Part shown: positions 1 through 64,000 of the stretch, in pieces | Numbering within the stretch: position 1 is the first letter of the stretch | How the letters are laid out: each line of letters opens with the position of its first letter | Virus record (IMG/VR): IMGVR_UViG_3300028840_008160 | Span: 1-64,000 of that record | Reading direction: 5' to 3' (one strand) | Length of the DNA stretch: 64,000 nucleotides | The notes under the pieces: model-generated | What the model was told of the DNA's origin: nothing | Database searches by the model: none | What the model saw: the letters and a program-made list of their open reading frames with translations, nothing else | Translations under genes and position numbers: made by a program

Positions 1-1209
1 TCAGTTTTACAAAGAAGCGTGCCACCATTTGAAGCAGTTTATATTTCAGATACACCCGTAGTTGATCCGTTAAGTACTGTAGCTTTTGGTCAGACATTTG
101 GTCCTATGCCTGCGTGGGATAGTGCTACTCTATCTGATTTTAACGTGTTAGCGGGATACGGCGTTGGTGCTCCTGGAAGCTGGGCGACAACAACGGCACC
201 AAATTGGGCTTCAACATATCCAAAAACCGGTACCATTGGTGGAACGTCTGTAGAAATCCTTGCTAAAATTGATATGGATGGTGCTGCTTACGCGGTAGTA
301 GTACCTGATGGAGCTGCAGCTCCTACATCACAACAAGTAAAAGATGGCGAAGATAGTACAGGAACGCCTGTTGCTGCTGGTTTTGCTAATTCAGTAGCTT
401 TAACTGCTGATGTTGAAAGTAATATGTTTGTGACAAATTTAACATCAGAGACTGCTTATGATGTTTATGTCGTAGCAGAATCATCAACACTACAAGATAA
501 TCCTGTTAAGTTAGACATTACAACTAGCGACATTACAGATCCTATTAATGCAGCTGGTTATCCTAAGCTTAGTACAATTGAAGAAACATTAGCTGGTATT
601 TTGGCTAAGATAAATGAAGCTGGTACAGGATATTTTGTTGTTGTTCCTAAAGATGCAGATGCTCCTTCACCTGCACAAGTAAAAGCTGGGCAAGATAGCA
701 CAGGTACAGCAGTTAATACAGGATTTTATGGAAGTGGGATACTTTCAGCTAATGTTGAAACAGAATTAATAGCGACTAATTTGTCAATTGGTACACAGTA
801 TGATATGTACTTTATTGCTGAGGATTCCTCGCTTAATCTGCAAGATGTTGTGTCAATGGTACAAGTTTCAACATTATCTAAAATTATCAACCAGATTAAC
901 ATACCATCTTCATATGTAGGATCATATGTGACGATTAAGTTGAATAGATTGATTGTTACTACTGATAGAGTTTATCCTACAGATTTTACATTGGTGTCTG
1001 TTGTTGGTAGTGGTTATGAAGTTGTAACATCTGCTGCTACTGAGTTTAAAATTAAAATTCTAGCTGCTGTTTCTAGTCAATGTAAAGTATCGATTAAAGT
1101 TAATGATGGTGTTAATACAAGTAATGTTTATGAATACATTATTAATGTTGTTCCGGGAAATGAGAGACTTAAGAGCAAGCCTGTTGGATATACTATTTTA
1201 ACTAAGTAA
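1..1209 (+). CDS. Virion/surface protein with two tandem ~115-aa beta-rich repeats (5'-truncated by the window)
   Basis: Frame is open from base 1. Repeats YPK...ILAKIDMDGAAYAVVVPDGAAAPTSQQVKDGEDSTG and YPK...ILAKINEAGTGYFVVVPKDADAPSPAQVKAGQDSTG; Ig-like tail ending KVNDGVNTS. Confidence 0.55.
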   Translation, partial: SVLQRSVPPFEAVYISDTPVVDPLSTVAFGQTFGPMPAWDSATLSDFNVLAGYGVGAPGSWATTTAPNWASTYPKTGTIGGTSVEILAKIDMDGAAYAVVVPDGAAAPTSQQVKDGEDSTGTPVAAGFANSVALTADVESNMFVTNLTSETAYDVYVVAESSTLQDNPVKLDITTSDITDPINAAGYPKLSTIEETLAGILAKINEAGTGYFVVVPKDADAPSPAQVKAGQDSTGTAVNTGFYGSGILSANVETELIATNLSIGTQYDMYFIAEDSSLNLQDVVSMVQVSTLSKIINQINIPSSYVGSYVTIKLNRLIVTTDRVYPTDFTLVSVVGSGYEVVTSAATEFKIKILAAVSSQCKVSIKVNDGVNTSNVYEYIINVVPGNERLKSKPVGYTILTK

Positions 1210-1297
1210 CAGCAACAAGTTGCATTTTTGGATGTCATGGTTTTTAATCGTAAGTTTCGTTTTGCGCTTTTTATGTACAAAATCAAAAATTTTTTCT

Positions 1298-1447
1298 CGC
1301 GTGCGCGCGTGCGCGCAAATCTACTCTATTTACTCTACTGTAATAGCCGCGCGCGCTACGCGCGCGTAAAGTAGAAAGAAAAGTAAGAGAGCAGTATCAG
1401 CGCTTTGGTATTAGTAGTACGCGCGCGAGTACGCGTGCGCGAGAGCG
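1298..1447. repeat. Cluster of alternating CG/purine-pyrimidine tracts and palindromes in an intergenic region
   Basis: cgcgtgcgcgcgtgcgcgca at 1298-1317, cgcgcgcgc at 1348-1356, perfect palindrome tacgcgcgcgta at 1357-1368, tacgcgcgcg at 1418-1427, tacgcgtgcgcg at 1430-1441, all in an otherwise AT-rich genome. Confidence 0.85.
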
Positions 1448-1561
1448 AAAGCATCTGACAACACTAGCTTTGAGTATGAGCGATCATCAATTTAATAACT
1501 ATGATTTTAATACTTCGACAATAGAAGTGATTATTTTCTTTTTAAGCTTATAGAGGAGATT

Positions 1562-1882
1562 ATGACGTTAAAAAATAGTCCAAACTTTTTTGCTGCTGAG
1601 TTTCTAACAAATATTATTATAATGTTTTACGAGCGCATAAAACCAGCTCGCTTAGCAAAGGAAAATAAAGAATTAGTATGTATTGAATTAAGCAGTTCTT
1701 TGGTCGCTTGTTATTATGCATGTCTTCGGGGTCAAGCGACTAGAGCTAATTGTCCAAATGTAACAGAAGACATAAATAAATTTGTTAGACAACTGTATGA
1801 TGTTGCTGATTTGCACACGTATAATATAGTGCCTAATTTTGTTGTGATGATTGATGAGAAAGTAGATGAGGCAGTCGAATGA
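1562..1882 (+). CDS. Hypothetical protein
   Basis: Strong RBS (gaggag) before ATG; stop overlaps next start (ATGA). Confidence 0.6.
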   Translation: MTLKNSPNFFAAEFLTNIIIMFYERIKPARLAKENKELVCIELSSSLVACYYACLRGQATRANCPNVTEDINKFVRQLYDVADLHTYNIVPNFVVMIDEKVDEAVE

Positions 1883-2064
1883 TTTTGACAATAGCTTATG
1901 ATGTAGTACTTGGCATTGATACAAGAGTTTTTAAACTAGTTAAAAATGAGACTATTGAAGTCCTTGAAGAAGTAGATAAATATAGTAGAGTAAAAGTATT
2001 GATACAGCAACAAGAAGTTTTGATTAACAAGCAGATGTTAGACCGAATTGTTAATAGTCATTAA
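1879..2064 (+). CDS. Small hypothetical protein
   Basis: ATGA coupling to upstream ORF; 61 aa. Confidence 0.5.
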   Translation: MILTIAYDVVLGIDTRVFKLVKNETIEVLEEVDKYSRVKVLIQQQEVLINKQMLDRIVNSH

Positions 2065-2834
2065 ATTCTTTTTGAATATTCGCAATTTCTACAAATAACT
2101 GGTTCATCCTCTGATTTTACACGCCTTAAAAAGTCATTATATTCTATTGTGTTGAATAAGTCGTTGTAATAACGATCAAATATGTTGCCGATTTTGTGCT
2201 TAAGACTAAAGTCGCAACAACATATATAGACATCTCCATTTGGTAGGCATACGTTGTTTACGTATTTGAATGGTAGTTGATGAACTTTTTGACATGTTAT
2301 TGGGCCAGACTTATAATTGACATTGAAATTTAAATTGTTTGCTCGTGAAATAATTGGTAATTTTAGGACTGATAAATCATTAAAGTCATTAGTTGGCTGA
2401 CCGAGTGACACGAAAATAATTTTGGAGTTGTGTTTGCTGATTAATTCTATGTTTTGCAATATGACAGTTGAGTCAGTTATGAAATGATTGTTGTCTGGCA
2501 AATGCACACATATTGTAGCTTTTGACCATATAGATAAATCTATATCTTCTAGTTTTATCGATAATGTAGTATAAATCATACAAGGTCTATTGTCGCGAAT
2601 AGTTTTATCTATCATTTTAAAACTGTCTGGATTTTGTAATGGTTCACAAAAGCCAGCAAAGTCAATTTGCACATGTTTAGGTAAATTGTTTAGTATTTGA
2701 CAAAAGTTAGTAAATGATAAAGTTGGTTGTCCTTTGTACACTTTGATAAGATTGTTTTGTGGACAACAGCTGCAGTGGTTTATGCATGGGATTGCAGTTG
2801 TTATTTCAAAAGTAGGATAATTTGCAAATGTCAT
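2061..2834 (-). CDS. Radical SAM protein with SPASM/twitch domain
   Basis: CxxxCxxC (CINHCSCC), GFCEPL, C-terminal LPNGDVYICCCD...IGNI...CRNC. Confidence 0.8.
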   Translation of the reverse strand: MTFANYPTFEITTAIPCINHCSCCPQNNLIKVYKGQPTLSFTNFCQILNNLPKHVQIDFAGFCEPLQNPDSFKMIDKTIRDNRPCMIYTTLSIKLEDIDLSIWSKATICVHLPDNNHFITDSTVILQNIELISKHNSKIIFVSLGQPTNDFNDLSVLKLPIISRANNLNFNVNYKSGPITCQKVHQLPFKYVNNVCLPNGDVYICCCDFSLKHKIGNIFDRYYNDLFNTIEYNDFLRRVKSEDEPVICRNCEYSKRI

Positions 2835-3307
2835 AGTATGAATCCATCATACGGTTCTGTTGTTCTAATAAATTCTTCAGTAAATTCTTTTCCTCGCTCT
2901 TGTAGAACTTCTTTAATCATCGAGATATAATAAGATGGTATAATTCCATTTTGTGACGGGTTTATTGTAACAAAGGCAAAAATTCGATCACTCTTACCAA
3001 TTTCTAAGGTTGTCATGACATTTGTTGTAACATTTTTGAAAGCGTAACATTTTCCAACCATTTCTGATTTGCATAAAGGCGCTATATCATCTTTTGATAT
3101 TTTGAAGATGATGCCGTTGATATGCGTTGATATTTGAGATTCAATGCCTAAAAATAGTTTGCCTTCCCAAACTGTGTTCCATGCACGTTTAAAGTAACAT
3201 AATTTAGCTTGATGAAGGTCTTTATTTTTGTAAGTTTTTTTGAGACCTCTGCCATTAATTCCGGCAATAGATGCTAAAGTACAATACCCAAAAATGTAGT
3301 ACGACAT
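2831..3307 (-). CDS. Gamma-glutamylcyclotransferase-like (GGCT/ChaC/AIG2 fold) protein
   Basis: N-terminal YIFGYCTL resembles YxFxYGSL; INGIIF...LCKSE...Y pattern. Confidence 0.5.
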   Translation of the reverse strand: MSYYIFGYCTLASIAGINGRGLKKTYKNKDLHQAKLCYFKRAWNTVWEGKLFLGIESQISTHINGIIFKISKDDIAPLCKSEMVGKCYAFKNVTTNVMTTLEIGKSDRIFAFVTINPSQNGIIPSYYISMIKEVLQERGKEFTEEFIRTTEPYDGFIL

Positions 3308-3309
3308 AC

Positions 3310-3852
3310 TTATTTGTTGAGAAGTTTTTGAAGTCGTAAAAACATAACTGAAACTTGTGGATCTTTACTTTCTTCTACATTTGATGTTTCAGCCCAAACG
3401 CATGCAGCTTTCTTTTCTAATTCTGAACCGTCACCTGTAGCTTCGCCACGATCTTTGTCTGTAAGATTTATTGTGTATAGATAGTAAACTGTGTCGGCAG
3501 ATTTTGAAGCAAAACTAGTTCCAAGACTGATTAGTTCATTTTTATCAGCTTTGTAACCACCTTCTTCTTTTAGTTCCATTATAGCAGTGTCTCTAGGGTC
3601 GCCGCCTTCAAATCCACCCGTAATTGAACTAATGTATTGATTTAATCCCCAACAAGGTGTGACTTCATTTCTGAGAAGAAGTTCAATACCAGAAGATGTT
3701 AGTCTGTATGGTAGTAAAGCAATGATTTTGCCTTCGCATCTTGATTCATGCGAGAAAAAATATCCATTAACACCATTTTCGGGATCAATCATTTTTTTGA
3801 GAGCAAGAAATGATTTGTCACCTACTTTTCCTTCGCAGATAGTCTCAATCAT
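3310..3852 (-). CDS. Nudix hydrolase
   Basis: Nudix-like box GGFEGGDPRDTAIMELKEEGGY (canonical Arg replaced by Met). Confidence 0.75.
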   Translation of the reverse strand: MIETICEGKVGDKSFLALKKMIDPENGVNGYFFSHESRCEGKIIALLPYRLTSSGIELLLRNEVTPCWGLNQYISSITGGFEGGDPRDTAIMELKEEGGYKADKNELISLGTSFASKSADTVYYLYTINLTDKDRGEATGDGSELEKKAACVWAETSNVEESKDPQVSVMFLRLQKLLNK

Positions 3853-3861
3853 TATGTCCTC

Positions 3862-4131
3862 CTAATATGCATCACTAAAGCCGTCTTTGAATAATTGTGT
3901 AAGAATTTTTGCCACTTGTTGTTCGTCTTTTCCGCTAATTGTTATGTTTATTTTTGCGCCTTTGTTAGCAACTAATGTCATGAGATTCATAATACTTCTA
4001 GCATTAACAGACACGCCGGCATTTTTCATTATAACAGTTGACTTGTAGTTACGCAATGTCTCTACTATTAGGGCCGATGGCCTTGCGTGAAGGCCCAGTT
4101 CGTTTGTGATTTTTAGGGTTATTTGTACCAC
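3862..4131 (-). CDS. ptsH: Phosphocarrier protein HPr
   Basis: GLHARPS with His at position 15 and NARSIM with Ser at position 46; 89 aa; C-terminal SGKDEQQ. Confidence 0.9.
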   Translation of the reverse strand: MVQITLKITNELGLHARPSALIVETLRNYKSTVIMKNAGVSVNARSIMNLMTLVANKGAKINITISGKDEQQVAKILTQLFKDGFSDAY

Positions 4132-4414
4132 TGCGTTTCTCCAGTTTTTTGTATATTTGCATTAGATCATCATCTTGTAAAAAATGATCGCATTGTTCTT
4201 TAATTTTGTGTCGACATTTTTCATGTTTGCAAATTTTACAAACTGATTTGTCCCAATTTCGTCTAAAGTCTTTTGCGAACATTTTTGTCCACGATGTCTC
4301 GTCTTTAGCAATTAAATCAGTTTTAATATGTTTGCTAATAGCGCTGCGTTCTGCTGTGACGAAATTTTTAAAAATAATATCATAAGGAGGAATTTTTCGT
4401 TGGTGTGTTTTCAT
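4049..4414 (-). CDS. Hypothetical protein with a Cys cluster (CKICKHEKC)
   Basis: Strong RBS (aaggagga) upstream; 3' end overlaps the HPr start by about 80 bp. Confidence 0.55.
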   Translation of the reverse strand: MKTHQRKIPPYDIIFKNFVTAERSAISKHIKTDLIAKDETSWTKMFAKDFRRNWDKSVCKICKHEKCRHKIKEQCDHFLQDDDLMQIYKKLEKRSGTNNPKNHKRTGPSRKAIGPNSRDIA

Positions 4415-4439
4415 AGTTGCTCCTCCTTAAAGAGAATAG

Positions 4440-4467
4440 TGGCCTCTACTTTATCAAGTAAAGGCCA
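4440..4467 (-). terminator. Possible terminator hairpin
   Basis: tggcct(ct)act...agta(a)aggcca inverted repeat just downstream of the minus-strand ORF 4473-5177. Confidence 0.35.
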
Positions 4468-4472
4468 ACAAA

Positions 4473-5177
4473 TCAACTGAGTTTTTTAATAACATTAAGT
4501 ATGTCATCTTTAGCGTCTTTAATTTTATCATATCTTGCAACTTCTCGTTTTTCTGGATTGAAAATTGAATAGAAAAAGTCTCGACCATGGACTTGTCTAT
4601 CAATGTACCAATTTATATTATGTGCTGCGTATCGTAAGATTCCATTAATAGTTACAGGTCTTTTCCAGAAAATCTTGTCAGGTATATTTGATGAAAAATT
4701 TATGCCCATATAGTTAAAAATGTCGTCGATTGTATCACATTTTGCTAAATCTATTGATAAGTTAGTAACATCGTCTTTTGTTACAACTTTTTGTGATTGA
4801 TCAATATGTACTAATTCTTTTGGCATAGACTTTTTAGTGACAGTTCGAAACTTTTGTTGACGTTCATGCGCTTCAATACTAGATATCACTTGTTCATACA
4901 CATCAAGAAATTGCTGTACAAAATATTTCTCTTCATCATTATCTGAGTGTTCTATAATACTACGAAGGAAATCAGTCCAGCCTTCATTATTAATAACATT
5001 AATTGTATTGGGTAAGAACACTTTAGCTGAACCGACACGCACTGTTACACCAGAGATCTTTATAAGACCTTTGTTTGCTGCGTCTTGTAACATTTCTCTT
5101 GAACTATTATAGATGGACATAACAATCCTTTTATAGATGTATTCTAATAAGGATATGATCAATGATTTTACATGCAT
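4473..5177 (-). CDS. Hypothetical protein (true start probably 5120, MSIYN)
   Basis: Long ORF; aagga RBS precedes the internal Met. Confidence 0.6.
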   Translation of the reverse strand: MHVKSLIISLLEYIYKRIVMSIYNSSREMLQDAANKGLIKISGVTVRVGSAKVFLPNTINVINNEGWTDFLRSIIEHSDNDEEKYFVQQFLDVYEQVISSIEAHERQQKFRTVTKKSMPKELVHIDQSQKVVTKDDVTNLSIDLAKCDTIDDIFNYMGINFSSNIPDKIFWKRPVTINGILRYAAHNINWYIDRQVHGRDFFYSIFNPEKREVARYDKIKDAKDDILNVIKKLS

Positions 5178-5303
5178 GACAGTGATCCATCTTTGTAATA
5201 TGAATTGATTAATCGTATATGATTGTCTTTTTATTCTCCATCAATATACAATAGATTATGAAATGTTTGTCGATACACCTCTTTGGTGTTGATGATAGTG
5301 AGT

Positions 5304-5340
5304 AGGAGGAGTCAATGAAAATTGGCTCCTCCTTTTTCTT
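5304..5340 (+). terminator. Intrinsic terminator/attenuator-like hairpin upstream of the NAD cluster
   Basis: 13-bp stem aggaggagtcaat / attggctcctcct (one G-U), GAAA loop, followed by a T-run. Confidence 0.65.
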
Positions 5341-5365
5341 TGTTATTTGAAATGATTACAATGAT

Positions 5366-5587
5366 ATGGACACATCAGTTGGAAATCTACGAAAAATGTT
5401 AGAGAGTTTGCCAGATGAGGCAGACATTGTGACTGAAGATTGGGATGGTGCTGCTATTAGAAGAATGAATCATAGCACAAATGAGCCCTTAGCACTGGAA
5501 GAATTGCTTATGGTTCATGATGGTAGACTCTATATTGTCAATAAGCAAGCTACTGAAAACGAATGTCATCGATGGCAACGAGGTTGA
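5366..5587 (+). CDS. Small hypothetical protein
   Basis: 73-aa ORF directly upstream of pncB; VGNLRKMLESLPDEADI resembles common small phage proteins. Confidence 0.55.
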   Translation: MDTSVGNLRKMLESLPDEADIVTEDWDGAAIRRMNHSTNEPLALEELLMVHDGRLYIVNKQATENECHRWQRG

Positions 5588-5589
5588 CT

Positions 5590-6774
5590 ATGCAAGGACC
5601 AATAAGCGCAATCGACAATGATCAGTACAAGTTCTCAATGCAAAATGGTGTTGTGAAGTTGTTTCCTCGCGAAATTGTTCGATACGAGTTTTTTAATCGA
5701 GGCAAACATGAGTTTCCGGATGGATTTGCGAAACTTCTGCGTGAACTAGTAGATATGTATGCTGCTATTACATTTGTCAAAGATGACATCGATTTTTTTA
5801 GAGAAAAAGCTTACTATTTTGATCCTGCATATCATTCGTTTTTACGAGGCTACAGATATGATCCGTCAGAAGTGAAAATCATTCAAGAAGGTTACAATCT
5901 TCAAGTAATTGTGGAGGGCTTATGGCACAAAACAATTCTATGGGAAGTGCCGCTTATGGCATTGATCTGCGAATTGTATTATGAAATGACTAAACAACAA
6001 CCAAAAGACAGAAAAGAACGAGAGCAAATCAACAAAGAGAAAGTTATTGCTCTTACAAAATTGTTAATCAAAGCAGCAGAATTTGGAACAAGACGACGGT
6101 TTTCTTTTATTAATCAAAAAGAGTTTTTAATTGATGCTATAACTTATGGCAATTTTGCTGGACATAAACTTCTTTCTGGAACAAGCAATGTATATTTTGC
6201 ACGTGAACTTGATCTTCTATCAATAGGTACACAAGCTCATGAGTGGTACATGTTTCACGCTGCGAAGTATGGTTTTAGAATGGCTAACTTGCTCGGTATG
6301 GAAAACTGGGTTAAAGTATATAATGGAGATTTGGGAATAGTTCTTCCAGATACATTCACCACTGATGCTTTTCTCAAGTCTTTTAATACAATGTTTGCAA
6401 AGCTGTTCGACGGCAGTAGACAAGATAGTGATTGTCCGTTCGCATACACAGATAAATTTGTCAAACATTATCGTGATTTGAAAATTCCGTCACAACACAA
6501 AACAATTGTTTATTCTGACGGAATAAGCAGTGTTAAAACCGTGAGTGATATCAAGGAATATGCAACAGGAAAAGTGCAAGACGGATATGGTATTGGTACA
6601 TGGTTTACAAACGATGTTGGTCTTAAGCCGATGAATATCGTTATTAAGATGACAGCTGCATTTATAAACGGAGTATGGGTACCTACAATTAAGTTGTCTG
6701 ACGCAGCAACGAAGAATACAGGAGATCAGATTCAAATTGGAATTGCTAAACATGAATTAGGGATAAATGTATGA
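5590..6774 (+). CDS. pncB: Nicotinate phosphoribosyltransferase
   Basis: DNDQYKFSMQ, EFGTRRRFS, GTSN, GTQAHEW (phospho-His motif as in E. coli PncB), DTF, RQDS, GIGT, KLSD. Start placed at ATG 5590 after gagg; the track ORF starts at 5563. Confidence 0.92.
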   Translation: MQGPISAIDNDQYKFSMQNGVVKLFPREIVRYEFFNRGKHEFPDGFAKLLRELVDMYAAITFVKDDIDFFREKAYYFDPAYHSFLRGYRYDPSEVKIIQEGYNLQVIVEGLWHKTILWEVPLMALICELYYEMTKQQPKDRKEREQINKEKVIALTKLLIKAAEFGTRRRFSFINQKEFLIDAITYGNFAGHKLLSGTSNVYFARELDLLSIGTQAHEWYMFHAAKYGFRMANLLGMENWVKVYNGDLGIVLPDTFTTDAFLKSFNTMFAKLFDGSRQDSDCPFAYTDKFVKHYRDLKIPSQHKTIVYSDGISSVKTVSDIKEYATGKVQDGYGIGTWFTNDVGLKPMNIVIKMTAAFINGVWVPTIKLSDAATKNTGDQIQIGIAKHELGINV

Positions 6775-6887
6775 TAGCTTTCATCAGTTTAGTTTTTTTG
6801 TTGATATTATTGACAGACTTGTCAATTACGATAAAGAACATGTAAGAATTAGAATAATAATAGTGGAACAGAATAGGAAAAAAATGT

Positions 6888-7796
6888 ATGGACAACTTGG
6901 TGTATACGACAAAGATTAGTGATAGTGCTTATGCTTATGCAGTAAAGAAAATGCAAAACATTTTTCGTCAGTATTTAATTGATAACAATCGAAAAGCTGT
7001 TGTTATTGGAATGTCGGGTGGTATTGATAGTGCTCTAACTGCAGCTTTGGCTGGGCAAGTATGTGCAGAATTAGAAATACCGCTTGTTGGTAGAAGTCTA
7101 CCAATAATGACGAATAAACCTGATGAAGTAGAACGTGCCGCAAGAGCTGGTAAAATATTTTGTTCTAATTTTGGTGAAAAAGATTTAACTAGTGCATATA
7201 CTGCTTTACACGAATTGATGGATGACATTGATGCTAGCAGTGATGAGCAATTAACTTTGACAGTAAAGATTCGAGAAGGTAATATTAAAGCGCGAACAAG
7301 AATGATATATCTTTATGATCTTGCTAGAAAAAATGATGGATTGGTTTTGTCAACTGATAACTATACAGAATTAATGCTCGGTTTCTGGACACTTCATGGT
7401 GATGTAGGCGATTTTGGATTACTTCAGAATATTTGGAAAACAGAAGTATATGAAATGGCAAGATTTTTATGTCGCGCAGGATTAGATGATGATGCTATTC
7501 AAATACTAAAAGACACTATTACTGCTGTTCCGACAGATGGTTTAGGAATTACAAATAGTGATTTAGATCAGCTTGGAGCAGGCAGCTATGAAGAGGTTGA
7601 CAAAATTTTGATGACATATTTATCTGGTTCAAGAAAAGAATATATGAATCATCCAGTTATCATAAGACATTTGACATCTGTTTATAAGAGAGCGAATCCT
7701 GTTAATATAGCTAGAAAAGATATTCTTCCTTCTGTTTATAAGAGAGCGAATCCTGTTAATATAGCTAGAAAAGATATTCTTCCTTTAACAGCATGA
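6888..7796 (+). CDS. nadE: NH3-dependent NAD+ synthetase
   Basis: PP-loop SGGIDS, GNIKARTRM, TDNYTE, GFWTLHGDVGD, KTEV, PTDGL; no glutaminase domain. Confidence 0.92.
   Translation: MDNLVYTTKISDSAYAYAVKKMQNIFRQYLIDNNRKAVVIGMSGGIDSALTAALAGQVCAELEIPLVGRSLPIMTNKPDEVERAARAGKIFCSNFGEKDLTSAYTALHELMDDIDASSDEQLTLTVKIREGNIKARTRMIYLYDLARKNDGLVLSTDNYTELMLGFWTLHGDVGDFGLLQNIWKTEVYEMARFLCRAGLDDDAIQILKDTITAVPTDGLGITNSDLDQLGAGSYEEVDKILMTYLSGSRKEYMNHPVIIRHLTSVYKRANPVNIARKDILPSVYKRANPVNIARKDILPLTA
7677..7784 (+). repeat. Perfect 54-bp in-frame tandem duplication in the nadE 3' end
   Basis: tctgtttataagagagcgaatcctgttaatatagctagaaaagatattcttcct at 7677-7730 and 7731-7784 (SVYKRANPVNIARKDILP x2). Confidence 0.95.
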
Positions 7797-7802
7797 GATT
7801 TT

Positions 7803-8552
7803 ATGTGGATAAAGAATCAAGCAATCATCGTCGGAACTGATCACATTCATACTAAGACTAATCGTCAAGATTATGTATTAACTTATAGTGATAGAGATAT
7901 TACATGCGGCGTTGTGTGTGACGGTTGCAGTTCTGGACAATTTTCTGAATTTGGTGCATGTTTTATTGCAAATTTAGTAATAAAATTATTGAAAACTAAT
8001 CGAGAAGCAACTGCTGAATTGTTGACAGTTGAAATGATGATTGAAATAAAACGTGCTATAGACAGCGTTCTTTTTTTACTTCATGATTATTCAACAACAT
8101 TGCCTATAGATATAGCACATTTTATTGAACATCATTTTTTATCGACATTTGTTTTTTGCATGATAGCTGGTGATAGAATTATCATAGGTCGTTGCGGTGA
8201 TGGCTTGACGATTGTAAATGGTATAGCTGACATTGCTGATCAGAAGAATGCGCCGCATTATATTGCGTATAACAATGTGCCGAAATTTTTGTTATCAACG
8301 TCAGATTTGAATGGCATTGAAATACAGGTATTAAATGAAGTAGAGGTGAACAGCATTGTTATTGGTACAGATGGATTGGTGCCGCTTCTAGAAGCTAATG
8401 AAGGTCATGAATTGTTTGGAACTGAGAAGAGACAGTTACAACGGAAATTTAATGTATGGCAAAATAAAAGACAGTTATTTCATGATGATGTTTCATGCGT
8501 TGTTTTTGAAAAGGTGAAGAATGAAGATAGTATTATGCGGGCAAACGATTGA
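7803..8552 (+). CDS. PP2C-family protein phosphatase (TerY-P/YegK-like)
   Basis: G.DH...NRQD, VVCDGCSS, GDG, GTDGL and DDVS metal-binding motifs. Confidence 0.8.
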   Translation: MWIKNQAIIVGTDHIHTKTNRQDYVLTYSDRDITCGVVCDGCSSGQFSEFGACFIANLVIKLLKTNREATAELLTVEMMIEIKRAIDSVLFLLHDYSTTLPIDIAHFIEHHFLSTFVFCMIAGDRIIIGRCGDGLTIVNGIADIADQKNAPHYIAYNNVPKFLLSTSDLNGIEIQVLNEVEVNSIVIGTDGLVPLLEANEGHELFGTEKRQLQRKFNVWQNKRQLFHDDVSCVVFEKVKNEDSIMRAND

Positions 8553-10383
8553 TTTAGATCAGAGCAAATTACTTGGCAGTGGTGGTGAGGCTAATGTTAT
8601 TAGACATGGCAAATATGCAATAAAAGTGTATCATAAACCGACCGTTGACAGAATTCAGAAATTGACTGATTTTTTTAAGAAGGGATTTAATTTACCAAAT
8701 AATGTTTTCAGTCCTATCGAGCCTGTGACAAGCACTAAAGGTAAGATGATAGGTTTTGCCATGCAGGCAGCAACAAAAAAGTGTCCTGAGTTTATTCATC
8801 TTTACGATACTACGTTTCGTAGCACACAACGTATTAGTTCGGTGGATATTGTTAAGTTATTTATTCACACTAAACAAACGCTGGATGCTATACATCAACT
8901 TGGATTGGTAGTAGGTGATTTTAATGATTTAAATCAACTTTTTGACGATACATTTTCTTCTATCTTTATAGATGTAGATTCTTATCAGTTTGATAATTAT
9001 CCATGTATAGTCGGGACAGATTCATATATCGATCCAAATTTGTATGGATTTGATTTGACTAAGAAGCCGTCATTTTCAAAACAAACTGATTGGTACTCGT
9101 TTGCTGTTTTACTATTTAGAAGTTTATTGTTTGTGCATCCTTATGGAGGATTTTACAAAAAATATAAGACGCTATTTGCACGAGCTCAAAATAATGTATG
9201 GGTATTTGATAGTAATGTTATTAAGCCAAAAATAGGATTACATCCGGAAACATTGAGCGACGAGTTGTTGAGTTATTTTGATGCAATATTCACGAAAGGT
9301 CAACGATTAGATTTACCATTACATCTTTTGCAGCAGCAAACATTTAACGAATGTAAAGTTTGCGGCACGCAATTTAGTCATACACGAGGTAAATGCCCAC
9401 AATGTCAGAAAGTCGCCCCGTTTAAGACTGTTGATGTTAGTAGTATTTTAACACATAAAGTTATTGGCAATGAGAAGTGTGAGACTACAACTGTATTCGA
9501 AGTTAACGGCACAATTTTGTTTGTCAAAGTTGTTGCTGGTATAATAGTAATAGTATCGTATGATGACAGTTCAACAGTGCTTGATACAATTGATACGAGT
9601 GGCTATAAGCAACGTGTAGTGTTGTGGTCTGGGCACAGAAAAGATGTAAAGTTTGATTTTATGTTTCCATCATGTTTGGTTGTTGGGTATGATAAAACAT
9701 TAATATTACTACATATTGGTGATAGTGACGCTAAAGAAATTGTTAAAACAACAACAATGACATTTTTAGATGAACCTATTTTTGGATGTAGTGAAAGTCA
9801 TTTGTATCGTTTGACACCAACGATGATAATGTCATCGCAATTACACCGTTCAGGTCAGTTAATAGAAAAAGGATTAGTATCAGCTGTAGCAAATCAAACG
9901 CAGTTTTTTGTGGGACAAAATCAATTTGGTTTGGGATTCTATAGAGTTTTCAGTGATTATAAATTCTTTACGGTGTCTGACATACAAGGTAGACATGAGG
10001 TAGAATTAGATCAATTAAATGGACAGATGATTGATATTGATGTCAAAGTATCTGTTAATAGTTTGATTTTATTGCGAAAGAGTTTGAATAAAGGTCGGAC
10101 ATATTCACATTGGCATATGATAAATGATAAAGGTCAGGTTGTTGAATCTAAGTCAGAAGAGTCAATTAATTCAGAATTGCTTAGAAACATTCATGGAAAG
10201 GAGCTCGCAGGGTCTAATATCATTCATTCTACAGATGCAGGTATTGCCGTTGAGAAGCATGGTAATGTATCGTTGAAGGTATCAACAGCAGAGATTGTTA
10301 ATACAGGTCATAGATTAATGTTATACAAACACGGACTGTTAGCAGTTTCTGAAAAGAAAATCGTGTATCTTGTTTTGAAGTAG
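8521..10383 (+). CDS. Ser/Thr protein kinase (YegI/TerY-P-like) with Zn ribbon and beta-rich C-terminal region
   Basis: LGSGGEA glycine loop, AIKVY, VGDFNDLN catalytic loop, IDVDS, TDWYSFAV, HPY; CKVC...CPQC. Confidence 0.82.
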   Translation: MKIVLCGQTIDLDQSKLLGSGGEANVIRHGKYAIKVYHKPTVDRIQKLTDFFKKGFNLPNNVFSPIEPVTSTKGKMIGFAMQAATKKCPEFIHLYDTTFRSTQRISSVDIVKLFIHTKQTLDAIHQLGLVVGDFNDLNQLFDDTFSSIFIDVDSYQFDNYPCIVGTDSYIDPNLYGFDLTKKPSFSKQTDWYSFAVLLFRSLLFVHPYGGFYKKYKTLFARAQNNVWVFDSNVIKPKIGLHPETLSDELLSYFDAIFTKGQRLDLPLHLLQQQTFNECKVCGTQFSHTRGKCPQCQKVAPFKTVDVSSILTHKVIGNEKCETTTVFEVNGTILFVKVVAGIIVIVSYDDSSTVLDTIDTSGYKQRVVLWSGHRKDVKFDFMFPSCLVVGYDKTLILLHIGDSDAKEIVKTTTMTFLDEPIFGCSESHLYRLTPTMIMSSQLHRSGQLIEKGLVSAVANQTQFFVGQNQFGLGFYRVFSDYKFFTVSDIQGRHEVELDQLNGQMIDIDVKVSVNSLILLRKSLNKGRTYSHWHMINDKGQVVESKSEESINSELLRNIHGKELAGSNIIHSTDAGIAVEKHGNVSLKVSTAEIVNTGHRLMLYKHGLLAVSEKKIVYLVLK

Positions 10384-10393
10384 GAGGATTTTT

Positions 10394-10678
10394 GTGGCTA
10401 AGAAATTGTATGTTGGTAATCTCCCTTGGAGTGCTACTGACGAAAGTCTGCGCGATTTTTGCGCACAGTTTGGTGAAGTTGTATCGGCTCAGGTAATCAC
10501 GGATCGAGAGTCTGGTCGGTCACGTGGTTTTGGTTTCGTCGAAATGACAAATGCTGATGAAGCAATGTCTTTACTTAATGGTAAAGATTTTGACGGCAGA
10601 CAGCTCAAGGTGAATGAAGCCCGTGAGCGGCAGAAACCACAAAGAAGCGGTGGTGAATATAACAGAAACAGATATTAA
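10394..10678 (+). CDS. RRM (RNP-1) RNA-binding protein
   Basis: RNP2 KLYVGNL, RNP1 RGFGFVEM, LNGKDFDGRQLKVNEA; RBS aggagg. Confidence 0.93.
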   Translation: MAKKLYVGNLPWSATDESLRDFCAQFGEVVSAQVITDRESGRSRGFGFVEMTNADEAMSLLNGKDFDGRQLKVNEARERQKPQRSGGEYNRNRY

Positions 10679-10730
10679 GCCTAGTTAGCTATACTGAGTT
10701 ATCTTTTAACTTATCTTATGGAGGTGTAGC

Positions 10731-11693
10731 ATGAATAAACCTACGTTTTATGATCCGGCTAAAATAGGTACATTGTACCTTCCACGGCTAGCAGACATAG
10801 AGGCAGAAGCTGCGAAAGTAAGTATTCCGGCTTCTGCCTCTGATCGTCCCGGTGCTAAAGTTGCACTGATGCTTATCGATTTTCAAATTGATTTTTGCCA
10901 TAAGACAGGGTCGTTGTATGTCAATGGTGCAGAAAAAGACATAGAGAATGCTGTCAACTTCATTTTAGCAAATCTTGAGCGGCTTACGAACATTTTTGCG
11001 TCTTTGGATTCACACCTTCTTTTCCAGATTTTCTATCGTACATGGTGGCAATTACAGAACGGCGAGAAGCCTGATTTGTTTACAGAAATTTACAAAGAAG
11101 GTGGTTCTGGCCCAATGGCGAAGAATATTGACAGCGGTGATGTTCGACCGTTGCTTGACCCTGTTAACAGTATCAGCTATACTGAAAAGTTGATGCTTCA
11201 GGCAAATAAGCCTCTTTGCATTTGGCCATATCATACAATGCTTGGTACTCCGGGACAGGCGATGGATCCTGCATTGTACGAAGTTTTGGCTTATCATGCG
11301 TTTGTCAGGAAGACACAGTTGAATTTCTTACAGAAGGGACAAATACCTCAAACTGAAATGTATGGTATTCTCAGCCCTGAGGTAAAGATGCCGAATCATC
11401 CACAAGGCGGATTCAACACTGATTTTCTTAACATTCTGATGAAGCATGATAAAGTTATTATTGCCGGCGAGGCAAAGAGTCATTGTGTGTTGGCTTCTAT
11501 CATGCAGATTCATGAGTTTTTCAGCAAAACAGACCCTGATGTTTTGAAGAAAGTATTCATTTTGGAAGATTGTATGAGTTCTGTGCCTCATCCAGCGATT
11601 GATTTTGAAGCTATTGCTGTTGCTGAATTTGACAAATTCAGAAATTCTGGCATTAACATCGTCAAAAGTACCGATTTGGATCTTACAGCATAA
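10731..11693 (+). CDS. pncA: Nicotinamidase-like cysteine hydrolase (isochorismatase fold)
   Basis: LIDFQIDFC (catalytic Asp), LDSH and WPYH metal ligands, KG, AGEAKSHCV (catalytic Cys); clustered with pncB and nadE. Confidence 0.78.
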   Translation: MNKPTFYDPAKIGTLYLPRLADIEAEAAKVSIPASASDRPGAKVALMLIDFQIDFCHKTGSLYVNGAEKDIENAVNFILANLERLTNIFASLDSHLLFQIFYRTWWQLQNGEKPDLFTEIYKEGGSGPMAKNIDSGDVRPLLDPVNSISYTEKLMLQANKPLCIWPYHTMLGTPGQAMDPALYEVLAYHAFVRKTQLNFLQKGQIPQTEMYGILSPEVKMPNHPQGGFNTDFLNILMKHDKVIIAGEAKSHCVLASIMQIHEFFSKTDPDVLKKVFILEDCMSSVPHPAIDFEAIAVAEFDKFRNSGINIVKSTDLDLTA

Positions 11694-11722
11694 GATTCAG
11701 ACTTCATATTAAAGGAGGTAAC

Positions 11723-12505
11723 ATGTCATCAAATCCGATTGGCATTACAGATATTAAAAGTCTTGTATCTAATGCCGTAAGTGAGAATGAGGTTAGCGAT
11801 GCTGCAGGTCAGATAATGATAAGCAGCTTGAACGACACAAATATTCTTGGTTGTACCGGTGTTGATGTCGACGATCTTACTGTCGACAATGTGACATTGG
11901 TATCAATCGCGCTAGACGCGTCATATTCAATGTACGAACATGAACAGACTGTTCGTGAAGCATATGATGAATTGGTCATCAAAGCTATGAAAGAATCAAA
12001 GCAGGCGAATTCAATGCTTGTCAGCACTCGAGTCTTTGACGAAACTGATCGAATTCTTTATGGATTCAAGAAAGTCGAGGATGTTGGCAAAGTTGGTAGT
12101 CAATATACAGCACAAGGCGGAGCTACGCTACTTCATGATACAGCTATTGCAGCCATGACTGGCATTCGTGCTTATGCCAAGAACTTGAATGATAGTGGCG
12201 TACAGACAAAATGTATTGTTGTTGTCATGTCAGATGGAGGCAATAATACAGGGACTTTGAGTCCTGATCCTGTCAAGAAACTTGCTGAAGACTGTATCAA
12301 GTCAGAAATGTTCTATTTGGTGTATGTTGGATTTAAACAACACTCATCAGATAATCTTGAGGCAATCGGCAAGTCAATGGGATTTCCCAATGTATTGACT
12401 GCTGCTAAATCTCCTAGCGAAATGAGAAAAGCTATGGGTCTTGTTAGTCAATCAATTATTCGTGCTAGTCAAACACAGGTCGGGCCAAGTAATTCTTTCT
12501 TTTGA
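11723..12505 (+). CDS. vWA domain protein (TerY-like)
   Basis: MIDAS DASYS (DxSxS), GATLLHD, VVVMSDG. Confidence 0.8.
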   Translation: MSSNPIGITDIKSLVSNAVSENEVSDAAGQIMISSLNDTNILGCTGVDVDDLTVDNVTLVSIALDASYSMYEHEQTVREAYDELVIKAMKESKQANSMLVSTRVFDETDRILYGFKKVEDVGKVGSQYTAQGGATLLHDTAIAAMTGIRAYAKNLNDSGVQTKCIVVVMSDGGNNTGTLSPDPVKKLAEDCIKSEMFYLVYVGFKQHSSDNLEAIGKSMGFPNVLTAAKSPSEMRKAMGLVSQSIIRASQTQVGPSNSFF

Positions 12506-12530
12506 GTTTACTAATACAATAACATAAAAT

Positions 12531-12556
12531 GGTCGGTTAAAACCGGCCTTTTCTTT
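12531..12556 (+). terminator. Intrinsic terminator ending the pncB-to-vWA cluster
   Basis: ggtcggt-taaa-accggcc stem-loop followed by a T-run. Confidence 0.6.
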
Positions 12557-12602
12557 GTAGTGTCATTGATTTATTTAATGATTATATTTAAGGAGGTGAT
12601 GA

Positions 12603-13106
12603 ATGATTAAATATCTTAAAGGTGATGCCACAGCACCGGTGTTAGATAAAGCATTGATAGCACACGTTTGTAATAATTGGGGAGGTTGGGGGGCTGGATT
12701 TGTATTAGCTATCTCAAAACGATGGTCTGAACCAGAAAAAGCATATCGTGACTGGTATAAAGGTATAGTAGACAATATCGCACAAGAACGTGACAAGGAT
12801 AAATTTGCATTAGGTAATGTGCAATTTGTGCTGGTGTTTGATAAAGGTATTTGGGTAGCTAACATGATTGCGCAAGACGGTTTCAAGAAAGCTGGCGATC
12901 CAAAAGACAAAGTTTATTTAGATTATGATGCGCTTAACATGACTCTTTGTGAAGTTTGCAAATTTGCAAGAAAGAAAGGTCTGACATTACATATGCCTAG
13001 AATAGGTTGCGGTCTTGCAGGAGGGCGATGGGATTTGATTGAACCATTACTTGAGACTCATTCTGATGATAACAAAGTTGATGTATACGTGTATGATTTT
13101 GAATGA
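12603..13106 (+). CDS. Macrodomain ADP-ribosylhydrolase (Poa1p/SCO6735-like)
   Basis: KGDAT, IAHVCNNWGGWGAGF, WVANMIAQ, HMPRIGCGLAGGRW. Confidence 0.85.
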   Translation: MIKYLKGDATAPVLDKALIAHVCNNWGGWGAGFVLAISKRWSEPEKAYRDWYKGIVDNIAQERDKDKFALGNVQFVLVFDKGIWVANMIAQDGFKKAGDPKDKVYLDYDALNMTLCEVCKFARKKGLTLHMPRIGCGLAGGRWDLIEPLLETHSDDNKVDVYVYDFE

Positions 13107-13489
13107 AACAAATTATTTTATATCCATGGCATAGTACAACTAGAGCTGAGTTTATACAAGCTCTTAAATCTAATCCAGAGCAAGCAACACTTGTTAAAGG
13201 AAACGACATTGTTAAGAGTAAAATGCGGTTTAATGTTGAGCCGAATAGAAATGATTGCAGTTCTTTGCATGAATTTAAAGACTATGAAATAACTATAAAA
13301 TGCTCTGATGGTGATGCAACTATTGTTTTAGATGATGGCAAGTTTGTATTTATTGAAGATTCAAATGTTCAAGAATTAAGTAAATATGAATTTATTTTAA
13401 ATGAAATACAAGAAGAAGAAAAGACAGAGCCGACAAGACAGCAAAGACAGCAAATGGCAAAACCTAGAAAGCCTTTTAAATTTAGGTAA
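13103..13489 (+). CDS. Hypothetical protein
   Basis: ATGA-coupled to the macrodomain gene. Confidence 0.55.
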   Translation: MKQIILYPWHSTTRAEFIQALKSNPEQATLVKGNDIVKSKMRFNVEPNRNDCSSLHEFKDYEITIKCSDGDATIVLDDGKFVFIEDSNVQELSKYEFILNEIQEEEKTEPTRQQRQQMAKPRKPFKFR

Positions 13490-13492
13490 GAT

Positions 13493-14176
13493 ATGAAACA
13501 GTTATTTAAAGCTGATTTTGTTCGTGATTCTTTTTTCACATATACAACCGGCATGCGTGATAAAAATGCTGTTCAACAAATTATGCTGGCGTATAGATTA
13601 GCTAAATATGCTCAAATGAATAAGTTTGGTGGTGATAATATTGATAGACCGAAAATTGCTGTGAAGATATTTTTGTTTTTGGTAAAACAATTTAGAAGGT
13701 CTTATACAAACATTAAGCTTGAAATTGATGTGACAGCTATATTGTTAAGTTATGTCATTCGCAATTCATACATGCTAACACAAGATGATGTTATAAAGAT
13801 ATTTGGACAAAACGTTGATAAAAAAGTTGCAGAATTAATTGGCTTTGATCGAATTGTAGATTCAAGAGCAAAAATTACAATTGCTAAACAATCTAAGTTT
13901 AAAGATGAGATTTCAAAGCAGACGATGATTATGCGTGCAGCTATAACAATGGCAGAATTAAGAACATTAACGTTAACTAAAGCAAGAGCATTTCCTGCAA
14001 AAGTATATGAACGCTATTTGCCGGTTTTTAACGCTTATCCAGATGTTTGTCATGTAGTAGCTAATGAGTTAAAAATATGGTTGGTTAAAAAATTGAAAGA
14101 AGCACAATCAAGCACAGATTATAATTTAACATCAGGAAATATGTTTTCATATTTTACTATTTTGCAAGATTTATAA
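13493..14176 (+). CDS. Degenerate RelA/SpoT-type HD (alarmone hydrolase-like) domain protein
   Basis: LAYRLAKYAQ, TAILLSYVIRNS...IFGQNV (cf. AALLHDVIEDT...FG.EV), IMRAAITMAELRTL (cf. IKLADRLHNMRTL), ERYLPVF; catalytic HD, ED and D residues are missing. Confidence 0.55.
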   Translation: MKQLFKADFVRDSFFTYTTGMRDKNAVQQIMLAYRLAKYAQMNKFGGDNIDRPKIAVKIFLFLVKQFRRSYTNIKLEIDVTAILLSYVIRNSYMLTQDDVIKIFGQNVDKKVAELIGFDRIVDSRAKITIAKQSKFKDEISKQTMIMRAAITMAELRTLTLTKARAFPAKVYERYLPVFNAYPDVCHVVANELKIWLVKKLKEAQSSTDYNLTSGNMFSYFTILQDL

Positions 14177-14995
14177 CTTTATATTTTGCTCATTTTTGAT
14201 AGCATCAATTAGTTTATTATATTTCTTCCGGTCAACAGACCACGAATTGTCTTTTTTCTGTCGAAGAAAGTTTTCATAGTAACTACGAGCATATCTGTTT
14301 GATGTTTTTTGCTCTAAATTGTTTAATTTTTGTTCTTCTGCAGACGTGTCTTCACCGCGTTTCTTTTTAAGCAAGTATTTAAGTGTTAGTTTAGCTAATT
14401 TCAAATTTTTCTTAATCGATTTTAGATTTTTCTTACGTATTTCAAAGTAAGCCCACGCTTTTTCTCCTGCATCAACGCGTGTAGTCATTGTTTCTGAATT
14501 AAACCAAGGTTGACGTTCTGCCCACTCTCTAAATAGTTTGCTATATTTTTCATATGATGCAGGATCCCAATTAGGATAATCGTCGTCTTCTTCAAATGGT
14601 CTCGAATGCCAAGTACCAAGATCTCTTATGCCAAACTCAACACCAATCGGCTTATTTTTGTTGTCGGTCTGAATTTCGGCTTCGTCTTTTTGTTGATGAA
14701 ACGAGTAATCATGTGGATCTTTTGGAAAGCGTAATGAATTGAGAGAATTTTTGATAGCATCTGCAGGAAATTCTTGTGATTGTTTTTGTGTTTGACGCTT
14801 TTGTGATAATTCTGATTTCAGTTCTTTTTTATCTGATGGCATAATCTGTTGTGCTGGTTGCCCTGGTTGCGCTGTTATTCTTCGTTTACTTTTTGGATGA
14901 CGTTGTAAATACGCTTTTTGTTCTTCGTATGTCAAATTATCCCACTTACGAGACTCTTTAATAAATTCAACTTGTATTTGAGCTAGATGTTTCAT
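14171..14995 (-). CDS. Hypothetical, probable internal head protein
   Basis: Strong RBS; N-terminal MKHLAQIQ..FIKES then WDNLTYEEQKAYLQRHPKSK motif shared with ORFs 19205 and 41131. Confidence 0.55.
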   Translation of the reverse strand: MKHLAQIQVEFIKESRKWDNLTYEEQKAYLQRHPKSKRRITAQPGQPAQQIMPSDKKELKSELSQKRQTQKQSQEFPADAIKNSLNSLRFPKDPHDYSFHQQKDEAEIQTDNKNKPIGVEFGIRDLGTWHSRPFEEDDDYPNWDPASYEKYSKLFREWAERQPWFNSETMTTRVDAGEKAWAYFEIRKKNLKSIKKNLKLAKLTLKYLLKKKRGEDTSAEEQKLNNLEQKTSNRYARSYYENFLRQKKDNSWSVDRKKYNKLIDAIKNEQNIKL

Positions 14996-15060
14996 GTATT
15001 CTCCTTATAATACTCTTATAGTATCACTATATTTATGAGAGAATTATAAAGGAGATATAT

Positions 15061-15999
15061 ATGACTAGGATTTTGCAAATTGATGGTGGCGGTGTAAGAG
15101 GAATAATTCCTGCGATTATTTGCGCAGAAATAGAACAAAATGTCGGTCGTCCAATTAATGAAATTTTTGATTTAATCACTGGCACATCTACAGGAGCTGT
15201 AATAGGAGGTTCATTGGCATTTGGCATTGCTGCTACTACAGTTAGAGATTTGTATTTAACGGCTGTGCCAGAGCTATTTAAACGAAGACCGTTGTGGAAT
15301 CCTAAGAATTGGTTTAGAGAGAAGTATGACAGAACAGAGTTTCAAGAACAACTACGAAAATATCTTGGTAATCAAAAAATGTCTCAAGCAAAAACAAAAT
15401 ATATGGCGACAGCTTTTAATTTAAGTTCACAACGTACTCATTTTATTAAATCGTGGGACGACAAAGATAATAGATGGAATATAGTTGATGTCATTTCCTG
15501 GTCTGCTTTATCTGCTGCGTTTTATTTTGGAAAGATCAACGTGCCGAATTATAATTGGACACTTACTAATGCAATGAGTGCCACAGAACAAAAGATAGGA
15601 GCTACATTTCAAGACGGTGGACAGGGCATAAGTAATTGTACATTAGGATTTGATTTAGATGAATGTTTAGCAAATGATTGGCATGACGTGTTTATTTTAT
15701 CTATAGGCACAGGCCAACGTAGTATGTATATTCCTTATAAAAAGACAGCAAAAACCGGTTATATTGCACAAGTTATAGATTATATTTTTCAAGCTAGAAA
15801 TGAAGCGACGCCGACGCAATTTTTAACAGCAAAATATGTTGCCAACAAAAGAGAAGATTATATATTGAGTCGATTAGATGCGAACATTTCAAAGAAACAG
15901 GAACCACTTGATTCTATTAAATATGTTGATGAATACGAAAAAATAGGCAATGAATTAGCAAAGAAGGTGCCATATCAATATTTAAAGTCAATAGTGTAA
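15061..15999 (+). CDS. Patatin-like phospholipase
   Basis: DGGGVRG oxyanion loop, GTSTG nucleophile elbow, SALSAA, DGG, LSIGTG. Confidence 0.88.
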   Translation: MTRILQIDGGGVRGIIPAIICAEIEQNVGRPINEIFDLITGTSTGAVIGGSLAFGIAATTVRDLYLTAVPELFKRRPLWNPKNWFREKYDRTEFQEQLRKYLGNQKMSQAKTKYMATAFNLSSQRTHFIKSWDDKDNRWNIVDVISWSALSAAFYFGKINVPNYNWTLTNAMSATEQKIGATFQDGGQGISNCTLGFDLDECLANDWHDVFILSIGTGQRSMYIPYKKTAKTGYIAQVIDYIFQARNEATPTQFLTAKYVANKREDYILSRLDANISKKQEPLDSIKYVDEYEKIGNELAKKVPYQYLKSIV

Positions 16000-16182
16000 A
16001 TTATTTGATAACGACTGCAAATAATGATTCATAAACATTAATGAAAGGAGGCAAACTAGTTATATTGTGGCAAATGTAGATGAGATTTATTAACCGACCG
16101 ACAACAAGGTCAGCTTCGTTGTACTGAATAAAAAGTACAACACAACCGAACCAATGAAACGGTTCACAAAAGGAGAAAGAAA

Positions 16183-17112
16183 ATGAATTCTGCTATTTTA
16201 AAATCTCGCATTGACGAAGCGTCAACGATCCTCAAGTCATACTTCGATTTCAAAGAATCAGATAAAACTGTTGAAGTTATTATAACAGCTTTACAAAAAA
16301 TCGGCATTGATGATTCTGAATTAGGTTTCAAAATTCTTGAAGCAGAATCAACAACAGTTGCTGATTTCGCTCAAGCGTTTCGTGGTATGGGTTATGATCT
16401 TCCAGAGCCAAGAATTAAAGTTGCTTGGCTAATATTAAAAGGTCAAGATCCATTTGAACAAAAAGAAGTCAATCTTACGCCTCACAGCCCAGACTTAGTT
16501 AAAGCAGTCGTAGAACAACTAGAACGACAAAAGCCAATTGGACAATGGAGTGACACAGATTTACTAGAACAATATAGTAAGCATTGTCCGATGAAGATTG
16601 AAGAAGAACTTGCCAAAAGATCAAAAGGTCGACCTGTAATTATTTTTGAACAGGATGGTACAGTAAATTTACCTGTGTCACTTATATTGTTAAGACAGGC
16701 GCGACATCAGGATACGCCAAGCATGTATATTGTTGATGGTGAATCTAGTGGAATGCGACAAGTATATAAAGTCGGTGATTTTCCGATGAATGTTTTGTAT
16801 GAATGCCCTGTTCATGCCAATGTGCTTTTAACTGAAGGATATTGTGAAGAATGTGGCTTAAAGTGGGTAGATTTTGAGGCTAATAAAGATAAATATATTT
16901 TCTTAAGATTAGTATCAGAAACCACACGAATTGAGCCTGTTGTATTGAGAATGTATTTGACTCAGAGTTTTGAAGATTTGGTGAAACTATATCCTAAAGT
17001 TTTGATGAAGTATAACACATTGAAAGAAGAAGAGAAGTTACCGACTTTAAAGCGTCGCATTTCGAAAAGCAAAAATGGTGATCCTTTCCGAGTTGTTCAC
17101 ACTACATACTAA
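16183..17112 (+). CDS. Hypothetical protein with Zn ribbon
   Basis: RBS aaggag; CPVH...GYCEECG. Confidence 0.65.
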   Translation: MNSAILKSRIDEASTILKSYFDFKESDKTVEVIITALQKIGIDDSELGFKILEAESTTVADFAQAFRGMGYDLPEPRIKVAWLILKGQDPFEQKEVNLTPHSPDLVKAVVEQLERQKPIGQWSDTDLLEQYSKHCPMKIEEELAKRSKGRPVIIFEQDGTVNLPVSLILLRQARHQDTPSMYIVDGESSGMRQVYKVGDFPMNVLYECPVHANVLLTEGYCEECGLKWVDFEANKDKYIFLRLVSETTRIEPVVLRMYLTQSFEDLVKLYPKVLMKYNTLKEEEKLPTLKRRISKSKNGDPFRVVHTTY

Positions 17113-17119
17113 GTGCAAG

Positions 17120-17147
17120 AAAGGGAGAGATTTATGTCTCTCCCTTT
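17120..17147 (+). terminator. Intrinsic terminator
   Basis: aaagggagaga / tctctcccttt 11-bp inverted repeat. Confidence 0.65.
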
Positions 17148-17162
17148 ATAACGAAAGGCTGT

Positions 17163-18356
17163 GTGATGATAACGTCTAGAAATATATTAGGATTTTCTGT
17201 TGCCCCTAACATGTGTAGAGTAATGGAGGCAAATGGATTTTATGCATCAATAATGAAGTCAGAAAAACGAAAAGATGATGATGGCGGATTGCCGTCCGGA
17301 ATGCCTATACCTGTTATGCCAGTTGATTTTTTGAAAGATAGACCAGATTTTTGGGTTGGCGGCATTGGTTCATTTTGCTGCCCTGTTGAGTCTGACTGGG
17401 GTCTGTGGTTTAATTGGACGATGAATATATCTAATATAGCTGTATTGTCGTCAGTAAAAGGAATGAATCCAATTACTGGTCAACGTGTTAATGGGTTAGA
17501 ATTGGAACAATATAAAGAACAATGCCCTATTCATAAAGTGAAATTTCAGCATGGTAAATTTTGTCCTAAATGTAATTTCAAATGGCCAGATCAAAATTAC
17601 ATTACAGAGCCAAATCTATTATATTGGGACGGGTTTAGAACAGCCGATGGTCAAGTTAGACAATTTTATTTTACAGAAGATCTTGCAAAATCTGTCCCTG
17701 AATTGGTCATTGGTAAAGATGATACAGTACCAGCATTTGGGTTTTGTTTTTATATGCCGAAGAAAGTAGAGTCTATAAATTATGAAGGTGGTAAGCGATT
17801 AAAGAATAAATTTCTAGAAATAGAAAAAATGACTGTTTCTTCTGGAAGTAGTTTGAGCATGGGTATGGTGAGAGGAATGTCAATACCTGGCGTTTATACT
17901 AAAATGGTCGATGATACTTATAAACATTCATCAAGTGTATATTATGCATCTTTAGCACCAATTTGTATGGATATGTGTAATAATTCTTATGTCGGATCAA
18001 CTGTAGCTGATGGGGCATCTACAAAGTTTTCGCTCACTTCATCTGCTGATATCAATGCGTTTAATGTAAGTGATGTTAAATTGAGTTTAGAGACGAGTGA
18101 ACTAGCAGATGAGTTAATACTTAGAGAAAGAAGTGAAAATGCTGAAGTTGGAATTGGAGCAGGTGCGAAACTTAAACAATCGCTTATGCAAGATGTAAGA
18201 ACTGTTGATTCATGGCAAAATAAACCTGCAGGAGTGATTAGAGTATATTTTGTTTTTAGAGAGCAATTTGAACGATATGTTAGTGCTGGATTGAATAATT
18301 TAGCTGGTCATAAAGAAGGTTATTTAAGTGATCTTCCTGTAGGAGGTAACAAATGA
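17163..18356 (+). CDS. Conserved-looking hypothetical protein with Zn ribbon
   Basis: CPIH...FCPKC; QNY...WDGF...GQVRQF and EVGIGAGAKLKQ...D...W motifs. Confidence 0.6.
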   Translation: MMITSRNILGFSVAPNMCRVMEANGFYASIMKSEKRKDDDGGLPSGMPIPVMPVDFLKDRPDFWVGGIGSFCCPVESDWGLWFNWTMNISNIAVLSSVKGMNPITGQRVNGLELEQYKEQCPIHKVKFQHGKFCPKCNFKWPDQNYITEPNLLYWDGFRTADGQVRQFYFTEDLAKSVPELVIGKDDTVPAFGFCFYMPKKVESINYEGGKRLKNKFLEIEKMTVSSGSSLSMGMVRGMSIPGVYTKMVDDTYKHSSSVYYASLAPICMDMCNNSYVGSTVADGASTKFSLTSSADINAFNVSDVKLSLETSELADELILRERSENAEVGIGAGAKLKQSLMQDVRTVDSWQNKPAGVIRVYFVFREQFERYVSAGLNNLAGHKEGYLSDLPVGGNK

Positions 18357-19084
18357 ATACAGTTGACTTGTTGTTTATAGTTGATGTTACTGGGTCAATG
18401 AGTGGATTTATAAGTGATGCAAAACAAAAAATGAAGTTTGTATTATCTTCACTAAAGAAACAATTTGAAATCGATTTGAAAGTTGGATTGAGTTTATATC
18501 GTGATCATCTATCGCAAGACACATCATTCGTTACAGCAGTTTTTGATTTAGCATCAATTGACGAGGTTAAAGATAAAATCGATAAAATAACTGTTGGTGG
18601 CGGTGGTGATCATCCTGAGGCTGTGATTGATGGAATTATTGATGGCATTACTGATATGAAATGGCGCGAAGATAGTAGAAGGATAGCATTTTTGATTGGT
18701 GATGCACCGGCTCACGGTATGATTTATGGTGAAAGTTGCTGTCAATGTGGTCAAACGTGGGGCAAAGCAGTGGCTTGCGCAGAGAAACATAAAGTGACAA
18801 TTTATTCTATACTGTTAAGCGGCGATGAGCAAGCAAGATTAAATTTCAAACTTATTTCTAATTTTACTGGAGGGTTATTAATTGAGAGTGATAATGCAAT
18901 GGATGTAATAGTTAATACACTTACTACTGAGTTTGGTAATGTTAATTTAGATTCAAAGATTTTAGAAATGATGGCAAATAAATTTAGCAATGAAGATATT
19001 TGTAAGATGTTAAATGTTGATAGAGATGAATTGGCTGACTCAAAGTCTAGAATAGCACAATATGCTAGCACTGTGTTAATATAA
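18353..19084 (+). CDS. vWA domain protein
   Basis: DLLFIVDVTGSM, YRDH, GGGDHPEAV, W-R, IGDAPAH; ATGA-coupled to the upstream gene. Confidence 0.85.
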   Translation: MNTVDLLFIVDVTGSMSGFISDAKQKMKFVLSSLKKQFEIDLKVGLSLYRDHLSQDTSFVTAVFDLASIDEVKDKIDKITVGGGGDHPEAVIDGIIDGITDMKWREDSRRIAFLIGDAPAHGMIYGESCCQCGQTWGKAVACAEKHKVTIYSILLSGDEQARLNFKLISNFTGGLLIESDNAMDVIVNTLTTEFGNVNLDSKILEMMANKFSNEDICKMLNVDRDELADSKSRIAQYASTVLI

Positions 19085-19121
19085 ATCATGGATTAGCATT
19101 AATTTCGAACTTAATAAATAG

Positions 19122-19149
19122 AAGCCGGTTTCATTCCGGCTTTTATTTT
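19122..19149 (+). terminator. Intrinsic terminator
   Basis: aagccgg / ccggctt stem followed by a T-rich tail. Confidence 0.6.
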
Positions 19150-19204
19150 GTTTTTATAGCAAAGATATTCTTGTAGATCTAGTATCAAACATTAAAAGGG
19201 AACT

Positions 19205-20431
19205 ATGATGAAACATTTGGCTATAATTCAGAAGCAATTTTCTATATTATGCATAAGCAACAGCATTGTCAAGAAGGCTATTGACGAAAATTGGTGGAAA
19301 AAGTTATCTCCTGAAGAACAACGAAAATATTTAATGCAACATAGACGAACAAAATTGCGACCGACAAGTCAACCGTTTAATCTTACGCAGACAATATTTA
19401 GAAGTGTGCCGGCTAGTTGGAAAAAAACAATATCTTATGCTGGTGGTGGGAATAATTCTGATATTGAACAGTTGCCAGATATGCTTAGATCAAAGGTGCT
19501 AAAAGATGCTTTTTCTGCAGGTGCTAAAGCTGTAGTCGGGTTTAAGTCTGGCACTAATATTACAAAGATGAAGCCGGTTTTTATTATTACGTCATCAACT
19601 TGGAGCAGATCACCTAAGTTTAATATTGAAACTGCTATTGATAGTAATGGTAACACGATTAATCCAGTACGTTTATATGATATTAAGCCTCGTTATAGTC
19701 GTCGTAATCGAGTTTCTTGGGATGAAAGAGTAACAGATTTAAGAATGACAAATATTATAGGCAAATTACCTGATGAACCGTACACTGTTTATGCTATTAA
19801 AGCTGATCCAAAAAGACAAGAAATAAAACAACAACGATCATTTATGAAGGAAAAAAATCGCCCTGGTCGTGTTGATGTTGAAAATAGAATGATAGCTGAT
19901 GTTGTAAAGCCAGTATATGATTATTATTCTGCAAAATTACAACAAGGTCTAGAACAATTAAGAGATGTGGCTGTGCCTAGTTTTAATGATTTGTTAGAAG
20001 ACACTGAATCAGAGATGGCAAATAAACGATATAAAATGTTAATTGACGATGTAAAGGACGCTAGAGATAAAATTGCTTCATTAAGCAGCGCTGTTTCTTC
20101 TCTAAAATGGCAGCATTTGCCAACTGGCGAACATTCATATTCAGATACATGGAGAGCCGGTGAAGCTAAAAGATTTATACGAGGAATAAACGAAATAAAA
20201 GAACGATTTGCAGATGACATGAAAGAAGCTAAAAAGACGAAATTAAAAGCGGCATATCAATCTTTACAAGAGTTTGATTTTTTAGATGCTTTTGATAAAT
20301 TTAATGATGTTGCTCAACCACAATTAGCAAAAGCTGTTTTAGAGTTAAAGTCTATTGATCGTGCATCTGAAGAATATAAAAATAGATTAAATGATATAAA
20401 AACAAAAGCATTAACAATAATGTATTCATAA
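19205..20431 (+). CDS. Hypothetical, probable internal head protein
   Basis: MKHLAIIQ N-terminus, IVKKA, then WWKKLSPEEQRKYLMQHRRTK motif. Confidence 0.55.
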   Translation: MMKHLAIIQKQFSILCISNSIVKKAIDENWWKKLSPEEQRKYLMQHRRTKLRPTSQPFNLTQTIFRSVPASWKKTISYAGGGNNSDIEQLPDMLRSKVLKDAFSAGAKAVVGFKSGTNITKMKPVFIITSSTWSRSPKFNIETAIDSNGNTINPVRLYDIKPRYSRRNRVSWDERVTDLRMTNIIGKLPDEPYTVYAIKADPKRQEIKQQRSFMKEKNRPGRVDVENRMIADVVKPVYDYYSAKLQQGLEQLRDVAVPSFNDLLEDTESEMANKRYKMLIDDVKDARDKIASLSSAVSSLKWQHLPTGEHSYSDTWRAGEAKRFIRGINEIKERFADDMKEAKKTKLKAAYQSLQEFDFLDAFDKFNDVAQPQLAKAVLELKSIDRASEEYKNRLNDIKTKALTIMYS

Positions 20432-20475
20432 GATTAAGTTGGGTAATTAATAATAATTTTTTAAAGGAGGGCTTC

Positions 20476-20703
20476 ATGGCTGCTACTAGTCAAAAGGTTA
20501 CTGGTTCTGCTGGTGTTATGGAAAAAGTTCAAACACCTGATTATAGTGATCCACAGTTTGCTATTTATCAAGGTAATGTAAATGGCAACACAGTTGGTCA
20601 AACTGTAGACACTATTGCTGGTGTTTCTGTTCCGCTTAATAGACGCTCAAAAGAAGGCGTTACTATTTGCGGTGGTTGGGATCCTAAATTTATGGTACTC
20701 TAA
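20476..20703 (+). CDS. Small putative virion protein
   Basis: Strong RBS aaggagg; G/T/V-rich, 75 aa. Confidence 0.55.
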   Translation: MAATSQKVTGSAGVMEKVQTPDYSDPQFAIYQGNVNGNTVGQTVDTIAGVSVPLNRRSKEGVTICGGWDPKFMVL

Positions 20704-20771
20704 TGATCGAACAACCATTAAGAGAATGCAGAGATTACGGAAATTTTAAGAAAAAGAAAAGGGAAAAAGCG

Positions 20772-21308
20772 ATGGACATCAATCAAAGAGTTGATAAAGT
20801 CGCTAGCATCATTATTGACGATGACGCTAACGGTAAGGTTGCCGTTTCACCTCCTGGTTGGAGTGGAACTGTGGAGCACATGAAGAAGCACAAGGACATT
20901 GACAATCCTTGGGCTCTAGCATGGTGGATGTCAAAACAGCAACCTGGTGCTAAATGGGGTCCTGGCGGAAAATTGACAAAAAAGCCGGAGCCTCATCACA
21001 AAGAAAAGAAGCGTAAGAAAAAGTCGTCATCTGAAATTATCGCGCAAGTAGTAAATGATATTATCATTGGTGATACGATTGACGAACTTACTACTCCTGC
21101 CGAAACTGTAACATCGACAAAGAGTTATTCTACAGTCGACACAGTTAGATCTAGCGATGGTAACTATGTTACTATCAAGACGAATTACAAAGAAGAGAAT
21201 GGGCAGGTTTTGTTAGAAGAATATGTTGTGGAGAAGAACGGTGTGGTTGAAAAGTTTGACAATGCTGGCGACTTTTGCAATCGCTTGATGGTCGAAGGCG
21301 TACTGTAA
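20772..21308 (+). CDS. Hypothetical, probable head-associated protein
   Basis: PPGWSGTVEHMKKHKDIDNPWALAWWM motif, KVA sites and a basic patch; start placed at Met 20772 (track ORF starts 20703). Confidence 0.5.
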   Translation: MDINQRVDKVASIIIDDDANGKVAVSPPGWSGTVEHMKKHKDIDNPWALAWWMSKQQPGAKWGPGGKLTKKPEPHHKEKKRKKKSSSEIIAQVVNDIIIGDTIDELTTPAETVTSTKSYSTVDTVRSSDGNYVTIKTNYKEENGQVLLEEYVVEKNGVVEKFDNAGDFCNRLMVEGVL

Positions 21309-21329
21309 TTCTCCTCTTCGCGAAATCAG

Positions 21330-21367
21330 AAAAGCCTGCATTATGTAAAAATAATGTGGGCTTTTTT
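21330..21367 (+). terminator. Intrinsic terminator
   Basis: aaagcctgcattat / ataatgtgggcttt stem with G-U pairs, followed by a T-run. Confidence 0.6.
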
Positions 21368-21399
21368 CTATAATACGAATAAAAACGGAAGAGGTTTAC

Positions 21400-22281
21400 A
21401 TGGCGAATTATATCTATTTGACGCAAAGAACTAACCGTCATGTTGCGAAGTCGCTTAGTTCTGATGCTGCACCGGCGACATATACTGGCAATTCGTTTGG
21501 GACATTTGGCGTGCCCGGAGGCACTGATACTACACTTCATAATCCATGGGGAATTGCAACTGCTGGTACTCATATATTTGTTTGCGATTCTGTGAATAAG
21601 AGAATCGTAAGATTTGATCGAACTTCATGGTTATATACTGCTGAATATAGTACTATTGATACCATTGATACGCCTTACGTCATTATGGTTGATTCTATTA
21701 ATGGTGACTTATATGTTGCCGGTGTTTGGAATAATAGATGGGTTAGAATTGAACGATTGACAACTAGTCTAGTAAGCGTTAAGGTTAGTGGAAACCTTCA
21801 ACCTGATAGTGAATTGTTTTGGAGACCTACTGGAATAAGCAGAGGATTTGCTGCAGATAGTTTTCTTGTTGTTGGTGCAAATCTTGACATCTATCAAACA
21901 ATTGAAAGTGGATCATTTTCTGTATTTACGACACAGGCTATTACTGGCGAAACATCTACTTATCCACAGTCGTATGCTACAAATCATTATATATCAATAG
22001 TGAAGCATACAAATGGCGACTTGTATCTCAACAATAGCAAAATGATAATTAGAGCAAATTCGTCATTTATCAATATAGGCGATTCAAATATTTTAGGCAA
22101 ATCAATCATTGGATTGAAAGAAGCTATTGGTGGAACATTATTGGTTTACAATGTAGAAACGCAGACAGTCAAACGATATGACGAGAACATGAATTTTGTT
22201 GAGGATGTTTGGATTGACACTGGTGACGTTATTAGTAATGATGCATATGATGTCGCTGATTTTGTAGAAATATCAATTTGA
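21400..22281 (+). CDS. NHL-repeat beta-propeller virion protein (paralog 1)
   Basis: LHNPWGIA..G.HIFVCDSVNKRIV NHL repeat; YLTQRTNRHVAK N-terminal motif. Confidence 0.7.
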   Translation: MANYIYLTQRTNRHVAKSLSSDAAPATYTGNSFGTFGVPGGTDTTLHNPWGIATAGTHIFVCDSVNKRIVRFDRTSWLYTAEYSTIDTIDTPYVIMVDSINGDLYVAGVWNNRWVRIERLTTSLVSVKVSGNLQPDSELFWRPTGISRGFAADSFLVVGANLDIYQTIESGSFSVFTTQAITGETSTYPQSYATNHYISIVKHTNGDLYLNNSKMIIRANSSFINIGDSNILGKSIIGLKEAIGGTLLVYNVETQTVKRYDENMNFVEDVWIDTGDVISNDAYDVADFVEISI

Positions 22282-22307
22282 TGAAAAATCAATAAAAGGA
22301 GAGATGC

Positions 22308-23192
22308 ATGGCGTACAAAACGTATTTATCACAACGAACTAACCGTCATGTCGTAAAGCGGTTGAGTTCTGATTCTGCTCCGGCGACATACGATAGTTTA
22401 TCTTTTGGTGTGTGGAGTATTCCCGGTGTAACAAATTCAGATCTCAATTTCCCTTGGGGAGTAGCAGCCGATGGTTCAGATAACATTTATATTTGCGACA
22501 CAAACAACCAACGAATAGTTAAACTTGATTCAAGTTGTGCATTTGTTGCAGTATATGATGTAACAAATACGGTTGGTACACCATATTCAATGTTGTTTGA
22601 TTCAACTTCAGGCGATTTATATGTTGCCGGTGTATATGCAAATTTGTATGTAAGGATTGAACGCATCACAACAGCGCTTGTTCAAGTAAGACTTAGTGGT
22701 AATTTGAATTCAATGAATGATCTGTGGTTTAGACCTACAGCTATTTGTCCAGATTTTACTGCAGGTAATTTCATTGTCGCAGGCGCTAATCTTGATTTGT
22801 ATATTACAACAGAAACTACATCATTTTCAACATTCGTACAACAAGCTATTGGCGGCGAAACGACAACATGGCCTGAAATTTATGAAACGACAAAGTATAA
22901 CGGTGCAATCAAGCATTCTGTAAATAGTGATTTATATCTTAACAATGGCCGAAAGATAATTAGAGTTGATTCGTCATATGATAATATTGGTGATTCTGAT
23001 AAGATTGCAAAAACTATTACTGGATTGAAAGAAGGCAAGTCAGGTACATTATTAACTTATAATGCTGATGAACAAAAAATTGTAAGGTATGATTCAGATT
23101 TGAATTTTGTTGAAGATGTATATGTTGATTCCGGTTCTGTAATAGCAACTGATGCGTATGATGTTATGGACTTTGTCGAGATTGATGTCTAA
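22308..23192 (+). CDS. NHL-repeat beta-propeller virion protein (paralog 2)
   Basis: LNFPWGVAADGSDNIYICDTNNQRIV; collinear with paralog 1. Confidence 0.72.
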   Translation: MAYKTYLSQRTNRHVVKRLSSDSAPATYDSLSFGVWSIPGVTNSDLNFPWGVAADGSDNIYICDTNNQRIVKLDSSCAFVAVYDVTNTVGTPYSMLFDSTSGDLYVAGVYANLYVRIERITTALVQVRLSGNLNSMNDLWFRPTAICPDFTAGNFIVAGANLDLYITTETTSFSTFVQQAIGGETTTWPEIYETTKYNGAIKHSVNSDLYLNNGRKIIRVDSSYDNIGDSDKIAKTITGLKEGKSGTLLTYNADEQKIVRYDSDLNFVEDVYVDSGSVIATDAYDVMDFVEIDV

Positions 23193-25756
23193 TGGCTATA
23201 TACTTTGTAAATGCTTCAGGTTCCAGTACTCTCCCTTATGATACGTCTGCAAAAGGCGCCACAGACTTTGCTACGCTTTTTAGTAATGTAGCAGAACAAT
23301 CAGGTGATATTGTAGAAGTTGTTGATGATGGTGAAATTATAGCAGCTTTTACAGTAAATTGGGCAGCCACCAATATTACAATACGGTCATGGTCAGGTAA
23401 TACAAATAAGCCAACAGTAAAATGTACATTAACGGGTAATGGGTTTTTCTGTAATAGTTCAATGAATGGCGCTAAGTTTGAAAATTTGAGAATATACAAA
23501 GATGGGAATAGTGCATATAGATTGATTGATGGAATAAGTTGTGTTGATGTCGAAGTGACTAGTTGTGAATTGTTTCACATAAACAACGATACTAGCGATA
23601 CTTCATGTGGAATACGTCCATATGTTGGTTGTAGTGGTTGGAAGGTTAGAAACTGTTTGATTTATCATGTGGGTTTATATGGCATTGAAGTAAATAATTG
23701 TAGCACTTGCGAATTTGTTAATAATACAATTTTTGATTTTAAGTACGGATCATCTGCGGCTAGCGGCATCCTTGTTACAAACGCATCTGCGACAAATAAT
23801 AAAATATATAACAATATAATTCATGGCAACGGTAGTACTACTACTTACGGGATAAGATATATTACTGCTGGTTCTGGAAATATACATGATTATAATGACA
23901 TTTATGATTGTACTACGCCGTTTTCTGGAACGACACAAAACACGCACGAAATTACTGTAGACCCATTATTTTTAAGTGAAGGTTTATTTAACCTCAGATT
24001 ACAACCATCTAGCCCTTGTTTAGATCAAGGAGCAGGATCTGGTGTCATAGCTTCAAGACCAACAACAGATTTTGATGGCATAACAAGACCTATTGACATT
24101 CCGACAATAATTGACGCTGACGACGGAACGGACATGGGGGCTTTTGAATATGACCCACCGCCGCCGTTAGATGGCCCATTATTGGTAATGACACAAAGAA
24201 CAGCAAGACATGTCGCAAAAATCTATAATTTGGACCCCGTAGAATATAATAGAGCATTTGGCACGTTTGGTTCACCGGGATCAGGGACGGCAGGTCTAAA
24301 TTTTCCATGGGGACTTACAATCGATGCTTATGGTTATTACTATATTTGCGATTATGAAAATGAACGAATAGTAAAACTCAACAGAGATTTTACTTATGTT
24401 AACGCATACGATACATCTAGTACAATTGGTCGACCTTGTTCTATATTTTATGCTGAAAATGATGATTTGTATGTGGCCGGTGTCACATATCATATAATTG
24501 AAGGTAATTTAGTTCATAATTTTATCGGTGTAGAACGTATAACAAGATCATTATCAAGTGTCAAATATAATGATAAAGTTATGGGCGATGAGATGTATGA
24601 TTTACAACCAGAGGATAAACCGACAAATATATGTCGAGGATTTTTTGTTGACGAAATATTATTATCTGGTTTACGAAATTCAATTTATAGTTTGACTGAA
24701 TTGTCTGATACTTTCTCATTTACAACCAAAAGAGACATAGGTGGCGAATCAAATACGTTCAGATTTCTTGGTATGGTACATCATTCTAATGATCTTTTAT
24801 ACGTAAATACAGGTCAAAAAATATTGAAGATTGATTCATCTTTTACTAATGTTGGTGATTCAGATACAATTGCGAAGTCAATGTATGGACTAACTGAGGC
24901 TGCTGATGGATCGTTACTGATGTATAATAGTGATACAAAATCAATTGATAGATTATCAGAAAAATCAATGCATATTATTGAAAGCCTTGTTCAAGACACT
25001 GGTAGTACAGTTTCAACTGATATTGAATGCGTATGGGATGTTTTGGAAATACCTGGTGGATTTACTCCACTTGTAGATATTTCTAATGTTTTGGGTTATT
25101 GGCGGTTTGAAGAATTATCATATGATGGATCGCCAAATGAAGTTGTTGATGATTCTGGACTTAATAATCATGGTCAAACATTCGGTGGGGCAACGCCAAT
25201 ATTTCCTGGGAAGATTGGTGGTTGTATAAACTATAATGGCTCATCAGTTTATGCAAATATGGGTAACGATGGAGGAGTATTCGATTTTGACCAGAATACA
25301 GATTTTAGTTTTGGTGCATGGTTTAAAACAACATCAACAGATTTAAGGGTAATCATATCAAAAGAAGATGGTAATAAGCCAACATGGAATTTACAAATTA
25401 ATAGCGGGTTGATCTCATTAGTATTAGAAAGCTCTAGTGGAGATGTTACATTAACTACTGATGGTTCGTATAATGACGGTAATTGGCATTTAGTTATTGC
25501 AACAATAAATAGAACGACTGATAATGCGATTTTATATATAGATGGTTCTAATCTAAAAAACGGATCAATACCATCTGCTGCATCATATGTTGAACTAGCC
25601 ACAAACGTGCTAGTTGGTGCTAGAATTCCTGTATTACCAGAAAGATTTTGGAATGGTTTAATTGATGAGACATTTATTGCACAAACTGTTTTATTACCGA
25701 CAGATGTAACTGCGCTATGGAATAATGGCGTAGGTGCACTGATAAACCCTGTATGA
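23192..25756 (+). CDS. Modular virion protein: parallel beta-helix + NHL propeller + LamG/concanavalin-like domain
   Basis: Asn/Ile-rich beta-helix repeats (NNTIF, NNKIYNNII), DPLF...LRLQPSSPCLDQG...DMGAFEY cap, TQRTARHVAK/LNFPWGL propeller, GYWRFEE...FSFGAWFKT...NDGNWHLV...LYIDG...GLIDE. Confidence 0.75.
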   Translation: MAIYFVNASGSSTLPYDTSAKGATDFATLFSNVAEQSGDIVEVVDDGEIIAAFTVNWAATNITIRSWSGNTNKPTVKCTLTGNGFFCNSSMNGAKFENLRIYKDGNSAYRLIDGISCVDVEVTSCELFHINNDTSDTSCGIRPYVGCSGWKVRNCLIYHVGLYGIEVNNCSTCEFVNNTIFDFKYGSSAASGILVTNASATNNKIYNNIIHGNGSTTTYGIRYITAGSGNIHDYNDIYDCTTPFSGTTQNTHEITVDPLFLSEGLFNLRLQPSSPCLDQGAGSGVIASRPTTDFDGITRPIDIPTIIDADDGTDMGAFEYDPPPPLDGPLLVMTQRTARHVAKIYNLDPVEYNRAFGTFGSPGSGTAGLNFPWGLTIDAYGYYYICDYENERIVKLNRDFTYVNAYDTSSTIGRPCSIFYAENDDLYVAGVTYHIIEGNLVHNFIGVERITRSLSSVKYNDKVMGDEMYDLQPEDKPTNICRGFFVDEILLSGLRNSIYSLTELSDTFSFTTKRDIGGESNTFRFLGMVHHSNDLLYVNTGQKILKIDSSFTNVGDSDTIAKSMYGLTEAADGSLLMYNSDTKSIDRLSEKSMHIIESLVQDTGSTVSTDIECVWDVLEIPGGFTPLVDISNVLGYWRFEELSYDGSPNEVVDDSGLNNHGQTFGGATPIFPGKIGGCINYNGSSVYANMGNDGGVFDFDQNTDFSFGAWFKTTSTDLRVIISKEDGNKPTWNLQINSGLISLVLESSSGDVTLTTDGSYNDGNWHLVIATINRTTDNAILYIDGSNLKNGSIPSAASYVELATNVLVGARIPVLPERFWNGLIDETFIAQTVLLPTDVTALWNNGVGALINPV

Positions 25757-25763
25757 GTGAAGC

Positions 25764-27407
25764 ATGGCATATTACGTTGATTTTAGTTTAGCGTCAAATC
25801 CTGGATATTTGCTAGATGATCCAAATAATCCAATGGGATGGGCAGAGTTTGTTGCTGCAGGTGCAAATGTTTATTATTGTAAAGGCGAGCATGATGAAAA
25901 CACATTGACATTATATGTTGCTGATAAAGAAATTAGACCATGGAATTTAGAAACGTTTGGCCCATGGAGAGTTAATGTTGATGTTATTTCTGGAATTGTT
26001 GGGCCGTTTTCAAATTCATGGTTAACTAGTGGTGGCATTGTTTCAGCTAACAATATGATTATTCAAGGCGCTGCTGCTCAAAGAGATTATACATTTTACA
26101 ATACGAATTTTATAATAGCAAATCAATTATTAGTTGATAGTTCATTAGGATCAGCTGTCATTGTTCATTTTAAAGGATGTACTGTTAGAGCAGACGATCT
26201 TGATGTAGCTGTTGGTACGCCAGAATCAATACTTGACAATTTGAATTTTACAGATTGTGTTGTTGAAGTTAATACTAATGCTAATAGAGGTGATGAATTT
26301 AGAAATTCAGTGTTTAATAAACCAGATACAGCGTGGAGCACTGCAACTCATATCGGTTGTCAATTTAATTGGATCCCTCCAGTATGGCCTGCTTGGGATG
26401 CAATAAAAGATTTGTGGAAATATTCAGTACTTGGTATTAACATTACAGCAAATGCTAGTGGAAATTTTACTGATTATGAAACTGGTTTATTTGGAGTTGT
26501 TAGATCAATTACAGCTGGTATTGGATCGTTCTATTTTGATGTCAGTAATTACCGTATTTATGTAACGCAATCTGTTAACAGACATGTAATTAAACGGCTA
26601 GATTCAAATATTATTCCTGCTGTTTATGACGGTCAACGGTACGGTATATATGGAGAGATTGGTCGATTACGATTTCCTTCAGGCGTTTGTTCAAACGGCG
26701 AAAATATATTTTTATGTGATTATAAAAACGAGCGAGTTGTTAGACTTGATTTGGCGTTGAATTTTTTAGAAGAATATAGCACATCGTTAACAGTGGACAA
26801 GCCTTATTTAATATATTATGATAGTACGACGACCGATTTGTATGTTTTAGGTATTACTCAGAATTTTTGGAATTGCAAAATGGAACGGCTTACAATAAAT
26901 CTTGATGACGAAATAGAAAGTGTGAAAGTTAGCGATTTTCTGGGCAAATTTACTGACGGACAGATGCCGACTGCAATGTGTCGCGGATTTGACGTTAATG
27001 ACTTTATTGTTTGTGGTTTAGGTAATGATATATTTAGAACGACAGAAGAAGCTGAGACATTTACATCGTTTACAAATCAAAGTATTTTTGGTGAAGATCC
27101 TATAAGATATATGGGAATGATAAAACATTCTGATAGCAATCTTTATATGAACAATGGTGAGAAATTATTGCGTGTAAATTCTAGTTTTGAAAATACTGGT
27201 GACTCAAATCGATTATCTAGTGCTATGTATGGATTAATAGAATCTATAGATAATGCATTAGTATATTATGATGCAGAAGCATTGAAATTTGTAAAATATG
27301 ATACTGATTTGAATTACGTAGAAGACGTATTTATTGATAGTGGCGATACGATTGAATTGGATGCAAAATTTGTTGTAGATTTTCTTGAGCTTGATTTAAG
27401 AGCTTAG
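25764..27407 (+). CDS. Virion protein with C-terminal NHL propeller (paralog 4)
   Basis: YVTQSVNRHVIK, LRFPSGVCSNGENIFLCDYKNERVV. Confidence 0.68.
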   Translation: MAYYVDFSLASNPGYLLDDPNNPMGWAEFVAAGANVYYCKGEHDENTLTLYVADKEIRPWNLETFGPWRVNVDVISGIVGPFSNSWLTSGGIVSANNMIIQGAAAQRDYTFYNTNFIIANQLLVDSSLGSAVIVHFKGCTVRADDLDVAVGTPESILDNLNFTDCVVEVNTNANRGDEFRNSVFNKPDTAWSTATHIGCQFNWIPPVWPAWDAIKDLWKYSVLGINITANASGNFTDYETGLFGVVRSITAGIGSFYFDVSNYRIYVTQSVNRHVIKRLDSNIIPAVYDGQRYGIYGEIGRLRFPSGVCSNGENIFLCDYKNERVVRLDLALNFLEEYSTSLTVDKPYLIYYDSTTTDLYVLGITQNFWNCKMERLTINLDDEIESVKVSDFLGKFTDGQMPTAMCRGFDVNDFIVCGLGNDIFRTTEEAETFTSFTNQSIFGEDPIRYMGMIKHSDSNLYMNNGEKLLRVNSSFENTGDSNRLSSAMYGLIESIDNALVYYDAEALKFVKYDTDLNYVEDVFIDSGDTIELDAKFVVDFLELDLRA

Positions 27408-27498
27408 TACTATGCTAAAGACTGTGACTATTTAGTCATGGTCTATTTTTATGTGAAAACAACGAGCAAATATGTAAAATATAATGTAGGAGGATAGG

Positions 27499-28050
27499 AT
27501 GTTCCTGATTATAGAAGGAATTCATGATACAGGAAAGTCTACATTGATTGACAGGTTGTGCTCTAGTAAATTTGCCTTTGCGTTGTTTAAGGCTAAGCGA
27601 TTGATACCACAGTTTGAAGATGCAAAAAATGTTCAAGTATCTGATTTTGCTTTTGGTGTAAATTGTTCAGTTGTATGGTTTGCTAGTCAATTGTCAGAAA
27701 GACATCAAATAGTATTTGATAGATTGCATTTATCTGAATACGCTTATGGTCGAGCAATTCGCAATACTGATAAATTTGATGCAATACGTCGATTTGAAAT
27801 AATTGATCAAACATTGTCGACATTTAATGTTAAGTTAGTTTATTTAGAATGCGATTATGAAATAATACAACAACGACAGAAGAAGAAAAATGTTGTTTAT
27901 AGCAAAATTAGTTACGAAAAACTGACAGAAGCTTTTAATAATGCATTAAAAGTAACTAGATTACCTATATTGAGATTAAACACTGGTGAAAAAAATGAAA
28001 CATTAATATATCAAGAAGTATGCCGATTTTTGGAGGACAAATGCGATTGA
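27499..28050 (+). CDS. dNMP/thymidylate kinase-like P-loop kinase
   Basis: IIEGIHDTGKSTL Walker A and FDRLHLSEYAYG. Confidence 0.75.
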   Translation: MFLIIEGIHDTGKSTLIDRLCSSKFAFALFKAKRLIPQFEDAKNVQVSDFAFGVNCSVVWFASQLSERHQIVFDRLHLSEYAYGRAIRNTDKFDAIRRFEIIDQTLSTFNVKLVYLECDYEIIQQRQKKKNVVYSKISYEKLTEAFNNALKVTRLPILRLNTGEKNETLIYQEVCRFLEDKCD

Positions 28051-29147
28051 CTGCTGAAGAAAAATTAAGACGATATGCTAGAGATATTATTGGTACTACA
28101 GATCCATGTTTAATAACTCTTCAAATAGATTTGACAGATTTTTGCGTTTGTAAATGTAAAGGCTGTGAACATTGGAAATGGCCAGTTAAAACAAAATTTG
28201 ATACTGATGTTGTAATGAAAAACGTATTTCCTTTCCCATATAAAACAGAATCAACATTATTTAACAATCTGCAATCTGTTGTATTATCTGGTGGCGAACC
28301 ATTACTTCATCAAGATGTCGAATCAATTGTAAGTCATATCAACCATAGATATGCTAATGTTGGAATTATAACATCTGGTTTAGGAAAGAACAAGCTAGAT
28401 TGGTTGACTTTATCAAAAAATTGTCGATGGATACGATTTTCAACTGATGGGTTTACACCAGAAAATTATGCAGCAACTCGAGGCGTTAATTTATTTTCAA
28501 CGTGGTTAGACAATTTGCTAACGCTACTTGACGCTAATAAGAAAACAAAATGTCAAACGAGGCTTAATGTAACAATTCATGATTATAATATCAATAATTT
28601 CTCAGATAATTTGATAGATTTTCTTTTAGAGAATAAGCTAAATTTAGATGTTTATTTTTGGCTATCGAGGGAATTTATCGATGTATTGAGACAAGAAGGA
28701 GAAGCATCAATAAATTTGTCATTAAAGCTGCGAAATAAAATAGATGAATTACGAGACGAAGCAAAAACTAAAGGCTATCCAATGAAATTAATTGATGTAG
28801 GCAATGTTTTAAGGCATATGACTGGTCGTGAAGCTAAAAGTTATAAGTCATGTTATGCTGCACAAATGTTTGCTTTAATAGCAGCTGATGGAAATGTATT
28901 TCCGTGCTGCTATATGTACGAACCTGTGTTTGCTGTGGATAAACAGCAAACACAGTTTATTATAGGAAATGTTAATGAACAATCAATATTTGATATTTAT
29001 AATGGTCAACGCTATAAAGATGTTGTAGATAAATTCAGACGATGTAATAAGAAATTTTCTCAATGCGTTTTTTGTGATAGATATGATCATTTAAATGTGT
29101 ATTTAAATCAGTACAGAATTACAGATGATGAGCCAATATTCTTATGA
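28041..29147 (+). CDS. Radical SAM protein with SPASM/twitch domain
   Basis: CVCKCKGC (CxxxCxxC), SGGEPLLH, ADGNVFPCC...IGNV...CVFC; start at ATG 28041 after ggagg. Confidence 0.85.
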   Translation: MRLTAEEKLRRYARDIIGTTDPCLITLQIDLTDFCVCKCKGCEHWKWPVKTKFDTDVVMKNVFPFPYKTESTLFNNLQSVVLSGGEPLLHQDVESIVSHINHRYANVGIITSGLGKNKLDWLTLSKNCRWIRFSTDGFTPENYAATRGVNLFSTWLDNLLTLLDANKKTKCQTRLNVTIHDYNINNFSDNLIDFLLENKLNLDVYFWLSREFIDVLRQEGEASINLSLKLRNKIDELRDEAKTKGYPMKLIDVGNVLRHMTGREAKSYKSCYAAQMFALIAADGNVFPCCYMYEPVFAVDKQQTQFIIGNVNEQSIFDIYNGQRYKDVVDKFRRCNKKFSQCVFCDRYDHLNVYLNQYRITDDEPIFL

Positions 29148-29758
29148 AGCATTCTTTGCTGCGAAAAAAAGTAGATCAAATAGAACAACAAATATTCAAC
29201 TGCAAAAAGTGTGATGAATTATTTTCTTTACGTCAAAAGAAAGAGCACAATTGTCCTGTATTAGGTTTTGATTTTGATCATTATTTGTCAGCTAGAGTAT
29301 GTTCAATTTGTGAAGCGCCGGGTATTTATAAACCACATAAAGGTGAAATTTTAATTGAAAAGTTCGAAGACTTTCATAAAATTTATGATGACAGAATTCA
29401 GAATGTTGCGTTAATTGGCAAGCGGCTGATGTCAGTTTATGAGCAAGCAGGATTGACATGGCAAGACATACAGCATTTTAATGTTGTTTGCTGTAGTCCA
29501 CCTAATTATAGAAAACCACAAATTGAAGAGATAATGAATTGTCTGCAATTTTTGAAAGCGAGAATTAATTTAATACAGCAAATGAAAGTGATTGTAGCAT
29601 TTGGTCGAGTTGCTAAAAGCGCTGTTAGTAAATTTAAATTTGATGTGCCAATTATTCGATCACATCATCCGTCATATATTTATTCGTATATGCTAGAAAA
29701 TGAAAGAGTTGATTATGTCTCTGATATTGCTAATCAAATTAAAAAGGTATTACAGTGA
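29144..29758 (+). CDS. Uracil-DNA glycosylase superfamily protein (family 4-like, Fe-S)
   Basis: CKKC, EAPG, NVVCCSPPNYRKP..EI..C, FGRVA, HHPS. Confidence 0.75.
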   Translation: MKHSLLRKKVDQIEQQIFNCKKCDELFSLRQKKEHNCPVLGFDFDHYLSARVCSICEAPGIYKPHKGEILIEKFEDFHKIYDDRIQNVALIGKRLMSVYEQAGLTWQDIQHFNVVCCSPPNYRKPQIEEIMNCLQFLKARINLIQQMKVIVAFGRVAKSAVSKFKFDVPIIRSHHPSYIYSYMLENERVDYVSDIANQIKKVLQ

Positions 29759-29976
29759 ATCAGCATGTAATACAATTATCTGTTGATATAGCGATTATTG
29801 TTAATGATGTAGAGTTTAGACGCGCTAGAAGACAATTTAAAAGCATATTTCATTGGTCTCGTTTTTTAACAATTGAAGATATTCGCGGTCACAAAATGAC
29901 TACAAGAAAAAAGAATATTTTGTTGTTTGAGGAATCTGTAAATGAAAAAGAAAAAAAATATCAAGAAGCGGGTTAA
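29755..29976 (+). CDS. Small hypothetical protein
   Basis: GTGA overlap with the upstream stop. Confidence 0.45.
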   Translation: MNQHVIQLSVDIAIIVNDVEFRRARRQFKSIFHWSRFLTIEDIRGHKMTTRKKNILLFEESVNEKEKKYQEAG

Positions 29977-30352
29977 AACTAAGCAAAGTAATATTGTGCC
30001 TGTCATAATGGATGCACTTGACAGAACAAATCAAATGCTTAAAACTAGATTTAAAGTAAAGCATATAAATTATGTTCTTGATAATGGTGTAATTCAGAAA
30101 GGTTGGCTTATATCGAAAGAGCAAGATATTGATGAGGCAGTTAAATTGTTAGAAGTTCAAAACGCACCAGTATACATTTTAGGTCAATTTTATAGTGTCA
30201 TGTTTGGTTGGGATATTACAAAATCAACAATTATTGGCAGTTTATGGCGATATGGAAAAAAGGTAGATGAAATTAGAAGTGTCGATTTTGGCGAATTAAA
30301 ATTAATGATGCAAGATTGGTTCGAAAAGACAATGCAAGGAGAAAAAACATGA
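29942..30352 (+). CDS. Hypothetical protein
   Basis: In-operon ORF; stop overlaps next start. Confidence 0.55.
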   Translation: MKKKKNIKKRVKTKQSNIVPVIMDALDRTNQMLKTRFKVKHINYVLDNGVIQKGWLISKEQDIDEAVKLLEVQNAPVYILGQFYSVMFGWDITKSTIIGSLWRYGKKVDEIRSVDFGELKLMMQDWFEKTMQGEKT

Positions 30353-30621
30353 TTTATGAGTATCAATGTGCTCATTGTGAACATGTGCAAGAAGAAATTC
30401 ATGGCATGAATGACAATCCTGACATCAAATGTGAAAAATGTGGTAAAGAATCAAAACGTATTATTACAGGCGGCTCGGGTGTTATTTTTAAAGGTGGTGG
30501 TTGGACAACTAGCGATTCAAAATTTAAACAGTCAATGGGAAAGAAAAGTGAAAAAATGGGAAGAAAAGCTAAAGATCACGTACAATCTGTGACGAATCTC
30601 AAAGATTTGCCGCATCGATAG
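30349..30621 (+). CDS. FmdB-family zinc-ribbon protein
   Basis: MIYEYQCAHCEH...CEKCG...FKGGGW..TD-like motif; start at 30349 after aggag. Confidence 0.8.
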   Translation: MIYEYQCAHCEHVQEEIHGMNDNPDIKCEKCGKESKRIITGGSGVIFKGGGWTTSDSKFKQSMGKKSEKMGRKAKDHVQSVTNLKDLPHR

Positions 30622-30815
30622 ACCTTGCCAATATCTCTCTTGAAGTTGTAATCTATTTGATAACTTTAGTTGATTATTGGAGAAGTGGAATCTCCTACAA
30701 ATTATAGAAATGTTGATTCTAGAGTGAGTTGTGATGTCTCTAAGAATTTTCTGCGATAATCAATGTGACTACTGCTAGATAAAGATGAGATTTAAGACAA
30801 CTGAAAGGTTATAAA

Positions 30816-32759
30816 ATGGCAAATCAAAGTTCTATATATGACGAACAATCAATTAAAACATTAGATGAACGATCACATGTTCGTCTACGACCAGCAATGT
30901 ATATTGGCGACACTGGAATCTTCGGGTTACATCATTTGGTGTATGAAGTTGTAGATAATAGTATCGATGAAATAACTAATGGTTATGGTAACCTCATTAC
31001 TTGTAGAATTTATAATGATGGTTCAGTGTCTGTCGAAGATAATGGTCGAGGTATTCCTGTAGGTGTTCTTAAAGACAGCAAGAAATCAGCTGCTGAAGTT
31101 ATTATGACATCATTACATTCTGGTGGTAAGTTTGGTAATGACAGTTATAAAACGTCATCAGGTCTTCACGGTATTGGCGTATCAGCTGTAAATTTCTTAT
31201 CCGAAGAATTAGATCTTGTAGTTTGGCGCAATGGATTTGAATGGAAACAATCTTACGCTAAAGGTATACCGACAACTGCAGTTGAAAAAGGTTCAAGCAC
31301 TGATAAGACCGGAACATATGTTAAATTCAAACCCGATCACAAAATTTTTCAGACTGTCGACTTTCAATATAAAATATTGCATGATAGGCTGAAAGAACTA
31401 GCTTATTTGAATAAAGGTGTAAAAATCGTTGTCGTCGATGACAATACAAACGAAAAAGCTGAATTTTATTCAGATGGTGGTATTTCTGCATTTGTAGTCG
31501 ACTTAAATAGCAACAAAGAAACTGTGAGTCCTATCATTTATTTACAAGATGAAGTTCAAGTTAAAAACGAGAATGTTGAAAGCGGACCATATAATGTAAG
31601 TTTTGAAATTGCTATACAATATACAAAAACATATTCTGACATTGTTTATTCATTTGCAAATAATGTCAATACACGTGATGGTGGTACGCATTTAACTGGA
31701 TTTAAAAGTGCGTTGCTTGAAGCTATTGTTAAATATGCAGAACGAAAAAAATTATTTAAAGGCCTGCCGGTTAGACCGACTTCCAGAGATGTGCTAGAAG
31801 GATTGACGGCTGTTATATCTGTGAAACTGCCGAATCCTGAATTTGAAGGGCAAACAAAATCCACATTAGGCAATCCAGAAATCAAACCTATTATTAGAGA
31901 TCAAGCACTCGAAGCAATAACGGATTATTTTGGTAAACATGAATCTATTGCAATGGCAATTGCAGAAAAAGTATCGCAAGCATGCATTGCTAGAGAAGAA
32001 GCTAGAAAAGCAAAAGAAACAGTAAGACGGAAAAACATATTATCTACATTAGGTTCGTTGCCTGGAAAACTAGCTGATTGTTCAGATAAAAACCCAGAAA
32101 CATGCGAACTATTTATTGTTGAAGGTGATAGTGCTGGTGGTAGCAGTAAGCAAGGTCGTAATAGGAATTTTCAAGCAGTGTTACCAGTTAAAGGAAAAGT
32201 ATTGAACGTTGAAAAATGCGAATTGGCAAAAGTACTTGACAATGAAGAAATCAAATCATTGATAGCAGCAATAGGCATCGACATTAAAACTGGTGACATA
32301 TCAAAACTTAGATATGACAAAATCATTATTAGCTGTGATGCTGACGTTGACGGAGCTCACATTTCATCATTGTTATTGACACTGTTTTATCGATTTATGA
32401 AACAATTGGTTGTTGATGGTCATGTTTATTTGGCTCAACCACCATTGTATCGTGCTAAATATGGTAAAGAAGATTACTATATCATGGACGATGAAGAACT
32501 AGCTAAATGGAAAAAGACAGTTAAAAATCCAGAGAAAGCGATTATAACACGGTTTAAAGGTTTAGGAGAAATGAATCCTGAACAATTGTCAATAACAACA
32601 ATGAATCCGCAAACTAGAAAATTGGCAAGAGTTGTTGTAGCTGATGAAGACGAAACTGATCGTATTTATTCTATTCTGATGGGTCGAGATATTAATGCTA
32701 GACGAGAATATATAGTTCAAAATGCATTTATTGTTCATGAAGATGAAATAGATGCATAA
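30816..32759 (+). CDS. gyrB: DNA gyrase subunit B
   Basis: RPAMYIG, EVVDNSIDE, DNGRGIP, GGKF, GLHGIG, EGDSAGGS, PVKGK, DADVDG, RFKGLGEMNP; short form (647 aa). Confidence 0.93.
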   Translation: MANQSSIYDEQSIKTLDERSHVRLRPAMYIGDTGIFGLHHLVYEVVDNSIDEITNGYGNLITCRIYNDGSVSVEDNGRGIPVGVLKDSKKSAAEVIMTSLHSGGKFGNDSYKTSSGLHGIGVSAVNFLSEELDLVVWRNGFEWKQSYAKGIPTTAVEKGSSTDKTGTYVKFKPDHKIFQTVDFQYKILHDRLKELAYLNKGVKIVVVDDNTNEKAEFYSDGGISAFVVDLNSNKETVSPIIYLQDEVQVKNENVESGPYNVSFEIAIQYTKTYSDIVYSFANNVNTRDGGTHLTGFKSALLEAIVKYAERKKLFKGLPVRPTSRDVLEGLTAVISVKLPNPEFEGQTKSTLGNPEIKPIIRDQALEAITDYFGKHESIAMAIAEKVSQACIAREEARKAKETVRRKNILSTLGSLPGKLADCSDKNPETCELFIVEGDSAGGSSKQGRNRNFQAVLPVKGKVLNVEKCELAKVLDNEEIKSLIAAIGIDIKTGDISKLRYDKIIISCDADVDGAHISSLLLTLFYRFMKQLVVDGHVYLAQPPLYRAKYGKEDYYIMDDEELAKWKKTVKNPEKAIITRFKGLGEMNPEQLSITTMNPQTRKLARVVVADEDETDRIYSILMGRDINARREYIVQNAFIVHEDEIDA

Positions 32760-32770
32760 AAGGAGTAAGC

Positions 32771-35700
32771 ATGGCTGATGATGACAATGACATTGTAAAT
32801 GAAGATGAAGACGAAGATATTGTATGTGAAAACGAAGTTGTAAGTGAAGAAGGACAATTTGATGTCAAATCGCACGAAGTGTTGCCGAAGATGTATTTGG
32901 CTTATGCGCTAAGTGCAATTAAAGACAGATCATTACCTGATATACGTGACGGACTAAAACCTGTCGCGAGACGTATTTTGTTCGGAATGCATGAAATGAG
33001 TTTGACTCATTCTAAGCCAACTAGAAAAAGCGCAAGAGTCGTTGGTGAAGTCATGGGCAAATATCATCCTCACGGAGATGGGTGTTGGAGAGGCTCTGCC
33101 AACGTTCTTGAACTCAATGGTAAAATTCATCGTTTAAAAGACCTTGTAGGCAAGCAGATTTGGGTATTGGCTCATGATACAGAGAACAACAAGCCGGTCC
33201 CAGCAATTGCTCATTCATTTAGAATTACAAAGTTTGTCGATGAATTGTATCGTGTGACATTTTGGAATGGTGAAAAGATCGAATTGACAGACAATCATGA
33301 ATTGGAAAAATTATCAGGTGAATGGTCCAGGACTGATGCTTTGAATGTTGGTGATATAATCACTAATGGAATTATCACTAACAACGAATATCCTAAATTT
33401 AGAAGTTCAAATGAACGTATGTCAATAGGAAAGAAACTTCATCATATTGTTGGTGAACATATTCATGGTGAAGCTGAAATTTATCATCATAAAGACGAGA
33501 ATACGAAGAATAATTTGCCTGACAATATTGAACCGGTGACAAAGATCGCTCATGAAAAGCTTCATAAGAATTATGAAAAAGGTCTACGAAAAGGTAATGA
33601 AACTATGTTTCATGGTATCGATGAATTTCGTGAAGCTACAAGAAAGAAAAACTCTGAGATTATTAAAGCAGTGAATCAAAAACATTATCTTTTTAAAGCA
33701 ATTAAGATTCTTAAGATGATGATTGAAGATGATGTAGAACTTACAGAAGAAGTTTATAATAACTATCGAGTAAAAGTATATAATGGTACAACTCTAGAAC
33801 GACTTAAGATAAATGGCCATACTTTTGATGAGGTTGCTGGATATGCCAAGTCAAAAGAGAAACTTAGACTAATTGATACTTCATTAGCAAAAGGTCACAT
33901 TGAAAGTCTTAAAGTTGAAGAAAATAATGCTGATGAACATGTTTCAAGACAAAGTAATGATTCAAGAAAAAAAGGTCATTTACTCTATACGTCTTCAATA
34001 GTAGTTAGTGCATGCCTTGAAAATTATGGTTTAAATTTTAATATCAAAGACTATGATGATATTAGATGCGATTTGTGTGAAACAGATGACAATAATTTTT
34101 ATCCAAAATTTGAAACATTGACAAAATGGTTTGGGATAACTACAATCAATCAATTATTGGATTTAATGTCTCAACGAAATTTAATGATAATTAAGAAGAT
34201 TGAGACATTCAATGTTGATCATGAGCCTGTATATGATTTTACTGTAGATAAATATGAAAATATGTATATGCCTGTTGGCACGAATGAAAGAAACGAAACG
34301 AAACTAATTGTTGCTCATAATTCAATCTATGGTGCAGCGGTGAGGTTGGCACAACCTTTTACTACACGTTATCCGCTTATCATTGGTCAAGGAAATTTTG
34401 GGTCAGTTGAAGATAAACCGGCTGCAATGAGATACACAGAAATGAAAATGTCAGCAATATCAGATATGGTTGTTGCTGATATTGATAAAGCGACAGTTGA
34501 TTTTATGCCCAATTTTGATGGCACACTTAATGAACCCAAAGTTTTGCCGACAAGACTACCGTTGTTTTTATTGAATGGTTCTGTTGGTATTGCTGTTGGT
34601 ATGGCAACTTCTGCGCCGCCTCATAATTTGACGGAAATTATCGATGCTATGTTGACTTTCATTGATAATGAAGACGTCTCAATCTCTGAATTGATGCAAT
34701 ATTTAAAAGGACCTGATTTTCCATCTGGTGCATATATGTTTGACAACGGAATTCGTCAAATATATGAAACAGGTCGAGGGTCTGTAACTATAAGAGCGAA
34801 AGCTGAAATTGTTGATAACGGTAAAAGACAGAACATCATCATTACTGAATTGCCGTATCAATTAGACAAGTCTAAGTTAATCACTAGAATTGCTGATCTT
34901 TATAAGAAGAAAGAGAAGATTGAAGGTATTGATGGCATATCAGATATCAGAGATGAAAGTGATAAGCATGGTACGAGACTAGTAGTTGAATTACGACGCG
35001 GTGTTAGAGCCAAGGCTGTTTTAAACACATTGTTTCGGCGTACTGAATTACAAACAAAACAATCTTTTTTGATGCGAGCGTTGATCGACAATGTTCCAAA
35101 ACTTGTAACGCTTAAAGAAATTTTTGGTCATTTTGTCAATCATAGAAAAGATGTTATCACGAGACGAACTGAGTTTGAATTGAATCAAGCAGAAAAGAAA
35201 GCTCATATATTGCGCGGATATTTAGTAGTTTTTGATAATTTGGATGCAATTCTTGAAGATGTCAAAACTTCTAAGTCAACTGAGATGACATATAAACGTT
35301 TGCAGAAATATAAATTATCTGATGAACAAATCAAGGCAATTTTGGATTTACGCGTGCAACGTCTCGCTCAATTTGAGCGCGAAGCTATTGTGACTGAACA
35401 TAGTGAACTAATGACTAAGATTCACGGATTGAAGCAGTTACTAGATTCGGAAGTTTTAGTATTAGAAAAAATCAAAGAGGAATTGGCAGAAATTAGACAA
35501 CAATTTGGTGATGCTCGTAAAACTAAAATTATCAAAACCAGATCTAGATCAAACTCTGATGATGACGATGATAATAAAGAAGAAAGTTTAGATACAAGTG
35601 ATGAAACAATTGATGAGATTGAGGAGATTCAGGAGGAAGACGTTGTTGTTACTGTAACTCATAATGGATTGGTTAAACGGACGCCGGTGTCAGAATATCG

Positions 35701-36613
35701 TGTGCAGAACGTACGTGGTAAGGGTTTGATTGGAGTTGATGTTAAAGAAGAAGATTATGTTGAAAAAGTATTTCAATTATCAACGCATGATTATACATTA
35801 GTTTTTACTAATAAGGGTCATTGTTATAAAATGAATGTATTTGAGATACCGTCATTAGGCAGAACAGCTGCAGGAAGTTCAATACTCAATGTTCTTAACC
35901 TTAATGAAGATGAAATTGTTGCTAGTGTAGTACCAATTACTAATTTGCAGGACAAAATGTTTTTGATGGTTACAAGAAAAGGTCAAGTCAAAAAATTGAA
36001 AGCTGAAAAGTTGCAACGCCCACGAGCTAAAGGTACAAAAGTTGTTGGACTTGATGACAACGACGTTCTTATTGATGTTAAACTTATAGATCAGCCACAT
36101 TTGGATGCTTTGTTAGTGACGAGAAAAGGTATTTCAATACGATTTCCTGAAAGTGCTGTAAGAGCATCCGGTAAAAGTGGTTCAGGCGTTAGGGCAATCA
36201 AATTAGCTGATGATGATTGTATTGTTTCGGTAAATATGATATCTGAAGCTGACAATGAATGTTTTGTGATGCTAGTTACTGAACGAGGTTATTCTAAAAA
36301 GACTATATTACGCAAGTTTAGAACTCAACGTCGAGGTGGTCGCGGGATCATTTGTATGGATGCTAACACAACTGTTGGCAAAATTGTTTCGGCTGGTATT
36401 GTGTTAGACGAGAAAGAACAATTCATTGTTATGACAAGTCAAGGCATGCTTATACGATTGAAATCGGCTCAAATAAGAACATTAGGACGAAATACTCAAG
36501 GTAGTCGAATACAAAAACTAAAAATGACTGATTCAGTAGCTGCAGTTGCATATTTAGGAATTGTTGAAGAAAACGAATCTGACTCTGAACAATCTGAAGT
36601 CGAGGATGAATAA
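32771..36613 (+). CDS. gyrA: DNA gyrase subunit A, intein-containing
   Basis: RDGLKPV, YHPHGD, GQGNFGS, AAMRYTE catalytic Tyr, GIAVGMAT, beta-pinwheel CTD with QNVRGKG and QRRGGRG, acidic tail. Confidence 0.93.
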   Translation: MADDDNDIVNEDEDEDIVCENEVVSEEGQFDVKSHEVLPKMYLAYALSAIKDRSLPDIRDGLKPVARRILFGMHEMSLTHSKPTRKSARVVGEVMGKYHPHGDGCWRGSANVLELNGKIHRLKDLVGKQIWVLAHDTENNKPVPAIAHSFRITKFVDELYRVTFWNGEKIELTDNHELEKLSGEWSRTDALNVGDIITNGIITNNEYPKFRSSNERMSIGKKLHHIVGEHIHGEAEIYHHKDENTKNNLPDNIEPVTKIAHEKLHKNYEKGLRKGNETMFHGIDEFREATRKKNSEIIKAVNQKHYLFKAIKILKMMIEDDVELTEEVYNNYRVKVYNGTTLERLKINGHTFDEVAGYAKSKEKLRLIDTSLAKGHIESLKVEENNADEHVSRQSNDSRKKGHLLYTSSIVVSACLENYGLNFNIKDYDDIRCDLCETDDNNFYPKFETLTKWFGITTINQLLDLMSQRNLMIIKKIETFNVDHEPVYDFTVDKYENMYMPVGTNERNETKLIVAHNSIYGAAVRLAQPFTTRYPLIIGQGNFGSVEDKPAAMRYTEMKMSAISDMVVADIDKATVDFMPNFDGTLNEPKVLPTRLPLFLLNGSVGIAVGMATSAPPHNLTEIIDAMLTFIDNEDVSISELMQYLKGPDFPSGAYMFDNGIRQIYETGRGSVTIRAKAEIVDNGKRQNIIITELPYQLDKSKLITRIADLYKKKEKIEGIDGISDIRDESDKHGTRLVVELRRGVRAKAVLNTLFRRTELQTKQSFLMRALIDNVPKLVTLKEIFGHFVNHRKDVITRRTEFELNQAEKKAHILRGYLVVFDNLDAILEDVKTSKSTEMTYKRLQKYKLSDEQIKAILDLRVQRLAQFEREAIVTEHSELMTKIHGLKQLLDSEVLVLEKIKEELAEIRQQFGDARKTKIIKTRSRSNSDDDDDNKEESLDTSDETIDEIEEIQEEDVVVTVTHNGLVKRTPVSEYRVQNVRGKGLIGVDVKEEDYVEKVFQLSTHDYTLVFTNKGHCYKMNVFEIPSLGRTAAGSSILNVLNLNEDEIVASVVPITNLQDKMFLMVTRKGQVKKLKAEKLQRPRAKGTKVVGLDDNDVLIDVKLIDQPHLDALLVTRKGISIRFPESAVRASGKSGSGVRAIKLADDDCIVSVNMISEADNECFVMLVTERGYSKKTILRKFRTQRRGGRGIICMDANTTVGKIVSAGIVLDEKEQFIVMTSQGMLIRLKSAQIRTLGRNTQGSRIQKLKMTDSVAAVAYLGIVEENESDSEQSEVEDE
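33083..34321 (+). mobile_element. Intein (413 aa) with HNH homing endonuclease in gyrA
   Basis: Begins CWRGSA after HPHGDG; block B LTDNHE; block F VYDFTVDKYEN; ends IVAHN followed by Ser; internal HHKDENTKNNLPDNIE...H. Removing it restores HPHGDGSIYGAAVRLAQ. Confidence 0.92.
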
Positions 36614-38634
36614 TGTCAACACTTGTAATTGTAGAAAGTCCCGGCAAAGTTAAGACTATTCAAAAATATCTTGGCCGTGATTATATAGTTAAAGCATCGG
36701 TAGGTCATTGTTACCAGATTGAACCAAAGGATAATGCGATTGATATAGATAATCATTTTGCACCGAAGTATGTGATCATACCGAAAAAGAAAAAGGTTGT
36801 TGCTGAAATAAAAACATTAGCTAAGACAGCAGACAAATGTTTAATCGCATCAGATCCTGATAGAGAAGGCGAAGCAATTGGTTGGCATATTGCAAAAAAT
36901 GCTATACGAAATGCTTGTCTTGTCCAACGAATATCGTTTCAAGAAATAACAAAACAAGCTGTACTGGCAGCTCTTAGACAACCTCGTGAACTTGATACAA
37001 ATTTGTTTAATGCGCAACAAGCAAGAGCTGTATTAGACAGATTAGTCGGTTATAAAGTGTCGCCAGTACTTTGGCGAAAAGTTTGTCGCGGAACATCGGC
37101 TGGACGGGTTCAATCAATTGGACTACGTTTGATTGTGGAGCGGCAACAAGAAATTGATAGTTTCAAACCTGAAGAATATTGGGATATCATTGCAAAATTT
37201 TCAACAATAATTGATAAGGCTGAAGTATTTTCTGCTACTTACAAGAGTGACGAGAAGTTAATTTCAGAGGATCAAGTTAATAAGATATTGGATTCTATTG
37301 GCCAGTCAAAGAAATGGCACATGAAGTCTCTATCCAAGGCTAGAAAGAAACGATCGCCATATCCTATATTTAACACTTCGTCATTGCAGCAATTTTGTTC
37401 TTCGTCTTTTAATTGGGATGGAAAAAAGACGATGAAAATAGCACAATCTTTATACGAAGGGTTTGCTGTAGGTGATAATGAAACAACAGGATTGATAACT
37501 TATCATAGAACAGACTCATTGAATATAAGTTCTGAAGCAATTTCAGCTGTTCGTGATTTGATTAAGCAGGCAGGGAAAAAGTATTTGCCGGATGAACCTA
37601 GAATTTTTAAGTCAAAGAAAACAGCTCAAGAAGCTCATGAAGGTATTAGACCAACACATTTGGAATTTACATTAGATGATATTAGACGAAGTTTGCCAAA
37701 TGATGAATATAAGCTTTATGAAGCAATTTATTACAGATTTATTGCTTGCCAGACGACAGATGCCGAGTTAGACGTTACAAAAATGACTATTGACTCAGAT
37801 AACAATCATACATTTATAGCTAATGGACAAGTTTTGGTATTTGATGGTTATTTAAAATATTGGCCATATTCATCGGCTAAAGAAGAGATATTACCGTTAG
37901 TTAATGAAGGTGATGCAGTCAAATTGAAAGAAGTAAATGGTAATCAACACTTCACAAAGCCGCCGGCAGCTTTTAATACTGCATCATTGGTTAAGACGTT
38001 GGAAGAAAAGGGTATAGGTAGACCGTCTACATATGCAACAATAGTAGACACACTGCTAAAGCGAGGCTATGTTGAAAAGAAAGGGAAAGCATTCGCACCT
38101 ACAGAACTAGGATGTCGTGTGTCAGCATTTCTAGTGAAGGCTTTTCCGGAAGTTATGGATACTAATTATACAGCTAGAATTGAAACACAACTTGATGAAA
38201 TTGCAGAACATGGAAAAATTTGGTATGCAGTAGTTGATGAATTCTTTACTGAATTGTCAAAAAGATTAAGTACTGCTAAAGACATTATTAGCAAAAAAGG
38301 TGAAGTGACAGACATTATGTGTCCTACTTGCAAACAATATAAACTAGTGAAACGATTCGGCAAATTTGGAATGTTTTACGGTTGTGAAGGTTTTAAAGAA
38401 AAAGGTAGCAATCAGTGTAAGGCAACATTTAATATAGGCGCTGATGGTGAGCCATTGGCAAAAGAAAAGAAAATAGTTAAATATTTAGAGGGAGTTGTTT
38501 GTGATAGGTGCGGAGCACCAATTGTTATTAGAAAAGCCAAACGATCCGGAAAAGAATTCGGTGGTTGTTCGTCATGGCCAAAATGTCATAGAATTTTTAC
38601 ACTTGATGGTAAACCTGTCGATCACAATCGTTAA
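36613..38634 (+). CDS. topA: Type IA DNA topoisomerase I
   Basis: VIVESPGK, ASVGH, DPDREGE, SAGRVQ, GLITYHRTDS (catalytic Tyr), AQEAHEGIRPT, GIGRPSTY, C-terminal Zn ribbons. Confidence 0.94.
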   Translation: MSTLVIVESPGKVKTIQKYLGRDYIVKASVGHCYQIEPKDNAIDIDNHFAPKYVIIPKKKKVVAEIKTLAKTADKCLIASDPDREGEAIGWHIAKNAIRNACLVQRISFQEITKQAVLAALRQPRELDTNLFNAQQARAVLDRLVGYKVSPVLWRKVCRGTSAGRVQSIGLRLIVERQQEIDSFKPEEYWDIIAKFSTIIDKAEVFSATYKSDEKLISEDQVNKILDSIGQSKKWHMKSLSKARKKRSPYPIFNTSSLQQFCSSSFNWDGKKTMKIAQSLYEGFAVGDNETTGLITYHRTDSLNISSEAISAVRDLIKQAGKKYLPDEPRIFKSKKTAQEAHEGIRPTHLEFTLDDIRRSLPNDEYKLYEAIYYRFIACQTTDAELDVTKMTIDSDNNHTFIANGQVLVFDGYLKYWPYSSAKEEILPLVNEGDAVKLKEVNGNQHFTKPPAAFNTASLVKTLEEKGIGRPSTYATIVDTLLKRGYVEKKGKAFAPTELGCRVSAFLVKAFPEVMDTNYTARIETQLDEIAEHGKIWYAVVDEFFTELSKRLSTAKDIISKKGEVTDIMCPTCKQYKLVKRFGKFGMFYGCEGFKEKGSNQCKATFNIGADGEPLAKEKKIVKYLEGVVCDRCGAPIVIRKAKRSGKEFGGCSSWPKCHRIFTLDGKPVDHNR

Positions 38635-39391
38635 TCTTGTACTCTCCGTTGTCAAAATAAATAATTTTTTGATGATATAATTGCACAGCACAATTTATTA
38701 ATGAATTGTGCGCTTTTACATGCTCTTTGCGCGTTAACAAACATAAATTATTTATTGAGTTGTCAAACTTGTTACCATTAATATGATGAACATATTCATC
38801 GTTTTCATTACTTTTTAATGTTCTTCCTAAAAAACACTCCATAACTAATTTGTGATACCCTTTAAATTTGTGACGTTTGATTTGTATTTTTGGACGGCCA
38901 TGTTTTATAGAAATTTTATTTGAGTATTCAGGAAATATTATTGTCGGTTCATTGAGCATTATACTTGGCGTTTGATGCAGCACATATACGCTCTGTGATC
39001 TGTCAAACCAAACAAGTTTGTTTAACATTTTTAGACTCAAATATTCTAAACTGATTGTTAATTTTCTGTGTTGTGATGGATTCGCACACACATATAAATT
39101 GTCTATATGATTGTTTAATTTATTAAAATCAATATGATGTATTGATTCTGTAGCTGTCAGCTTTCTGTCTAAATGTTGTTCAACAACAAACCTGTGTTCT
39201 TGTTTTCGTTTGCCGTTTATTTTAACTCGCCGATATCCTGCTGTGCTGAGTCCGTGTTTATAATTGCCATGATTTTTACCTGACGGTATAGTACGTTGTT
39301 GCTGTGAGCATTTCCAACAACGATTTTGTTTGCGTTTATACTTACATTTCACTTCTCGCGGTCGTCCGCAGATGTCGCAAATTTTAATCAT
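38597..39391 (-). mobile_element. Free-standing homing endonuclease with two HNH domains
   Basis: N-terminal CDIC/CWKC; EHRFVVE...HHIDFNKLNNHIDNL...H and YHKLVME...HHINGNKFDNSINNL...H; antisense, overlaps the topA 3' end. Confidence 0.8.
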
Positions 39392-39563
39392 TTGTTTTCC
39401 TTTGGAAATGTAATTATTTCCGATTTATAAACGTAAAAGAAATAGTTACATTCTTATCCTTCTTTGCATTACAGGCTTTTTCCTGTAGTTCTTTTTATAT
39501 TTCCATATAATTTTGATGGTGTGATGTCTACTGTTTCTATTTATATGAAGGAGATGAGTAGTC

Positions 39564-39758
39564 ATGAACTCAAGGTACAGAACTGGGCCACGTTGTCCGG
39601 ATTGTCATGAGATTAAAGACGTTATGCGACGTATACCAATTGAAATTGTAGATAAAAAATCAAGAGAAATTATTGAAGTTGCATATGGTGAAGTTATATG
39701 CACTGATTGTTTTCCAAAACGATATAAAGATAGAACGAAGCTTAGATTATACATATAA
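39564..39758 (+). CDS. Small Zn-finger protein
   Basis: CPDC...CTDC; RBS aaggag. Confidence 0.55.
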   Translation: MNSRYRTGPRCPDCHEIKDVMRRIPIEIVDKKSREIIEVAYGEVICTDCFPKRYKDRTKLRLYI

Positions 39759-39760
39759 GG

Positions 39761-40081
39761 ATGGGTAAACATGTCATGGCAAAACAAAATTTTTGTCGCT
39801 TAAAGTTTGATGATGAATCAATGAATAATGGAATATTATCGCAAAAGTCAATTGATTTAGACATCATAAAAGATAAGATTAAGAGATCAAAAACAAAAGT
39901 AGTAGCACTCAACATGTCAAATGTTCAATTTATGGATTCTGGAGCTGTTGTCATGATTGTGGCAATTCATAAATATTGTAAAAGATTGACAAAACAATTT
40001 GTGATTGAAAAACCTCAGAAGACAGTAAAAGATTTATTACATATTATTAATTTAGATCGTGCAATTCCAATTGTAGATTGA
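39761..40081 (+). CDS. STAS-domain anti-sigma factor antagonist (SpoIIAA/RsbV-like)
   Basis: VALNMSNVQFMDSGAV (phospho-Ser motif) and VKDLLHIINLD. Confidence 0.78.
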   Translation: MGKHVMAKQNFCRLKFDDESMNNGILSQKSIDLDIIKDKIKRSKTKVVALNMSNVQFMDSGAVVMIVAIHKYCKRLTKQFVIEKPQKTVKDLLHIINLDRAIPIVD

Positions 40082-40095
40082 TAATAGAGGGCGGT

Positions 40096-40512
40096 ATGGC
40101 TGAACGTGAACGGGAAAAACGTGAATTTGGAAGACGTCAAAGTGATCTTGTACTGGTCGAGTTAACTGAAAAGATCGTTGACAATAATAATTCAGTGTCT
40201 GCTGCTGTTAGTTTAATGGGTGAAAATATTGTTGAATTATCTGAAAGTCAAGAACGCATTGAAAATAAGATTGATGATGTTTGTGAGTTTTGTGAAAATT
40301 TAACAGAAAATGTTAGCAAAAATACAACAGATTTATTTGATTTAAAAGAATCTGCAAAGATATTAAAACAAATAGACGAATTGAAGGTATTGGATTTAAT
40401 CAAAACTGTAAAAAGATTGATTGTAGCATTTATAATTACTGCTATAACTAGCGTTGTGTGGTTCGTCATTAAAGATTTGATTTTGATGTATATCAAAACA
40501 AAATTTAATTAA
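40096..40512 (+). CDS. Coiled-coil protein with a single C-terminal TM helix (holin-like candidate)
   Basis: LIVAFIITAITSVVWFVI hydrophobic segment; start placed at ATG 40096 (track ORF starts 40078). Confidence 0.45.
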   Translation: MAEREREKREFGRRQSDLVLVELTEKIVDNNNSVSAAVSLMGENIVELSESQERIENKIDDVCEFCENLTENVSKNTTDLFDLKESAKILKQIDELKVLDLIKTVKRLIVAFIITAITSVVWFVIKDLILMYIKTKFN

Positions 40513-40515
40513 GGT

Positions 40516-40707
40516 ATGTTCATGAATTCTTTAACAGCATGTTTTGATCGTATGGACGCAATTACAGAAGCTAATAGGAAAGTGGTTGACAAGCATGTTG
40601 AATTAAAAGAAAGATTGGTTAGAAGAAACGGTCAAAAAAGCGTTTTATATACACAGAAGAAGAATGGTAAATGTAAAACGGCATCGCATTCTTCTATACA
40701 ACAATAA
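40516..40707 (+). CDS. Small hypothetical protein
   Basis: In-operon spacing. Confidence 0.4.
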   Translation: MFMNSLTACFDRMDAITEANRKVVDKHVELKERLVRRNGQKSVLYTQKKNGKCKTASHSSIQQ

Positions 40708-40733
40708 GATTCATTTAATGAAAGGATATTCAT

Positions 40734-41138
40734 ATGCCTACGTATGATTTTATTTGTAATGAATGCGAACAAGAATATGAAGAAAATCGACCTGTTGGTG
40801 ATTATGATTCAAAATGTCCAGTTTGCAACAGCACAAATGTTAAAAAATTAATTTCTGCACCAAATGTTATACTTAGTGGTTCGACGCCGGATTCGATTAT
40901 TGGGCGAGATGCTGAGCAACGATGGGCACAATACACTGAAAGAAAAAAACAACGAGATAAAAACAATTTTGGTAATGCATCAAGTAAGGAAGTAGAAATT
41001 AAAAATCAACAACGAATTGGTCGACTTGTAGATAGACAACATAAAGCTTATGATGTTTTAGACAAAGCAAAGAAAAAAGCAGGTGTGACTAAACGAGAGG
41101 AAATAAGTTATTTGTTGAAAGGGCAAAACAATGTATAA
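40734..41138 (+). CDS. FmdB-family zinc-ribbon protein (second copy)
   Basis: MPTYDFICNEC...CPVCNS...KKLISAP. Confidence 0.78.
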   Translation: MPTYDFICNECEQEYEENRPVGDYDSKCPVCNSTNVKKLISAPNVILSGSTPDSIIGRDAEQRWAQYTERKKQRDKNNFGNASSKEVEIKNQQRIGRLVDRQHKAYDVLDKAKKKAGVTKREEISYLLKGQNNV

Positions 41139-42402
41139 GATAATGATTTCTTGTAAATTAGCAAGTATGCTGCGAGGAGGTTTTCAAAAGCAAGCGGCAG
41201 CTTGGGATGATCTTTCATATGATGCACAAGCCGAATACTTGAAAAATCATCCAGGGTCAAAAAAACGTATAACAAAACGACCAGGTGAAGGTGGCAAAAG
41301 TTTAAAAGATTATGATAGAATGTCTGTGCCTGAAATTCAGGCTGCAATTAAAGAATATCAAATGACAAAATCACCTAGATCGTTTAAAGCATTATATAAG
41401 AATTTTCTTCCTATGGTGTTGAACACTGTAAAGCGTGTTATTGGGCCTAGACAAGTATCAAAGGATGACGTCGAAGATTTGAAACAAGATGCAAACATAA
41501 TTTTTGTTAGAGCATTATCGAATGCTGATCCGGCAAATCAAGGCGTTATTAAATACTTTCAAGACACTTTGCAAAAACAATTAGAAGGAAAATCGCGCGA
41601 TATATTTAGACCGACAGTTACAATTGGGCCGAAAGACAAGCGACTTTTACGTGCTGTAAGACGATATTTACATGAGCAAAAAGGTAATAAGCCAATTGAT
41701 TATGCAGATATGGCTAGAGCTATTAATAGTGATCCAACGAATAGAATTACTCATGCTACGCCTGAACTTATTACTAGTTTATTGCAAACTCCAGGTGTAT
41801 CATTAGAAGAAGAAGTTGGCGGTGAGGGCGAAAGTAAACGAAAAATTCATGATGTTTTGGGGCCGTCAGGAGTGTTAGATACTGATGACAGATCGTATAT
41901 AGAGACACCAGAAGAAGAAACAATACAACAAGATATAAAGAACGTCGTGTCAAAGAGCATAGAAGCATTAGACAATCCTTTGAGACGAAAGTTATTGAAA
42001 CTTAAATTTGGTTTAGAGCCAATTAAAGTAAGATTGAAGCCGACAAAAGAGTACCCTGAAGGTCAGATAGTTCTTGCTCAAGGTAAACAATTGGATGTAA
42101 AAGATATTGCTAAAATCGTCAATCTGTCGAGATCAACTGTTAGACGTGAACTTGAAAAAGCAATGGTTCAGATGAGAAGAATGCAAGACATTCAAAGATT
42201 GGATAAGTCATCTAAGTCTGCTATGCGAATAATTAAAGCATTTGATGGTCATATTAGATTTGAATATCAGCCTCAATCTATTAGCAAAGTAGGGCACACT
42301 TATATTATTGATGGTATTGTTGTAAAGAAATTTGGTAGTCAATTGGTTTGTAATTGTGGTAAGACAAATTGTTTTCATAAGGACGCTGTTAAAAACATTT
42401 GA
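41131..42402 (+). CDS. Sigma-70-family RNA polymerase sigma factor with N-terminal tag and C-terminal Cys/His motif
   Basis: Region 2 LYKNFLPMV...DVEDLKQDANIIFVRAL..ADP; region 3 SLEEEVGGEG; region 4 LKFGL...DIAKIVNLSRSTVRRELEKAM; tail CNCGKTNCFH. Confidence 0.75.
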   Translation: MYKIMISCKLASMLRGGFQKQAAAWDDLSYDAQAEYLKNHPGSKKRITKRPGEGGKSLKDYDRMSVPEIQAAIKEYQMTKSPRSFKALYKNFLPMVLNTVKRVIGPRQVSKDDVEDLKQDANIIFVRALSNADPANQGVIKYFQDTLQKQLEGKSRDIFRPTVTIGPKDKRLLRAVRRYLHEQKGNKPIDYADMARAINSDPTNRITHATPELITSLLQTPGVSLEEEVGGEGESKRKIHDVLGPSGVLDTDDRSYIETPEEETIQQDIKNVVSKSIEALDNPLRRKLLKLKFGLEPIKVRLKPTKEYPEGQIVLAQGKQLDVKDIAKIVNLSRSTVRRELEKAMVQMRRMQDIQRLDKSSKSAMRIIKAFDGHIRFEYQPQSISKVGHTYIIDGIVVKKFGSQLVCNCGKTNCFHKDAVKNI

Positions 42403-42414
42403 ACGAGAATTGAT

Positions 42415-44343
42415 ATGCCGACTGTTTCATCAAAGAAGCTAACACAAGTAGAAGACAAGTCAAGTGTTAGCAATTCGTTTGAAGATGTTTTTAATGAATT
42501 CATTAATGACATCATTGATGAAGATGTCGAGGTCGATATTTTAACATTTATTGAGTCGCCATATTATTTAAATATTAAGACATTGCAACATCCGCAGCGT
42601 TTTATCTTTAAGATATTTTATCACTTGCCGTTAGATAACACCGTTAAATGTATTCGTATTCGTAATTTTCCACATGATTGTAAAGGACAGCTGCTTACTG
42701 AACGCGAATATGCTAATTTTTTGATTAATCAGAAGAGAACTAATCTAATAGGGACAGATGATATTGAATTTGCGACAGAATTGTTATTAGCTTGTGGTCG
42801 ACGCGGTGGAAAAACATTTATAGCATCTATTATTTCTGCATATGAATCATACAAGTTAATTATTAAAGATAATCCTCAAGCGCATTATGATATGGCTGAG
42901 GATGAAATGATTAGAATAGTTAATGTGGCATCTAGTGGAGACCAAGCGCAAGAATTAGCAACTCAGATTCAAAATAGAATTTTTAATTGTGAATGGTTTT
43001 TGCCGTATATTGCTAGTTATAATGGACAAGAAATTAATTTGAAGACTAAGCATGATATTTCAAAGATGAAAGCAGAGCAAGAACGATATGGAAAGCCATT
43101 AAAGAAACGAGCTTCGGTATGTATTGAATCATTGTTGTGTTCTGCTAGACGTGCTAGAGGCGGATCAATTATTGTAGCTTTGTTGGACGAGTTAGCGCAT
43201 TTTATTGATAATGAAGGAAATAGAGGTGGTAAGACAATTTATAACAGTTTAACACCATCAGGTGCCACATTTGGTAATGATAGTAAGATTATCTGCATTT
43301 CTAGTCCATATTCAAAGAGTGGTGTATTTTTCGATCTCTATACACAATCATTTGAAGATCAGTCGATAAGAATGTTACAAATGCCAACTTGGGAGATGAA
43401 TCCTAGAATTGAATTTAGTTGGTTGCAAAATCGATATAAGAAAGATCCTGATGCATTTTGGACTGAATATGGTGCTCAATTTTCAACTAAAGTATCTGGA
43501 TTTTTCAAATTTCCTGAGAAGATTTACGAATGTGTTGATGTTGTACGATATGATGATGGATATGATGAGGACGGTAATGCTAAGAAAATTCCTATTTATA
43601 GAGAACCAACGGACAGAATGACGACTCGCAATCGTTATTATATTGCATTAGATCCAGCAACTGTTGATAATGGTTATGCGTTAGCTATGGTGCATCTTGA
43701 ACGAGATGCTACAGGACGGTCAACAGTGGTGGTTGATCGGTGGATGAAATGGTCAGTTAATGATCCAGAATTTGCAGAATTTGACTTTATTGATATTGAA
43801 TATGTTGATAATTATGTAATGGATTTGACAAAGAAATTTAAAGTAGTCAAAATTGTGTATGACCAATTTGAATCAGCTGCATCTATTCAAAAATTTATTA
43901 AAGCTAGAATTGATGCAGTTAAGACTCATTTTTCTAGACAATATAATATGAAAATTTACCGCAGATTGCGGTCTATAATATATGACAGGAAGATCTCTTT
44001 ACTTTATCATGAAGAAGGTTTACGCGAATTGGTGTATCTGCAAGAAAAGAAAGTTGGTAAAAGACAATTTAAAGTTGAAGCACCAAAATCTGGAGATGTT
44101 ACAACTGATGATATGGCAGACGTATTAGCGAATGCTGTAAATATTTGTTGCGAAAATGAATTAATGATGCCAACACCGAATATGACAAGAGCTATGGCTG
44201 CTAGTTCTGGACCAACGGTAGGTAGTAAAGCAGTAACATTGGCATTAAGAACTAGACGAAGTAATACTGTTAGGTCTTTACAATATGGTGCATCAAATAT
44301 TGACAGGATGATTGTAGCAAGAAGATTGGGAATTCATAGATGA
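42415..44343 (+). CDS. terL: Terminase large subunit
   Basis: Walker A GRRGGKT, Walker B ALLDE, coupling motif ISSP, EYGAQF, nuclease IALDPA...YDQF...DDMADV. Confidence 0.88.
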   Translation: MPTVSSKKLTQVEDKSSVSNSFEDVFNEFINDIIDEDVEVDILTFIESPYYLNIKTLQHPQRFIFKIFYHLPLDNTVKCIRIRNFPHDCKGQLLTEREYANFLINQKRTNLIGTDDIEFATELLLACGRRGGKTFIASIISAYESYKLIIKDNPQAHYDMAEDEMIRIVNVASSGDQAQELATQIQNRIFNCEWFLPYIASYNGQEINLKTKHDISKMKAEQERYGKPLKKRASVCIESLLCSARRARGGSIIVALLDELAHFIDNEGNRGGKTIYNSLTPSGATFGNDSKIICISSPYSKSGVFFDLYTQSFEDQSIRMLQMPTWEMNPRIEFSWLQNRYKKDPDAFWTEYGAQFSTKVSGFFKFPEKIYECVDVVRYDDGYDEDGNAKKIPIYREPTDRMTTRNRYYIALDPATVDNGYALAMVHLERDATGRSTVVVDRWMKWSVNDPEFAEFDFIDIEYVDNYVMDLTKKFKVVKIVYDQFESAASIQKFIKARIDAVKTHFSRQYNMKIYRRLRSIIYDRKISLLYHEEGLRELVYLQEKKVGKRQFKVEAPKSGDVTTDDMADVLANAVNICCENELMMPTPNMTRAMAASSGPTVGSKAVTLALRTRRSNTVRSLQYGASNIDRMIVARRLGIHR

Positions 44344-44729
44344 ACATAGAAGAAGAAGTAAAAGTTTATCAATTGTATAGACAAGATGCTGCCAAATATG
44401 AACAGCAATTAAAGACTGAAGCTATTGCGTTTTTTAGACACTTGTTAAATGTAAGTACGTTTGCTAATTCATTACCTAATGATGTTGCTTATCGCAAGAA
44501 AAGATTACAAGCGATTATTAATAGTACACTACAATCTATTGAGTTAATAGCAAATGAATTACAAAGATTAGGAATTGATTGCAGTTTACAAATTCAAACA
44601 TTGATTTCAAGACATAATTTGCAGAAGTTAAGAGAGGAGCATCAAAATGCGAGAACAGCAAACTCCGAATTGGTTAGACAAGTTGATAGCGGACGAGAGT
44701 CGTTCGATAGTGAAGAAAGCTCAGACTGA
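44340..44729 (+). CDS. Hypothetical protein
   Basis: ATGA-coupled to terminase. Confidence 0.55.
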   Translation: MNIEEEVKVYQLYRQDAAKYEQQLKTEAIAFFRHLLNVSTFANSLPNDVAYRKKRLQAIINSTLQSIELIANELQRLGIDCSLQIQTLISRHNLQKLREEHQNARTANSELVRQVDSGRESFDSEESSD

Positions 44730-45087
44730 TGAATTAGCTGAAATTGAAAAGAAAATTGAAGAAGCTGAAACACCAGAAGAATTAGATGAATTAGAAAAGC
44801 AACTAGATGCTTTAGAGAAACAATCAGGTGATGAAGCAGAAACAGCTGATGCAGTTGAAGCTGATACTGTACCAGCAGCATCAGACAAAGAGACAGATGA
44901 AGAAGAAGCTGTGCCTGAAAATGTCTCGTTAAAAGATGTCATGCAAGATATTAAAGATATCAAAAAGGAAGTGTCGTCTAATAAAGATCAAGTGCAACAA
45001 AAATTACTTCATGAAATTGAAGATTTGAATGATCAAATGGGATTGAACAAAATTGTTGATCTGAATACGACTGTTGATGATGGATAA
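44647..45087 (+). CDS. Acidic head-associated protein
   Basis: RBS gaggag; E/D-rich; IVKKA motif; lies between terminase and portal. Confidence 0.55.
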   Translation: MREQQTPNWLDKLIADESRSIVKKAQTDELAEIEKKIEEAETPEELDELEKQLDALEKQSGDEAETADAVEADTVPAASDKETDEEEAVPENVSLKDVMQDIKDIKKEVSSNKDQVQQKLLHEIEDLNDQMGLNKIVDLNTTVDDG

Positions 45088-45098
45088 GGAATATTAAT

Positions 45099-47720
45099 AT
45101 GAATCGAATCAGTAGTAAAATTCCAATTGTACGATTTTCTAGACCTTCTAGAGGCGGGACGGATAGAGTAGTTGCTCGAACTGTAAAAAATGGTGCTATA
45201 AAATCACCGCAGCAGTCTATTCAGTCTGAGTCTTACAGAGGACCAGTACGTAAACATAATAGGAAAGCAATGAAGATTGTAAATCATTTTGCTAAGCAAG
45301 CTGCTGCTGATATTAAACAGTCAATTCCACTATTTTATCATCCTGATTTTGAACCATCTTCGCTGATCTTACCAAAAGATAGAATTGAAATAAATAGTTG
45401 GTGTAATTATTTTTACAAATATGATGCATTAGTTGCTACTGCAATAGATATGCATGCTGAATTACCACTATCAAAAATAAGATTAGATTTGCCGCAAACT
45501 ATTAATAAGAAAAAGGCAAATAGAATATTAGAGCATTATGTTGACATGATTGGTAACACAGGCATTGACTTATTTAATAAGTTGTTGATGATGGGTGTAG
45601 AGTATTATAAGATTGGTAACGTATTTCCATGGGCACAAATGAATGCTTCAAGCACAGCATGGGAAAAGTTGACGTGTTTAAATCCTGATTATATTCGATT
45701 AGAAAAATTGTCATTAACAAATTCTATTAGTGCTAATTTAGTACCAGATGATAGGTTAAGACATATTGTTCATGCAGGACCGTATGACGAAAAGACTGGT
45801 TTGTTATATCAAACATTATCTGAAGATGTAATACAAAGAGTACAAGTCGGAAAAGATATTCCATTGCCGACAGATCCAAATGAAGGATCACATGTTGCTC
45901 ATTTAGCTAGAAAATTAGCTGACTATGTTGATTGGGGTACATCATTAATTGAACGCAACTTCAAAACATTAGTTTATAAAGATAGATTACGGCAATCGCA
46001 AGACGCTATCGCAGCAAGACATTTAACACCGAAACATTTAGTTTGGGCTGAATTGGCAAGCAAAGCTGATGTTAATGAAATTAGAGCACAGGTTGAAGAT
46101 GCAATGCTTAATCCAGATTCAGCAATTATTACTAACTATCAGCTACATTGGGAATTGATTGGAACTGGCAGTGGTTTAATGCAATTGGGTACAGAGCGAG
46201 AATGGATCACTGATGATTTATTAATTGGTTTGATGATTAATAAGAATGTGCTGCTCGGTGAAGGCACATTTGCATCTGGACAGACTGTATTAGAAGTATT
46301 AAATCAACGGTATGCAATTTTTAGAGAAGTTCTTGAAAGTTATATTGAAAAGAATTTGTTCGTACCTGTTGCTAGAAATAATGATTTTGTTGAAATTAAA
46401 GAAACAGCTACTGGGCCGATGGAATCATATATTTATCCCAAAGTTAGATGGAATAGATTAAATTTAACAGACGATACGCAGCACAAGCAAATGCTTGCGC
46501 AAGCAGTTGATAGTGGTAAAATTGATGTTGGAACATGGTTGGAATATTTTGGATTGAATTCAGACACTATCGCTGAACGATTGAAAGCTAATGAAGACAC
46601 TGTTTTAGATCCACAATATAATGAATTAAGACGGTCAATTATGATGGAAGTTGGAAGAGCACTTGGACCGTCTGTTGCAAAAGTATATGCTGACGCTTAT
46701 GGTATAGAACTTGAAGATCCGATGGGTGGTATGGGTGGTGGCGGCGGTTTTGGAATGTTTGGATCTGGTAAAGTACCACTTGTGAAGTTTGGTAAAGATT
46801 TTGATGTCGATTATGATAAAGATGGTAATTTGACAATTAAACCAAAAATGATTATTGAAGAACATGATGTTTCTAATACTGTCAAGTCAAATATGCCACC
46901 ATCTGTTAAAACGTCAGAGACTAGAGAACAACGAGAATATGAACGCGAAAAAAATCAATTAGATAGACGGCAAGAAAAGTCAAAGAAAAAATTTGAAGTT
47001 GTTAAAACAAGAACAAAACAATTAAAGCCGCCAAGAAAAGATTTGAAAGGCGTGCCGAAGATTTTTGATGTTTCATCATCTGTTAAACGTCAATTCGAAG
47101 TAGCTGCATCTGAGAAGAATGAAGAAACAGCTGATCATCAAAGGCCTATAGAAATAGAAATGAAAGCAACTGGTGGAATAGGTGCTGCTGGTTATGATAG
47201 TTTTTTACCGCAGGATTCAGAAAGAGTTGCTGAAATAAAAAACAGTGTGATTAAAACAAATACAGATCAAACTGATCAATCTAAACAATTGAGAAAACTT
47301 GGTATTGATCAAAATACTAGAAGACTTGCACAAATGTCGGAGAATGAGATTGTTTCAAGCTATTATAGACTTATTAAGAGCGTTCAAAATGGTTCATTAA
47401 AGAAGTCGGCTTCTGAACGAGTAAGACAATTATATGCTGGCGTATATCATTCGTTAGTAAATCCGAATGAGCCAATATTTAAATCTTCACAAATTGTGAA
47501 AGAAGTATTTAGTGAAGATATAGCAAGAAAAACTGCAAAATTAGTACAAAAAATTGAATTGATTTCTGTTGCAAATAGAAAAGTAGCACAAAGTGTAAAA
47601 GCTGAAGATGTGTCTAATAAATCGCACGAAATATTTAAGAAAAATGAAGTAAGTATAAGAAAAGCTGTTAGAGACATCATTGATGATATCGTTAGTGATG
47701 TAAGAGGTCTTATGTCATGA
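45099..47720 (+). CDS. Portal protein with long C-terminal extension
   Basis: Position after terminase; YFYKYDALVATAIDMHAELPLS, EYYKIGNVF, LNPDYI, WGTSLIER motifs. Confidence 0.75.
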   Translation: MNRISSKIPIVRFSRPSRGGTDRVVARTVKNGAIKSPQQSIQSESYRGPVRKHNRKAMKIVNHFAKQAAADIKQSIPLFYHPDFEPSSLILPKDRIEINSWCNYFYKYDALVATAIDMHAELPLSKIRLDLPQTINKKKANRILEHYVDMIGNTGIDLFNKLLMMGVEYYKIGNVFPWAQMNASSTAWEKLTCLNPDYIRLEKLSLTNSISANLVPDDRLRHIVHAGPYDEKTGLLYQTLSEDVIQRVQVGKDIPLPTDPNEGSHVAHLARKLADYVDWGTSLIERNFKTLVYKDRLRQSQDAIAARHLTPKHLVWAELASKADVNEIRAQVEDAMLNPDSAIITNYQLHWELIGTGSGLMQLGTEREWITDDLLIGLMINKNVLLGEGTFASGQTVLEVLNQRYAIFREVLESYIEKNLFVPVARNNDFVEIKETATGPMESYIYPKVRWNRLNLTDDTQHKQMLAQAVDSGKIDVGTWLEYFGLNSDTIAERLKANEDTVLDPQYNELRRSIMMEVGRALGPSVAKVYADAYGIELEDPMGGMGGGGGFGMFGSGKVPLVKFGKDFDVDYDKDGNLTIKPKMIIEEHDVSNTVKSNMPPSVKTSETREQREYEREKNQLDRRQEKSKKKFEVVKTRTKQLKPPRKDLKGVPKIFDVSSSVKRQFEVAASEKNEETADHQRPIEIEMKATGGIGAAGYDSFLPQDSERVAEIKNSVIKTNTDQTDQSKQLRKLGIDQNTRRLAQMSENEIVSSYYRLIKSVQNGSLKKSASERVRQLYAGVYHSLVNPNEPIFKSSQIVKEVFSEDIARKTAKLVQKIELISVANRKVAQSVKAEDVSNKSHEIFKKNEVSIRKAVRDIIDDIVSDVRGLMS

Positions 47721-48145
47721 ATAAAATAGCATTAACTGTTAATGATTTGTTAGGCATGGTGCCTATACAAATAATACGCGGCGCAAAAAATTATTCGCCG
47801 CAATTTTTACGTTATAGAGCAAATAGATGGGTCTACAAAGTAGGTGATTATTTAGTCAGAATTAAAGTTCCAAGAATTTCTACTAGAATAAAAAGTCAAT
47901 TGACTCAAAATGAATTGGACAAATTAAAAAGAATTAAAGACAGAGATATTAAAGTAAGTTGTACTTGCAGATTCTGGAAATGGAATGGCCCAGACTATAA
48001 TGCATACGCTGGCAATTATAGTGAAAGAATATTTTCTGATTTGAGTGAGCCAGTAGAACGCGATCCTACAAATCAATATCTTATTTGCAAACACGTGTAT
48101 GCTGCTTTAAGACAGTTTAAGCGCGAGTTTTCAATGGCAGAATAA
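47717..48145 (+). CDS. SWIM-like Zn-finger protein of the head cluster
   Basis: VSCTCRFW...ICKH. Confidence 0.6.
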   Translation: MNKIALTVNDLLGMVPIQIIRGAKNYSPQFLRYRANRWVYKVGDYLVRIKVPRISTRIKSQLTQNELDKLKRIKDRDIKVSCTCRFWKWNGPDYNAYAGNYSERIFSDLSEPVERDPTNQYLICKHVYAALRQFKREFSMAE

Positions 48146-48211
48146 TTTCTTTTGCTTTTATTTTTAAAGTATTTCAAAGACAATAGTGAATGATTTCAAA
48201 TAGGAGTAAAA

Positions 48212-49945
48212 ATGTTTCGTAAGTACGGAAATATTTTCACGATAGTTGGCTCTAATAGAGTTAAAACAACTGATCAATGGTCTAATTTTGTTGGTAGTGA
48301 TACAAACAAGAGATCTACAGCTGAAGGCATAATCATTCATAAAAGTCAAAGTCCTATTAACGGACAGCCTGTTGTTTGCGATATTGATTTGGACAATTAT
48401 ATTTACATACATACAACTATCATGGCTTCTGTTGATATTGAACCAAATTCAGATCATTATATTACTAGATCTACTGAAAAATATATAAACACAAATGCAG
48501 ATGCTTGGCCGCGCGATCAATTACTTAAAGATTATCATACATTTGTCGAGTCTGGTGTTGTTTATGTCGAACATGATCAAAATCCAGAAAGAGCAAAAGG
48601 TAAAATACTTGATGCTGTTGCTCGTGATATGGGTGACACTATATTAATTGATTTATTATTCTGCGTTGACAAACGGCATAAAGATTTAGTACACAATATT
48701 GAGACTGGAATAGCAAATGCTGTTTCAATGGGTTGTACGACTAAATATACTATATGTTCAATTTGCGGCAACATAGCACATGATGAAAATGAATATTGTA
48801 CGCATGTCAAACGCATGCAAAATCAAATGGTTAGATGTGATGATGGTGTATATAGAAAAGCATGCGAATTATGTTATGGAAATAATTTTTATGATTGTTC
48901 AATTGTAGCAAATCCAGCATTTGCTGGTGCAGTCTTTCGCAGACTTGTTGTTGCAGATCAGATATCGTCACAATTATTATCAAATTTGTTGTGTCGAAAG
49001 GTAAGTTCTATGGACTATCAAAATGAAGTAATGAAGATAGCATCTATTAATAAGGAAGCTGTACATCCTATTGAACGATCAGAAGTAAAAGATTATGAAA
49101 TTGAAGATGAATATGCTGACATTCCTTATCGAGATCCTCATAATGTTAAACAGATTTTTGATGATCAGCAACCAGATGGTCATAAAGTACTTAACGCTGG
49201 CAAAAAGAAAACTGCAAGAGATGAAGGATGTGGTTCACTTGTCATACTAACTGAAAAATATAATGTTCCCAGTGGTGATAGACGAATTGGATCTGTGTTT
49301 AATTTTGTTGGGAAAAATACAGTGGGTCGTTTAGTTGGCAAAAATGCTGACGGTTGTGCAGTATTCTTTTCTAAAATTGGCATGATCACAGGTATACCAT
49401 TAGATATAATAAAGCCGTTTTCAATAGACAAGTTTAGTCAAGACCCAGGTATTGAATTTACTAAGAAGGCTAAGAAACTTACATATGAAGATTTGCCGGT
49501 ACAGCGTAGAGGTACATTTGATCCGACAAATGAACGGTTTGTGATATTGAGTAATAATGAAGATGATGATTATATTGAAGTTAGATGGTTAGATGGTGAT
49601 AAAGTTGGGAAAAAAGAAAATCTATTAAAGAAAACATTGACTGATAAAAATATTAGATGGGCTAGTTCACATAATTTAGCATCATTTCATTCTATTTGGA
49701 ATGGACAACATTATCAACTTAAACATGCAAAATGGAATGAAAAAGTTGCAGATGTTTTGGACGAGGTAGAAAATCATGTTGATAATGTTCAGCATGATAT
49801 TGCATGCGTGACTCCTAAAACTAGTGGCAGGAAATATAGTAAACCGTTTACAATAAAGACAAAAATAGGGCGAAATCAAATACAGTTTGATTCTAAAGTT
49901 AATAATGATGACCTTCAAGTAGAGGTAAATGCTATTTGTTGGTAG
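48212..49945 (+). CDS. Putative prohead maturation protease with Zn finger
   Basis: NADAW, YVEHDQ (His), GKILDA (Asp), VSMGC (Ser), CSICGN...CTH, DCSIVANPAF; lies between portal and scaffold. Confidence 0.68.
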   Translation: MFRKYGNIFTIVGSNRVKTTDQWSNFVGSDTNKRSTAEGIIIHKSQSPINGQPVVCDIDLDNYIYIHTTIMASVDIEPNSDHYITRSTEKYINTNADAWPRDQLLKDYHTFVESGVVYVEHDQNPERAKGKILDAVARDMGDTILIDLLFCVDKRHKDLVHNIETGIANAVSMGCTTKYTICSICGNIAHDENEYCTHVKRMQNQMVRCDDGVYRKACELCYGNNFYDCSIVANPAFAGAVFRRLVVADQISSQLLSNLLCRKVSSMDYQNEVMKIASINKEAVHPIERSEVKDYEIEDEYADIPYRDPHNVKQIFDDQQPDGHKVLNAGKKKTARDEGCGSLVILTEKYNVPSGDRRIGSVFNFVGKNTVGRLVGKNADGCAVFFSKIGMITGIPLDIIKPFSIDKFSQDPGIEFTKKAKKLTYEDLPVQRRGTFDPTNERFVILSNNEDDDYIEVRWLDGDKVGKKENLLKKTLTDKNIRWASSHNLASFHSIWNGQHYQLKHAKWNEKVADVLDEVENHVDNVQHDIACVTPKTSGRKYSKPFTIKTKIGRNQIQFDSKVNNDDLQVEVNAICW

Positions 49946-50172
49946 TTTGGCGATCTAGTGCTTGTCTGCCTTGTTTTTATAATCTAGATTAATTCAAATT
50001 ACTGATTTTTTCATTGCGCGTAGAGCATCTATATTTGCTCGTTTACGAGCAGTTTCAATTATCTTAATTTAAGGACAGATCATTGAAATTAAAAGTTACG
50101 AATGCTAAACAGCAAAGATGAGTAGTTAATTTAGCGACTAATTTCATAACTCTCAATTTTAAGGAGGATTAG

Positions 50173-51963
<1,791 letters not shown>

Positions 51964-52008
51964 GATCGAAAGCACACTGTACAAAAACGATAACAGGAGG
52001 AATTTTCA

Positions 52009-52527
52009 ATGCTTATCATTAAATACCCTGGCAACAGAAACACGCTGTTCAGCTTGAATGCAGCTGCATTCAATCGTCCAAATACAGCGGCTGAAGCTGG
52101 TCGTACGCTGGGTCGTATTGGTGCAAATGCACCTGCTGGCGCGCTTGGCGGTATGATGGCTATGATGAGTGGCGATTATGAAGTTAATATCGCTACTGAT
52201 GACGTGACTACTGGTTCACCGGATCCTATTGGTTTCTTCCTTCTTGATGCTGTGGGTTCTCCTTATGAGAATACTCCGACTGTTGCATCAGGAAAGTTGA
52301 CAGTCATGACTGCTCCTGGTTCATATGAGACTGATATCTATGAAACAGTGAACGAGAATGATACAGCTCTCGGTACTGCTTGGGCAGATTCAATTGGTCT
52401 TCCATTGTACTGCTCAGACTTTGGTCTGCTGACAACTGAAGATACCGGTTCGATCATTGTCGGTTATGTTACAAAAGCTCCGAGTGCTGATAATCCTTTC
52501 TTGGGCTTCAATGCTGTCAACATCTAA
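52009..52527 (+). CDS. Capsid decoration/cement protein
   Basis: Directly upstream of the capsid gene; ASGKLTV...YETDIYE...LYCSDFGLLT; codon usage similar to the capsid gene. Confidence 0.6.
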   Translation: MLIIKYPGNRNTLFSLNAAAFNRPNTAAEAGRTLGRIGANAPAGALGGMMAMMSGDYEVNIATDDVTTGSPDPIGFFLLDAVGSPYENTPTVASGKLTVMTAPGSYETDIYETVNENDTALGTAWADSIGLPLYCSDFGLLTTEDTGSIIVGYVTKAPSADNPFLGFNAVNI

Positions 52528-52600
52528 TTTGAGTTAGCGTGAAGCAACATGAAGCTTTAAGAGCACAAGGAACGAAAACTTCAAACAGGAGAAACACAGA

Positions 52601-53473
52601 ATGAAGCTCAATCCAACTCAAAAAGAAGCTGTCATTAATAAGCTCCTTCAGTCACCTGAAGGCAAGATGAAATTGGCAGCATCAATGCAGAATCCTCTGC
52701 GCGAAAGATTGGACTACGAGGGTGTATTTCGCCGTGCTATCGTAGTTGATCCTCTTCCTCAAGGCGCGCTTCCTTATTACGACAAGGACATCAATGTTCC
52801 GGCTGTCGTGATTGGTGAAGAAGGCCAGACACCAGAAACTATCGTTCGTGGTAAGAGAATTCTTATTCCGTTGTTCGAACTCGGTGCTAATCCCAAGGTT
52901 CCATTTACTCAGGTGAAAGAACGCCGTTACAATTTGATTGATCGTGCACAGGACAAGGCAAAGCAGGAAATTCAGGCTGCTGAAGATGAACTCGGTTTTG
53001 CTGCTCTTGATGTTGCGCTCGCTCAGGTTGATCCTATTACTGGTGTTGCTTTTAATGAGACTATTGCTGCTGCTGGTTCACTGGATAGAGATGCTTTGGC
53101 TGATGCTTTTGCTGAAGTCGAAAAGCATGACCTTCGCGTTGCTCGTCTGTTCATGAATGCTCGTGATTATTCTGATATCAGAAAATGGGGTCGCGATCAA
53201 TTGGATCCTGTTTCACAGAAGAGCTTGCTTGCGACTGGTCTTATGGCAATGATTTGGGGCGCTGAAATCATCGTCTCACGTATTGTTCCAATTGGTACTG
53301 TTTATGTTTGCACCGAAGAGAAGTTCCTTGGTATCATGCCTCAGCGTATTGATATTACGGTTCTTCCCGCCGATGATCCTGACAGCCGTTTGATTGGTTG
53401 GTCAATATTCGAGCAAATCGGTATTGGCATTTGGAATCCTCGCGGTGTTGCGAGCATTCAGGTTACTCGCTAA
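52601..53473 (+). CDS. Major capsid protein (HK97 fold)
   Basis: KLAASMQNPLRERLDYEGVFRRAIVVDPLPQGALPYYDKD, RRYNLIDRAQ, IGWSIFEQIG; biased codon usage; followed by a strong terminator. Confidence 0.82.
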   Translation: MKLNPTQKEAVINKLLQSPEGKMKLAASMQNPLRERLDYEGVFRRAIVVDPLPQGALPYYDKDINVPAVVIGEEGQTPETIVRGKRILIPLFELGANPKVPFTQVKERRYNLIDRAQDKAKQEIQAAEDELGFAALDVALAQVDPITGVAFNETIAAAGSLDRDALADAFAEVEKHDLRVARLFMNARDYSDIRKWGRDQLDPVSQKSLLATGLMAMIWGAEIIVSRIVPIGTVYVCTEEKFLGIMPQRIDITVLPADDPDSRLIGWSIFEQIGIGIWNPRGVASIQVTR

Positions 53474-53495
53474 CTTGAATGTTAGATTTTGAATG

Positions 53496-53529
53496 AAAAG
53501 AGGGTAGCTTTTGCTACCCTCTTTTTTTT
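53496..53529 (+). terminator. Intrinsic terminator after the capsid gene
   Basis: aaaagagggtagc-tttt-gctaccctctttt followed by a T-run. Confidence 0.85.
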
Positions 53530-53581
53530 GAATAATTAATTTGTTTTTTGATATTTCTTTTATATCTGGCATAAATTACGT

Positions 53582-54268
53582 ATGAAAGAACATGCACATA
53601 CATTAACAAATATTGAAATTGATGACAGCGGCATTGTAGATGAATATAAGGAATTTAGTAATATCGATTTTAGCAATTCATTTAAAAAGTTAGAAAAACC
53701 TGATTACGAAATAAAGGCTTCTCAAAAGGCATTAACGAATACAACAACTGTCGGTAAGGAGGACAATATGAAGGGTTCACGAGCTGCAAGCTATGTGAGT
53801 GAATTAACATCTGGTTATGATGCAACTGTTCAGGATGATTATGAAGCTGGACAGGGACAAAAAGGTCAAGCTGGTAAAGGTCATGAAGAAGCTGTTGCAC
53901 TTAGTAATAATTGGGAAAATGACAAAAGAGATGCAATTGGTCGTGCAGCTGCAGCTAAGCTTAGACGAACAGCTGCTTCTTTGAATAAGCTTGCAGATAT
54001 GTATGAAAAAGGTGCTGTTGACGATGAAGATTTAGAAGCAGTTGATGCTGCCAATGAAGATGAAGAAATGTTCGAAGAACTTGATGACGAAGAACTTGAA
54101 GAAGAAGCTGGTTGTAAGAGAGAAGCTTCTCATCCATTAGAACATGATGATAAAAAAGACGATCCAGATGCCAATATGTCATCGCAAACTGGTGATGATG
54201 AATGGATTGATATTGGTCCTGGAGAGTTTGATGACAAGCGAGATGAAGTAGGCAGAGCAGCTGCCTAA
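53582..54268 (+). CDS. Acidic head-associated protein (start possibly 53768)
   Basis: Internal repeat DKRDAIGRAAA / DKRDEVGRAAA; aaggagg precedes Met 53768. Confidence 0.55.
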   Translation: MKEHAHTLTNIEIDDSGIVDEYKEFSNIDFSNSFKKLEKPDYEIKASQKALTNTTTVGKEDNMKGSRAASYVSELTSGYDATVQDDYEAGQGQKGQAGKGHEEAVALSNNWENDKRDAIGRAAAAKLRRTAASLNKLADMYEKGAVDDEDLEAVDAANEDEEMFEELDDEELEEEAGCKREASHPLEHDDKKDDPDANMSSQTGDDEWIDIGPGEFDDKRDEVGRAAA

Positions 54269-54306
54269 ACAGATTTATATTAACGTATTATGAATGGAGG
54301 CCTTTC

Positions 54307-54750
54307 ATGAAGTACTTGGTACAGCAGAAGTTTCGACTTACTGATCAAGGTGTTTATCTTGAAGCAGACACTGTTTTTGAACCAGATGACAATTACGCTA
54401 GGACTTCAAGATCAATGGCTGCTGCTTTGCGAGCAGGTTGGCTTAGAAAAATAACTGACGCTGAAGCAGAACAAGTTGAAGCCAAAGCCGTAGTTGTTGA
54501 GCCGGTAAAAAAGAAGTCTGCTGCAGCAAAAGCTGCAAAAAAACTTGATGCACCAGTTGGTGTAGCCGAAATGGAACCAGAAGATTTAGCTGATGAGACT
54601 ATTTCTGGCGACGAGATTTTAGCTGCAAGAAAGAAACGTCGTGAAGCCAGAGAAGCTAGAAGATCTGAAAAAACTACTGCTGAAAGTATCAAGAGTGAAG
54701 TGAAGAAAAAAGCTAGAAAGAAAAGAATTAGAAAAATCAAAGAATCTTAA
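54307..54750 (+). CDS. Hypothetical head-cluster protein with basic C-terminus
   Basis: RBS ggagg; K/R-rich tail. Confidence 0.6.
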   Translation: MKYLVQQKFRLTDQGVYLEADTVFEPDDNYARTSRSMAAALRAGWLRKITDAEAEQVEAKAVVVEPVKKKSAAAKAAKKLDAPVGVAEMEPEDLADETISGDEILAARKKRREAREARRSEKTTAESIKSEVKKKARKKRIRKIKES

Positions 54751-54764
54751 ACAAGGTGCTATAA

Positions 54765-55232
54765 GTGATAAGTAATAAAATCCAAGTCGTTTACAGATTG
54801 TCTAACAGAGTTACATTGATGTGGCCTGTAAGACCAAATGGTAGTAATGCTACAAAGCCAACATCATATAATTTATATTGGGATACGTCTGCAGGTGGAT
54901 TATTTACTACACTATTAGCATCTGTCGAGAACGCTTCTTGTGAAGATCATGGTGGAATTAGATCTTATCATAAAAAAGTTGTTTACAATATTGTTCCAAG
55001 TCAAGTTTCTGGTTGGGATAACGACGCGACAAATTATGTTAAGATGAAACCAGTAATTCTAACTGTTGAACAAGCTTTTGAAGATCTAATTATAATTCCA
55101 CCATATACAGTTAATGGTATGAGATTACATTATCCAAATTTGCAGCCAACTGCAATTGTTGGTTATAATGATGAAGAAAATCGCTTTATCCCTGTATCTG
55201 TTGATACAGATGGTAAAGTGGAGACAGTTTAA
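54765..55232 (+). CDS. Putative virion protein (FN3-like)
   Basis: VTLMW...SYNLYW pattern; located in the structural cluster. Confidence 0.5.
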   Translation: MISNKIQVVYRLSNRVTLMWPVRPNGSNATKPTSYNLYWDTSAGGLFTTLLASVENASCEDHGGIRSYHKKVVYNIVPSQVSGWDNDATNYVKMKPVILTVEQAFEDLIIIPPYTVNGMRLHYPNLQPTAIVGYNDEENRFIPVSVDTDGKVETV

Positions 55233-55262
55233 CTTACAATACAATTATCATAGGAGGATTTC

Positions 55263-55682
55263 ATGAAGATTACCAGTCTAGTTTCTAGTGGTGTTCTGAC
55301 ATTCAACGATTTTGGTCAGTACATCAAAGGCGTATCGCCGATTTCGAGAAGTATTCGTCTTAATCCAGGCGAATCAATGTATCTTGTCGAAACTGGCGAA
55401 GTTCTTTTGAGTGCGCAAGCCGGCGATATTAAGAGGTTTGTTGATGCTGGCAAACTTAGTGCTAATGATAGAGCGCTTGCTGTTGCAGATACTGCAACCG
55501 TTACTGTCGCTCATGGTTTTGGTTTTGTTCCGAATGTTACAGTCGTACTTGATCCAACAGGAACACCGACTGTTGCTGTTCCAGGCACTGACGTTGTTAT
55601 TACTCATAATACTGATTATACTGAAACATATGTTGAGAATACAACGGGTGGCCCAGCTGACATTGACATTCGCGTTGGTTAA
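55263..55682 (+). CDS. Putative virion structural protein
   Basis: RBS aggagg; T/V/G-rich beta C-terminus. Confidence 0.55.
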   Translation: MKITSLVSSGVLTFNDFGQYIKGVSPISRSIRLNPGESMYLVETGEVLLSAQAGDIKRFVDAGKLSANDRALAVADTATVTVAHGFGFVPNVTVVLDPTGTPTVAVPGTDVVITHNTDYTETYVENTTGGPADIDIRVG

Positions 55683-55701
55683 GCGAGGCATTGGTTAATA
55701 T

Positions 55702-55738
55702 AAAGAGCTTCTCGCTTCTGGAGAAGCTCTTTTTCTTT
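55702..55738 (+). terminator. Intrinsic terminator
   Basis: aaagagcttctc / gagaagctcttt 12-bp stem followed by a T-run. Confidence 0.8.
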
Positions 55739-55776
55739 GCGCCAAATAATAGATTCATACGATTAAGGGAGAATAT

Positions 55777-56328
55777 ATGAGAAGGACAAGTCGTTTTTTT
55801 CAAAAGTTTATTGTGCCTTTAGTAAAAGATGTAGTTGAACAACTTGGTATTGAAAAAAATGTTCAACTTAGAGTAAAACGCAATGTTGCTAGTCAATTAG
55901 ACTCTTTGAAATCTGATTTGCAAAAATCAATTAAACAATCACTTAATGATACAAATAAAAGTGTTCAAGACACTTTGATTGAACTTAGAGAGTTAATTGA
56001 AAATAATCAACTAGATTTGACTGACGAACAATTTGAAAGATTGTCATTGGCAGTTGAAACTCAAACTGACAAAATTACTGATATTTCTCAACATTATGTT
56101 CAACAATCAGAAGCAGTTGAGCGATTAATTGAAAAGACTGAAACAGTTGCTGCTGCATTTGAATCAATAGTTGCTACAACAAAGCAGCAGATAGACAAAG
56201 ATATTAAGAAGTCAAGAAGTGATACAGCAACAGCAATTAAAAATACTAGAGAAAAGATTGCTGATGTTGAAGCTACACTTGACGCTTTTATAGATACAAT
56301 TAGTGAAAAAATAGCTGAATTAAATTAA
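55777..56328 (+). CDS. Coiled-coil hypothetical protein
   Basis: Heptad-rich 183-aa ORF. Confidence 0.6.
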   Translation: MRRTSRFFQKFIVPLVKDVVEQLGIEKNVQLRVKRNVASQLDSLKSDLQKSIKQSLNDTNKSVQDTLIELRELIENNQLDLTDEQFERLSLAVETQTDKITDISQHYVQQSEAVERLIEKTETVAAAFESIVATTKQQIDKDIKKSRSDTATAIKNTREKIADVEATLDAFIDTISEKIAELN

Positions 56329-56342
56329 GATGGAGATGAATC

Positions 56343-56867
56343 ATGAATGCTTCTAGGACGCCAAAAATTACAACGCCTGATTTGTATTTTGCAGCTTATC
56401 TTCGAGCTAAAAAATGTCAGATTGTCGGTGTTCAGAAAGAAGGAACAAAGACAATCTTTACATTTGATCTTGAAGACTCTGGTCTGTCTTCAACAGAATT
56501 GAAGCATGGGTATTTTAATAATGATGATGATGAAAAATATGCTGTTTGTTCTATTGACTTTGCAGATTCTATTAGATCATTGAAAACTTTATGTCATGTA
56601 AATGATGATGGTGAGAAAATAATTACTCCTGATTTGTATTTTGCTGCGTATTTGAAAACTAAACATTGTGTTGTAGAAACTATTAAACAACGTGATAATA
56701 AAACAGTATTTGTTTTTGATGTGTCGTCTTCAGGAATGTCAATTCTAGAATTGAAACTTGGCTATTTTAACAGCATTAATGATAAAAAGTGTGTTGTAAA
56801 CGCTTCAGATTATACCGATGCTGTTAGATCATTAAAAACAATGTGTCACATAACAACTGACAGTTAA
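56343..56867 (+). CDS. Protein of two tandem ~85-aa domains (DUF5659-like)
   Basis: TPDLYFAAYL...KT.F.FD..SG.S..ELK.GYFN...RSLKT.CH occurs twice. Confidence 0.65.
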   Translation: MNASRTPKITTPDLYFAAYLRAKKCQIVGVQKEGTKTIFTFDLEDSGLSSTELKHGYFNNDDDEKYAVCSIDFADSIRSLKTLCHVNDDGEKIITPDLYFAAYLKTKHCVVETIKQRDNKTVFVFDVSSSGMSILELKLGYFNSINDKKCVVNASDYTDAVRSLKTMCHITTDS

Positions 56868-56871
56868 TTGT

Positions 56872-56925
56872 AATTCTCTAGAAAAATCCACATATAATAT
56901 ATTGTGGGTTTTCTAGGAGTGAATT
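56872..56925. terminator. Long imperfect inverted repeat (terminator or operator)
   Basis: ctagaaaa(at)ccaca ... tgtgg(g)ttttctag. Confidence 0.45.
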
Positions 56926-57016
56926 ATGTTAACTGTTAATCTGACATTAGTTAATCTGCTATTGCAAAACCCGCCTAAGCGATCAAGTTTACATTACGAA
57001 CATTTGGATTGGCTTT

Positions 57017-58075
57017 ATGGCTAGAAGTCGCGATTATTATGCCGTACTAGGTGTGTCTAGAGATGCTACGGAAGATCAAATAAAAAAGGCTTATCGAAAA
57101 TTAGCGATTAGATATCATCCAGATAAATGTAAAGATGATAAATCAGCTGAAGAAAAGTTTCGAGAAGTCAGTGAGGCTTATACTGTTTTAGTTGACACAA
57201 AGAAAAGAGCTATGTATGACGGGCATGGTCAAAGGATTAATATAGATTTGAGTGATTTATTTAGACAAGGCTCATTTAGTAATGTGTTTACGTCTACTGA
57301 TGGAAATGCATTTTTTAGAAACACAGTAAAAACTAATTCAAGAGGAGATCGCGGTCAAGATATTCGAATAACAATGGAAATAACATTGGAAGATGTTTTA
57401 AGAGGTACAAAGAAAACTATAAAATATAAACGATATGAAAAGTGCGCAGATTGTAATGGAAGAGGCACTTCTAGTGGTGAAAGAATAACTTGTGAAAAAT
57501 GTAAAGGGACTGGTAAAACGACTACTAGCGGTAATTTTGGAGGGTTTAGGTTTGATAGTACAAGTGTATGCGACGATTGTCATGGTCAAGGTAAATCTAT
57601 AAAATTTGATTGTCAAACATGTAATGGAACAGGTCGTGTACTTAAAGATTCTATTATTCCTGTAACAATTAATCGGGGAGTTCAAGAGCACACATCAATT
57701 ACAATGAAATACTACGGTCATCAAGGTGAAAGAAATGGTGTTGCTGGTAATTTGCAAATTAAATTTAGATTAATACCTCATAAATTATTTAAACGTTATA
57801 TTAACGATGTCGTTTATGACGCACATATATCATTAACAACAGCAGTTTTTGGCGGGACAATTTCTGTTCAAACACTGCACGGAAATGATGTCGACATTGA
57901 CATACCAAAAGGATCAAACACAGGTGACAAAAAAGTTTTGGTGGGTCATGGACTACCAGATTTTACATCTGGCAAACCAGGAAATCAGATTGTGAATTTT
58001 ATAATTGATCTGCCAAAGACATTAACTGATGAACAAACTAAATTGTTGAATTTATTGAAAGCAGAGGGATTATGA
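57017..58075 (+). CDS. dnaJ: Type I DnaJ chaperone
   Basis: DYYAVLGV, HPD, four CxxCxGxG repeats, C-terminal substrate-binding domain. Confidence 0.92.
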   Translation: MARSRDYYAVLGVSRDATEDQIKKAYRKLAIRYHPDKCKDDKSAEEKFREVSEAYTVLVDTKKRAMYDGHGQRINIDLSDLFRQGSFSNVFTSTDGNAFFRNTVKTNSRGDRGQDIRITMEITLEDVLRGTKKTIKYKRYEKCADCNGRGTSSGERITCEKCKGTGKTTTSGNFGGFRFDSTSVCDDCHGQGKSIKFDCQTCNGTGRVLKDSIIPVTINRGVQEHTSITMKYYGHQGERNGVAGNLQIKFRLIPHKLFKRYINDVVYDAHISLTTAVFGGTISVQTLHGNDVDIDIPKGSNTGDKKVLVGHGLPDFTSGKPGNQIVNFIIDLPKTLTDEQTKLLNLLKAEGL

Positions 58076-58251
58076 ACACAAATGCTAATAGGGATGAAGT
58101 AGCATATCAATTGACAATGTTACAGCGAAAAAAAGATGCTAAAACTAGGATGAAACAAACAGCTAAACTAATGAATGGTGAATTTAGAACAGCTGTAGCT
58201 GATGAAATAGTTGGTGTCTCTAAAAAATTGAAAAAAAATGCTAAATCATAA
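58072..58251 (+). CDS. Small hypothetical protein (59 aa, below the ORF-track cutoff)
   Basis: ATGA overlap with the dnaJ stop; MNTNANRDEVAYQLTML...KKNAKS. Confidence 0.4.
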   Translation: MNTNANRDEVAYQLTMLQRKKDAKTRMKQTAKLMNGEFRTAVADEIVGVSKKLKKNAKS

Positions 58252-58978
58252 TCGAACGTTTTGTATCATTGGTTCATTTATAGGCGCATGTTTGGCAAAT
58301 TGGTTTGCTGATCATTATACGGGCGATCGCATTGTGTTTATTTCTGAAAAAAATGCAGATGAATATGATTTGAATGATGCTATTGTAATTGAAACAATTG
58401 GATACAATGTTGAAACGACCGTGTATAGATTATTCGAGAAATACAAGTTTGATATTGTTGTTAACTTTGTAGTATCTAAAGACATTGCTGATTTTTGTTG
58501 TTGTCACAATGTCTGTTTTGTTCAAGTATTAAGTTTGCTTGATGAATGCGAATATGAATGTCAAAAGATGATTAGACATTCTATTTGTTATGGCATTAAT
58601 CAAGATTCGACAAATTTCATATATACAGCGATCAATAATGCCATAAAAGAAGATTATATACATACGCCGTGCAACGATGAAAGTGTTGATTGGATACATG
58701 TTAATGATTGTTGTAATGCTATTGATAAAGTAATGACTTTTGGGCGTGGATATTATGAAGCTTGTAGTGGTTTTGAAATAAATAAAAGAGAGATTGCTAG
58801 ATTAGTTTTGAAAGAATTTGAATTGCCGTTATCATTTGTCGAGTACATTGACGATAATTCTGAATCAATAATTCGCCAATTGAATAATAATAGGTTAGTT
58901 TCGTTAGGTTGGTCACCTAATGTTGAATTTGAACAAACTTTAAAGTCAATGATTAGATGGCATAGAATGCGAGGTTGA
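58238..58978 (+). CDS. Degenerate NAD-dependent epimerase/dehydratase (RmlB-like)
   Basis: C-terminal YGINQD, DWIHVNDCC, LGWSPNVEFEQTLKSMIRW match RmlB; GxxGxxG is incomplete and no YxxxK is visible. Confidence 0.6.
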   Translation: MLNHNRTFCIIGSFIGACLANWFADHYTGDRIVFISEKNADEYDLNDAIVIETIGYNVETTVYRLFEKYKFDIVVNFVVSKDIADFCCCHNVCFVQVLSLLDECEYECQKMIRHSICYGINQDSTNFIYTAINNAIKEDYIHTPCNDESVDWIHVNDCCNAIDKVMTFGRGYYEACSGFEINKREIARLVLKEFELPLSFVEYIDDNSESIIRQLNNNRLVSLGWSPNVEFEQTLKSMIRWHRMRG

Positions 58979-59412
58979 TGGTGAAATTCATCAATGATGT
59001 TAGTATACATGAATATGAAGTGACAATAGATGAACTGGGCACGCTAGCTAATGTCTGTAATGATTCATTTAAGCCAGTAAATGTACTAACTAATAGAACA
59101 AATACGATTAGAGGCTATTATTGTTGTGATGATAAAGTAATGATAGCATGTGTTAATGGCACAATTAAGTTGGTATTGTTTGATTTAAATCAGAAATCGT
59201 CAACTGAGCATGATATAAATGAATTTTTTATGGGTGAGGCTAAACCATTATTAATAACTATACCAAAGAATGTAGCATTTTCTTGGCAATGCATAAGCAG
59301 TATTGATTCAATTGTGGTCACGACGATGAAAAATTATAATTGCGTGATTAATCCGTATAGTGAAGATAAGCAGATCGAACAATTAGGTTTTGCAATTCCA
59401 TATACATTCTAA
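58975..59412 (+). CDS. Degenerate dTDP-4-dehydrorhamnose 3,5-epimerase-like cupin (RmlC-like)
   Basis: DELG, IRGYY (cf. RGLH), GTIKLVLFD, ITIPKNVAFSW (cf. IPPGVAHGF). Confidence 0.55.
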   Translation: MMVKFINDVSIHEYEVTIDELGTLANVCNDSFKPVNVLTNRTNTIRGYYCCDDKVMIACVNGTIKLVLFDLNQKSSTEHDINEFFMGEAKPLLITIPKNVAFSWQCISSIDSIVVTTMKNYNCVINPYSEDKQIEQLGFAIPYTF

Positions 59413-59460
59413 TATTTTGATTTTGCAGTAATTCTGAATCAGACTTGATAGGAGATTGCA

Positions 59461-59814
59461 ATGGATATAATTACGCGAGGAATGATAAGAGAATTAAAAG
59501 TCGTATTTAAAACTATTGACACTGGAGTTGTATTTGATCCGACAGATCCAACGGTTCAGATTGTTCATTATAGTGGTACGACTGAAGAAGAAGATTTAGC
59601 AGAAACGACAATGACAAAAATTCACGACGGTCATTATTTGTATAATTGGACTGTGCCTGACACATTTCCAGAAAATACAGTTGTTTTTGTGTATTATCGC
59701 GGAACAGACGGAAGCAGCAATAGAGTGCTGCTGGAAGAAAAATTAAGAGTTGCGCCTGTTGGTTTTTATACTGCACCTTCTTCTGGTATGGTGATCAAAT
59801 TCACAAAAGACTAA
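59461..59814 (+). CDS. Putative virion protein (Ig-like)
   Basis: DPTDPTV...GHYLYNWTVP pattern; RBS aggag. Confidence 0.55.
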   Translation: MDIITRGMIRELKVVFKTIDTGVVFDPTDPTVQIVHYSGTTEEEDLAETTMTKIHDGHYLYNWTVPDTFPENTVVFVYYRGTDGSSNRVLLEEKLRVAPVGFYTAPSSGMVIKFTKD

Positions 59815-59839
59815 CGTATCATACTGTTGACAACATTGT

Positions 59840-59871
59840 AAAAGGGGATACGTCGTATCTCCTTTTTTTTT
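59840..59871 (+). terminator. Intrinsic terminator
   Basis: aaaaggggatac / gtatctcctttt followed by a long T-run. Confidence 0.75.
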
Positions 59872-59930
59872 GAAATATCTTTTTATTTTTAGAGTATTTA
59901 TAGGTTGTCTCTGTATAAGGACATGTAACT

Positions 59931-60332
59931 ATGATTTACTTGGGAAAGTTATTGAAAAAAGATGACATAACAATTGCTTTTTATGCAGATGATATTGACT
60001 CTGCAGGTATAGCAATTGATCCTTTTCTTGTGACTTACACAATTTTTGATTGTACTCATGGTAAGTCAGAAGTTATAAGACAAACAATTAATAGTGTGCC
60101 AATGCGATATGATACTGGTAAATATTTTGTGCCATTAAAGATTGATCCTCAAGTATTTCGTGTCGGCAGACATAAGATAGAATGGGTTTACAAACGATTT
60201 GAAGACTATCCATTGCAGACTTCATTAGGTGAATTTGATATTGTTAGAGATGCATCATACTCTGGAGAATTTTGTAGATCTGTATATGCTCAATTGTCAG
60301 TTAATATTTGTCCAGATAAGGTAATGAGATAA
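59931..60332 (+). CDS. Putative virion protein (Ig-like, probably related to 59461)
   Basis: IDPFLVTYTIFD...TGKYF...GRHKIEW. Confidence 0.55.
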   Translation: MIYLGKLLKKDDITIAFYADDIDSAGIAIDPFLVTYTIFDCTHGKSEVIRQTINSVPMRYDTGKYFVPLKIDPQVFRVGRHKIEWVYKRFEDYPLQTSLGEFDIVRDASYSGEFCRSVYAQLSVNICPDKVMR

Positions 60333-60363
60333 ACTAATTGCGTAACTTTAAAGGAGGGCTATC

Positions 60364-60738
60364 ATGGCCGTAACTCATGACACAGCGACAAAAAACTTAA
60401 TCGCGGACGCTGTTTGCGGGGCTAATCTTGATGGTGGTGCAACGTTAGTGTTACTTACTGCTGCAGATCTTGATGTCGCAACAATTACACTTAATTCTGA
60501 TGCATTTGCTGCTGCTGTAGGTGGTGACGCTGATGCTAATGGTTTCCCAAAAGAAGACACTGTTGACAATGCTGGTACTATTTCAAAATTTGAGATACGA
60601 GATTCAGGGTCAACAGCTAGAGTATTTGGCACAGTCACTGCTTCTGGTGGCGGTGGTGACATTGAATTATCTAGTTTGACATATGTTGTTGGCGAAATCA
60701 TTCGTATTAATTCTTTGACTTATAGAGTACCTAACTAA
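60364..60738 (+). CDS. Putative virion structural protein
   Basis: RBS aaggagg; A/G/T/D-rich; GTVTASGGGGDIEL. Confidence 0.6.
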   Translation: MAVTHDTATKNLIADAVCGANLDGGATLVLLTAADLDVATITLNSDAFAAAVGGDADANGFPKEDTVDNAGTISKFEIRDSGSTARVFGTVTASGGGGDIELSSLTYVVGEIIRINSLTYRVPN

Positions 60739-60753
60739 TGTAGGAGTATGTAG

Positions 60754-62985
60754 ATGGCTGATACAAAACGTTCGTTGTCTGCGTTGCAGACGCTGTTTGC
60801 AGATAATTTGGTAGGAAATATAAGTGCGCAAGATTTACGGGATTTTCTTGTGTCTATATATGGTAGCGCTTATTCTGTAACTGTTGGGTCGTCTACATAC
60901 TCTGTTCTAGATGATGATGTAATGATTGAGTTGAATGCAGCATCAAATAATATTGATGTAACGTTGCCGACTGGAGTCGGTTATAATGATAGAATGTTGT
61001 TGTTTAAGAGAACTGATGCAACAGCAAACACTGTAACTATTACTAGAGGTGGAACTGACACTATTGAAGGCAATACATCAATAACTTTAAATTATCAATA
61101 TGCTGGTTTAATTCTCTTTAAAAAAGGAACTGTCTGGTTAAAAACTGCTATAGATGGTGCTGTTTTTGACAAAGTAGTTGATACATTAGATAACATTAAT
61201 AATGGTTCTAGCTATGGAAAAGTTTTATTGACAGAATTGTCTAGTGGACAAGTGCAGCGTGTTAGAGCTGTCACTAATGCACAAAACGTTACTGGTGATC
61301 AAATATATGAACAATTCACAAAACAAGATGCTATATATACTGATTTAGAAGAGCCGACAGGGTTTGTTAGTAGAGCTGAAACAACAATTAGTTTTGTCGA
61401 TGGTAGTAGAACATTTACGATAGCGCCAACTGGAGCAAATTTTTCATATTACATTAAAGGTACGAAATATACTAAGACTTTATCGGAACAGATTGTTATA
61501 GGCACTGCTACTGGTTTGCATTATCTTTATTATAATGCAGCAGCATTATCGGAAGCTACAGTGTGGACTGACGATTTCTTTTCAGATTATGCTCTAGTTG
61601 CAATTATATATTGGACAGGCACTCAAGCTATTGTTGTTGGTGACGAGCGTCATGGCGCAGTGATGCCATGGTCTACACATAAATATTTGCATACGACTGT
61701 AGGAACAGTATGGCAAACTGGCTTGGATATTGGTGGTTATGTATTAAGTACTGACAGTGATGCTGCTATAACATTTGGTTTTACAAATGGCATTGTAAGT
61801 GATGAAGACATTAATATTTCTATAGTAAATGGTACACCAGGTAATAATTTTGAAATGGATCTAGTTGATCCAGCTCAATTACCGGTAATGTATAAAACAG
61901 GTAATGTAGTTTGGACTGAAGATACACCGACAGATTATGCGTATAAAGCAGCAGGCACGGGTAGATTAGCATTGAATGTTTTTACTGGTGGTGCATGGCA
62001 ACAGCTAGAAATAACAAACAACAACTACATGGCATATTGGGTTGTAGCTACAAACGATATACAATATCCATTAAAATCAATTCAGGGCTCTGTGCAGTAT
62101 GCAAATCAAAATGATGCAATCAGTGGCGCAGGGACAGAATTAATTAATTTTGGTGATTTGCCGGCTAAAGAAATTAAAATATTATATAGGATAGTGTTAC
62201 GTAGCAGTAATTCGTATACTGATGCTAGAAAATGCATTATAGTTGCAGTACAAGATTTTAGAAAATCATCATTTTCAACTAGTGCTTCACCATCTATAGT
62301 GTCGCACGCTTTATTGCAAAATTTGGATTATGCAACAGCTGGTCATACAGGATTTGGAAGATTAGCATATACTACTACAACTAATCCAACAGTGAATAAT
62401 GATGGAGTTGATACAGCTGGAATTGGTAGGCAATTTAGAGTCGGTGATTATTGGATTAACACAACAGCAGGTACATGGTGGGTTTGCGTCAATAATACGA
62501 CCGGTGCTGCTGTATGGGTATTTGGAAAAGCTAGTCAAGTAACTACTGATGTGACAAATTTTAATCAAGTTCTTACTAGTGCAGACGACACAACGCAAAA
62601 AGCATTAGATAAATTAGATGATTATTCGTATGATGAATATTATGAAGACGAAACATTGTTTTCTACTACTAGTGGCACATATGTAGAAGCAGCCACTTTC
62701 ACTACTTCATCATTGCAGGCTGGAAATTATTTAATTACTTGTTTGATGGAGGGTGGGCCTGCACAAAAGGATAAAATTGGATTTTTTAGGTTTCAAGTAG
62801 ACAATACAACAAATATTATTGAGACAACAACAGGTAGAACAGCAGATGCACCTTTATATATGGTGTGGACTGCTTTTAGAAGATTGGCGCTAGGCGCAGG
62901 CACTCACACAATAGATTTGGATGTGTATACTGACAACACTTTCAACGTCAGAAGCATGAGAGTTCATATTAAACGCGTGAAATAA
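60754..62985 (+). CDS. Tail-fibre-like/virion protein
   Basis: T/G-rich beta modules: ISAQDLRD, VTLP...KRTDATANTVTI, PTVNND...GDYWIN...GAAVW, LGAGTHTIDL. Confidence 0.6.
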   Translation: MADTKRSLSALQTLFADNLVGNISAQDLRDFLVSIYGSAYSVTVGSSTYSVLDDDVMIELNAASNNIDVTLPTGVGYNDRMLLFKRTDATANTVTITRGGTDTIEGNTSITLNYQYAGLILFKKGTVWLKTAIDGAVFDKVVDTLDNINNGSSYGKVLLTELSSGQVQRVRAVTNAQNVTGDQIYEQFTKQDAIYTDLEEPTGFVSRAETTISFVDGSRTFTIAPTGANFSYYIKGTKYTKTLSEQIVIGTATGLHYLYYNAAALSEATVWTDDFFSDYALVAIIYWTGTQAIVVGDERHGAVMPWSTHKYLHTTVGTVWQTGLDIGGYVLSTDSDAAITFGFTNGIVSDEDINISIVNGTPGNNFEMDLVDPAQLPVMYKTGNVVWTEDTPTDYAYKAAGTGRLALNVFTGGAWQQLEITNNNYMAYWVVATNDIQYPLKSIQGSVQYANQNDAISGAGTELINFGDLPAKEIKILYRIVLRSSNSYTDARKCIIVAVQDFRKSSFSTSASPSIVSHALLQNLDYATAGHTGFGRLAYTTTTNPTVNNDGVDTAGIGRQFRVGDYWINTTAGTWWVCVNNTTGAAVWVFGKASQVTTDVTNFNQVLTSADDTTQKALDKLDDYSYDEYYEDETLFSTTSGTYVEAATFTTSSLQAGNYLITCLMEGGPAQKDKIGFFRFQVDNTTNIIETTTGRTADAPLYMVWTAFRRLALGAGTHTIDLDVYTDNTFNVRSMRVHIKRVK

Positions 62986-63001
62986 GAGAAAAGAGTTTAA
63001 G

Positions 63002-63469
63002 ATGGCAGAATATCAGTTTACTAAAAGTGCTGTTAATTTGGAAAAGTTAGAGGCTGAAATAAAAACTAGCCCTAATATAAGCCAGGCTGCCAGTTATAGT
63101 CTTTATAAGGCACCTGACGTGCTGAAAATTACATTTACGATTGATTTAACTGCAGAAGAACAGACAGCACTGCAAGCTTTAGTTTCTGATCATTCTGTTT
63201 CAGATGTTGGAGAAGCAAAATTTTTGGTTAAAGAATATGATGCGTCTGGCAGACGTATTATTCGTGAAACTTGGTATAACACAGATAATGGTGATGGCAC
63301 TTATTCAGGAAAAGTGACTGAAAACGCATATATTTATAATAACGGTAAACTTGAAAAACGAAAAGAAAAGCGATTTTGGTTGGATGGAACAGAAGATATT
63401 GATAAAGAATGGGATTATTTTGTCGATGGTAATGAAAAAGTTATAGAGAAATTAGTTGAAGGAGTATAA
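63002..63469 (+). CDS. Hypothetical virion-associated protein
   Basis: In-operon ORF; LTAEEQTALQALVSDH. Confidence 0.55.
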   Translation: MAEYQFTKSAVNLEKLEAEIKTSPNISQAASYSLYKAPDVLKITFTIDLTAEEQTALQALVSDHSVSDVGEAKFLVKEYDASGRRIIRETWYNTDNGDGTYSGKVTENAYIYNNGKLEKRKEKRFWLDGTEDIDKEWDYFVDGNEKVIEKLVEGV

Positions 63470-63471
63470 CA

Positions 63472-64000
63472 ATGGAGCAAAAGGGCTTGATTTTACCACA
63501 AATAAATGCAAATGGACAATACGTTGTTCAGGTTAGAGAAGAAAATGTCGAAACTGGTGGGCATTATCAAGCGCAAAGTTTCGAATTGGCTATTCCTGCA
63601 GAAACAGGTTGGCAATCATTAGAATTTTCCTATCCGATACCAATTGGATTGTTAGCTGCAAGAGCTCATGTAACTGACGAAATGCATGGAGATGTCATTG
63701 AATGTGTTGTAGCACCAGATACAGTTATAGGTGCGATTACAGCAGACGTAAGTGTCGACGACACCGTAATTAGTGTGCAACAGTCAGTAATAGATAATAC
63801 TGAAATTGGATTTTTTGTAACACTAGATGATACTACGAATAAAAATGAATTAAAACGTATTGTTTCAATTGATTCAGAAAATTTGCAAATTACTGTAGAA
63901 GATGCTGCGACGCAAGCATTTGCAGCTGCCACGCCGACATATGTAAAGCAAGGTGTTTATTATGTACCTGTATTGACTTTGGTTAAAGGTCACAATCTAG
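63472..64000 (+). CDS. Putative virion protein (3'-truncated by the window)
   Basis: RBS aaggag; frame MEQKGLILPQ... stays open to base 64000. Confidence 0.6.
   Translation, partial: MEQKGLILPQINANGQYVVQVREENVETGGHYQAQSFELAIPAETGWQSLEFSYPIPIGLLAARAHVTDEMHGDVIECVVAPDTVIGAITADVSVDDTVISVQQSVIDNTEIGFFVTLDDTTNKNELKRIVSIDSENLQITVEDAATQAFAAATPTYVKQGVYYVPVLTLVKGHNL

What the first reader, a model, noticed from the sequence alone, without database searches (positions are those of the whole stretch)
1298..1447. CG-alternating island with loose dyad symmetry in an AT-rich genome (candidate origin, packaging site or Z-DNA element)
Seen: five (CG)n-type tracts, up to 20 bp of strict purine-pyrimidine alternation. 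They form three blocks around a central perfect palindrome tacgcgcgcgta. The left spacer is pyrimidine-rich (ctactctatttactctact), the right spacer is purine-rich (agtagaaagaaaagtaagagag), and AT-rich DNA flanks both sides. I saw nothing similar elsewhere in the window. It lies at the boundary between a structural gene and the accessory region. Established: (CG)n tracts form Z-DNA or cruciforms under negative supercoiling. Inference: a cis-acting site, possibly supercoiling-sensitive in a phage that encodes its own gyrase and TopA.
Basis: partly seen in the sequence, partly recalled or inferred. Interest (0 to 1): 0.6.

Follow-up and report, generated by a model that had tools for sequence, protein, structure and literature searches.

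The report
Conserved CG-alternating element in huge phages
The CG-rich island is real, occurs once in this 330-kb AT-rich phage genome, and belongs to a previously unnamed family of ~160-bp non-coding elements kept in at least five related huge phages; its function is still unknown, and it does not behave like a main replication origin or packaging site.

Summary
Window 1296-1447 holds five alternating purine-pyrimidine CG tracts (20, 9, 12, 11 and 13 bp) in three blocks. It has 23 CpG per 150 nt against a genome mean of 4. Half of all CGCGCG/GCGCGC hexamers of the 329.8-kb genome lie here. The sequence is identical in four independent assemblies, so it is not an artefact.

The new result is that it is a conserved element. 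Homologues lie in four other phage-G-like contigs (L096, L099, L100, L106). All share the same layout: CG block, pyrimidine-rich spacer with a CTCTAT(T/A)T box (invariant CTCTATTT in four of five), central CG hairpin, more variable spacer (purine-rich and longer in four of five), CG block. In window versus L096, 56 of 57 nt are identical while flanking genes are saturated at third codon positions. CG alternation itself is conserved (95-98% of G/C-G/C steps in four copies, 82% in L096; genome 56%).

It is single-copy. It sits in a variable accessory region near a NUDIX/HPr gene cluster, in either orientation relative to transcription. It is missing from several close relatives. There is no Rfam match, no terminator tail and no uniquely supported fold.

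Best reading, with low confidence: an accessory DNA-level structural or recognition module (Z-DNA- and cruciform-prone). An RNA hairpin, a selfish GC cluster and an auxiliary origin remain open.

The parts
1..1209 (+). 3' part of a 977-aa Ig/Fn3-like repeat protein gene (probable fibre or surface protein). The contig starts inside it.
   Evidence: Open-ended ORF. The full gene is seen in L010:2715-5648. There is a weak Fn3 match in Pfam. Homologues carry Ig_3, I-set and RCC1 domains.
1296..1317 (.). 5' CG block (S1). It contains a 20-bp alternating purine-pyrimidine tract at 1298-1317, made of two 8-nt CGTGCGCG units.
   Evidence: Identical in L096. Replaced by other alternating CG tracts in L099, L100 and L106.
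1318..1346 (+). Pyrimidine-rich spacer carrying the box CTCTATTT (1324-1331), followed by TAATAG next to the central block.
   Evidence: CTCTATTT is invariant in four homologues and reads CTCTATAT in L106. It occurs only once on the + strand of the whole genome.
1347..1368 (.). Central CG block. It can form a hairpin of 7-8 CG pairs around a TAC loop (1349-1366). It overlaps the perfect 12-bp palindrome TACGCGCGCGTA (1357-1368).
   Evidence: (I19). Every homologue has a different but self-complementary CG-rich centre.
1369..1416 (+). Purine-rich spacer with 2-3 loose direct repeats of a GTAGA/TAGAG-like motif (complement of the pyrimidine box) and a small internal hairpin. This is the most variable part.
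   Evidence: Its length is 35-72 nt in the homologues.
1417..1447 (.). 3' CG block (S2). It holds two alternating tracts, 1417-1427 and 1429-1441, then GAGAGCG.
   Evidence: (D1, I1). The homologous alignment with L096 ends about 1455.
1562..1882 (+). 106-aa ORF downstream. It has no homologue outside this phage and is not conserved next to the element in other phages.
2831..4030 (-). Conserved accessory genes with which the element travels: 158-aa protein, NUDIX-like 180-aa protein and HPr-like 55-aa protein.
   Evidence: The element lies 50 nt to 1.9 kb beyond the 3' end of the NUDIX-like gene in all five phages.

Best explanation
The island is one copy of a lineage-specific, conserved, non-coding module of about 155-170 bp, found in a subclade of phage-G-like huge phages.

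I think it most likely works on the DNA itself. Three strictly alternating CG blocks can each flip to left-handed Z-DNA or extrude as hairpins when the DNA is strongly underwound. They bracket an asymmetric A/T-rich core whose conserved CTCTAT(T/A)T box, together with the TACGCGCG-type palindromes, would be read by a protein. The module would then act as a local structural or recognition site, such as a supercoil sink or insulator, or an assembly site for a nucleoprotein complex. It sits at a cassette junction in the variable accessory region.

It is accessory. It is not the phage's universal origin or packaging signal.

Shown:
- conservation;
- single copy;
- conserved alternation;
- conserved polarity of the core;
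- independence from the direction of flanking genes;
- patchy distribution.

Inferred:
- that the DNA rather than a transcript is the active form;
- that a protein binds it;
- that structural transitions occur in vivo.
For: 1. Five distinct homologues share one architecture: window 1292-1452, L096:10487-10660, L099:10985-11146, L100:10841-11012 and L106:4036-4200 (minus strand).
2. Selection is strong. 56 of 57 nt are identical between window and L096, while third codon positions of the flanking genes are only 49-62% identical. P is at most 1.5e-6 even against 75% background identity.
3. What is kept in the GC blocks is alternation, not a particular sequence. CG+GC make up 95-98% of G/C-G/C steps in four copies and 82% in L096, against 56% genome-wide. 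Ordinary RNA stems do not need this. Z-DNA and register-free self-complementarity do.
4. Orientation relative to local transcription is not kept. The window copy is in sense between two + genes. L096 and L106 are antisense between co-directional genes. L099 and L100 lie in a divergent promoter region.
5. There is no U-tail terminator and no Rfam family, even at E of 10 or less. Rfam does find tmRNA, tRNAs and group I introns in other GC-rich gaps of the same genome.
6. TACGCGCG-type palindromes are otherwise almost absent, yet they recur as isolated sites in relatives (G002 twice, G001 once). That fits a recognised DNA word.
7. The estimated B-Z transition at sigma about -0.036 to -0.049 is within reach of gyrase-driven or transcription-driven supercoiling. 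The phage encodes gyrase and TopA.
Against: - No experiment or read data bear on structure or binding.
- No candidate binding protein was identified.
- No Z-alpha domain was found, though that control search was silent everywhere, so the result is uninformative.
- The predicted hairpin is not more stable than dinucleotide-preserving shuffles (z -0.9 to -1.6).
- The pairing register is ambiguous. Sliding partners by 2 columns keeps 58-66% of pairs.
- An RNA role cannot be excluded. The purine spacer changes mostly by A/G swaps opposite a U-rich invariant strand, as G-U wobble would allow.
- In L100 the element must lie within or upstream of the 5' leader of the neighbouring STAS-like gene.
- Several close relatives do without it.
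Confidence: 0.33

Rival explanations
1. It acts as RNA. Either it is a long GC-clamped hairpin within mRNAs, serving as a processing, stabilising or roadblock element that works in either orientation because it is nearly palindromic. Or it is a small non-coding RNA gene with its own promoter.
For: - All five copies fold into a long imperfect hairpin with a GC-rich base and tip.
- 84% of cells pair in a consensus structure, with a covariation score above 499 of 500 shuffles.
- The U-rich 5' spacer is invariant while the purine 3' spacer drifts by A/G changes.
- L096 has a reasonable sigma-70-like -35/-10 just upstream (read).
- In L100 the element must be in or before the leader of the STAS-like gene.
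Against: - Orientation relative to flanking transcription differs among phages.
- There is no conserved promoter or terminator.
- There is no Rfam relative.
- The plus and minus strands fold about equally well, and which strand is favoured varies.
- Strict CG alternation gives promiscuous registers, which functional RNAs usually avoid.
- The shuffle control is known to be exceeded by related sequences without any structure.
Confidence: 0.25
2. It is a selfish or semi-mobile palindromic GC cluster, or a recombination joint. It would be comparable to mitochondrial GC clusters or to the T4-type promoter-terminator cassettes (PeSLs) at which gene cassettes are exchanged. It would have little function for the phage beyond promoting shuffling.
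For: - It is patchy among close relatives, present in 5 of 8 syntenic loci.
- It lies in a hyperplastic region where different cargo genes are inserted on either side of it. The window has 106-aa, 61-aa and SPASM genes on its right. L096 has a glycosyltransferase and three other genes on its left.
- Orientation flips in L099 and L100.
- The near-identity of the left half between otherwise diverged phages could reflect recent exchange.
- For comparison, PeSLs (PMC4122927) and mobile GC clusters (PMC4478555) are described.
Against: - It is single-copy in the one nearly whole genome available.
- All five copies lie beside the same gene cluster rather than scattered, though they were found through those neighbours.
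- No target-site duplication was seen.
- No copy was confirmed among 72 pattern hits in 185,579 prokaryotic species genomes, and none in IMG/VR.
- The conserved asymmetric core points to function.
Confidence: 0.2
3. It is an auxiliary replication origin. It would resemble T4 origins or yeast mitochondrial ori sequences (three GC clusters in AT-rich DNA). A transcript through the purine-rich spacer would form a stable R-loop that primes DNA synthesis, with the CG blocks absorbing supercoils.
For: - It is single-copy.
- Iteron-like direct repeats in the purine spacer, plus an inverted copy in the pyrimidine box.
- GC blocks separated by A/T-rich DNA.
- Its polarity is independent of neighbouring genes.
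- It lies in the only part of the window where gene orientation departs from the dominant strand.
- Individual T4 origins are dispensable and not conserved among relatives (my knowledge), so a patchy distribution is tolerable.
Against: - No initiator gene is consistently nearby.
- GC skew is monotonic and gives no origin signal.
- Relatives with 84-91% identical capsid protein lack it.
- No promoter has been shown.
Confidence: 0.12
4. It is a packaging (pac/cos) site, a genome terminus or a telomere-resolution site.
For: - Its size and layout recall the P1 pac site, where clusters of short palindromes flank a centre (my knowledge).
- The palindrome TACGCGCGCGTA resembles the CG core I recall for N15-type telRL sites.
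- Phage G is reported to have fixed ends (bioRxiv 10.1101/2024.12.16.628780).
Against: - It lies 41 kb from TerL.
- It sits in the middle of the 326-kb ENA contig, not at an end. Contig breaks nearby are explained by repeats inside the Ig-repeat gene.
- The perfect palindrome is only 12 bp and is not conserved in the homologues.
- There is no ResT/TelK-type protelomerase match.
- There is no DNA methyltransferase match.
- It is absent from close relatives.
Confidence: 0.05

Closest known systems
Palindromic GC clusters and ori/rep sequences of yeast mitochondrial DNA (PMC4478555; the ori architecture is from my knowledge)
   Same: Short GC-rich palindromic blocks embedded in very AT-rich DNA. 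The ori type has three GC clusters separated by A/T stretches. Both are patchy among relatives and sit in intergenic positions.
   Different: Those are multi-copy and demonstrably proliferate. This element is single-copy and linked to one gene cluster. Its GC blocks are strictly alternating CG, not G- and C-runs. There is no sequence relationship.
PeSL promoter-terminator cassettes of T4-like phages (PMC2839356, PMC4122927)
   Same: Small conserved non-coding modules with a stem-loop, located in hyperplastic regions of large myoviruses at the borders of swapped ORFan cassettes.
   Different: PeSLs are about 50-60 nt, occur many times per genome, and consist of a terminator plus an early promoter. 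Here there is one copy of about 160 bp with no recognisable terminator tail or shared promoter.
REP/BIME elements of enterobacteria (gyrase-binding GC-rich extragenic palindromes; PMC2817692 and PMC12306157 listed, details from my knowledge)
   Same: Arrays of GC-rich imperfect palindromes in intergenic DNA that can act at both DNA and RNA level. Gyrase binding is documented for BIMEs, and this phage carries its own gyrase.
   Different: REPs are host-chromosomal, occur in hundreds of copies and are not CG-alternating. No copy of this element was confirmed among the pattern hits in prokaryotic genomes.
Supercoil-extruded hairpin promoters of phage N4 (PMC4496689)
   Same: A GC-rich short inverted repeat with a 3-nt loop whose extrusion depends on gyrase-generated negative supercoiling. 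The window's centre is 7-8 CG pairs around TAC.
   Different: N4 promoters are 5-7-bp stems with specific loop bases read by the virion RNA polymerase. No T7/N4-type polymerase domain was found here (control silent). The loop and stem sequence are not conserved among the five homologues.
Classical (CG)n Z-DNA-forming inserts
   Same: Alternating CG/TG tracts of 9-20 bp, the sequence class with the lowest B-to-Z cost.
   Different: Those are synthetic or incidental. A naturally conserved, multi-block CG-alternating module with an asymmetric core in a phage has, to my knowledge and in my literature searches, not been described.

Membership tests
Any Rfam RNA family | Match to a curated covariance model at or above its gathering score | tested here: not met
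   There were no matches in the window at gathering thresholds. On the element in the window and in L099, only sub-threshold and mutually inconsistent matches appeared at E of 10 or less. As a positive control, tmRNA, tRNAs and group I introns are found elsewhere in the same genome.
Intrinsic (Rho-independent) terminator | GC-rich hairpin followed directly by a U/T run | tested here: not met
   The scan of 1-8000 finds three terminator-like sites, none in 1210-1561. No T-run follows the central or outer stem on either strand. In L099 and L100 the element lies between divergent genes.
Z-DNA-forming sequence | Alternating purine-pyrimidine tract rich in CG, about 10 bp or more | tested here: met
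   There are five tracts of 9-20 bp. The alternation is conserved in all homologues.
Z-DNA-forming sequence | Actual B-to-Z transition at attainable superhelical density | not testable with these tools
   Only a crude energy estimate is available: critical sigma -0.036 to -0.049, with parameters recalled from the literature.
Mobile palindromic GC cluster / MITE-like repeat | Multiple dispersed copies in a genome | tested here: not met
   There is one copy in 329.8 kb by BLAST, nhmmer and covariance model.
Mobile palindromic GC cluster / MITE-like repeat | Patchy presence among close relatives | tested here: met
   It is present in 5 and absent in 3 of 8 distinct syntenic loci. It is absent from whole G001 and G002.
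PeSL cassette (T4-like phages) | Stem-loop terminator plus early promoter, repeated at many cassette borders | tested here: not met
   The element is single-copy, and no terminator tail or shared promoter was found. Only the location at cassette borders in a variable region matches.
Protelomerase target (telRL type) | Long, nearly perfect palindrome of tens of bp next to a protelomerase gene | tested here: not met
   The perfect palindrome is 12 bp and is not conserved. There is no ResT/TelK catalytic domain in the genome held (the genome is about 67% complete by CheckV).
N4-type hairpin promoter | Conserved 5-7-bp stem and 3-nt loop recognised by a phage single-subunit RNA polymerase | tested here: inconclusive
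   The window's centre fits the geometry. The loop and stem differ in L096, L099 and L100. No PF00940 match was found, but the control search also found nothing anywhere.
Replication origin | Coincidence with a GC-skew turning point or a neighbouring initiator gene, and conservation among relatives | tested here: not met
   The cumulative skew is monotonic. No initiator-like neighbour is present. The element is absent from close relatives. Origin activity itself is not testable here.
pac/cos site | Molecule ends at the site, with proximity to terminase genes | tested here: inconclusive
   The element lies 41 kb from TerL and is internal in one long contig.

The most novel reading that the evidence does not exclude
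A subclade of phage-G-like huge phages, which carry their own gyrase and topoisomerase I, keeps a dedicated supercoil-responsive DNA switch. It is a module of three Z-DNA- or cruciform-forming CG blocks around a protein-recognised core. Its structural transition controls a local process, such as firing of an R-loop type auxiliary origin, insulation of divergent or convergent transcription units, or site-specific recombination of accessory gene cassettes. It would be the first naturally selected Z-DNA-type cis element described in a bacteriophage.
Probability: 0.15. Interest if true: 0.8.

Novelty: new variant of a known kind. Interest (0 to 1): 0.5.

Why it matters
Strictly alternating CG tracts are the textbook Z-DNA sequence. 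Naturally selected examples with a defined role in bacteria or phages are almost unknown. Here the alternation itself is conserved across diverged phages while the exact sequences turn over. These genomes are 65% A+T and encode their own gyrase and topoisomerase I. That gives a compact, clonable, about 160-bp natural test object for two questions. Are non-B DNA structures used as cis signals by viruses? What defines cassette junctions in the hypervariable regions of huge phages? If it turns out to be an RNA, it is a new phage non-coding RNA family. If it is selfish, it is the first GC-cluster-like element reported in phages. Either way, it is a useful marker for this uncultivated phage lineage.

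Tried and rejected
- **Assembly artefact or chance:** rejected. Four identical assemblies exist, plus four diverged homologues.
- **DNA similarity in GenBank phages:** nothing by megablast or blastn.
- **Exact central palindrome in IMG/VR:** nine chance hits, in GC-rich contigs or in tiny 2-7-kb contigs of other virus types. I set these aside and did not study them.
- **Further patterns in IMG/VR:** three searches found nothing.
- **JGI metagenome scan:** only the same phage again.
- **GTDB genome scan:** 72 hits, about the number I expected by chance. No confident nhmmer match (best E 0.026).
- **Flanking-protein searches in IMG/VR:** failed.
- **Synteny search in MCP relatives:** only domain-level matches.
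- **Reads:** No terminus, depth or expression data were obtained.
- **Methylation-controlled site (P1-pac-like):** no C5 or N4/N6 methyltransferase domain in the genome held.
- **Protelomerase site:** no TelK/ResT domain.
- **N4-like promoter and Z-alpha reader:** no matches, but those controls were silent, so the result is uninformative.
- **Gene-specific leader:** rejected. The downstream genes are unrelated between the window and L099/L100.
- **A unique RNA or DNA fold:** not established.
- **GC-skew origin mapping:** uninformative.
- **Weak covariance-model hit in G005** (E 0.09; CG blocks but no core box) **and isolated TACGCGCG palindromes in G001 and G002:** noted, but not accepted as family members.

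Full report
**What the genome is.** The window is the first 64 kb of a 329.8-kb IMG/VR virus record. The genome is 34.9% G+C with a strong G>C bias on the + strand. It is a huge phage related to Bacillus phage G. The major capsid protein (52601-53470) is 47% identical to phage G gp27 and 84-94% identical to uncultivated relatives. Large terminase, portal and prohead protease genes lie at 42-50 kb. GyrB, an intein-containing GyrA and TopA lie at 30.8-38.6 kb. The genome carries 56 tRNA genes. IMG/VR's 'provirus' label reflects trimming of 5.9 kb from a 335,667-bp contig. The DNA upstream of window position 1, seen in L010, is missing from the genome held.

**The observation.**
- The alternating purine-pyrimidine tracts are 1298-1317 (20 bp), 1348-1356, 1357-1368 (the palindrome TACGCGCGCGTA), 1417-1427 and 1429-1441.
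- The island fills the middle of a 352-nt gap. On one side is the stop of a 977-aa Ig/Fn3-like repeat protein gene (1209). On the other is a 106-aa ORFan (1562).
- It is the most CpG-dense 150 nt of the genome: 23 CpG against a mean of 3.96 (sd 2.16).
- It holds 6 of 11 GCGCGC, 7 of 14 CGCGCG and all TACGCGCG words.
- No second copy exists by BLAST, nhmmer or covariance model.
- The other GC-rich intergenic gaps of the genome are tRNAs, a tmRNA and group I introns.
- The sequence is 100% identical in four assemblies from different data sets. Nearby contig breaks fall in the internally repetitive Ig-repeat gene, not at the island.

**It is a conserved element family.** DNA searches found nothing, so I went through the neighbouring proteins.
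- A homologue of the Ig-repeat protein led to L096.
- Homologues of the nearby NUDIX-like protein led to L099, L100 and L106/L107.
- Each locus contains one CG island: L096:10487-10660, L099:10985-11146, L100:10841-11012, and L106:4036-4200 on the opposite strand.
- All align with the window element. An nhmmer profile scores each at E of 1e-29 or better.
- The shared plan is:
  1. a 5' CG block;
  2. a pyrimidine-rich spacer carrying CTCTATTT (CTCTATAT in L106), followed 16-17 nt later by (T/A)A(A/G)-CCG;
  3. a central CG-rich self-complementary block;
  4. a variable spacer, purine-rich and two to three times longer than the pyrimidine spacer in four of the five copies (short and not purine-rich in L106), with loose direct repeats of a GTAGA/TAGAG-like motif;
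  5. a 3' CG block.
- Between the window and L096, the left 57 nt differ at one position. The adjacent genes are 58-80% identical in protein and only 49-62% identical at third codon positions.
- The sequences of the CG blocks differ between subgroups, but strict alternation is kept. CG+GC account for 95-98% of G/C-G/C steps in four copies and 82% in L096. The genome-wide figure is 56%.

**Context.**
- In all five phages the element lies 50 nt to 1.9 kb beyond the 3' end of the NUDIX-like gene, in a region where different cargo genes come and go.
- The window has the 106-aa and 61-aa ORFs and a SPASM radical-SAM gene between the element and the 158-aa/NUDIX/HPr genes. L096 instead has a glycosyltransferase and three other genes between the Ig-repeat gene and the element.
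- Orientation relative to the flanking genes varies:
  - sense between two + genes in the window;
  - antisense between co-directional genes in L096 and L106;
  - inside a divergent intergenic region in L099 and L100.
- The genes downstream of the element are unrelated between the window and L099/L100.
- The element is absent from syntenic loci L098, L102/L103 and L105.
- It is also absent from the complete sequences of the two closest long relatives: G001 (MCP 91%) and G002 (84%, 98% complete). Those two relatives also lack the NUDIX-like gene.
- The copies were found through their neighbours, so linkage to this locus is partly ascertainment.

**Structure.**
- Every copy can fold, as RNA or as single-stranded DNA, into a long imperfect hairpin with a GC-rich base and tip.
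- For the window copy, the only one tested this way, the fold is no better than dinucleotide-preserving shuffles (z -0.9 to -1.6).
- The two strands fold about equally well.
- RNAalifold prefers a different pairing, in which the outer blocks pair with the centre.
- On that consensus 84% of cells pair. Sliding partners by two columns still leaves 58-66% paired, as expected for a dinucleotide repeat.
- Self-complementarity is therefore conserved, but no single fold is established.

**Specific ideas tested.**
- Terminator: no T-tail, and the divergent contexts rule it out.
- Known RNA family: none.
- Main origin or pac site: absent in close relatives, far from TerL, internal in a long contig, and the GC skew is monotonic.
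- Telomere-resolution site: the palindrome is only 12 bp and unconserved, and there is no TelK/ResT domain.
- Methylation-gated site: no methyltransferase domains.
- N4-type hairpin promoter: the geometry fits in the window only, and no single-subunit polymerase was found.
- Multi-copy mobile repeat: single-copy, and not confirmed in prokaryotic genomes or IMG/VR.

**Interpretation.**
- A non-palindromic core is kept nearly unchanged.
- The GC blocks are kept alternating rather than merely GC-rich.
- The element is indifferent to the direction of neighbouring transcription.
- TACGCGCG-type words recur as rare isolated sites in relatives.

Together these points make a DNA-level structural or recognition module the best single reading. 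The CG blocks would undergo B-Z or cruciform transitions at sigma about -0.04 to -0.05 (parameters from memory). Such levels are reached behind RNA polymerase or with active gyrase. A protein would read the core. I give this 0.33. An RNA hairpin or small RNA (0.25), a selfish GC cluster or recombination joint (0.20), an auxiliary R-loop-type origin (0.12) and a terminus or pac site (0.05) remain open.

**Limits.**
- No read-level evidence could be obtained.
- There are only five homologues, which fall into three subgroups.
- Only one carrier genome is near-complete.
- Comparisons with yeast mitochondrial ori, the P1 pac site and the N15 telRL core rest on my memory. The papers read here did not print those sequences.

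Noticed in passing
window 32771-36613: The phage gyrase A gene (1280 aa) carries an intein. An Intein_splicing domain spans residues 117-498, ahead of the topoisomerase IV/GyrA domain.
   Followed up: no
genome (G000) 144.9-175 kb, outside the window: ARAGORN finds 56 tRNA/tmRNA genes clustered in about 30 kb. This is an unusually large set even for a huge phage.
   Followed up: partly
G000:C1:177241-177851 (L185:442-1052) and G000:C1:145744-145926 (L186:445-627): A phage-encoded tmRNA (Rfam 102.7 bits) is immediately followed by a group I intron match (94 bits). A second group I intron match lies among tRNA genes.
   Followed up: partly
window 7677-7785: Two tandem 55-bp copies lie at the 3' end of the NAD synthase gene. 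The short Logan contig ends here, probably because of this repeat.
   Followed up: no
window 1-1209 and G000 about 274296-274750: The Ig-repeat protein gene has internal domain repeats. A paralogue elsewhere in the genome is 82% identical in nucleotides over 457 bp, and there is a 602-aa paralogous protein, P0002. Several assemblies break inside this gene.
   Followed up: partly
G002 17486-17508 and 34200-34390; G001 147503-147516; G005 59344-59590 (L182:1500-1745): Relatives that lack the element still carry rare isolated CG-alternating palindromes in apparently non-coding DNA. TACGCGCGTA occurs twice in G002 and TACGCGCGCGCA once in G001. G005 has a looser CG-block pair about 190 bp apart. 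These may be degenerate or distant cousins of the element.
   Followed up: partly
window 41131-42399: A 423-aa protein has weak matches to phage RNA polymerase sigma factor families, just upstream of the terminase gene.
   Followed up: no
window 2061-8552: An accessory metabolic cluster sits around the element. It holds a SPASM-domain radical-SAM protein, a NUDIX-like protein, an HPr-like protein, nicotinate phosphoribosyltransferase, NAD synthase and a PP2C phosphatase. Parts of it are syntenic in relatives.
   Followed up: partly
G000 102195-102821 and 243506-243843: Two further long intergenic gaps, 43-47% G+C, have no tRNA and no Rfam match. They remain unexplained.
   Followed up: partly
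whole record G000: IMG/VR classes the record as a provirus at 67% completeness. The trimmed 5.9 kb appears to be ordinary phage DNA: small ORFs plus the 5' part of the Ig-repeat gene seen in L010. The provirus call is therefore probably an artefact.
   Followed up: partly

What the first reader, a model, noticed from the sequence alone, without database searches (positions are those of the whole stretch)
5590..11693. Phage-encoded deamidating NAD+ reconstitution route (PncA, PncB, NadE), distinct from NARP1/NARP2
Seen: nicotinamidase-like, nicotinate PRTase (GTQAHEW, PncB-type rather than Nampt-type) and NH3-dependent NAD synthetase genes in one co-oriented cluster of a phage genome. Established: Thoeris, SIR2/DSR and TIR defences cleave NAD+ to nicotinamide plus ADP-ribose. 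The described phage counter-pathways are NARP1 (ADPR-PP synthetase + nicotinamide ADPR-transferase) and NARP2 (Nampt + NMNAT), and both keep the amide. Inference: this set rebuilds NAD+ via nicotinate, NaMN and NaAD, whose intermediates may escape NADases, making it a candidate third anti-defence route. The NaMN adenylyltransferase step (NadD/NadM/NadR) is absent from this window and must come from elsewhere in the genome or from the host. The nearby Nudix could recycle the ADP-ribose half.
Basis: partly seen in the sequence, partly recalled or inferred. Interest (0 to 1): 0.85.

Follow-up and report, generated by a model that had tools for sequence, protein, structure and literature searches.

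The report
Phage NAD salvage operon with kinase switch
A 330-kb jumbo phage carries nicotinamidase, nicotinate phosphoribosyltransferase and NAD synthetase genes in one block; such phage gene sets are already published, but here the nicotinamidase sits in a conserved kinase, phosphatase and vWA cassette that I did not find described.

Summary
PncB (5563-6774) and a single-domain NadE (6888-7796) pass curated NCBIfam cut-offs. The 320-aa cysteine hydrolase (10731-11693) keeps the nicotinamidase catalytic triad and metal site, and its model matches solved nicotinamidases best. No NaMN adenylyltransferase is in the 64-kb window.

Preiss-Handler gene sets in jumbo phages were published in 2024. 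A role against NAD+ depletion was suggested for a cultured phage in 2026. The name NARP3 now belongs to PnuC-NadR. In IMG/VR at least 528 viral contigs encode a PncB relative. Of 65 non-redundant loci, 47 have NadE and 31 have NadE plus an amidase within 10 kb. Only 9 have an adenylyltransferase candidate.

The PP2C phosphatase, the Hanks-type kinase with a Zn ribbon, this long-form PncA and the vWA protein form a four-gene cassette. It recurs, in permuted order, in distant jumbo phages, interleaved with PncB and NadE. It also recurs in at least six bacterial lineages, in four loci beside the NAD regulator NrtR.

An anti-defence role is plausible but untested.

The parts
5304..5333 (+). 13-bp-stem hairpin followed by TTTTCTTTGT, 30 nt upstream of the first + strand ORF of the block. 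Its role is unknown; it lies in a divergent intergenic region.
   Evidence: the tail motif occurs after only two hairpins in the window
5366..5587 (+). 73-aa ORF of unknown function, the first ORF of the + strand block; it overlaps the PncB start by 25 nt
   Evidence: no Pfam or NCBIfam hit
5563..6774 (+). PncB, nicotinate phosphoribosyltransferase (403 aa)
   Evidence: TIGR01514 342.8 bits, above the cut-off of 269.55. Pfam NAPRTase and NAPRTase_N. PDB hits are only NAPRTases. T223, H226 and E227 of GTQAHEW are invariant in 12 phage PncB sequences.
6888..7796 (+). NadE, single-domain (NH3-type) NAD synthetase (302 aa). Its 3' end carries a perfect 54-bp tandem duplication (7677-7785), which is an 18-aa repeat.
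   Evidence: TIGR00552 125.1 bits, above the cut-off of 63.65. PDB hits are NAD synthetases. Tandem repeat at 100% identity.
7803..8552 (+). PP2C-type Ser/Thr phosphatase (249 aa), cassette member 1
   Evidence: Pfam PP2C_2 E 3.2e-19; syntenic homologues in phage and bacterial loci
8521..10383 (+). Hanks-type protein kinase domain (about 1-272), a Cys4 zinc ribbon (C278, C281, C292, C295) and an all-beta C-terminal domain (311-620); cassette member 2
   Evidence: D133, N138, D151, D153 and the four Cys are invariant, and K35 is nearly invariant. AF2 pLDDT 88.7. Foldseek top hits are eukaryotic-type protein kinases, E about 1e-7. Sequence-family hits are only weak.
10394..10678 (+). RRM-type RNA-binding protein (94 aa), inserted between kinase and PncA in this phage only
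   Evidence: Pfam RRM_1 E 1.8e-20. NF058537 98.8 bits, just under the cut-off of 100. Absent at this position in L001, L003, L007 and L096.
10731..11693 (+). Long-form nicotinamidase (PncA-like cysteine hydrolase, 320 aa), cassette member 3
   Evidence: D50/K202/C252 and D93/H95/H168 are kept in all full-length members of a 105-sequence family alignment; one row has a gap at D50. AF2 pLDDT 90.7. The 13 best Foldseek PDB matches are all nicotinamidases, for example 2wta E 2e-9. NrtR and PRTase neighbours in bacteria.
11723..12505 (+). vWA-domain protein with a DxSxS motif (LDASYS) read by eye as MIDAS (260 aa), cassette member 4. In most loci examined it lies just downstream of the PncA-like gene.
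   Evidence: Pfam VWA 23.8 bits, at the cut-off; sequence; synteny
12531..12548 (+). Terminator-like GC-rich hairpin with T tail, closing the PncB-to-vWA unit
12603..13106 (+). Macrodomain protein (167 aa) of the BT1257/SCO6735 type (ADP-ribose binding or hydrolysis), directly downstream. It is syntenic in the closest relatives.
   Evidence: PDB 2fg1 and 2afc at 7e-40 and 5e3b at 1.4e-38; phrog_335; homologues follow the vWA gene in L001 and L096
3310..3852 (-). Weak Nudix-like protein (180 aa) on the opposite strand; possibly an ADP-ribose pyrophosphatase
   Evidence: Pfam NUDIX 18.4 bits, below the cut-off of 21.1. The nearest solved proteins are ADPR pyrophosphatases, E 1e-4. A 65%-identical homologue lies near the cluster in L001.

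Best explanation
The + strand block from 5366 to 12505 is an NAD+ recycling unit of a jumbo phage. The long-form nicotinamidase would hydrolyse nicotinamide, the pyridine product of NAD+ cleavage, to nicotinate and NH3. PncB would convert nicotinate, PRPP and ATP to NaMN. A NaMN adenylyltransferase, from the host or from the unseen 266 kb of the genome, would make NaAD. The NH3-type NadE would amidate NaAD to NAD+. The nicotinamidase does not travel alone. It is one member of a four-gene cassette: PP2C phosphatase, Hanks-type kinase with a Zn ribbon and a beta domain, PncA-like enzyme, and vWA protein. The cassette resembles a TerY-P phosphorylation triad. I infer that this triad is a phospho-switch that gates the nicotinamidase step or the salvage flux. 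The net effect would be to hold up the NAD+ pool in the infected cell. That would serve phage NAD+ consumers and would also blunt NAD+-depleting defences. Shown here: gene identities, catalytic residues, the fold, and recurrent co-location across unrelated phages and bacteria. Inferred: substrates, co-transcription, what the triad phosphorylates, and any effect on defence systems.
For: Enzyme identities. Nicotinamidase assignment rests on several results. The triad and metal ligands are kept in all full-length members of a 105-sequence alignment. The model has pLDDT 90.7. Its 13 best PDB matches are nicotinamidases. Stand-alone bacterial members sit next to NrtR in 6 loci and near a 356-aa protein with a QRPTase_N hit in 18 loci. 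One unit: gaps between the genes from the 73-aa ORF to vWA are 113 nt or less, two of them overlaps, and hairpins bound the unit at 5304-5333 and 12531-12548. Recurrence of the pathway: at least 528 IMG/VR contigs encode a PncB relative. Of 65 non-redundant loci, 47 have NadE and 31 have NadE plus an amidase within 10 kb, in several different arrangements. Cassette coupling: both gene orders occur, PP2C-Kin-PncA-vWA and PncA-vWA-PP2C-Kin, and 7 of 7 tested middle ORFs are PP2C_2. All 10 viral loci found with the kinase family carry a PncA-like gene and a vWA gene within about 3 kb. The cassette is also in 14 of 80 bacterial loci from at least six lineages. Link of the cassette to NAD metabolism: L123 has PncB-PncA-vWA-PP2C-Kin-NadE contiguous, and in L193 the genes are interleaved. 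NrtR lies directly upstream of the cassette in L012, L024 and L071, and also in L066, which has NadE and PncB too. Predicted activity of the triad: the kinase catalytic residues and the Cys4 ribbon are invariant or nearly so. The PP2C and DxSxS (MIDAS-like) motifs, read by eye, are present. Relevance to infection: jumbo phage PA5oct upregulates the host pncA-pncB1-nadE operon (PMC7318152). NARP1 and NARP2 show that rebuilding NAD+ defeats NADase defences (10.1101/2024.02.11.579819).
Against: No biochemical or phenotypic data exist for any of these proteins. The NaMN adenylyltransferase step is missing from the window and from most related loci (9 of 65), so the route is incomplete without the host. 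By my own knowledge of yeast Pnc1 and Sir2, removing nicotinamide relieves product inhibition of sirtuin-type enzymes; the abstract start of PMC5734772 notes this product inhibition. That could help a SIR2-type NADase rather than the phage. The route costs more ATP than NARP2, which is also from my own knowledge. The cassette lies among housekeeping genes in bacteria. That fits homeostasis as well as conflict. Nothing shows that the triad acts on PncA. Co-location among related phages is partly inherited, although the permuted orders and the bacterial loci argue against pure ancestry. Sigma-70-like promoter matches are at background level (56 found, 45 expected from shuffles), so co-transcription is unproven.
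Confidence: 0.6

Rival explanations
1. This is an ordinary auxiliary metabolic cluster. The phage boosts the host's own Preiss-Handler flux to supply NAD+ for replication and for phage NAD+-consuming enzymes. It has no specific effect on NADase defences.
For: NAD-jumbo phages were described as carrying both NAD+ synthesis genes and many NAD+-consuming enzymes (PMC11662467). The same cassette sits among housekeeping genes, and in some loci next to NrtR, in bacteria. A macrodomain downstream points to ADP-ribosylation traffic. No PADLOC model is matched at E <= 0.001 by the five proteins of the unit that were scanned.
Against: NARP2 uses equally ordinary salvage enzymes and does protect (10.1101/2024.02.11.579819). 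The substrate of the first enzyme is exactly the NADase product. The two readings are not exclusive.
Confidence: 0.25
2. PP2C, kinase, the hydrolase and vWA form a separate TerY-P-like conflict system, for example superinfection exclusion. In it the cysteine hydrolase acts on some other amide, and the adjacency to PncB and NadE is incidental.
For: TerY-P is described as vWA plus PP2C plus a kinase with a Zn ribbon. Related modules are stand-alone defence systems (PMC10542128, citing Anantharaman 2012 and Gao 2020). This cassette has that architecture. A patatin gene that strongly matches CBASS effector models lies 2.5 kb away.
Against: The cassette proteins match no PADLOC model at E <= 0.001. 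The nicotinamidase-specific metal site is conserved throughout the family, and nicotinamidases are the best structural matches. NrtR lies directly upstream in four loci, and the cassette is interleaved with PncB and NadE in several permutations. Neighbours in bacteria are housekeeping genes, not defence genes.
Confidence: 0.1
3. NadE works as an NMN synthetase, amidating NaMN to NMN, as I recall for Francisella NadE. In that case the missing step would be an NMN adenylyltransferase rather than NadD.
For: NadD is absent in the window and in most related loci, whereas NadR-like genes (CTP_transf_like plus AAA_28) occur near PncB in some phages. The solved relatives all lie at similar distance, so they do not separate the two specificities.
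Against: No specificity determinant was tested. NadD-like genes lie next to NadE in four non-redundant relatives: L141, L149, L178 and L184. An adenylyltransferase is still required.
Confidence: 0.05

Closest known systems
Preiss-Handler and nicotinamide-deamidating salvage of bacteria (pncA, pncB, nadD, nadE), e.g. the Pseudomonas aeruginosa pncA-pncB1-nadE operon
   Same: The same three enzyme families and the same predicted chemistry. The link to NrtR is seen in the bacterial relatives found here. The host operon is upregulated by a jumbo phage (PMC7318152).
   Different: It is encoded by a phage. No NadD is in the visible 64 kb. The nicotinamidase is a 320-aa long form with a roughly 70-residue insert and an N-terminal extension. 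It is accompanied by a kinase, PP2C and vWA triad.
'NAD-jumbo phages' (PMC11662467) and Xanthomonas phage X1 (PMC13384950)
   Same: Jumbo phages that encode pncB, nadE and sometimes pncA in clusters. A counter-defence role has already been suggested.
   Different: Those reports list pncB-nadD-nadE as the complete pathway. Neither describes the triad or the long-form nicotinamidase. Here NadD is not seen.
NARP1, NARP2 and NARP3 phage NAD+ reconstitution pathways
   Same: The proposed purpose is the same: rebuild NAD+ in the infected cell from what NADases leave behind.
   Different: NARP1 uses ADPR-PP synthetase plus Namat. NARP2 uses Nampt plus NMNAT. NARP3 uses PnuC plus NadR (PMC13464706). 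All keep the amide. This route removes it and adds it back, needs a host step, and has not been tested against any defence.
TerY-P phosphorylation triad (vWA/TerY, PP2C, Ser/Thr kinase with Zn ribbon)
   Same: The same three domain types in one operon, with the kinase followed by a Cys4 zinc ribbon.
   Different: The kinase has an extra C-terminal domain of about 310 aa, all beta. A nicotinamidase is a fixed fourth member. The cassette is linked to NrtR, PncB and NadE rather than to ter genes, restriction or CoCoNuT systems. PADLOC models give no hit at E <= 0.001.

Membership tests
Nicotinamidase (PncA/Pnc1) | Catalytic triad Asp-Lys-Cys of the isochorismatase-like fold | tested here: met
   D50, K202 and C252 are invariant in A2 and kept in all full-length members of the 105-sequence alignment; one row has a gap at D50. 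They align with the DFC and HCV motifs of M. tuberculosis PncA.
Nicotinamidase (PncA/Pnc1) | Asp-His-His metal site that binds the pyridine nitrogen | tested here: met
   D93, H95 and H168 are kept in 105 of 105 sequences. DSH aligns with DFH, and WPYH with WPPH, of 3pl1.
Nicotinamidase (PncA/Pnc1) | Fold closest to solved nicotinamidases | tested here: met
   The 13 best Foldseek PDB hits are nicotinamidases (2wta, 3v8e, 3r2j, 3pl1, 1ilw, 9u8m, 3o91), with TM-score by target mostly 0.69-0.77. They rank ahead of biuret hydrolase and other isochorismatase-like enzymes.
Nicotinamidase (PncA/Pnc1) | Passes curated family HMM thresholds | tested here: not met
   Pfam Isochorismatase 23.3 bits, below 27. 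NCBIfam PRK11609 26.2 bits, below 174. The roughly 70-residue insert and the N-terminal extension split the match.
Nicotinamidase (PncA/Pnc1) | Hydrolyses nicotinamide to nicotinate | not testable with these tools
   An enzyme assay is needed.
Nicotinate phosphoribosyltransferase (PncB), as opposed to Nampt | Equivalog HMM above its cut-off, and relatives that are NAPRTases | tested here: met
   TIGR01514 342.8 bits against 269.55. All six PDB matches are NAPRTases.
NH3-dependent NAD synthetase (NadE) | NAD_synthase domain with PP-loop and no glutaminase domain | tested here: met
   TIGR00552 125.1 bits against 63.65. The SGGIDS motif is present. The protein is 302 aa with no CN_hydrolase hit. 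NaAD versus NaMN preference was not tested.
Complete Preiss-Handler pathway | NaMN adenylyltransferase (NadD, NadM or NadR) present | tested here: not met
   The window has no HxGH motif, no tblastn hit and no profile hit, and none is among the Pfam families listed for the window. The remaining 266 kb of the contig was not seen. A NadD-alignment scan of IMG/VR did not return this contig among the best 80 of 128 (weak negative).
NARP2 | Nampt plus NMNAT | tested here: not met
   The PRTase is PncB-type, and no adenylyltransferase is in the window.
NARP1 | PRPS-like ADPR-PP synthetase plus Namat | tested here: inconclusive
   No PRPP-synthetase-like family appears in the Pfam results for the window ORFs. 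One search listed only 25 of 31 families, and no Namat model was available.
NARP3 | PnuC transporter plus NadR | tested here: not met
   NadR-like queries from related phages give no hit in the window. No PnuC family is among the Pfam families listed for the window (one search listed 25 of 31).
TerY-P triad | vWA protein plus PP2C phosphatase plus Ser/Thr kinase fused to a zinc ribbon, in one operon | tested here: met
   PP2C_2 E 3.2e-19 and VWA at its cut-off, with a DxSxS motif read by eye as MIDAS. Protein-kinase fold with conserved catalytic residues and a Cys4 ribbon.
TerY-P triad | Sequence membership in defence-system models | tested here: not met
   No PADLOC model is matched at E <= 0.001 by PP2C, kinase, vWA or PncA-like; the only matches are PDC-M21C at 0.0016 and PD-T4-6 at 0.0087. 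I could not verify which TerY-P models that library holds.

The most novel reading that the evidence does not exclude
The long-form nicotinamidase with its PP2C, Hanks-kinase and vWA partners is a previously undescribed, phosphorylation-gated NAD-salvage switch. Bacteria place it next to the ADP-ribose-sensing regulator NrtR. Jumbo phages have captured it, wired it to PncB and NadE, and use it to sense and reverse NAD+ cleavage during infection. That would make it a regulated, deamidating counter-defence route.
Probability: 0.3. Interest if true: 0.75.

Novelty: new variant of a known kind. Interest (0 to 1): 0.55.

Why it matters
NAD+ depletion is a common effector mechanism of bacterial immunity, and three phage routes that rebuild NAD+ are known. 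A deamidating route would be a fourth. It would show that phages can depend on a host enzyme (NadD) to complete the pathway. The trio is common among the PncB-bearing viral contigs sampled (31 of 65 non-redundant loci), so a positive test would apply to many phages. Separately, the fixed association of a nicotinamidase with a kinase, phosphatase and vWA triad, in both phages and bacteria and in some loci beside NrtR, suggests post-translational control of NAD salvage. I found no description of this. It also gives the poorly understood TerY-P type of triad a concrete candidate enzyme partner to test.

Tried and rejected
1. Megablast of the cluster against INPHARED phages gave no match.
2. I considered the PRTase being Nampt and rejected it.
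3. I considered the 320-aa protein being a generic isochorismatase or biuret-hydrolase-like enzyme. This is less likely, because the Asp-His-His site is conserved and nicotinamidases rank first.
4. PADLOC membership of the triad: no hit at E <= 0.001.
5. I looked for NadD, NadM and NadR in the window by motif, tblastn and a profile built from phage NadD-like proteins, and found nothing. Trying to reach the rest of the contig with a NadD-alignment scan of IMG/VR did not return it. That result is inconclusive, because only the best 80 of 128 were shown and the patterns were narrow.
6. The tail motif shared by the two bounding hairpins is not a general motif of this genome.
7. The original TerY-P paper (Anantharaman 2012) could not be read. 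Its description is taken second-hand from PMC10542128.
8. Literature searches linking TerY-P, vWA or NrtR with nicotinamidase found nothing relevant.
9. All genes of the unit are intact ORFs.

Full report
WHAT IS THERE

The window is the first 64 kb of a 329,800-bp IMG/VR contig, IMGVR_UViG_3300028840_008160. Window and contig coordinates coincide. It is a phage: large terminase, portal, prohead protease and capsid are present, along with gyrase and topoisomerase genes. G+C content is about 34%. No close relative exists in INPHARED.

From 5366 to 14176 all genes are on the + strand, mostly with short gaps or overlaps. In order they are:
- a 73-aa ORF of unknown function
- PncB, 5563-6774
- NadE, 6888-7796
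- a PP2C phosphatase, 7803-8552
- a 620-aa kinase, 8521-10383
- an RRM protein, 10394-10678
- the PncA-like protein, 10731-11693
- a vWA protein, 11723-12505
- a macrodomain protein, 12603-13106
- two ORFs of unknown function

Two strong hairpins, each followed by TTTTCTTTGT, sit at 5304-5333 and 12531-12548. They bracket the stretch from the 73-aa ORF to vWA.

THE THREE ENZYMES

PncB is secure. It scores 342.8 bits on the NCBIfam NAPRTase equivalog TIGR01514, against a cut-off of 269.55. Both Pfam NAPRTase domains match. Every solved relative is a nicotinate PRTase, the best being 2im5 at E 2e-80, and none is a Nampt.

NadE is secure as well. TIGR00552 gives 125.1 bits against a cut-off of 63.65. 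It has a PP-loop (SGGIDS) and a single domain, so it is the NH3-dependent type.

The PncA-like protein fails the family thresholds, but four independent lines support it:
- Conserved residues. In a family alignment D50, K202 and C252 (the catalytic triad) and D93, H95 and H168 (the metal site that marks nicotinamidases) are invariant. They are kept in all full-length members of a 105-sequence alignment, 25 of them viral.
- Model quality. The AlphaFold model has a mean pLDDT of 90.7.
- Fold. The 13 best PDB matches are nicotinamidases from Acinetobacter, yeast, Leishmania, M. tuberculosis, Pyrococcus, Drosophila and Streptococcus. They rank ahead of other isochorismatase-like hydrolases.
- Genomic neighbours. 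In bacteria the stand-alone form lies next to the NAD regulator NrtR in six loci. It lies near a 356-aa protein with a QRPTase_N hit (a possible phosphoribosyltransferase) in 18 loci.

The family is a long form of 264 to 354 residues. It has a conserved insert of about 63-73 residues between the DxH motif and the third metal ligand. It is found in at least 597 genomes of the GTDB set, mostly Chloroflexota.

THE MISSING STEP

No NaMN or NMN adenylyltransferase is in the window. There is no HxGH motif in six frames, no tblastn hit to phage NadD-like or NadR-like proteins better than E 0.17, and no profile hit. I could not read the remaining 266 kb. A scan of IMG/VR with a NadD-like alignment did not return this contig, but only the best 80 of 128 were shown.

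HOW COMMON THE TRIO IS

An alignment of phage PncB proteins finds at least 528 IMG/VR contigs. I examined the best 80, which collapse to 65 non-redundant loci. Within 10 kb of PncB:

| Feature within 10 kb | Loci (of 65) |
|---|---|
| NadE | 47 |
| An amidase (11 long-form only, the rest with a canonical isochorismatase-type match) | 37 |
| NadE plus an amidase | 31 |
| HxGH adenylyltransferase candidate | 9 |
| Kinase with vWA or PP2C (triad) | 8 |

Pfam shows the adenylyltransferase candidates to be either NadD-like (178-216 aa) or NadR-like (about 340 aa, CTP_transf_like plus AAA_28). The arrangements differ between loci: NadE-PncB-PncA in L089, PncB-NadE in L091 and L092, and NadE-amidase-...-PncB in many others. 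The pairing is therefore selected for, not just inherited. Leaving the adenylyltransferase out of the neighbourhood is the rule.

The PP2C, kinase and vWA genes belong with the PncA-like gene.

Evidence from viral contigs:
- The closest relatives (L001/L002, L003/L098, L096, L097) have PP2C-kinase-PncA-vWA in the same order.
- A distant viral clade, with PncA only 30-35% identical, has the permuted order PncA-vWA-PP2C-kinase. All seven middle ORFs that I tested are PP2C_2.
- Of 27 other viral loci with a PncA-like gene, 19 have the kinase within 10 kb.
- In the reverse direction, all 10 viral loci found with the kinase family have a PncA-like gene and a vWA gene within about 3 kb.

Evidence from bacteria:
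- The cassette is in 14 of 80 bacterial loci. They come from Polyangiaceae, Chloroflexota, a deltaproteobacterium, Pseudomonadales, three CPR lineages, Lachnospiraceae and Prevotella.
- It is also in a 'Spirochaetales' MAG contig.
- On a tree of the PncA-like family, cassette association changes state at least 10 times.

The cassette is tied to NAD metabolism:
- NrtR lies directly upstream of PP2C in L012, L024 and L071. It is also present in L066, which carries NadE and PncB too.
- In L123 the order is PncB-PncA-vWA-PP2C-kinase-NadE without a break. In L193 the salvage and triad genes are interleaved.
- Neighbours of the cassette in bacteria are housekeeping genes, not defence or phage genes.

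THE TRIAD PROTEINS

The kinase model (pLDDT 88.7) has three parts: an N-terminal domain that matches eukaryotic-type protein kinases, a Cys4 zinc ribbon, and an all-beta C-terminal domain of about 310 residues. The catalytic Asp and Asn (D133, N138), the metal-binding Asp residues (D151, D153) and the four Cys are invariant. The ATP-binding Lys (K35) is nearly invariant. By eye, the PP2C keeps its DG and GTDG metal motifs, and the vWA keeps a DxSxS motif that I read as MIDAS.

This is the architecture described for the TerY-P triad: vWA, PP2C, and a Ser/Thr kinase with a Zn ribbon (PMC10542128). However, the cassette proteins match no PADLOC model at E <= 0.001. I found no paper that links such a triad to a nicotinamidase.

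COMPARISON WITH WHAT IS KNOWN

- NARP1 and NARP2 are described in 10.1101/2024.02.11.579819. That paper does not mention nicotinate, PncA, PncB or NadE.
- NARP3 is PnuC plus NadR (PMC13464706).
- Jumbo phages with complete salvage or Preiss-Handler pathways, including a pncB-nadD-nadE cluster and phage pncA, were reported in PMC11662467.
- Xanthomonas phage X1 carries pncB, nadM, nadD, nadE and NAMPT. Its authors suggest that these may counter NAD+ depletion (PMC13384950).
- Jumbo phage PA5oct upregulates the host pncA-pncB1-nadE operon (PMC7318152).

The deamidating set in a phage is therefore a new member of a known kind, and the counter-defence idea has been voiced but not tested. The fixed kinase, PP2C and vWA partnership of a long-form nicotinamidase, and its link to NrtR, are what I could not find described.

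MECHANISM AND CONFIDENCE

Most likely (0.6): the unit recycles nicotinamide to NAD+ through nicotinate, NaMN and NaAD. The host, or an unseen phage gene, supplies the adenylyltransferase. The triad acts as a phospho-switch on the nicotinamidase step. One point from stoichiometry, which is inference only: the NH3 released by PncA is the co-substrate of the NH3-type NadE.

Whether this counters NADase defences is open. Two points count against it, both from my own knowledge. Removing nicotinamide relieves product inhibition of sirtuin-type enzymes. The route also costs more ATP than NARP2.

Rivals are a purely metabolic role (0.25), a separate TerY-P-like conflict system (0.1), and NadE acting as an NMN synthetase (0.05).

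VERDICT

- Observation: confirmed.
- Interpretation: partly supported, and largely anticipated in the literature.
- Added value: the cassette.
- Interest: 0.55.

Noticed in passing
window 7677-7785: A perfect 54-bp tandem duplication (2.0 copies, 100% identity) at the 3' end of NadE repeats 18 residues (PSVYKRANPVNIARKDIL) in frame. It is either a recent duplication or an assembly artefact.
   Followed up: partly
window 15061-15999 (+): A patatin-like phospholipase (312 aa) strongly matches PADLOC 'Effector' phospholipase models, which I take to be CBASS CapV-like effectors (E 7e-42), and Pfam Patatin (E 5e-17). A defence-type effector encoded by a phage.
   Followed up: no
window 12603-13106 (+): A macrodomain protein of the BT1257/SCO6735 type (PDB E about 1e-39), with a weak DarG match. 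It lies directly after the vWA gene and is syntenic in L001 and L096. It may reverse ADP-ribosylation.
   Followed up: partly
window 10394-10678 (+): An RRM-type RNA-binding protein (94 aa, NF058537 98.8 bits against a cut-off of 100) is inserted between kinase and PncA in this phage only. Local G+C is higher (0.396 in 10001-12000). This may be a recent acquisition from the host.
   Followed up: no
window 32771-36613 (+): The GyrA/topoisomerase II subunit gene (1280 aa) is interrupted by an intein with an HNH endonuclease. Topoisomerase matches are at residues 36-99 and 517-1178, and HNH at 205-306. Pfam Intein_splicing and HNH_3 are among the families hit by the window's ORFs.
   Followed up: no
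window 18353-19084 (+): A second vWA protein (VWA_4, E 1e-9) lies 6 kb downstream. A homologous gene is at the same relative position in L001.
   Followed up: no
window 2061-2834 (-) and 28020-29147 (+): Two proteins with SPASM domains. The second also has a radical SAM domain.
   Followed up: no
L005 3503-4573 and 17 other bacterial loci: A conserved 356-aa protein with only a QRPTase_N hit (27 bits, at its cut-off) lies within a few kb of the stand-alone long-form nicotinamidase in 18 mostly Chloroflexota loci. It may be an unrecognised pyridine phosphoribosyltransferase.
   Followed up: partly
L183 12280-16763: A viral locus where PP2C and the kinase flank a 333-aa CTP_transf_like protein and an NrtR-like gene next to PncB, with no PncA-like gene detected. 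The triad may associate with NAD genes more generally.
   Followed up: no
window 5304-5343 and 12531-12558: The two hairpins that bound the unit share the same tail, TTTTCTTTGT. The first lies in a divergent intergenic region, where a terminator is unexpected.
   Followed up: partly

Follow-up and report, generated by a model that had tools for sequence, protein, structure and literature searches.

Signaling triads composed of a vWA protein, a PP2C phosphatase and a Ser/Thr kinase with a Zn ribbon are represented in Escherichia coli by YegL, PphC and YegI and belong to the TerY-P type. The kinases of the described triads end in membrane segments (YegI; bioRxiv 10.1101/819920), in an OB fold or in the Zn ribbon alone (PMC11090510), the genes are found near Ter, restriction or CoCoNuT genes, and TerY-P-like modules have been reported as stand-alone anti-phage systems (PMC11090510, citing Gao 2020). 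NAD metabolism in phages has been described separately. "NAD-jumbo phages" carry pncB-nadD-nadE clusters (PMC11662467), and the phage pathways NARP1, NARP2 and NARP3, which begin with Nampt, Namat or NadR, rebuild NAD from nicotinamide and counter NAD-depleting defenses (bioRxiv 10.1101/2024.02.11.579819; PMC13464706). None of these papers mentions a signaling triad of this type. Nicotinamidase (PncA/Pnc1) provides nicotinate for the Preiss-Handler salvage route, and the NrtR regulon places NAD genes under transcriptional control.

In order to evaluate a locus in which such a triad appeared to be joined to NAD genes, a 64,000-nucleotide stretch (here, the window; positions 1 to 64,000 of the 329.8-kb IMG/VR virus record IMGVR_UViG_3300028840_008160) was analyzed. 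The window is of phage origin, as it encodes terminase, portal, a head protease and topoisomerase II. A megablast search of the region against GenBank phages found nothing. The original prediction described the gene order pncB, nadE, PP2C, kinase, RRM, nicotinamidase, vWA, terminator, with nadE and PP2C separated by 6 bp and PP2C overlapping the kinase gene, and this observation was confirmed in full; the overlap is 32 bp. The two terminator-like hairpins have identical T-rich tails and together bracket the seven genes.

Features of the NAD and kinase locus (window coordinates; residues numbered within each protein)
Feature	Coordinates	Strand	Length	Supporting observations
Terminator-like hairpin plus T-rich tail; likely end of the preceding unit and left border of the seven-gene unit	5304..5343	+		13-pair stem (hairpin 5304-5333) followed by TTTTCTTTGT
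pncB, nicotinate phosphoribosyltransferase	5563..6774	+	403 aa	NAPRTase_N plus NAPRTase; TIGR01514 342.8 bits (cut-off 269.55); only NAPRTase-family gene in the 329.8-kb record
nadE, NAD synthetase without a glutaminase domain	6888..7796	+	302 aa	NAD_synthase E 5e-38; TIGR00552 125.1 bits (cut-off 63.65)
PP2C-type Ser/Thr phosphatase, PphC/YegK-like; cassette gene 1	7803..8552	+	249 aa	PP2C_2 E 3e-19; D23, D40-G41, G132-D133-G134, D190 and D228-D229 invariant in 32 homologues; hhalign to E. coli PphC 97.2% probability
YegI-type Ser/Thr kinase; cassette gene 2	8521..10383	+	620 aa	Weak Pkinase hit; hhalign to E. coli YegI 99.4% probability, E 4e-21, over aa 18-337; AF2 mean pLDDT 90.3, pTM 0.89
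Kinase domain (aa 1-270)	8521-9330			G21, G22, E23, K35, D133, N138, D151 and D153 invariant
Zn ribbon (aa 275-297)	9343-9411			C278, C281, C292 and C295 invariant in 31 homologues; two short strands modeled
Low-confidence linker (aa 299-316)				
Predicted beta-propeller (aa 320-620)	9478-10380			Foldseek matches: LRRK2 kinase-WD40 and the clathrin N-terminal propeller
RRM-type RNA-binding protein (GTG start)	10394..10678	+	94 aa	RRM_1 E 1.8e-20; NF058537 98.8 bits (cut-off 100)
Long-form nicotinamidase-like enzyme; cassette gene 3	10731..11693	+	320 aa	Catalytic D50, K202, C252 and metal ligands D93, H95, H168 invariant in 35 homologues; AF2 mean pLDDT 94.6
TerY/YegL-like vWA protein; cassette gene 4	11723..12505	+	260 aa	VWA at the gathering score; intact MIDAS (D65-x-S-x-S69, T135, D171); conserved Ser-rich tail ending in FF (S242 and S244 invariant, F259 and F260 at least 90% conserved); hhalign to E. 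coli YegL 90.6% probability, E 1e-6, including the tail
Intrinsic-terminator-like hairpin plus T-rich tail	12531..12558	+		7-pair stem with 5 GC pairs (hairpin 12531-12548), then TTTTCTTTGT
Macrodomain protein, start of the next unit	12603..13106	+	167 aa	PDB 2fg1, 2afc and 5e3b (macrodomain) at E 1e-38 to 7e-40; phrog_335

All three proteins of the triad are homologous to YegI, PphC and YegL, their catalytic and MIDAS residues are conserved, and the genes are adjacent, as in E. coli. Pairwise BLASTP of the PP2C and vWA proteins against PphC and YegL was too insensitive to detect this relationship, and profile comparison was needed. The kinase region homologous to YegI extends through the Zn-ribbon segment, consistent with the original prediction that the kinase has a Zn ribbon. 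The region described there as a long beta-rich tail is predicted to fold as a beta-propeller, which does not follow the Zn ribbon in the described triads, and in contrast to YegI the kinase is soluble. The neighborhood also differs, being NAD metabolism and not Ter, restriction or CoCoNuT genes.

The nicotinamidase-like protein has the same predicted isochorismatase-like fold, catalytic Asp-Lys-Cys triad and Asp-His-His metal site as PncA and Pnc1. The best PDB matches of its profile are nicotinamidases (yeast Pnc1, E 3e-12), and in the profile alignment the motifs holding the metal ligands line up with the conserved D-W-H and W-P-V-H motifs of yeast Pnc1. The top 22 Foldseek PDB hits of the predicted structure are all nicotinamidases (E down to 1e-13; TM 0.53-0.80 normalized to the target). 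However, the family is about 315 aa in length compared to about 180-215 aa for nicotinamidases, with an N-terminal extension (about 45 aa) and an insertion of about 60 residues (aa ∼100-160) that are absent from solved nicotinamidases, and TM is only about 0.5 when normalized to the query.

The original prediction would have been undermined if homologous triads in other genomes were not linked to NAD genes. When related loci were compared, the link was found. The nicotinamidase-like gene is inside the cassette in 74 of 89 non-redundant loci, and all four genes are present in 67 of the 89, from Chloroflexota, Patescibacteria, Myxococcota and at least three phage lineages, in the order PP2C-kinase-PncA-like-vWA or the permuted order PncA-like-vWA-PP2C-kinase. 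Thus, the arrangement is not due to chance. Most of the exceptions are contig ends, and where PP2C-kinase stands alone (Leptofilum), a PncA-like-vWA pair lies elsewhere in the same genome. The pairs PP2C-kinase and PncA-like-vWA stay adjacent in both permutations, with median gaps of 0 and 32 bp, respectively. The interpretation in the original prediction was therefore only partly supported. A phage does carry a YegI/TerY-P-type triad joined to NAD metabolism, but the nicotinamidase is not interleaved into a triad, as had been proposed. It is the fourth core gene of a cassette that exists in bacterial chromosomes without pncB or nadE.

Further NAD genes flank the cassette in 20 of the 89 loci (14 of 67 from genome assemblies and 6 of 21 viral). 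NrtR flanks 9 loci, nadE 7, a long type of pncB 6, the window-type pncB 4, and an NMNAT-like/NAD-kinase fusion 4. These loci are scattered over the kinase tree, with at least 10 changes forced. The NrtR-like genes (NUDIX plus NrtR_WHD; Pfam-checked for one representative) lie directly beside the cassette, which places it among NAD-regulated genes, although NrtR acts on transcription whereas control by the triad would be post-translational. The window itself has no NrtR; its Nudix-like ORF (3310-3852) did not match the NrtR profile.

The PncA-like protein is also found alone. Its profile matched 20 of 151 Chloroflexota genomes, whereas the kinase profile matched only 1. Of 18 solo loci that were checked, 9 are directly followed by a NAPRTase-like gene. 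Solo and cassette forms interleave in the tree, and a search for residues conserved in cassette-linked but not solo proteins, as candidate phosphosites or docking sites, found only clade-level substitutions.

The phage also encodes NadD, at about 177.9-178.9 kb of the record (positions 1114-2136 of locus L154; TIGR00482 117.5 bits, cut-off 112.45). Thus, in addition to the pncB, nadD and nadE genes of NAD-jumbo phages, it has a putative nicotinamidase, and its gene content comprises every step of a predicted deamidated route from nicotinamide to NAD (PncA-like, PncB, NadD, NadE). The three other records of the window's clade that were searched each carry NAPRTase, NadE and a NadD-like gene, but the NadD-like match is above the curated cut-off in only one of them and is weak in another. 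No NAD-dependent ligase, PRPP synthetase or second NAPRTase was found in the phage record, so no phage NAD consumer was identified.

These results suggest, with moderate confidence, that the cassette is a phospho-regulated nicotinamidase module used for NAD maintenance or reconstitution. The suggestion in the original prediction that the triad could gate NAD salvage by phosphorylation is thus the best reading, but it is an inference. In this view, the enzyme is the output, converting nicotinamide to nicotinate, and the kinase/phosphatase pair and the vWA adaptor are a regulatory add-on that sets its activity or availability, probably through reversible phosphorylation of the vWA tail or of the enzyme, with the propeller as a docking or sensing surface. 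The phage would have acquired the whole module and placed it in one terminator-bracketed unit with pncB and nadE. The likely use would be to keep or rebuild NAD during infection from nicotinamide released by NAD-consuming or NAD-cleaving host enzymes, including NAD-depleting defenses. The gene content, the conservation of the cassette and of catalytic residues, the folds (as predicted models), the homology to YegI/PphC/YegL and the NAD-gene neighborhoods were established by the analysis. In contrast, hydrolysis of nicotinamide by the enzyme, the identity of the phosphorylated protein and of its kinase, and any restoration of NAD or phage growth are inferred. Hydrolysis of nicotinamide is supported only by context, with solo copies beside NAPRTase-like genes, restoration of NAD and phage growth against an NAD-depleting defense is inferred from gene content only, and the counter-defense role rests on analogy with the NARP pathways. 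No direct evidence links the triad physically or by phosphorylation to the enzyme; prediction of a complex of the kinase propeller, PncA-like and vWA proteins gave a score of 0.00, which is not evidence either way. Two large Chloroflexota genomes with the cassette have no detectable NAPRTase-family gene. There the nicotinate produced could not enter the Preiss-Handler route, so the role of the enzyme cannot be salvage everywhere. In addition, one complete 153-kb phage has the cassette but neither pncB nor nadE.

It is possible, but unlikely, that the module is instead a TerY-P-type defense or superinfection-exclusion system, related to the suggestion in the original prediction that the triad might exclude competing phages. 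The triad would sense a competing phage and the nicotinamidase would be the effector, for instance by destroying the nicotinamide that rival phages need for NAD reconstitution, while pncB, nadD and nadE of the carrier use the nicotinate. The homology to YegI/PphC/YegL, the reported activity of TerY-P-like modules, the presence of the macrodomain gene and a CBASS-like patatin gene just downstream in the phage, and the genomes without NAPRTase, in which removal of nicotinamide rather than salvage may be the point, are consistent with this possibility. However, nothing found supported a defense role, and no defense-island signal was seen. Recurrent neighbors in the 89 non-redundant loci are housekeeping or NAD-related genes (a histidine kinase, NrtR, nadE, pncB, enolase and a methyltransferase), no restriction or known defense family recurs among them, the related Chloroflexota locus L006 sits among topA, aspS and greA, and the enzyme also appears to work alone in a pncA-pncB-like operon. 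A PADLOC scan of the triad gave only marginal hits unrelated to TerY-P, but this is uninformative because the E. coli triad gave no TerY-P hit either.

It seems similarly unlikely that the enzyme acts on a different amide, such as NMN, nicotinamide riboside, NAD itself or an unrelated compound, with the link to nadE reflecting re-amidation of a deamidated dinucleotide. The extension and insertion leave room for a substrate other than free nicotinamide, and nadE is a more frequent neighbor than the window-type pncB, but the active site is typical of nicotinamidases, and the pairing of solo copies with NAPRTase-like genes and of 6 further loci with long-type pncB fits nicotinate as the product. 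A lack of any functional coupling, with the triad and nicotinamidase traveling together by chance or by shared mobility, is compatible with the absence of a demonstrated physical or phosphorylation link. It is nevertheless very unlikely, because the four genes are kept together across at least four bacterial phyla and at least three phage lineages, in two permutations and with near-zero intergenic gaps, and the kinase family essentially never occurs without the enzyme in the same genome.

A broader possibility, which is tentative, is that one branch of the poorly understood TerY-P/YegIKL triads has a defined metabolic output, the control of a dedicated long-form nicotinamidase. This would be a widespread four-component module for post-translational control of nicotinamide and NAD salvage in Chloroflexota, Patescibacteria and Myxococcota, captured by at least three phage lineages as the regulated entry step of a deamidated NAD-reconstitution route. 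Full-text searches for TerY or YegI together with nicotinamidase or isochorismatase found no prior description, although they did not extend to the original TerY-P paper (Anantharaman 2012, PMC4104200). As the substrates and purpose of YegI/TerY-P-type triads are not known even in E. coli, a branch hard-wired to one enzyme offers a concrete, testable output for this signaling architecture. It would also be a case of Ser/Thr phosphorylation controlling NAD salvage in bacteria, including the small-genome Patescibacteria, which are understood to depend on salvage. For phages, it would add a regulated, nicotinamidase-first route to the known ways of making or rebuilding NAD, which is now recognized as a central battleground with NAD-depleting defenses.

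The RRM gene, rather than the nicotinamidase, is the insertion in this cassette. It is lineage specific and, other than in the window, was present in only 1 of 152 related loci (L003). The macrodomain gene is co-conserved downstream of the cassette in the closest phage relatives (L003 and the related loci L004, L005 and L088).

The window comprises the first 64 kb of a 329.8-kb IMG/VR virus record that is estimated to be 67% complete, and it encodes a terminase, a portal, a head protease, and both topoisomerase II subunits. GC content is an even 31-42%, and GC skew is positive throughout. Seven same-strand genes lie between two terminator-like hairpins, both of which are followed by the identical 10-base tail TTTTCTTTGT. 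The gene order and spacing described in the original prediction, with 6 bp between nadE and the PP2C gene and an overlap between the PP2C and kinase genes, which measures 32 bp, were confirmed.

Locations of the seven-gene unit and of other features in the phage record and related loci
Feature	Sequence	Position	Strand
SPASM-domain radical-SAM-like protein	Window	2061-2834	-
Weak Nudix-like protein	Window	3310-3852	-
Terminator-like hairpin (with tail, 5304-5343)	Window	5304-5333	+
pncB	Window	5563-6774	+
nadE	Window	6888-7796	+
PP2C	Window	7803-8552	+
Kinase	Window	8521-10383	+
RRM	Window	10394-10678	+
Nicotinamidase-like	Window	10731-11693	+
vWA	Window	11723-12505	+
Terminator-like hairpin (with tail, 12531-12558)	Window	12531-12548	+
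Macrodomain protein and two unknown ORFs (13103-13489 and 13493-14176)	Window	12603-14176	+
Patatin-like phospholipase	Window	15061-15999	+
Topoisomerase II subunit	Window	32771-36613	+
NadD	Phage record	about 177.9-178.9 kb	
Pantetheine-phosphate adenylyltransferase/dephospho-CoA kinase fusion	L155 (phage record G000, about 308.3-309.4 kb)	1474-2637	+
Fused PP2C-kinase ORF	L040 (Microgenomates genome)	7230-9878	+
Permuted cassette	L096 (40- to 165-kb phage group)	789-9656	+
Cytidylyltransferase-like/NAD kinase fusion	L086 (Patescibacteria); also L019, L024, L036	11954-13348 (L086)	+
Solo long-form nicotinamidase and NAPRTase-like gene	L160 (Chloroflexota); also L161, L162, L163, L167-L169, L171, L173	8927-11290 (L160)	

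The kinase retains the glycine loop, K35, D133, N138, and D151/D153, as well as four invariant cysteines of a Zn ribbon. In its AlphaFold model (mean pLDDT, 90.3; pTM, 0.89), a kinase domain spanning aa 1-270 is followed by the ribbon and, after a low-confidence linker, by an all-beta domain at aa 320-620 with about 29 strands. Foldseek matched this domain to propellers, namely, LRRK2 kinase-WD40 and the clathrin N-terminal domain. The PP2C protein retains its metal-binding aspartates, and the vWA protein has an intact MIDAS site (D65-x-S-x-S69, T135, and D171) and a conserved C-terminal tail that contains invariant S242 and S244 and ends in FF. Profile comparison with the Escherichia coli triad gave probabilities of 99.4% for YegI, 97.2% for PphC, and 90.6% for YegL, and thus the three proteins constitute a YegIKL/TerY-P-type triad as defined previously (PMC11090510). 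The 320-aa enzyme retains the nicotinamidase triad D50/K202/C252 and the metal site D93/H95/H168 in all 35 aligned homologues. Its best PDB sequence matches are nicotinamidases, and the top 22 fold matches of its model (mean pLDDT, 94.6) are also nicotinamidases.

In order to determine whether this gene order is conserved, the kinase family, which is conserved over its full length of about 620 aa, was traced in other genomes. It was found in 491 stretches of a genome collection that contains one genome for each of 185,579 species and in 67 viral loci. Iterative profile searches of the ORFs of 152 fetched loci detected PP2C in 140, the nicotinamidase-like gene in 129, and vWA in 129. Two permutations were observed, PP2C-kinase-PncA-like-vWA and PncA-like-vWA-PP2C-kinase. 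After near-identical loci were collapsed, 67 of 89 loci had all four genes, and most of the remainder were cut by contig ends. In a Chloroflexota chromosome the four genes are located among topA, aspS, and greA, with no other NAD gene nearby, whereas in Leptofilum the PP2C-kinase pair and the PncA-like-vWA pair lie at different places in one genome. In a Microgenomates genome the PP2C and the kinase are fused into one 883-aa ORF, which supports their acting together. The interpretation offered in the original prediction, a three-gene phospho-switch with the nicotinamidase placed between kinase and vWA, was therefore supported only in part, because the unit comprises four genes rather than three plus an interloper. 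The real insertion is the gene for the RRM_1 RNA-binding protein (94 aa, GTG start, Gly/Arg-rich tail), which, among the 152 related loci, was found in addition to the window only in L003, its closest relative.

The distribution of the enzyme is asymmetric with respect to that of the kinase, which points to the enzyme as the output of the module. In 151 sampled Chloroflexota genomes, the enzyme profile matched 20 and the kinase profile matched 1. Of 18 solo enzyme loci that were inspected, nine are followed directly by a nicotinate phosphoribosyltransferase-like gene. These belong to a Chloroflexota clade in which the long-form nicotinamidase occurs alone, and the divergent NAPRTase-like gene that follows it is of the PRK07188 type and falls below the curated cut-offs, with only QRPTase_N recognized by Pfam. 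Solo and cassette-linked enzymes interleave in the tree. Thus, the enzyme can work alone, in a pncA-pncB-like operon, whereas the kinase family essentially never occurs without it.

The flanking ORFs of the 89 nonredundant loci were clustered, and representatives were checked against Pfam, in order to evaluate the NAD context beyond the phage. An NrtR-like regulator (NUDIX plus NrtR_WHD) flanks 9 loci, nadE flanks 7, a long-form pncB flanks 6, the window-type pncB flanks 4, and a fusion of a CTP_transf-like domain and an NAD kinase flanks 4. The last of these, in which the cytidylyltransferase-like domain is NMNAT/NadD-like, was found next to the cassette in Patescibacteria loci. The union of these families is 20 of 89 loci, comprising 14 of 67 loci from genome assemblies and 6 of 21 viral loci. 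These loci are spread over the kinase tree in Patescibacteria, Myxococcota, Riflebacteria, and phage clades, but no Chloroflexota clade is among them. The other recurrent neighbors are ordinary genes, such as those for a histidine kinase, enolase, and a methyltransferase, and no defense family recurs. In the window itself, the Nudix-like protein encoded upstream on the other strand, near a SPASM-domain radical-SAM-like protein, is not an NrtR.

The phage record also encodes NadD, with a score above the TIGR00482 cut-off, and therefore holds genes for all four steps from nicotinamide to NAD, the nicotinamidase step being inferred. The kinase clade to which the window belongs is monophyletic (98% support). 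The three other records of that clade that were searched each carry a NAPRTase-family gene, NadE, and a NadD-like gene, although the NadD-like match is above the curated cut-off in only one of them and is weak (21 bits) in another. The cassette was also found in a 235-kb phage group, in a group of roughly 40- to 165-kb phages in which it sits beside replication and RNA-repair genes, and in three megaphage records in GenBank. In the 40- to 165-kb group the cassette is permuted, the C-terminal half of the kinase is divergent, an extra 321-aa gene (phrog_29668) is located between PP2C and the kinase, and the cassette lies next to an RNA ligase and a DUF2828/DUF7788 RNA-binding protein. Among the phage records that were searched, a NAPRTase-family gene was found in 8 of 11 and NadE in 6 of 11, and one complete 153-kb phage has the cassette but neither gene.

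The analysis thus establishes a conserved four-gene module with intact catalytic sites that combines a nicotinamidase-type enzyme with a YegIKL-type triad and has recurrent NAD-gene neighbors, whereas how the module functions is inferred from these features. In the most likely mechanism, the enzyme would convert nicotinamide to nicotinate, and the kinase and PP2C would set a phosphorylation state, for which the Ser-rich vWA tail is the most obvious candidate target, with S242, S244, and S249 as candidate sites. The vWA protein, which is always encoded next to the enzyme, would act as the adaptor, and the predicted propeller would dock the substrate or sense a signal. In the phage, the product would feed PncB, NadD, and NadE in order to maintain or rebuild NAD. 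No phosphorylation or binding link was demonstrated, and a prediction of the complex gave no answer. Furthermore, two large Chloroflexota genomes with the cassette showed no NAPRTase-family gene, which argues against a simple salvage role everywhere.

Jumbo phages with Preiss-Handler genes have been described previously (PMC11662467), as have the NAD-reconstitution pathways NARP1-3 (bioRxiv 10.1101/2024.02.11.579819; PMC13464706), TerY-P triads (PMC11090510), and the biochemistry of YegI (bioRxiv 10.1101/819920). However, none of the papers that were read, which did not include the original TerY-P study, links such a triad to a nicotinamidase. The module differs from known TerY-P/YegIKL-type triads in that it is extended by a predicted propeller and a dedicated nicotinamidase-like enzyme, is embedded in NAD metabolism, and has been captured repeatedly by phages.

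Directly downstream of the cassette in the window's clade is a gene for a macrodomain protein (PDB 2fg1/5e3b; E value, about 1e-39). In the window this gene and two unknown ORFs follow the terminator, and they are co-conserved with the cassette in the closest phage relatives (L003, L004, and L088), which suggests an ADP-ribose-processing companion. A patatin-like phospholipase, which is also present in L003, matches PADLOC models of CBASS effector phospholipases (E value, 7e-42). The phage additionally encodes a fusion of pantetheine-phosphate adenylyltransferase and dephospho-CoA kinase, the last two steps of coenzyme A synthesis. One topoisomerase II subunit ORF (1,280 aa) matches topoisomerase II at aa 36-99 and aa 517-1178, and the intervening stretch of roughly 400 aa, which has an HNH endonuclease hit at aa 205-306, may be an intein or a homing-endonuclease insertion.

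What the first reader, a model, noticed from the sequence alone, without database searches (positions are those of the whole stretch)
13493..14176. Apparently inactive alarmone-hydrolase (RelA/SpoT HD) mimic
Seen: the helical framework aligns by eye with the RelA/SpoT/Mesh1 hydrolase domain. However, HD becomes SY, ED becomes RN, and ADRLHN becomes AAITMAE, while the ORF stays intact. Inference: a pseudo-enzyme kept for binding. It could be a (p)ppGpp/(p)ppApp sponge or an inhibitor of Rel or toxic alarmone synthetases used in anti-phage defence. It lies two genes after the macrodomain gene.
Basis: inference. Interest (0 to 1): 0.6.

Follow-up and report, generated by a model that had tools for sequence, protein, structure and literature searches.

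The report
Dead alarmone-hydrolase paralogue in a giant phage
This 227-residue gene of an uncultivated giant phage has the fold of the enzymes that destroy the bacterial stress signal (p)ppGpp, but it has lost every catalytic and metal-binding residue while staying under selection, so it is a pseudo-enzyme whose job is still unknown.

Summary
Window 13493-14176 (+) is a real, conserved 227-aa gene. Its AlphaFold model (pLDDT 89) matches RelA/SpoT/Mesh1/SAH hydrolase domains above everything else in the PDB: the top 9 of 48,161 chains, Z 11-14. A profile-profile alignment to true SAHs is co-linear and stands about 7 sd above shuffled controls. It places S86-Y87 on HD, R90-N91 on ED and A150-I151-T152..E155 on A-D-R..N. 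None of the 18 family members keeps the metal or catalytic residues.

New facts:
- The same 330-kb phage record carries an intact SAH 234 kb away, so this gene is the dead member of a pair.
- The family is tiny: 15 clusters among 1.8 billion proteins, all on phage-like metagenome contigs.
- It is strongly basic (net +8 to +18 in 16 of 18), whereas true SAHs are near neutral.
- It has its own invariant S/T/K loop.
- The substrate-contact residues are gone too, which argues against a classical ppGpp sponge.
- The macrodomain link holds in only three of six lineages with context. A small upstream ORF is the more constant neighbour.

Pseudo-enzyme status is well supported. What it binds is inference only.

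The parts
13493..14176 (+). pseudo-SAH gene: 227 aa, RSH-type HD fold, no catalytic or metal residues, pI 9.7, net charge +14
13646..13666 (+). residues 52-58 (RPKIAVK). It aligns with T-P-E-F-A-H-Q of true SAHs. The first metal-binding His is V57 here and is aliphatic, Ala or Thr in all 18 members
13742..13768 (+). residues 84-92 (LLSYVIRNS): the degenerate L-H-D-x-x-E-D motif, with HD replaced by S86-Y87 and ED by R90-N91
13853..13888 (+). residues 121-132 (IVDSRAKITIAK): a family-specific loop with I121, S124 and K132 invariant and T129 nearly so. It is longer than the matching alpha6-alpha7 stretch of true SAHs. It is a candidate new binding site (inference)
13934..13957 (+). residues 148-155 (RAAITMAE): the degenerate K-x-A-D-R-x-x-N motif. 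The Lys position stays basic in 17 of 18 members. D becomes I, R becomes T, N becomes E
13103..13489 (+). ORF128, a small protein with the C-terminal motif P-F-x-F-[KR]. Its start overlaps the macro gene's stop, and it ends 3 nt before the pseudo-SAH start. Homologues sit directly upstream of the pseudo-SAH in L002, L003 and L010, with remnants in L009
12603..13106 (+). macrodomain gene (phrog_335; weak DarG-like match). It is the first gene of the apparent three-gene unit and has a strong Shine-Dalgarno site
12531..12588 (+). terminator-like hairpin (12531-12548) followed by a promoter-like site (12560-12588) just upstream of the macro gene. These are consensus matches only

Best explanation
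Shown. The gene encodes a stand-alone, catalytically dead descendant of a small alarmone hydrolase (RSH-type HD domain).
- All four Mn-binding positions are replaced: H, H-D and D become V57, S86-Y87 and I151.
- The E-D catalytic pair is replaced by R90-N91.
- The substrate-contact residues are replaced: the RKDG loop, R144 (T152 here) and N147 (E155 here).
- The gene is nevertheless kept under purifying selection in a small clade of uncultivated giant phages.
- One of those phages, this one, also keeps an intact SAH elsewhere in its genome.

Inferred. The protein works by binding, not by hydrolysis. The acidic, metal-dependent half of the old cleft has been erased. The basic side is kept or reinforced: the Lys equivalent to Rel_Tt K143 stays basic in 17 of 18 members, there is a new invariant S124/T129/K132 loop at the alpha6-alpha7 position, K170 and R174 are conserved, and the net charge is +8 to +18. 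My best guess is that the remodelled cleft holds a phosphate-rich anionic partner, either a nucleotide derivative or an RNA end, without cleaving it. It would do so as the last gene of a macrodomain-ORF128-pseudoSAH unit in a region of metabolic and signalling genes (NAD salvage, PP2C/kinase/VWA).

Rough odds: dead for canonical (p)ppGpp hydrolysis, about 0.9. Acts by binding an anionic ligand at the remodelled cleft, about 0.4. The identity of the ligand is unknown.
For: - Fold.
- Homology at sequence level: hhalign E 8e-4 over 171 co-linear columns, about 7 sd above 120 column shuffles. Five of 18 members give weak HD_4 hits, and HD_4 is the only Pfam family hit by more than one member.
- Motifs shared with true SAHs: D/E-[IV]-x-x-x-F-G and the basic residue of K-x-A-D-R.
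- Loss of every invariant catalytic or ligand residue of the true family (H56, H84, D85, E88, D89, D143, R144, N147, R46-K47-D48-G49) in all 18 members.
- P0001 has a single His.
- Selection: pN/pS 0.24 with pS saturated, comparable to the neighbouring patatin and macro genes.
- An intact paralogue in the same record, HD_4 at 36.8 bits, with all motifs present.
- Charge shift: net +8 to +18 in 16 of 18 members, against -3 to +2 in 16 true SAHs that include the same phage's own.
- In Rel_Tt the 5'-phosphates are held by K112, K143, R147 and K161, and the alpha6-alpha7 loop shapes that positive patch (10.1101/670703).
Against: - No ligand, partner or activity has been measured.
- Lys-rich proteins are common in AT-rich genomes. 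The phage's own SAH, at net 0, is a partial control for this.
- Two family members are near neutral (P0005, P0011).
- The base-recognition residues are lost, so any nucleotide binding would have to use a new mode.
- An invariant D99/S124/K132 set could in principle be a new catalytic centre.
Confidence: 0.55

Rival explanations
1. Alarmone sponge. The dead hydrolase still binds (p)ppGpp or (p)ppApp in the old pocket and sequesters it.
For: It has the RSH HD fold. The equivalent of Rel_Tt K143 is kept basic. The charge is strongly positive. From general knowledge, phages are known to use nucleotide sponges against defence.
Against: All other contact residues are gone. The RKDG loop is variable in length and sequence, the R147 and N150 equivalents are T/V/I and variable, and there are no metal ligands. 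In Rel_Tt, removing Mn2+ with EDTA prevented the closed conformation normally induced by ppGpp. The phage already has an active SAH that would remove alarmones catalytically.
Confidence: 0.12
2. Protein-binding pseudo-enzyme. It binds and inhibits, or acts as a decoy for, a host RSH enzyme or a toxic alarmone synthetase (toxSAS/CapRel). Alternatively it regulates the phage's own active SAH, or it works in a complex with ORF128.
For: From general knowledge, pseudo-enzymes often regulate their active paralogues. An active paralogue exists in this genome. Its orthologue and the pseudo-SAH orthologue occur in the same sample for the nearest relative. ORF128-like genes are translationally coupled upstream in 4 lineages. 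Phage SAHs are known to neutralise toxSAS (PMC9712102).
Against: There is no SYNTH or toxSAS gene in the record. The true SAH lies 234 kb away. Most true SAHs of that family occur without this protein: about 100 clusters against 15. ORF128 is missing in L006/L007. No interaction evidence of any kind was obtained.
Confidence: 0.15
3. Neo-enzyme. The HD scaffold has acquired a new, metal-independent active site, for example around invariant S124/K132/D99/T129, and catalyses a different reaction.
For: Invariant polar residues are not found in true SAHs, except D99, which matches a conserved Glu. The gene is under purifying selection.
Against: D99 aligns with a structural Glu of the E-I-x-x-x-F-G motif. 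I know of no precedent for a Ser/Lys centre on this fold, and there is no matching enzyme family in Pfam, NCBIfam or PHROGs.
Confidence: 0.1
4. A scaffold role unrelated to nucleotides. It is a conserved backbone gene of this phage clade, such as a structural or assembly factor, that merely retains an old fold.
For: It always sits between the PP2C/kinase/VWA block and the ORF309/ORF397/VWA_4 block, whatever accessory genes are inserted around it.
Against: The conserved polar S/T/K loop and the basic surface look like a ligand site rather than a packing surface. It evolves faster than the backbone neighbours: 67% identity against 78-90%.
Confidence: 0.15
5. It is not homologous to SAHs: a helical bundle that resembles the HD fold by convergence or by model bias.
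For: Pfam does not detect it. The deeper family profile finds no HD chain in the PDB by hmmsearch. The tool notes that helical models can reach Z of about 13-14 by chance.
Against: The nine best of 48,161 chains are all one family and cover the whole domain co-linearly. The profile-profile score is about 7 sd above shuffles and places each degenerate motif on its true counterpart. The language-model search agrees.
Confidence: 0.03

Closest known systems
Small alarmone hydrolases (SAH; Pfam HD_4), e.g. P. aeruginosa SAH 6YVC/6Z3N, C. glutamicum RelH 7QOC, Mesh1 5VXA, PaSpo of Salmonella phage SSU5
   Same: Single-domain protein of about 200 aa with the same all-helical HD fold (Z 11-13, rmsd 3.3-3.6 over about 160 residues). 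The helices come in the same order, and it shares the D/E-I-x-x-x-F-G motif and the Lys of K-x-A-D-R. Phage-encoded SAHs are known (PMC9712102).
   Different: It lacks H...HD..ED...D-R..N. The substrate loop is not conserved. It has an extra invariant S/T/K loop. It is strongly basic. It is below Pfam detection.
The phage's own SAH (G000:C1:247280-247957, = L001:1363-2040, P0019)
   Same: It is in the same genome, has similar length and the same fold family, and gives the best profile-profile match.
   Different: That copy keeps every catalytic residue, has net charge 0, is 85% conserved in the nearest relative against 67% for the pseudo-copy, and sits next to His_Phos_1, WGR and Tpt1-like genes.
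Pseudo-hydrolase domain of E. coli RelA
   Same: It is an RSH HD domain that has lost hydrolase residues and serves a non-catalytic, regulatory role. In RelA the alpha6-alpha7 loop fills the pseudo-active site (10.1101/670703; PMC8012599, listed).
   Different: RelA's domain acts in cis within a protein of about 740 aa that also has SYNTH, TGS and ACT domains. This one is a free-standing 227-aa phage protein, and no SYNTH domain is found anywhere in the record.
Phage nucleotide sponges (Tad1, Tad2, Acb2), from my own knowledge
   Same: Only a possible functional analogy: a phage protein that binds a signalling nucleotide without degrading it.
   Different: There is no sequence or fold relationship, and binding has not been tested here.

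Membership tests
RSH-type HD hydrolase / SAH (Pfam PF13328 HD_4) | HD-domain all-helical fold of the RelA/SpoT/Mesh1 type | tested here: met
   Model pLDDT 89. The top 9 of 48,161 PDB representatives are RSH HD domains, Z 11.1-14.3. Atlas hits are HD_4.
RSH-type HD hydrolase / SAH (Pfam PF13328 HD_4) | Scores above the Pfam HD_4 gathering threshold | tested here: not met
   There is no HD_4 hit for this protein. Five of 18 relatives hit with best E 0.0031, below the cut-off. The phage's true SAH scores 36.8 bits, above the cut-off of 27.2.
RSH-type HD hydrolase / SAH (Pfam PF13328 HD_4) | Mn2+ ligands H...HD...D | tested here: not met
   They are replaced by V57, S86-Y87 and I151. No member of the family has them.
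RSH-type HD hydrolase / SAH (Pfam PF13328 HD_4) | Catalytic E-D pair after the HD | tested here: not met
   R90-N91 here, and variable across the family.
RSH-type HD hydrolase / SAH (Pfam PF13328 HD_4) | Substrate-contact residues (R-K-D-G loop; R and N of A-D-R-x-x-N) | tested here: not met
   The loop at residues 46-51 is variable in length and sequence. R becomes T/V/I and N is variable. Only the Lys three residues before the Asp stays basic.
RSH-type HD hydrolase / SAH (Pfam PF13328 HD_4) | 3'-pyrophosphohydrolase activity | not testable with these tools
   This needs an enzyme assay.
RelA-type pseudo-hydrolase domain | Degenerate HD domain fused N-terminally to a SYNTH domain in a long RSH | tested here: not met
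   The ORF is 227 aa with a stop codon. No RelA_SpoT (PF04607) match is found anywhere in the 329.8-kb record.
SAH-type antitoxin of a toxSAS toxin-antitoxin module | Adjacent toxSAS (RelA_SpoT synthetase) gene | tested here: not met
   The neighbours are the macrodomain, ORF128, ORF274 and the patatin gene. There is no SYNTH domain in the window's neighbours or in the record.
SAH-type antitoxin of a toxSAS toxin-antitoxin module | Hydrolytic reversal of toxSAS products | not testable with these tools
   Unlikely given the lost catalytic residues, but it needs a rescue assay.

The most novel reading that the evidence does not exclude
A free-standing pseudo-SAH is a new kind of phage counter-defence or host-takeover factor. 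It would use the dead alarmone-hydrolase scaffold to hold, without cleaving, a pyrophosphorylated nucleotide or a modified tRNA 3' end, or to jam a host RSH or toxSAS enzyme. It would work beside the phage's catalytically active SAH.
Probability: 0.15. Interest if true: 0.8.

Novelty: new variant of a known kind. Interest (0 to 1): 0.5.

Why it matters
Alarmone synthetases of the RelA/SpoT family are used both for the stringent response and as anti-phage toxins such as CapRel and FaRel. Phage-encoded active SAHs are already known to neutralise such toxins.

In my literature searches I found no description of a stand-alone, selected, catalytically dead SAH paralogue kept next to an active one in the same phage. 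The only precedent I found is the cis-acting pseudo-hydrolase domain of RelA.

If the protein binds alarmones, modified tRNA or an RSH enzyme, it would add a pseudo-enzyme mechanism to phage counter-defence. If it does none of these, it is still a clean example of an HD enzyme scaffold being repurposed. The family is small and easy to express, and the phage's own active SAH offers a built-in positive control.

Tried and rejected
- Direct BLASTP of the protein against the phage's true SAH found nothing.
- hmmsearch of the 3-sequence profile against the PDB gave only a weak SAH hit (7p1y, E 0.44). With the 18-sequence profile that hit disappears. Profile-to-sequence methods do not detect the relationship.
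- Pfam, PHROGs, NCBIfam and PADLOC gave no significant family for this protein.
- GenBank phages gave no match by megablast or tblastn, for this protein and for ORF397.
- The IMG/VR pattern scan failed with A2 (no conserved stretch) and found no relative with A1.
- A profile search of the 5.8-billion-protein set found no intermediates that keep HD residues.
- Complex prediction of pseudo-SAH with ORF128 scored 0.00 and gave no verdict. This is evidence neither for nor against binding.
- dN/dS could not be computed properly because synonymous sites are saturated. Only pN/pS is given.
- No RNA run holds the locus, so expression is untested.
- A search of the relatives' full contigs for a true SAH was not possible because the records are not held.
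- ORF274, next to the pseudo-SAH, shares an N-terminal module with the two genes next to the true SAH. I rejected this as a meaningful link because the module occurs about 20 times in the genome.
- A MAG label on one relative's contig raised the idea of an archaeal host. I consider it unlikely because 34 of 59 genes have strong bacterial-type Shine-Dalgarno sites.

Full report
**1. What is there**

Window 13493-14176 (+) is an intact 227-aa ORF. It is the last gene of a tightly packed plus-strand trio.
- The macrodomain gene (12603-13106) has a strong Shine-Dalgarno site.
- ORF128 (13103-13489) starts inside the macro gene's stop codon (ATGA overlap).
- The ORF of interest starts 3 nt after ORF128 ends.
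- A terminator-like hairpin and a promoter-like site lie just upstream of the macro gene. These are consensus matches only.
- The next gene, ORF274, is convergent and overlaps the 3' end by 6 nt.

The window is the first 64 kb of a 329.8-kb virus record. CheckV estimates it at 67% complete, and a 335.7-kb contig is on record. The window's G+C is about 34%, and it holds terminase, portal, prohead protease and topoisomerase II genes. Of 59 ORFs, 34 have AGGAGG-type ribosome-binding sites, which points to a bacterial host. The locus is found in sediment and seawater metagenomes, and no RNA run holds it.

**2. Is it a real gene?**

Yes.
- An exhaustive HMMER pass over 1.84 billion cluster representatives finds only 15 relatives, all 209-237 aa and all full length.
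- The word-indexed searches add a 67% and a 46% homologue and a few more.
- Against the closest homologue, pN is 0.20 and pS is 0.85, so pN/pS is 0.24 with synonymous sites saturated. The true ratio is therefore lower.
- The neighbouring macro gene (0.19) and patatin gene (0.21) give similar values, and the VWA gene gives 0.10.
- The gene is single-copy in the record.

**3. The fold**

- With three sequences, AlphaFold gave one good model out of five (pLDDT 78).
- With 18 sequences, all five models agree (pLDDT 86-89, pTM 0.89).
- In Foldseek against the PDB, the top hits are almost all Rel, SpoT, SAH or Mesh1, at weak E-values from 7e-3.
- VIA-align on those hits gives Z up to 13.7.
- The search that does not depend on Foldseek covers 48,161 representative chains. 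It ranks SpoT (Z 14.3), B. subtilis Rel (13.3), P. aeruginosa SAH (12.8, rmsd 3.3 over 160 residues), TdActApo2 SAH (12.6), RelH (12.3), Mn-free SpoT (12.1), Mesh1 (11.3), a Leptospira SAH (11.2) and bifunctional B. subtilis Rel (11.1) first.
- Other HD hydrolases follow at Z 8-9.6. Only 14 chains reach Z 8.
- The tool warns that helical models can reach such Z values by chance. Here, however, one family fills the top of the list and covers the whole domain co-linearly.
- The ESM Atlas searches by language-model features and by structure return HD_4 clusters almost exclusively.

**4. Sequence-level homology and the residue claims**

Pfam does not see the protein. Five of its 18 relatives give sub-threshold HD_4 hits, and HD_4 is the only family hit by more than one member.

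The same phage record contains a genuine SAH at 247.3-248.0 kb. It scores 36.8 bits on HD_4 and carries H...HD..ED...K-G-A-D-R-I-H-N. Its family (A3, 31 sequences) matches RSH hydrolase domains in the PDB at E 3e-19.

hhalign of the pseudo-family (A2) against A3 gave:
- E 0.0036 over 115 columns with default settings;
- E 8e-4 over 171 co-linear columns, residues 23-205 against 10-210, at a lower alignment threshold;
- a score of 30.5, against 13.1 +/- 2.4 (maximum 20.1) for 120 column-shuffled controls and 16.1 for the reversed profile.

The alignment maps the invariant residues of true SAHs as follows, with the residues seen across the 18 members.

| True SAH residue | Role | This protein | Across the 18 members |
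|---|---|---|---|
| H56 | first metal His | V57 | aliphatic, Ala or Thr |
| H84-D85 | HD | S86-Y87 | S/D/T/H/Y/C, then Y/F/C |
| E88-D89 | ED | R90-N91 | variable |
| K140 | Lys of K-x-A-D-R | R148 | basic in 17 of 18 |
| D143 | metal Asp | I151 | I/L/E/S/C/Y |
| R144 | substrate contact | T152 | T/V/I |
| N147 | substrate contact | E155 | variable |

The H-x-G-x-R-K-D-G substrate loop falls on a stretch (residues 44-51) that varies in both length and sequence within the family. P0001 contains one histidine in total.

What the two families still share is the hydrophobic framework, the D/E-[IV]-x-x-x-F-G motif (D99, F104, G105) and that one basic residue.

**5. What the family has instead**

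- Invariant or nearly invariant polar residues are R35, D99, S124, T129, K132 and K170. Y34, K38, Y39, S92, R174 and Y175 are also well conserved.
- S124, T129 and K132 lie in a segment with family consensus I-A-N-S-x-A-K-I-T-x-A-K (IVDSRAKITIAK here). It aligns with the alpha6-alpha7 region and is four residues longer than in the true SAH family.
- In Rel_Tt the cleft has an acidic half that does the chemistry and a basic half (K112, K143, R147, K161) that holds the 5'-phosphates. The alpha6-alpha7 loop shapes that basic patch. In RelA the same loop plugs the pseudo-active site (bioRxiv 10.1101/670703).
- The pseudo-family is strikingly basic, with pI 9.25-9.8 and net charge +8 to +18 in 16 of 18 members. 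Sixteen true SAHs, including this phage's own, lie between -3 and +2.
- My reading is an inference, because I had no model coordinates to compute a surface. The acidic catalytic half has been erased and the basic half kept and extended. That fits binding of a phosphate-rich partner without hydrolysis. It does not fit canonical recognition of the guanine or adenine nucleotide.

**6. Genomic context across relatives**

Six lineages give usable context.
- A backbone recurs: PP2C, a 620-aa kinase-like Zn-ribbon protein, an isochorismatase-like protein and a VWA protein upstream; ORF309, ORF397, VWA_4 and a protein of about 410-440 aa downstream. The pseudo-SAH always lies between the two blocks.
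- ORF309 and ORF397 are 40% and 46% identical in the distant locus L006.
- Accessory genes come and go around the pseudo-SAH:
  - a macrodomain in the window, L002 and L003 only;
  - a non-specific endonuclease in L006/L007;
  - ABC-transporter genes in L010;
  - a ferritin-like gene in L009;
  - ORF274 and a patatin gene in the window and L002.
- The more constant neighbour is a small ORF128-like gene ending 1-6 nt before the pseudo-SAH start in the window, L002, L003 and L010. These share a C-terminal P-F-x-F-[K/R] motif, and frameshifted remnants are visible in L009.
- A complex prediction for this pair returned no verdict, so it is evidence neither way.
- The nearest relative's pseudo-SAH and true-SAH orthologues come from the same sample on different contigs. 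That is consistent with both genes being kept together, but it does not prove it.
- No RelA_SpoT synthetase domain is found in the record.

**7. Comparison with what is known**

By fold and descent the protein belongs to the RSH hydrolase (HD_4) superfamily. It fails every functional criterion of an SAH, so I do not file it as an SAH.

The nearest concept is the pseudo-hydrolase domain of RelA. That domain works in cis inside a long RSH, whereas this protein stands alone.

Active phage SAHs are known: PaSpo of phage SSU5 is used to neutralise toxSAS (PMC9712102). SAH antitoxins of toxSAS modules are also known (PMC11782079). My literature searches turned up no stand-alone dead SAH. Absence from that library is not proof of novelty.

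**8. Verdict**

This is a new variant of a known kind. It is of moderate interest because the function is unknown but directly testable, with the phage's own active SAH as a control.

Noticed in passing
outside the window: G000:C1:247280-247957 (L001:1363-2040): The same phage record encodes an intact small alarmone hydrolase with all catalytic motifs. A His_Phos_1 phosphatase follows it. In the close relative L008 it lies near WGR-domain and Tpt1 (PTS_2-RNA) genes.
   Followed up: partly
window 5563-6774, 6888-7796, 10731-11693: There is a set of NAD salvage genes: NAPRTase, NAD synthase and a nicotinamidase-like isochorismatase-family protein. This may be a phage-borne Preiss-Handler route, perhaps against NAD-depleting defences.
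   Followed up: no
window 7803-8552, 8521-10383, 11723-12505, 18353-19084: A PP2C phosphatase, a 620-aa kinase-like protein with a zinc ribbon and two VWA proteins form a backbone conserved in L002, L003 and L009. From my own recall it resembles the TerY-P (vWA/PP2C/kinase) triad.
   Followed up: no
window 15061-15999: A patatin-like phospholipase matches PADLOC phospholipase 'Effector' models at E 7e-42 (from my own recall, CBASS CapV-like). It is unexpected to find this encoded by a phage.
   Followed up: no
window 14171-14995 (-), 19283-19381 and 41167-41292, and about 19 more places in the record: An N-terminal module of about 45 aa (R-K-W-x-D-L-T-Y-E-E-Q-x-x-Y-L-x-R-H-P-x-S-K-R-R) heads 22 matches (18 at E < 0.001), lying in open frames of 32-704 aa. 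Most are clustered at 241-317 kb, including the two genes just upstream of the true SAH. It may be a shared targeting or packaging tag.
   Followed up: partly
window 13103-13489; L002:5643-5999; L003:5590-5994; L010:4679-4999: The small proteins upstream of the pseudo-SAH share a C-terminal P-F-x-F-[K/R] tail and a K-[YF]-x-F-I-L motif. L009 shows frameshifted remnants of the same gene.
   Followed up: partly
window 16183-17112 and 17163-18356: ORF309 and ORF397 both carry C-P-x-H...G-x-C-x-x-C-x-x-K-W zinc-ribbon-like motifs. They are conserved at 40-46% identity in distant relatives, have no Pfam or PHROG family and have no homologue in cultured phages.
   Followed up: partly
window 12603-13106: The macrodomain (phrog_335) gives weak matches to the DarG antitoxin models over its C-terminal G-C-G-x-A-G-G region. 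It may be an ADP-ribose-removing counter-defence enzyme.
   Followed up: no
window 10394-10678: A 94-aa eukaryote-style RRM_1 RNA-binding protein is encoded by the phage (E 1.8e-20). It is also present in L002.
   Followed up: no
protein P0017 (family member, 102.8-kb contig): NCBI labels the contig as a Nitrosarchaeum MAG. This is probably a low-GC binning artefact, since the window's genes have bacterial-type Shine-Dalgarno sites.
   Followed up: no
window 32771-36613: The topoisomerase II subunit gene is 1280 aa. The PHROG match is split, covering residues 36-99 and 517-1178, which suggests an insertion of about 400 aa such as an intein or an extra domain.
   Followed up: no
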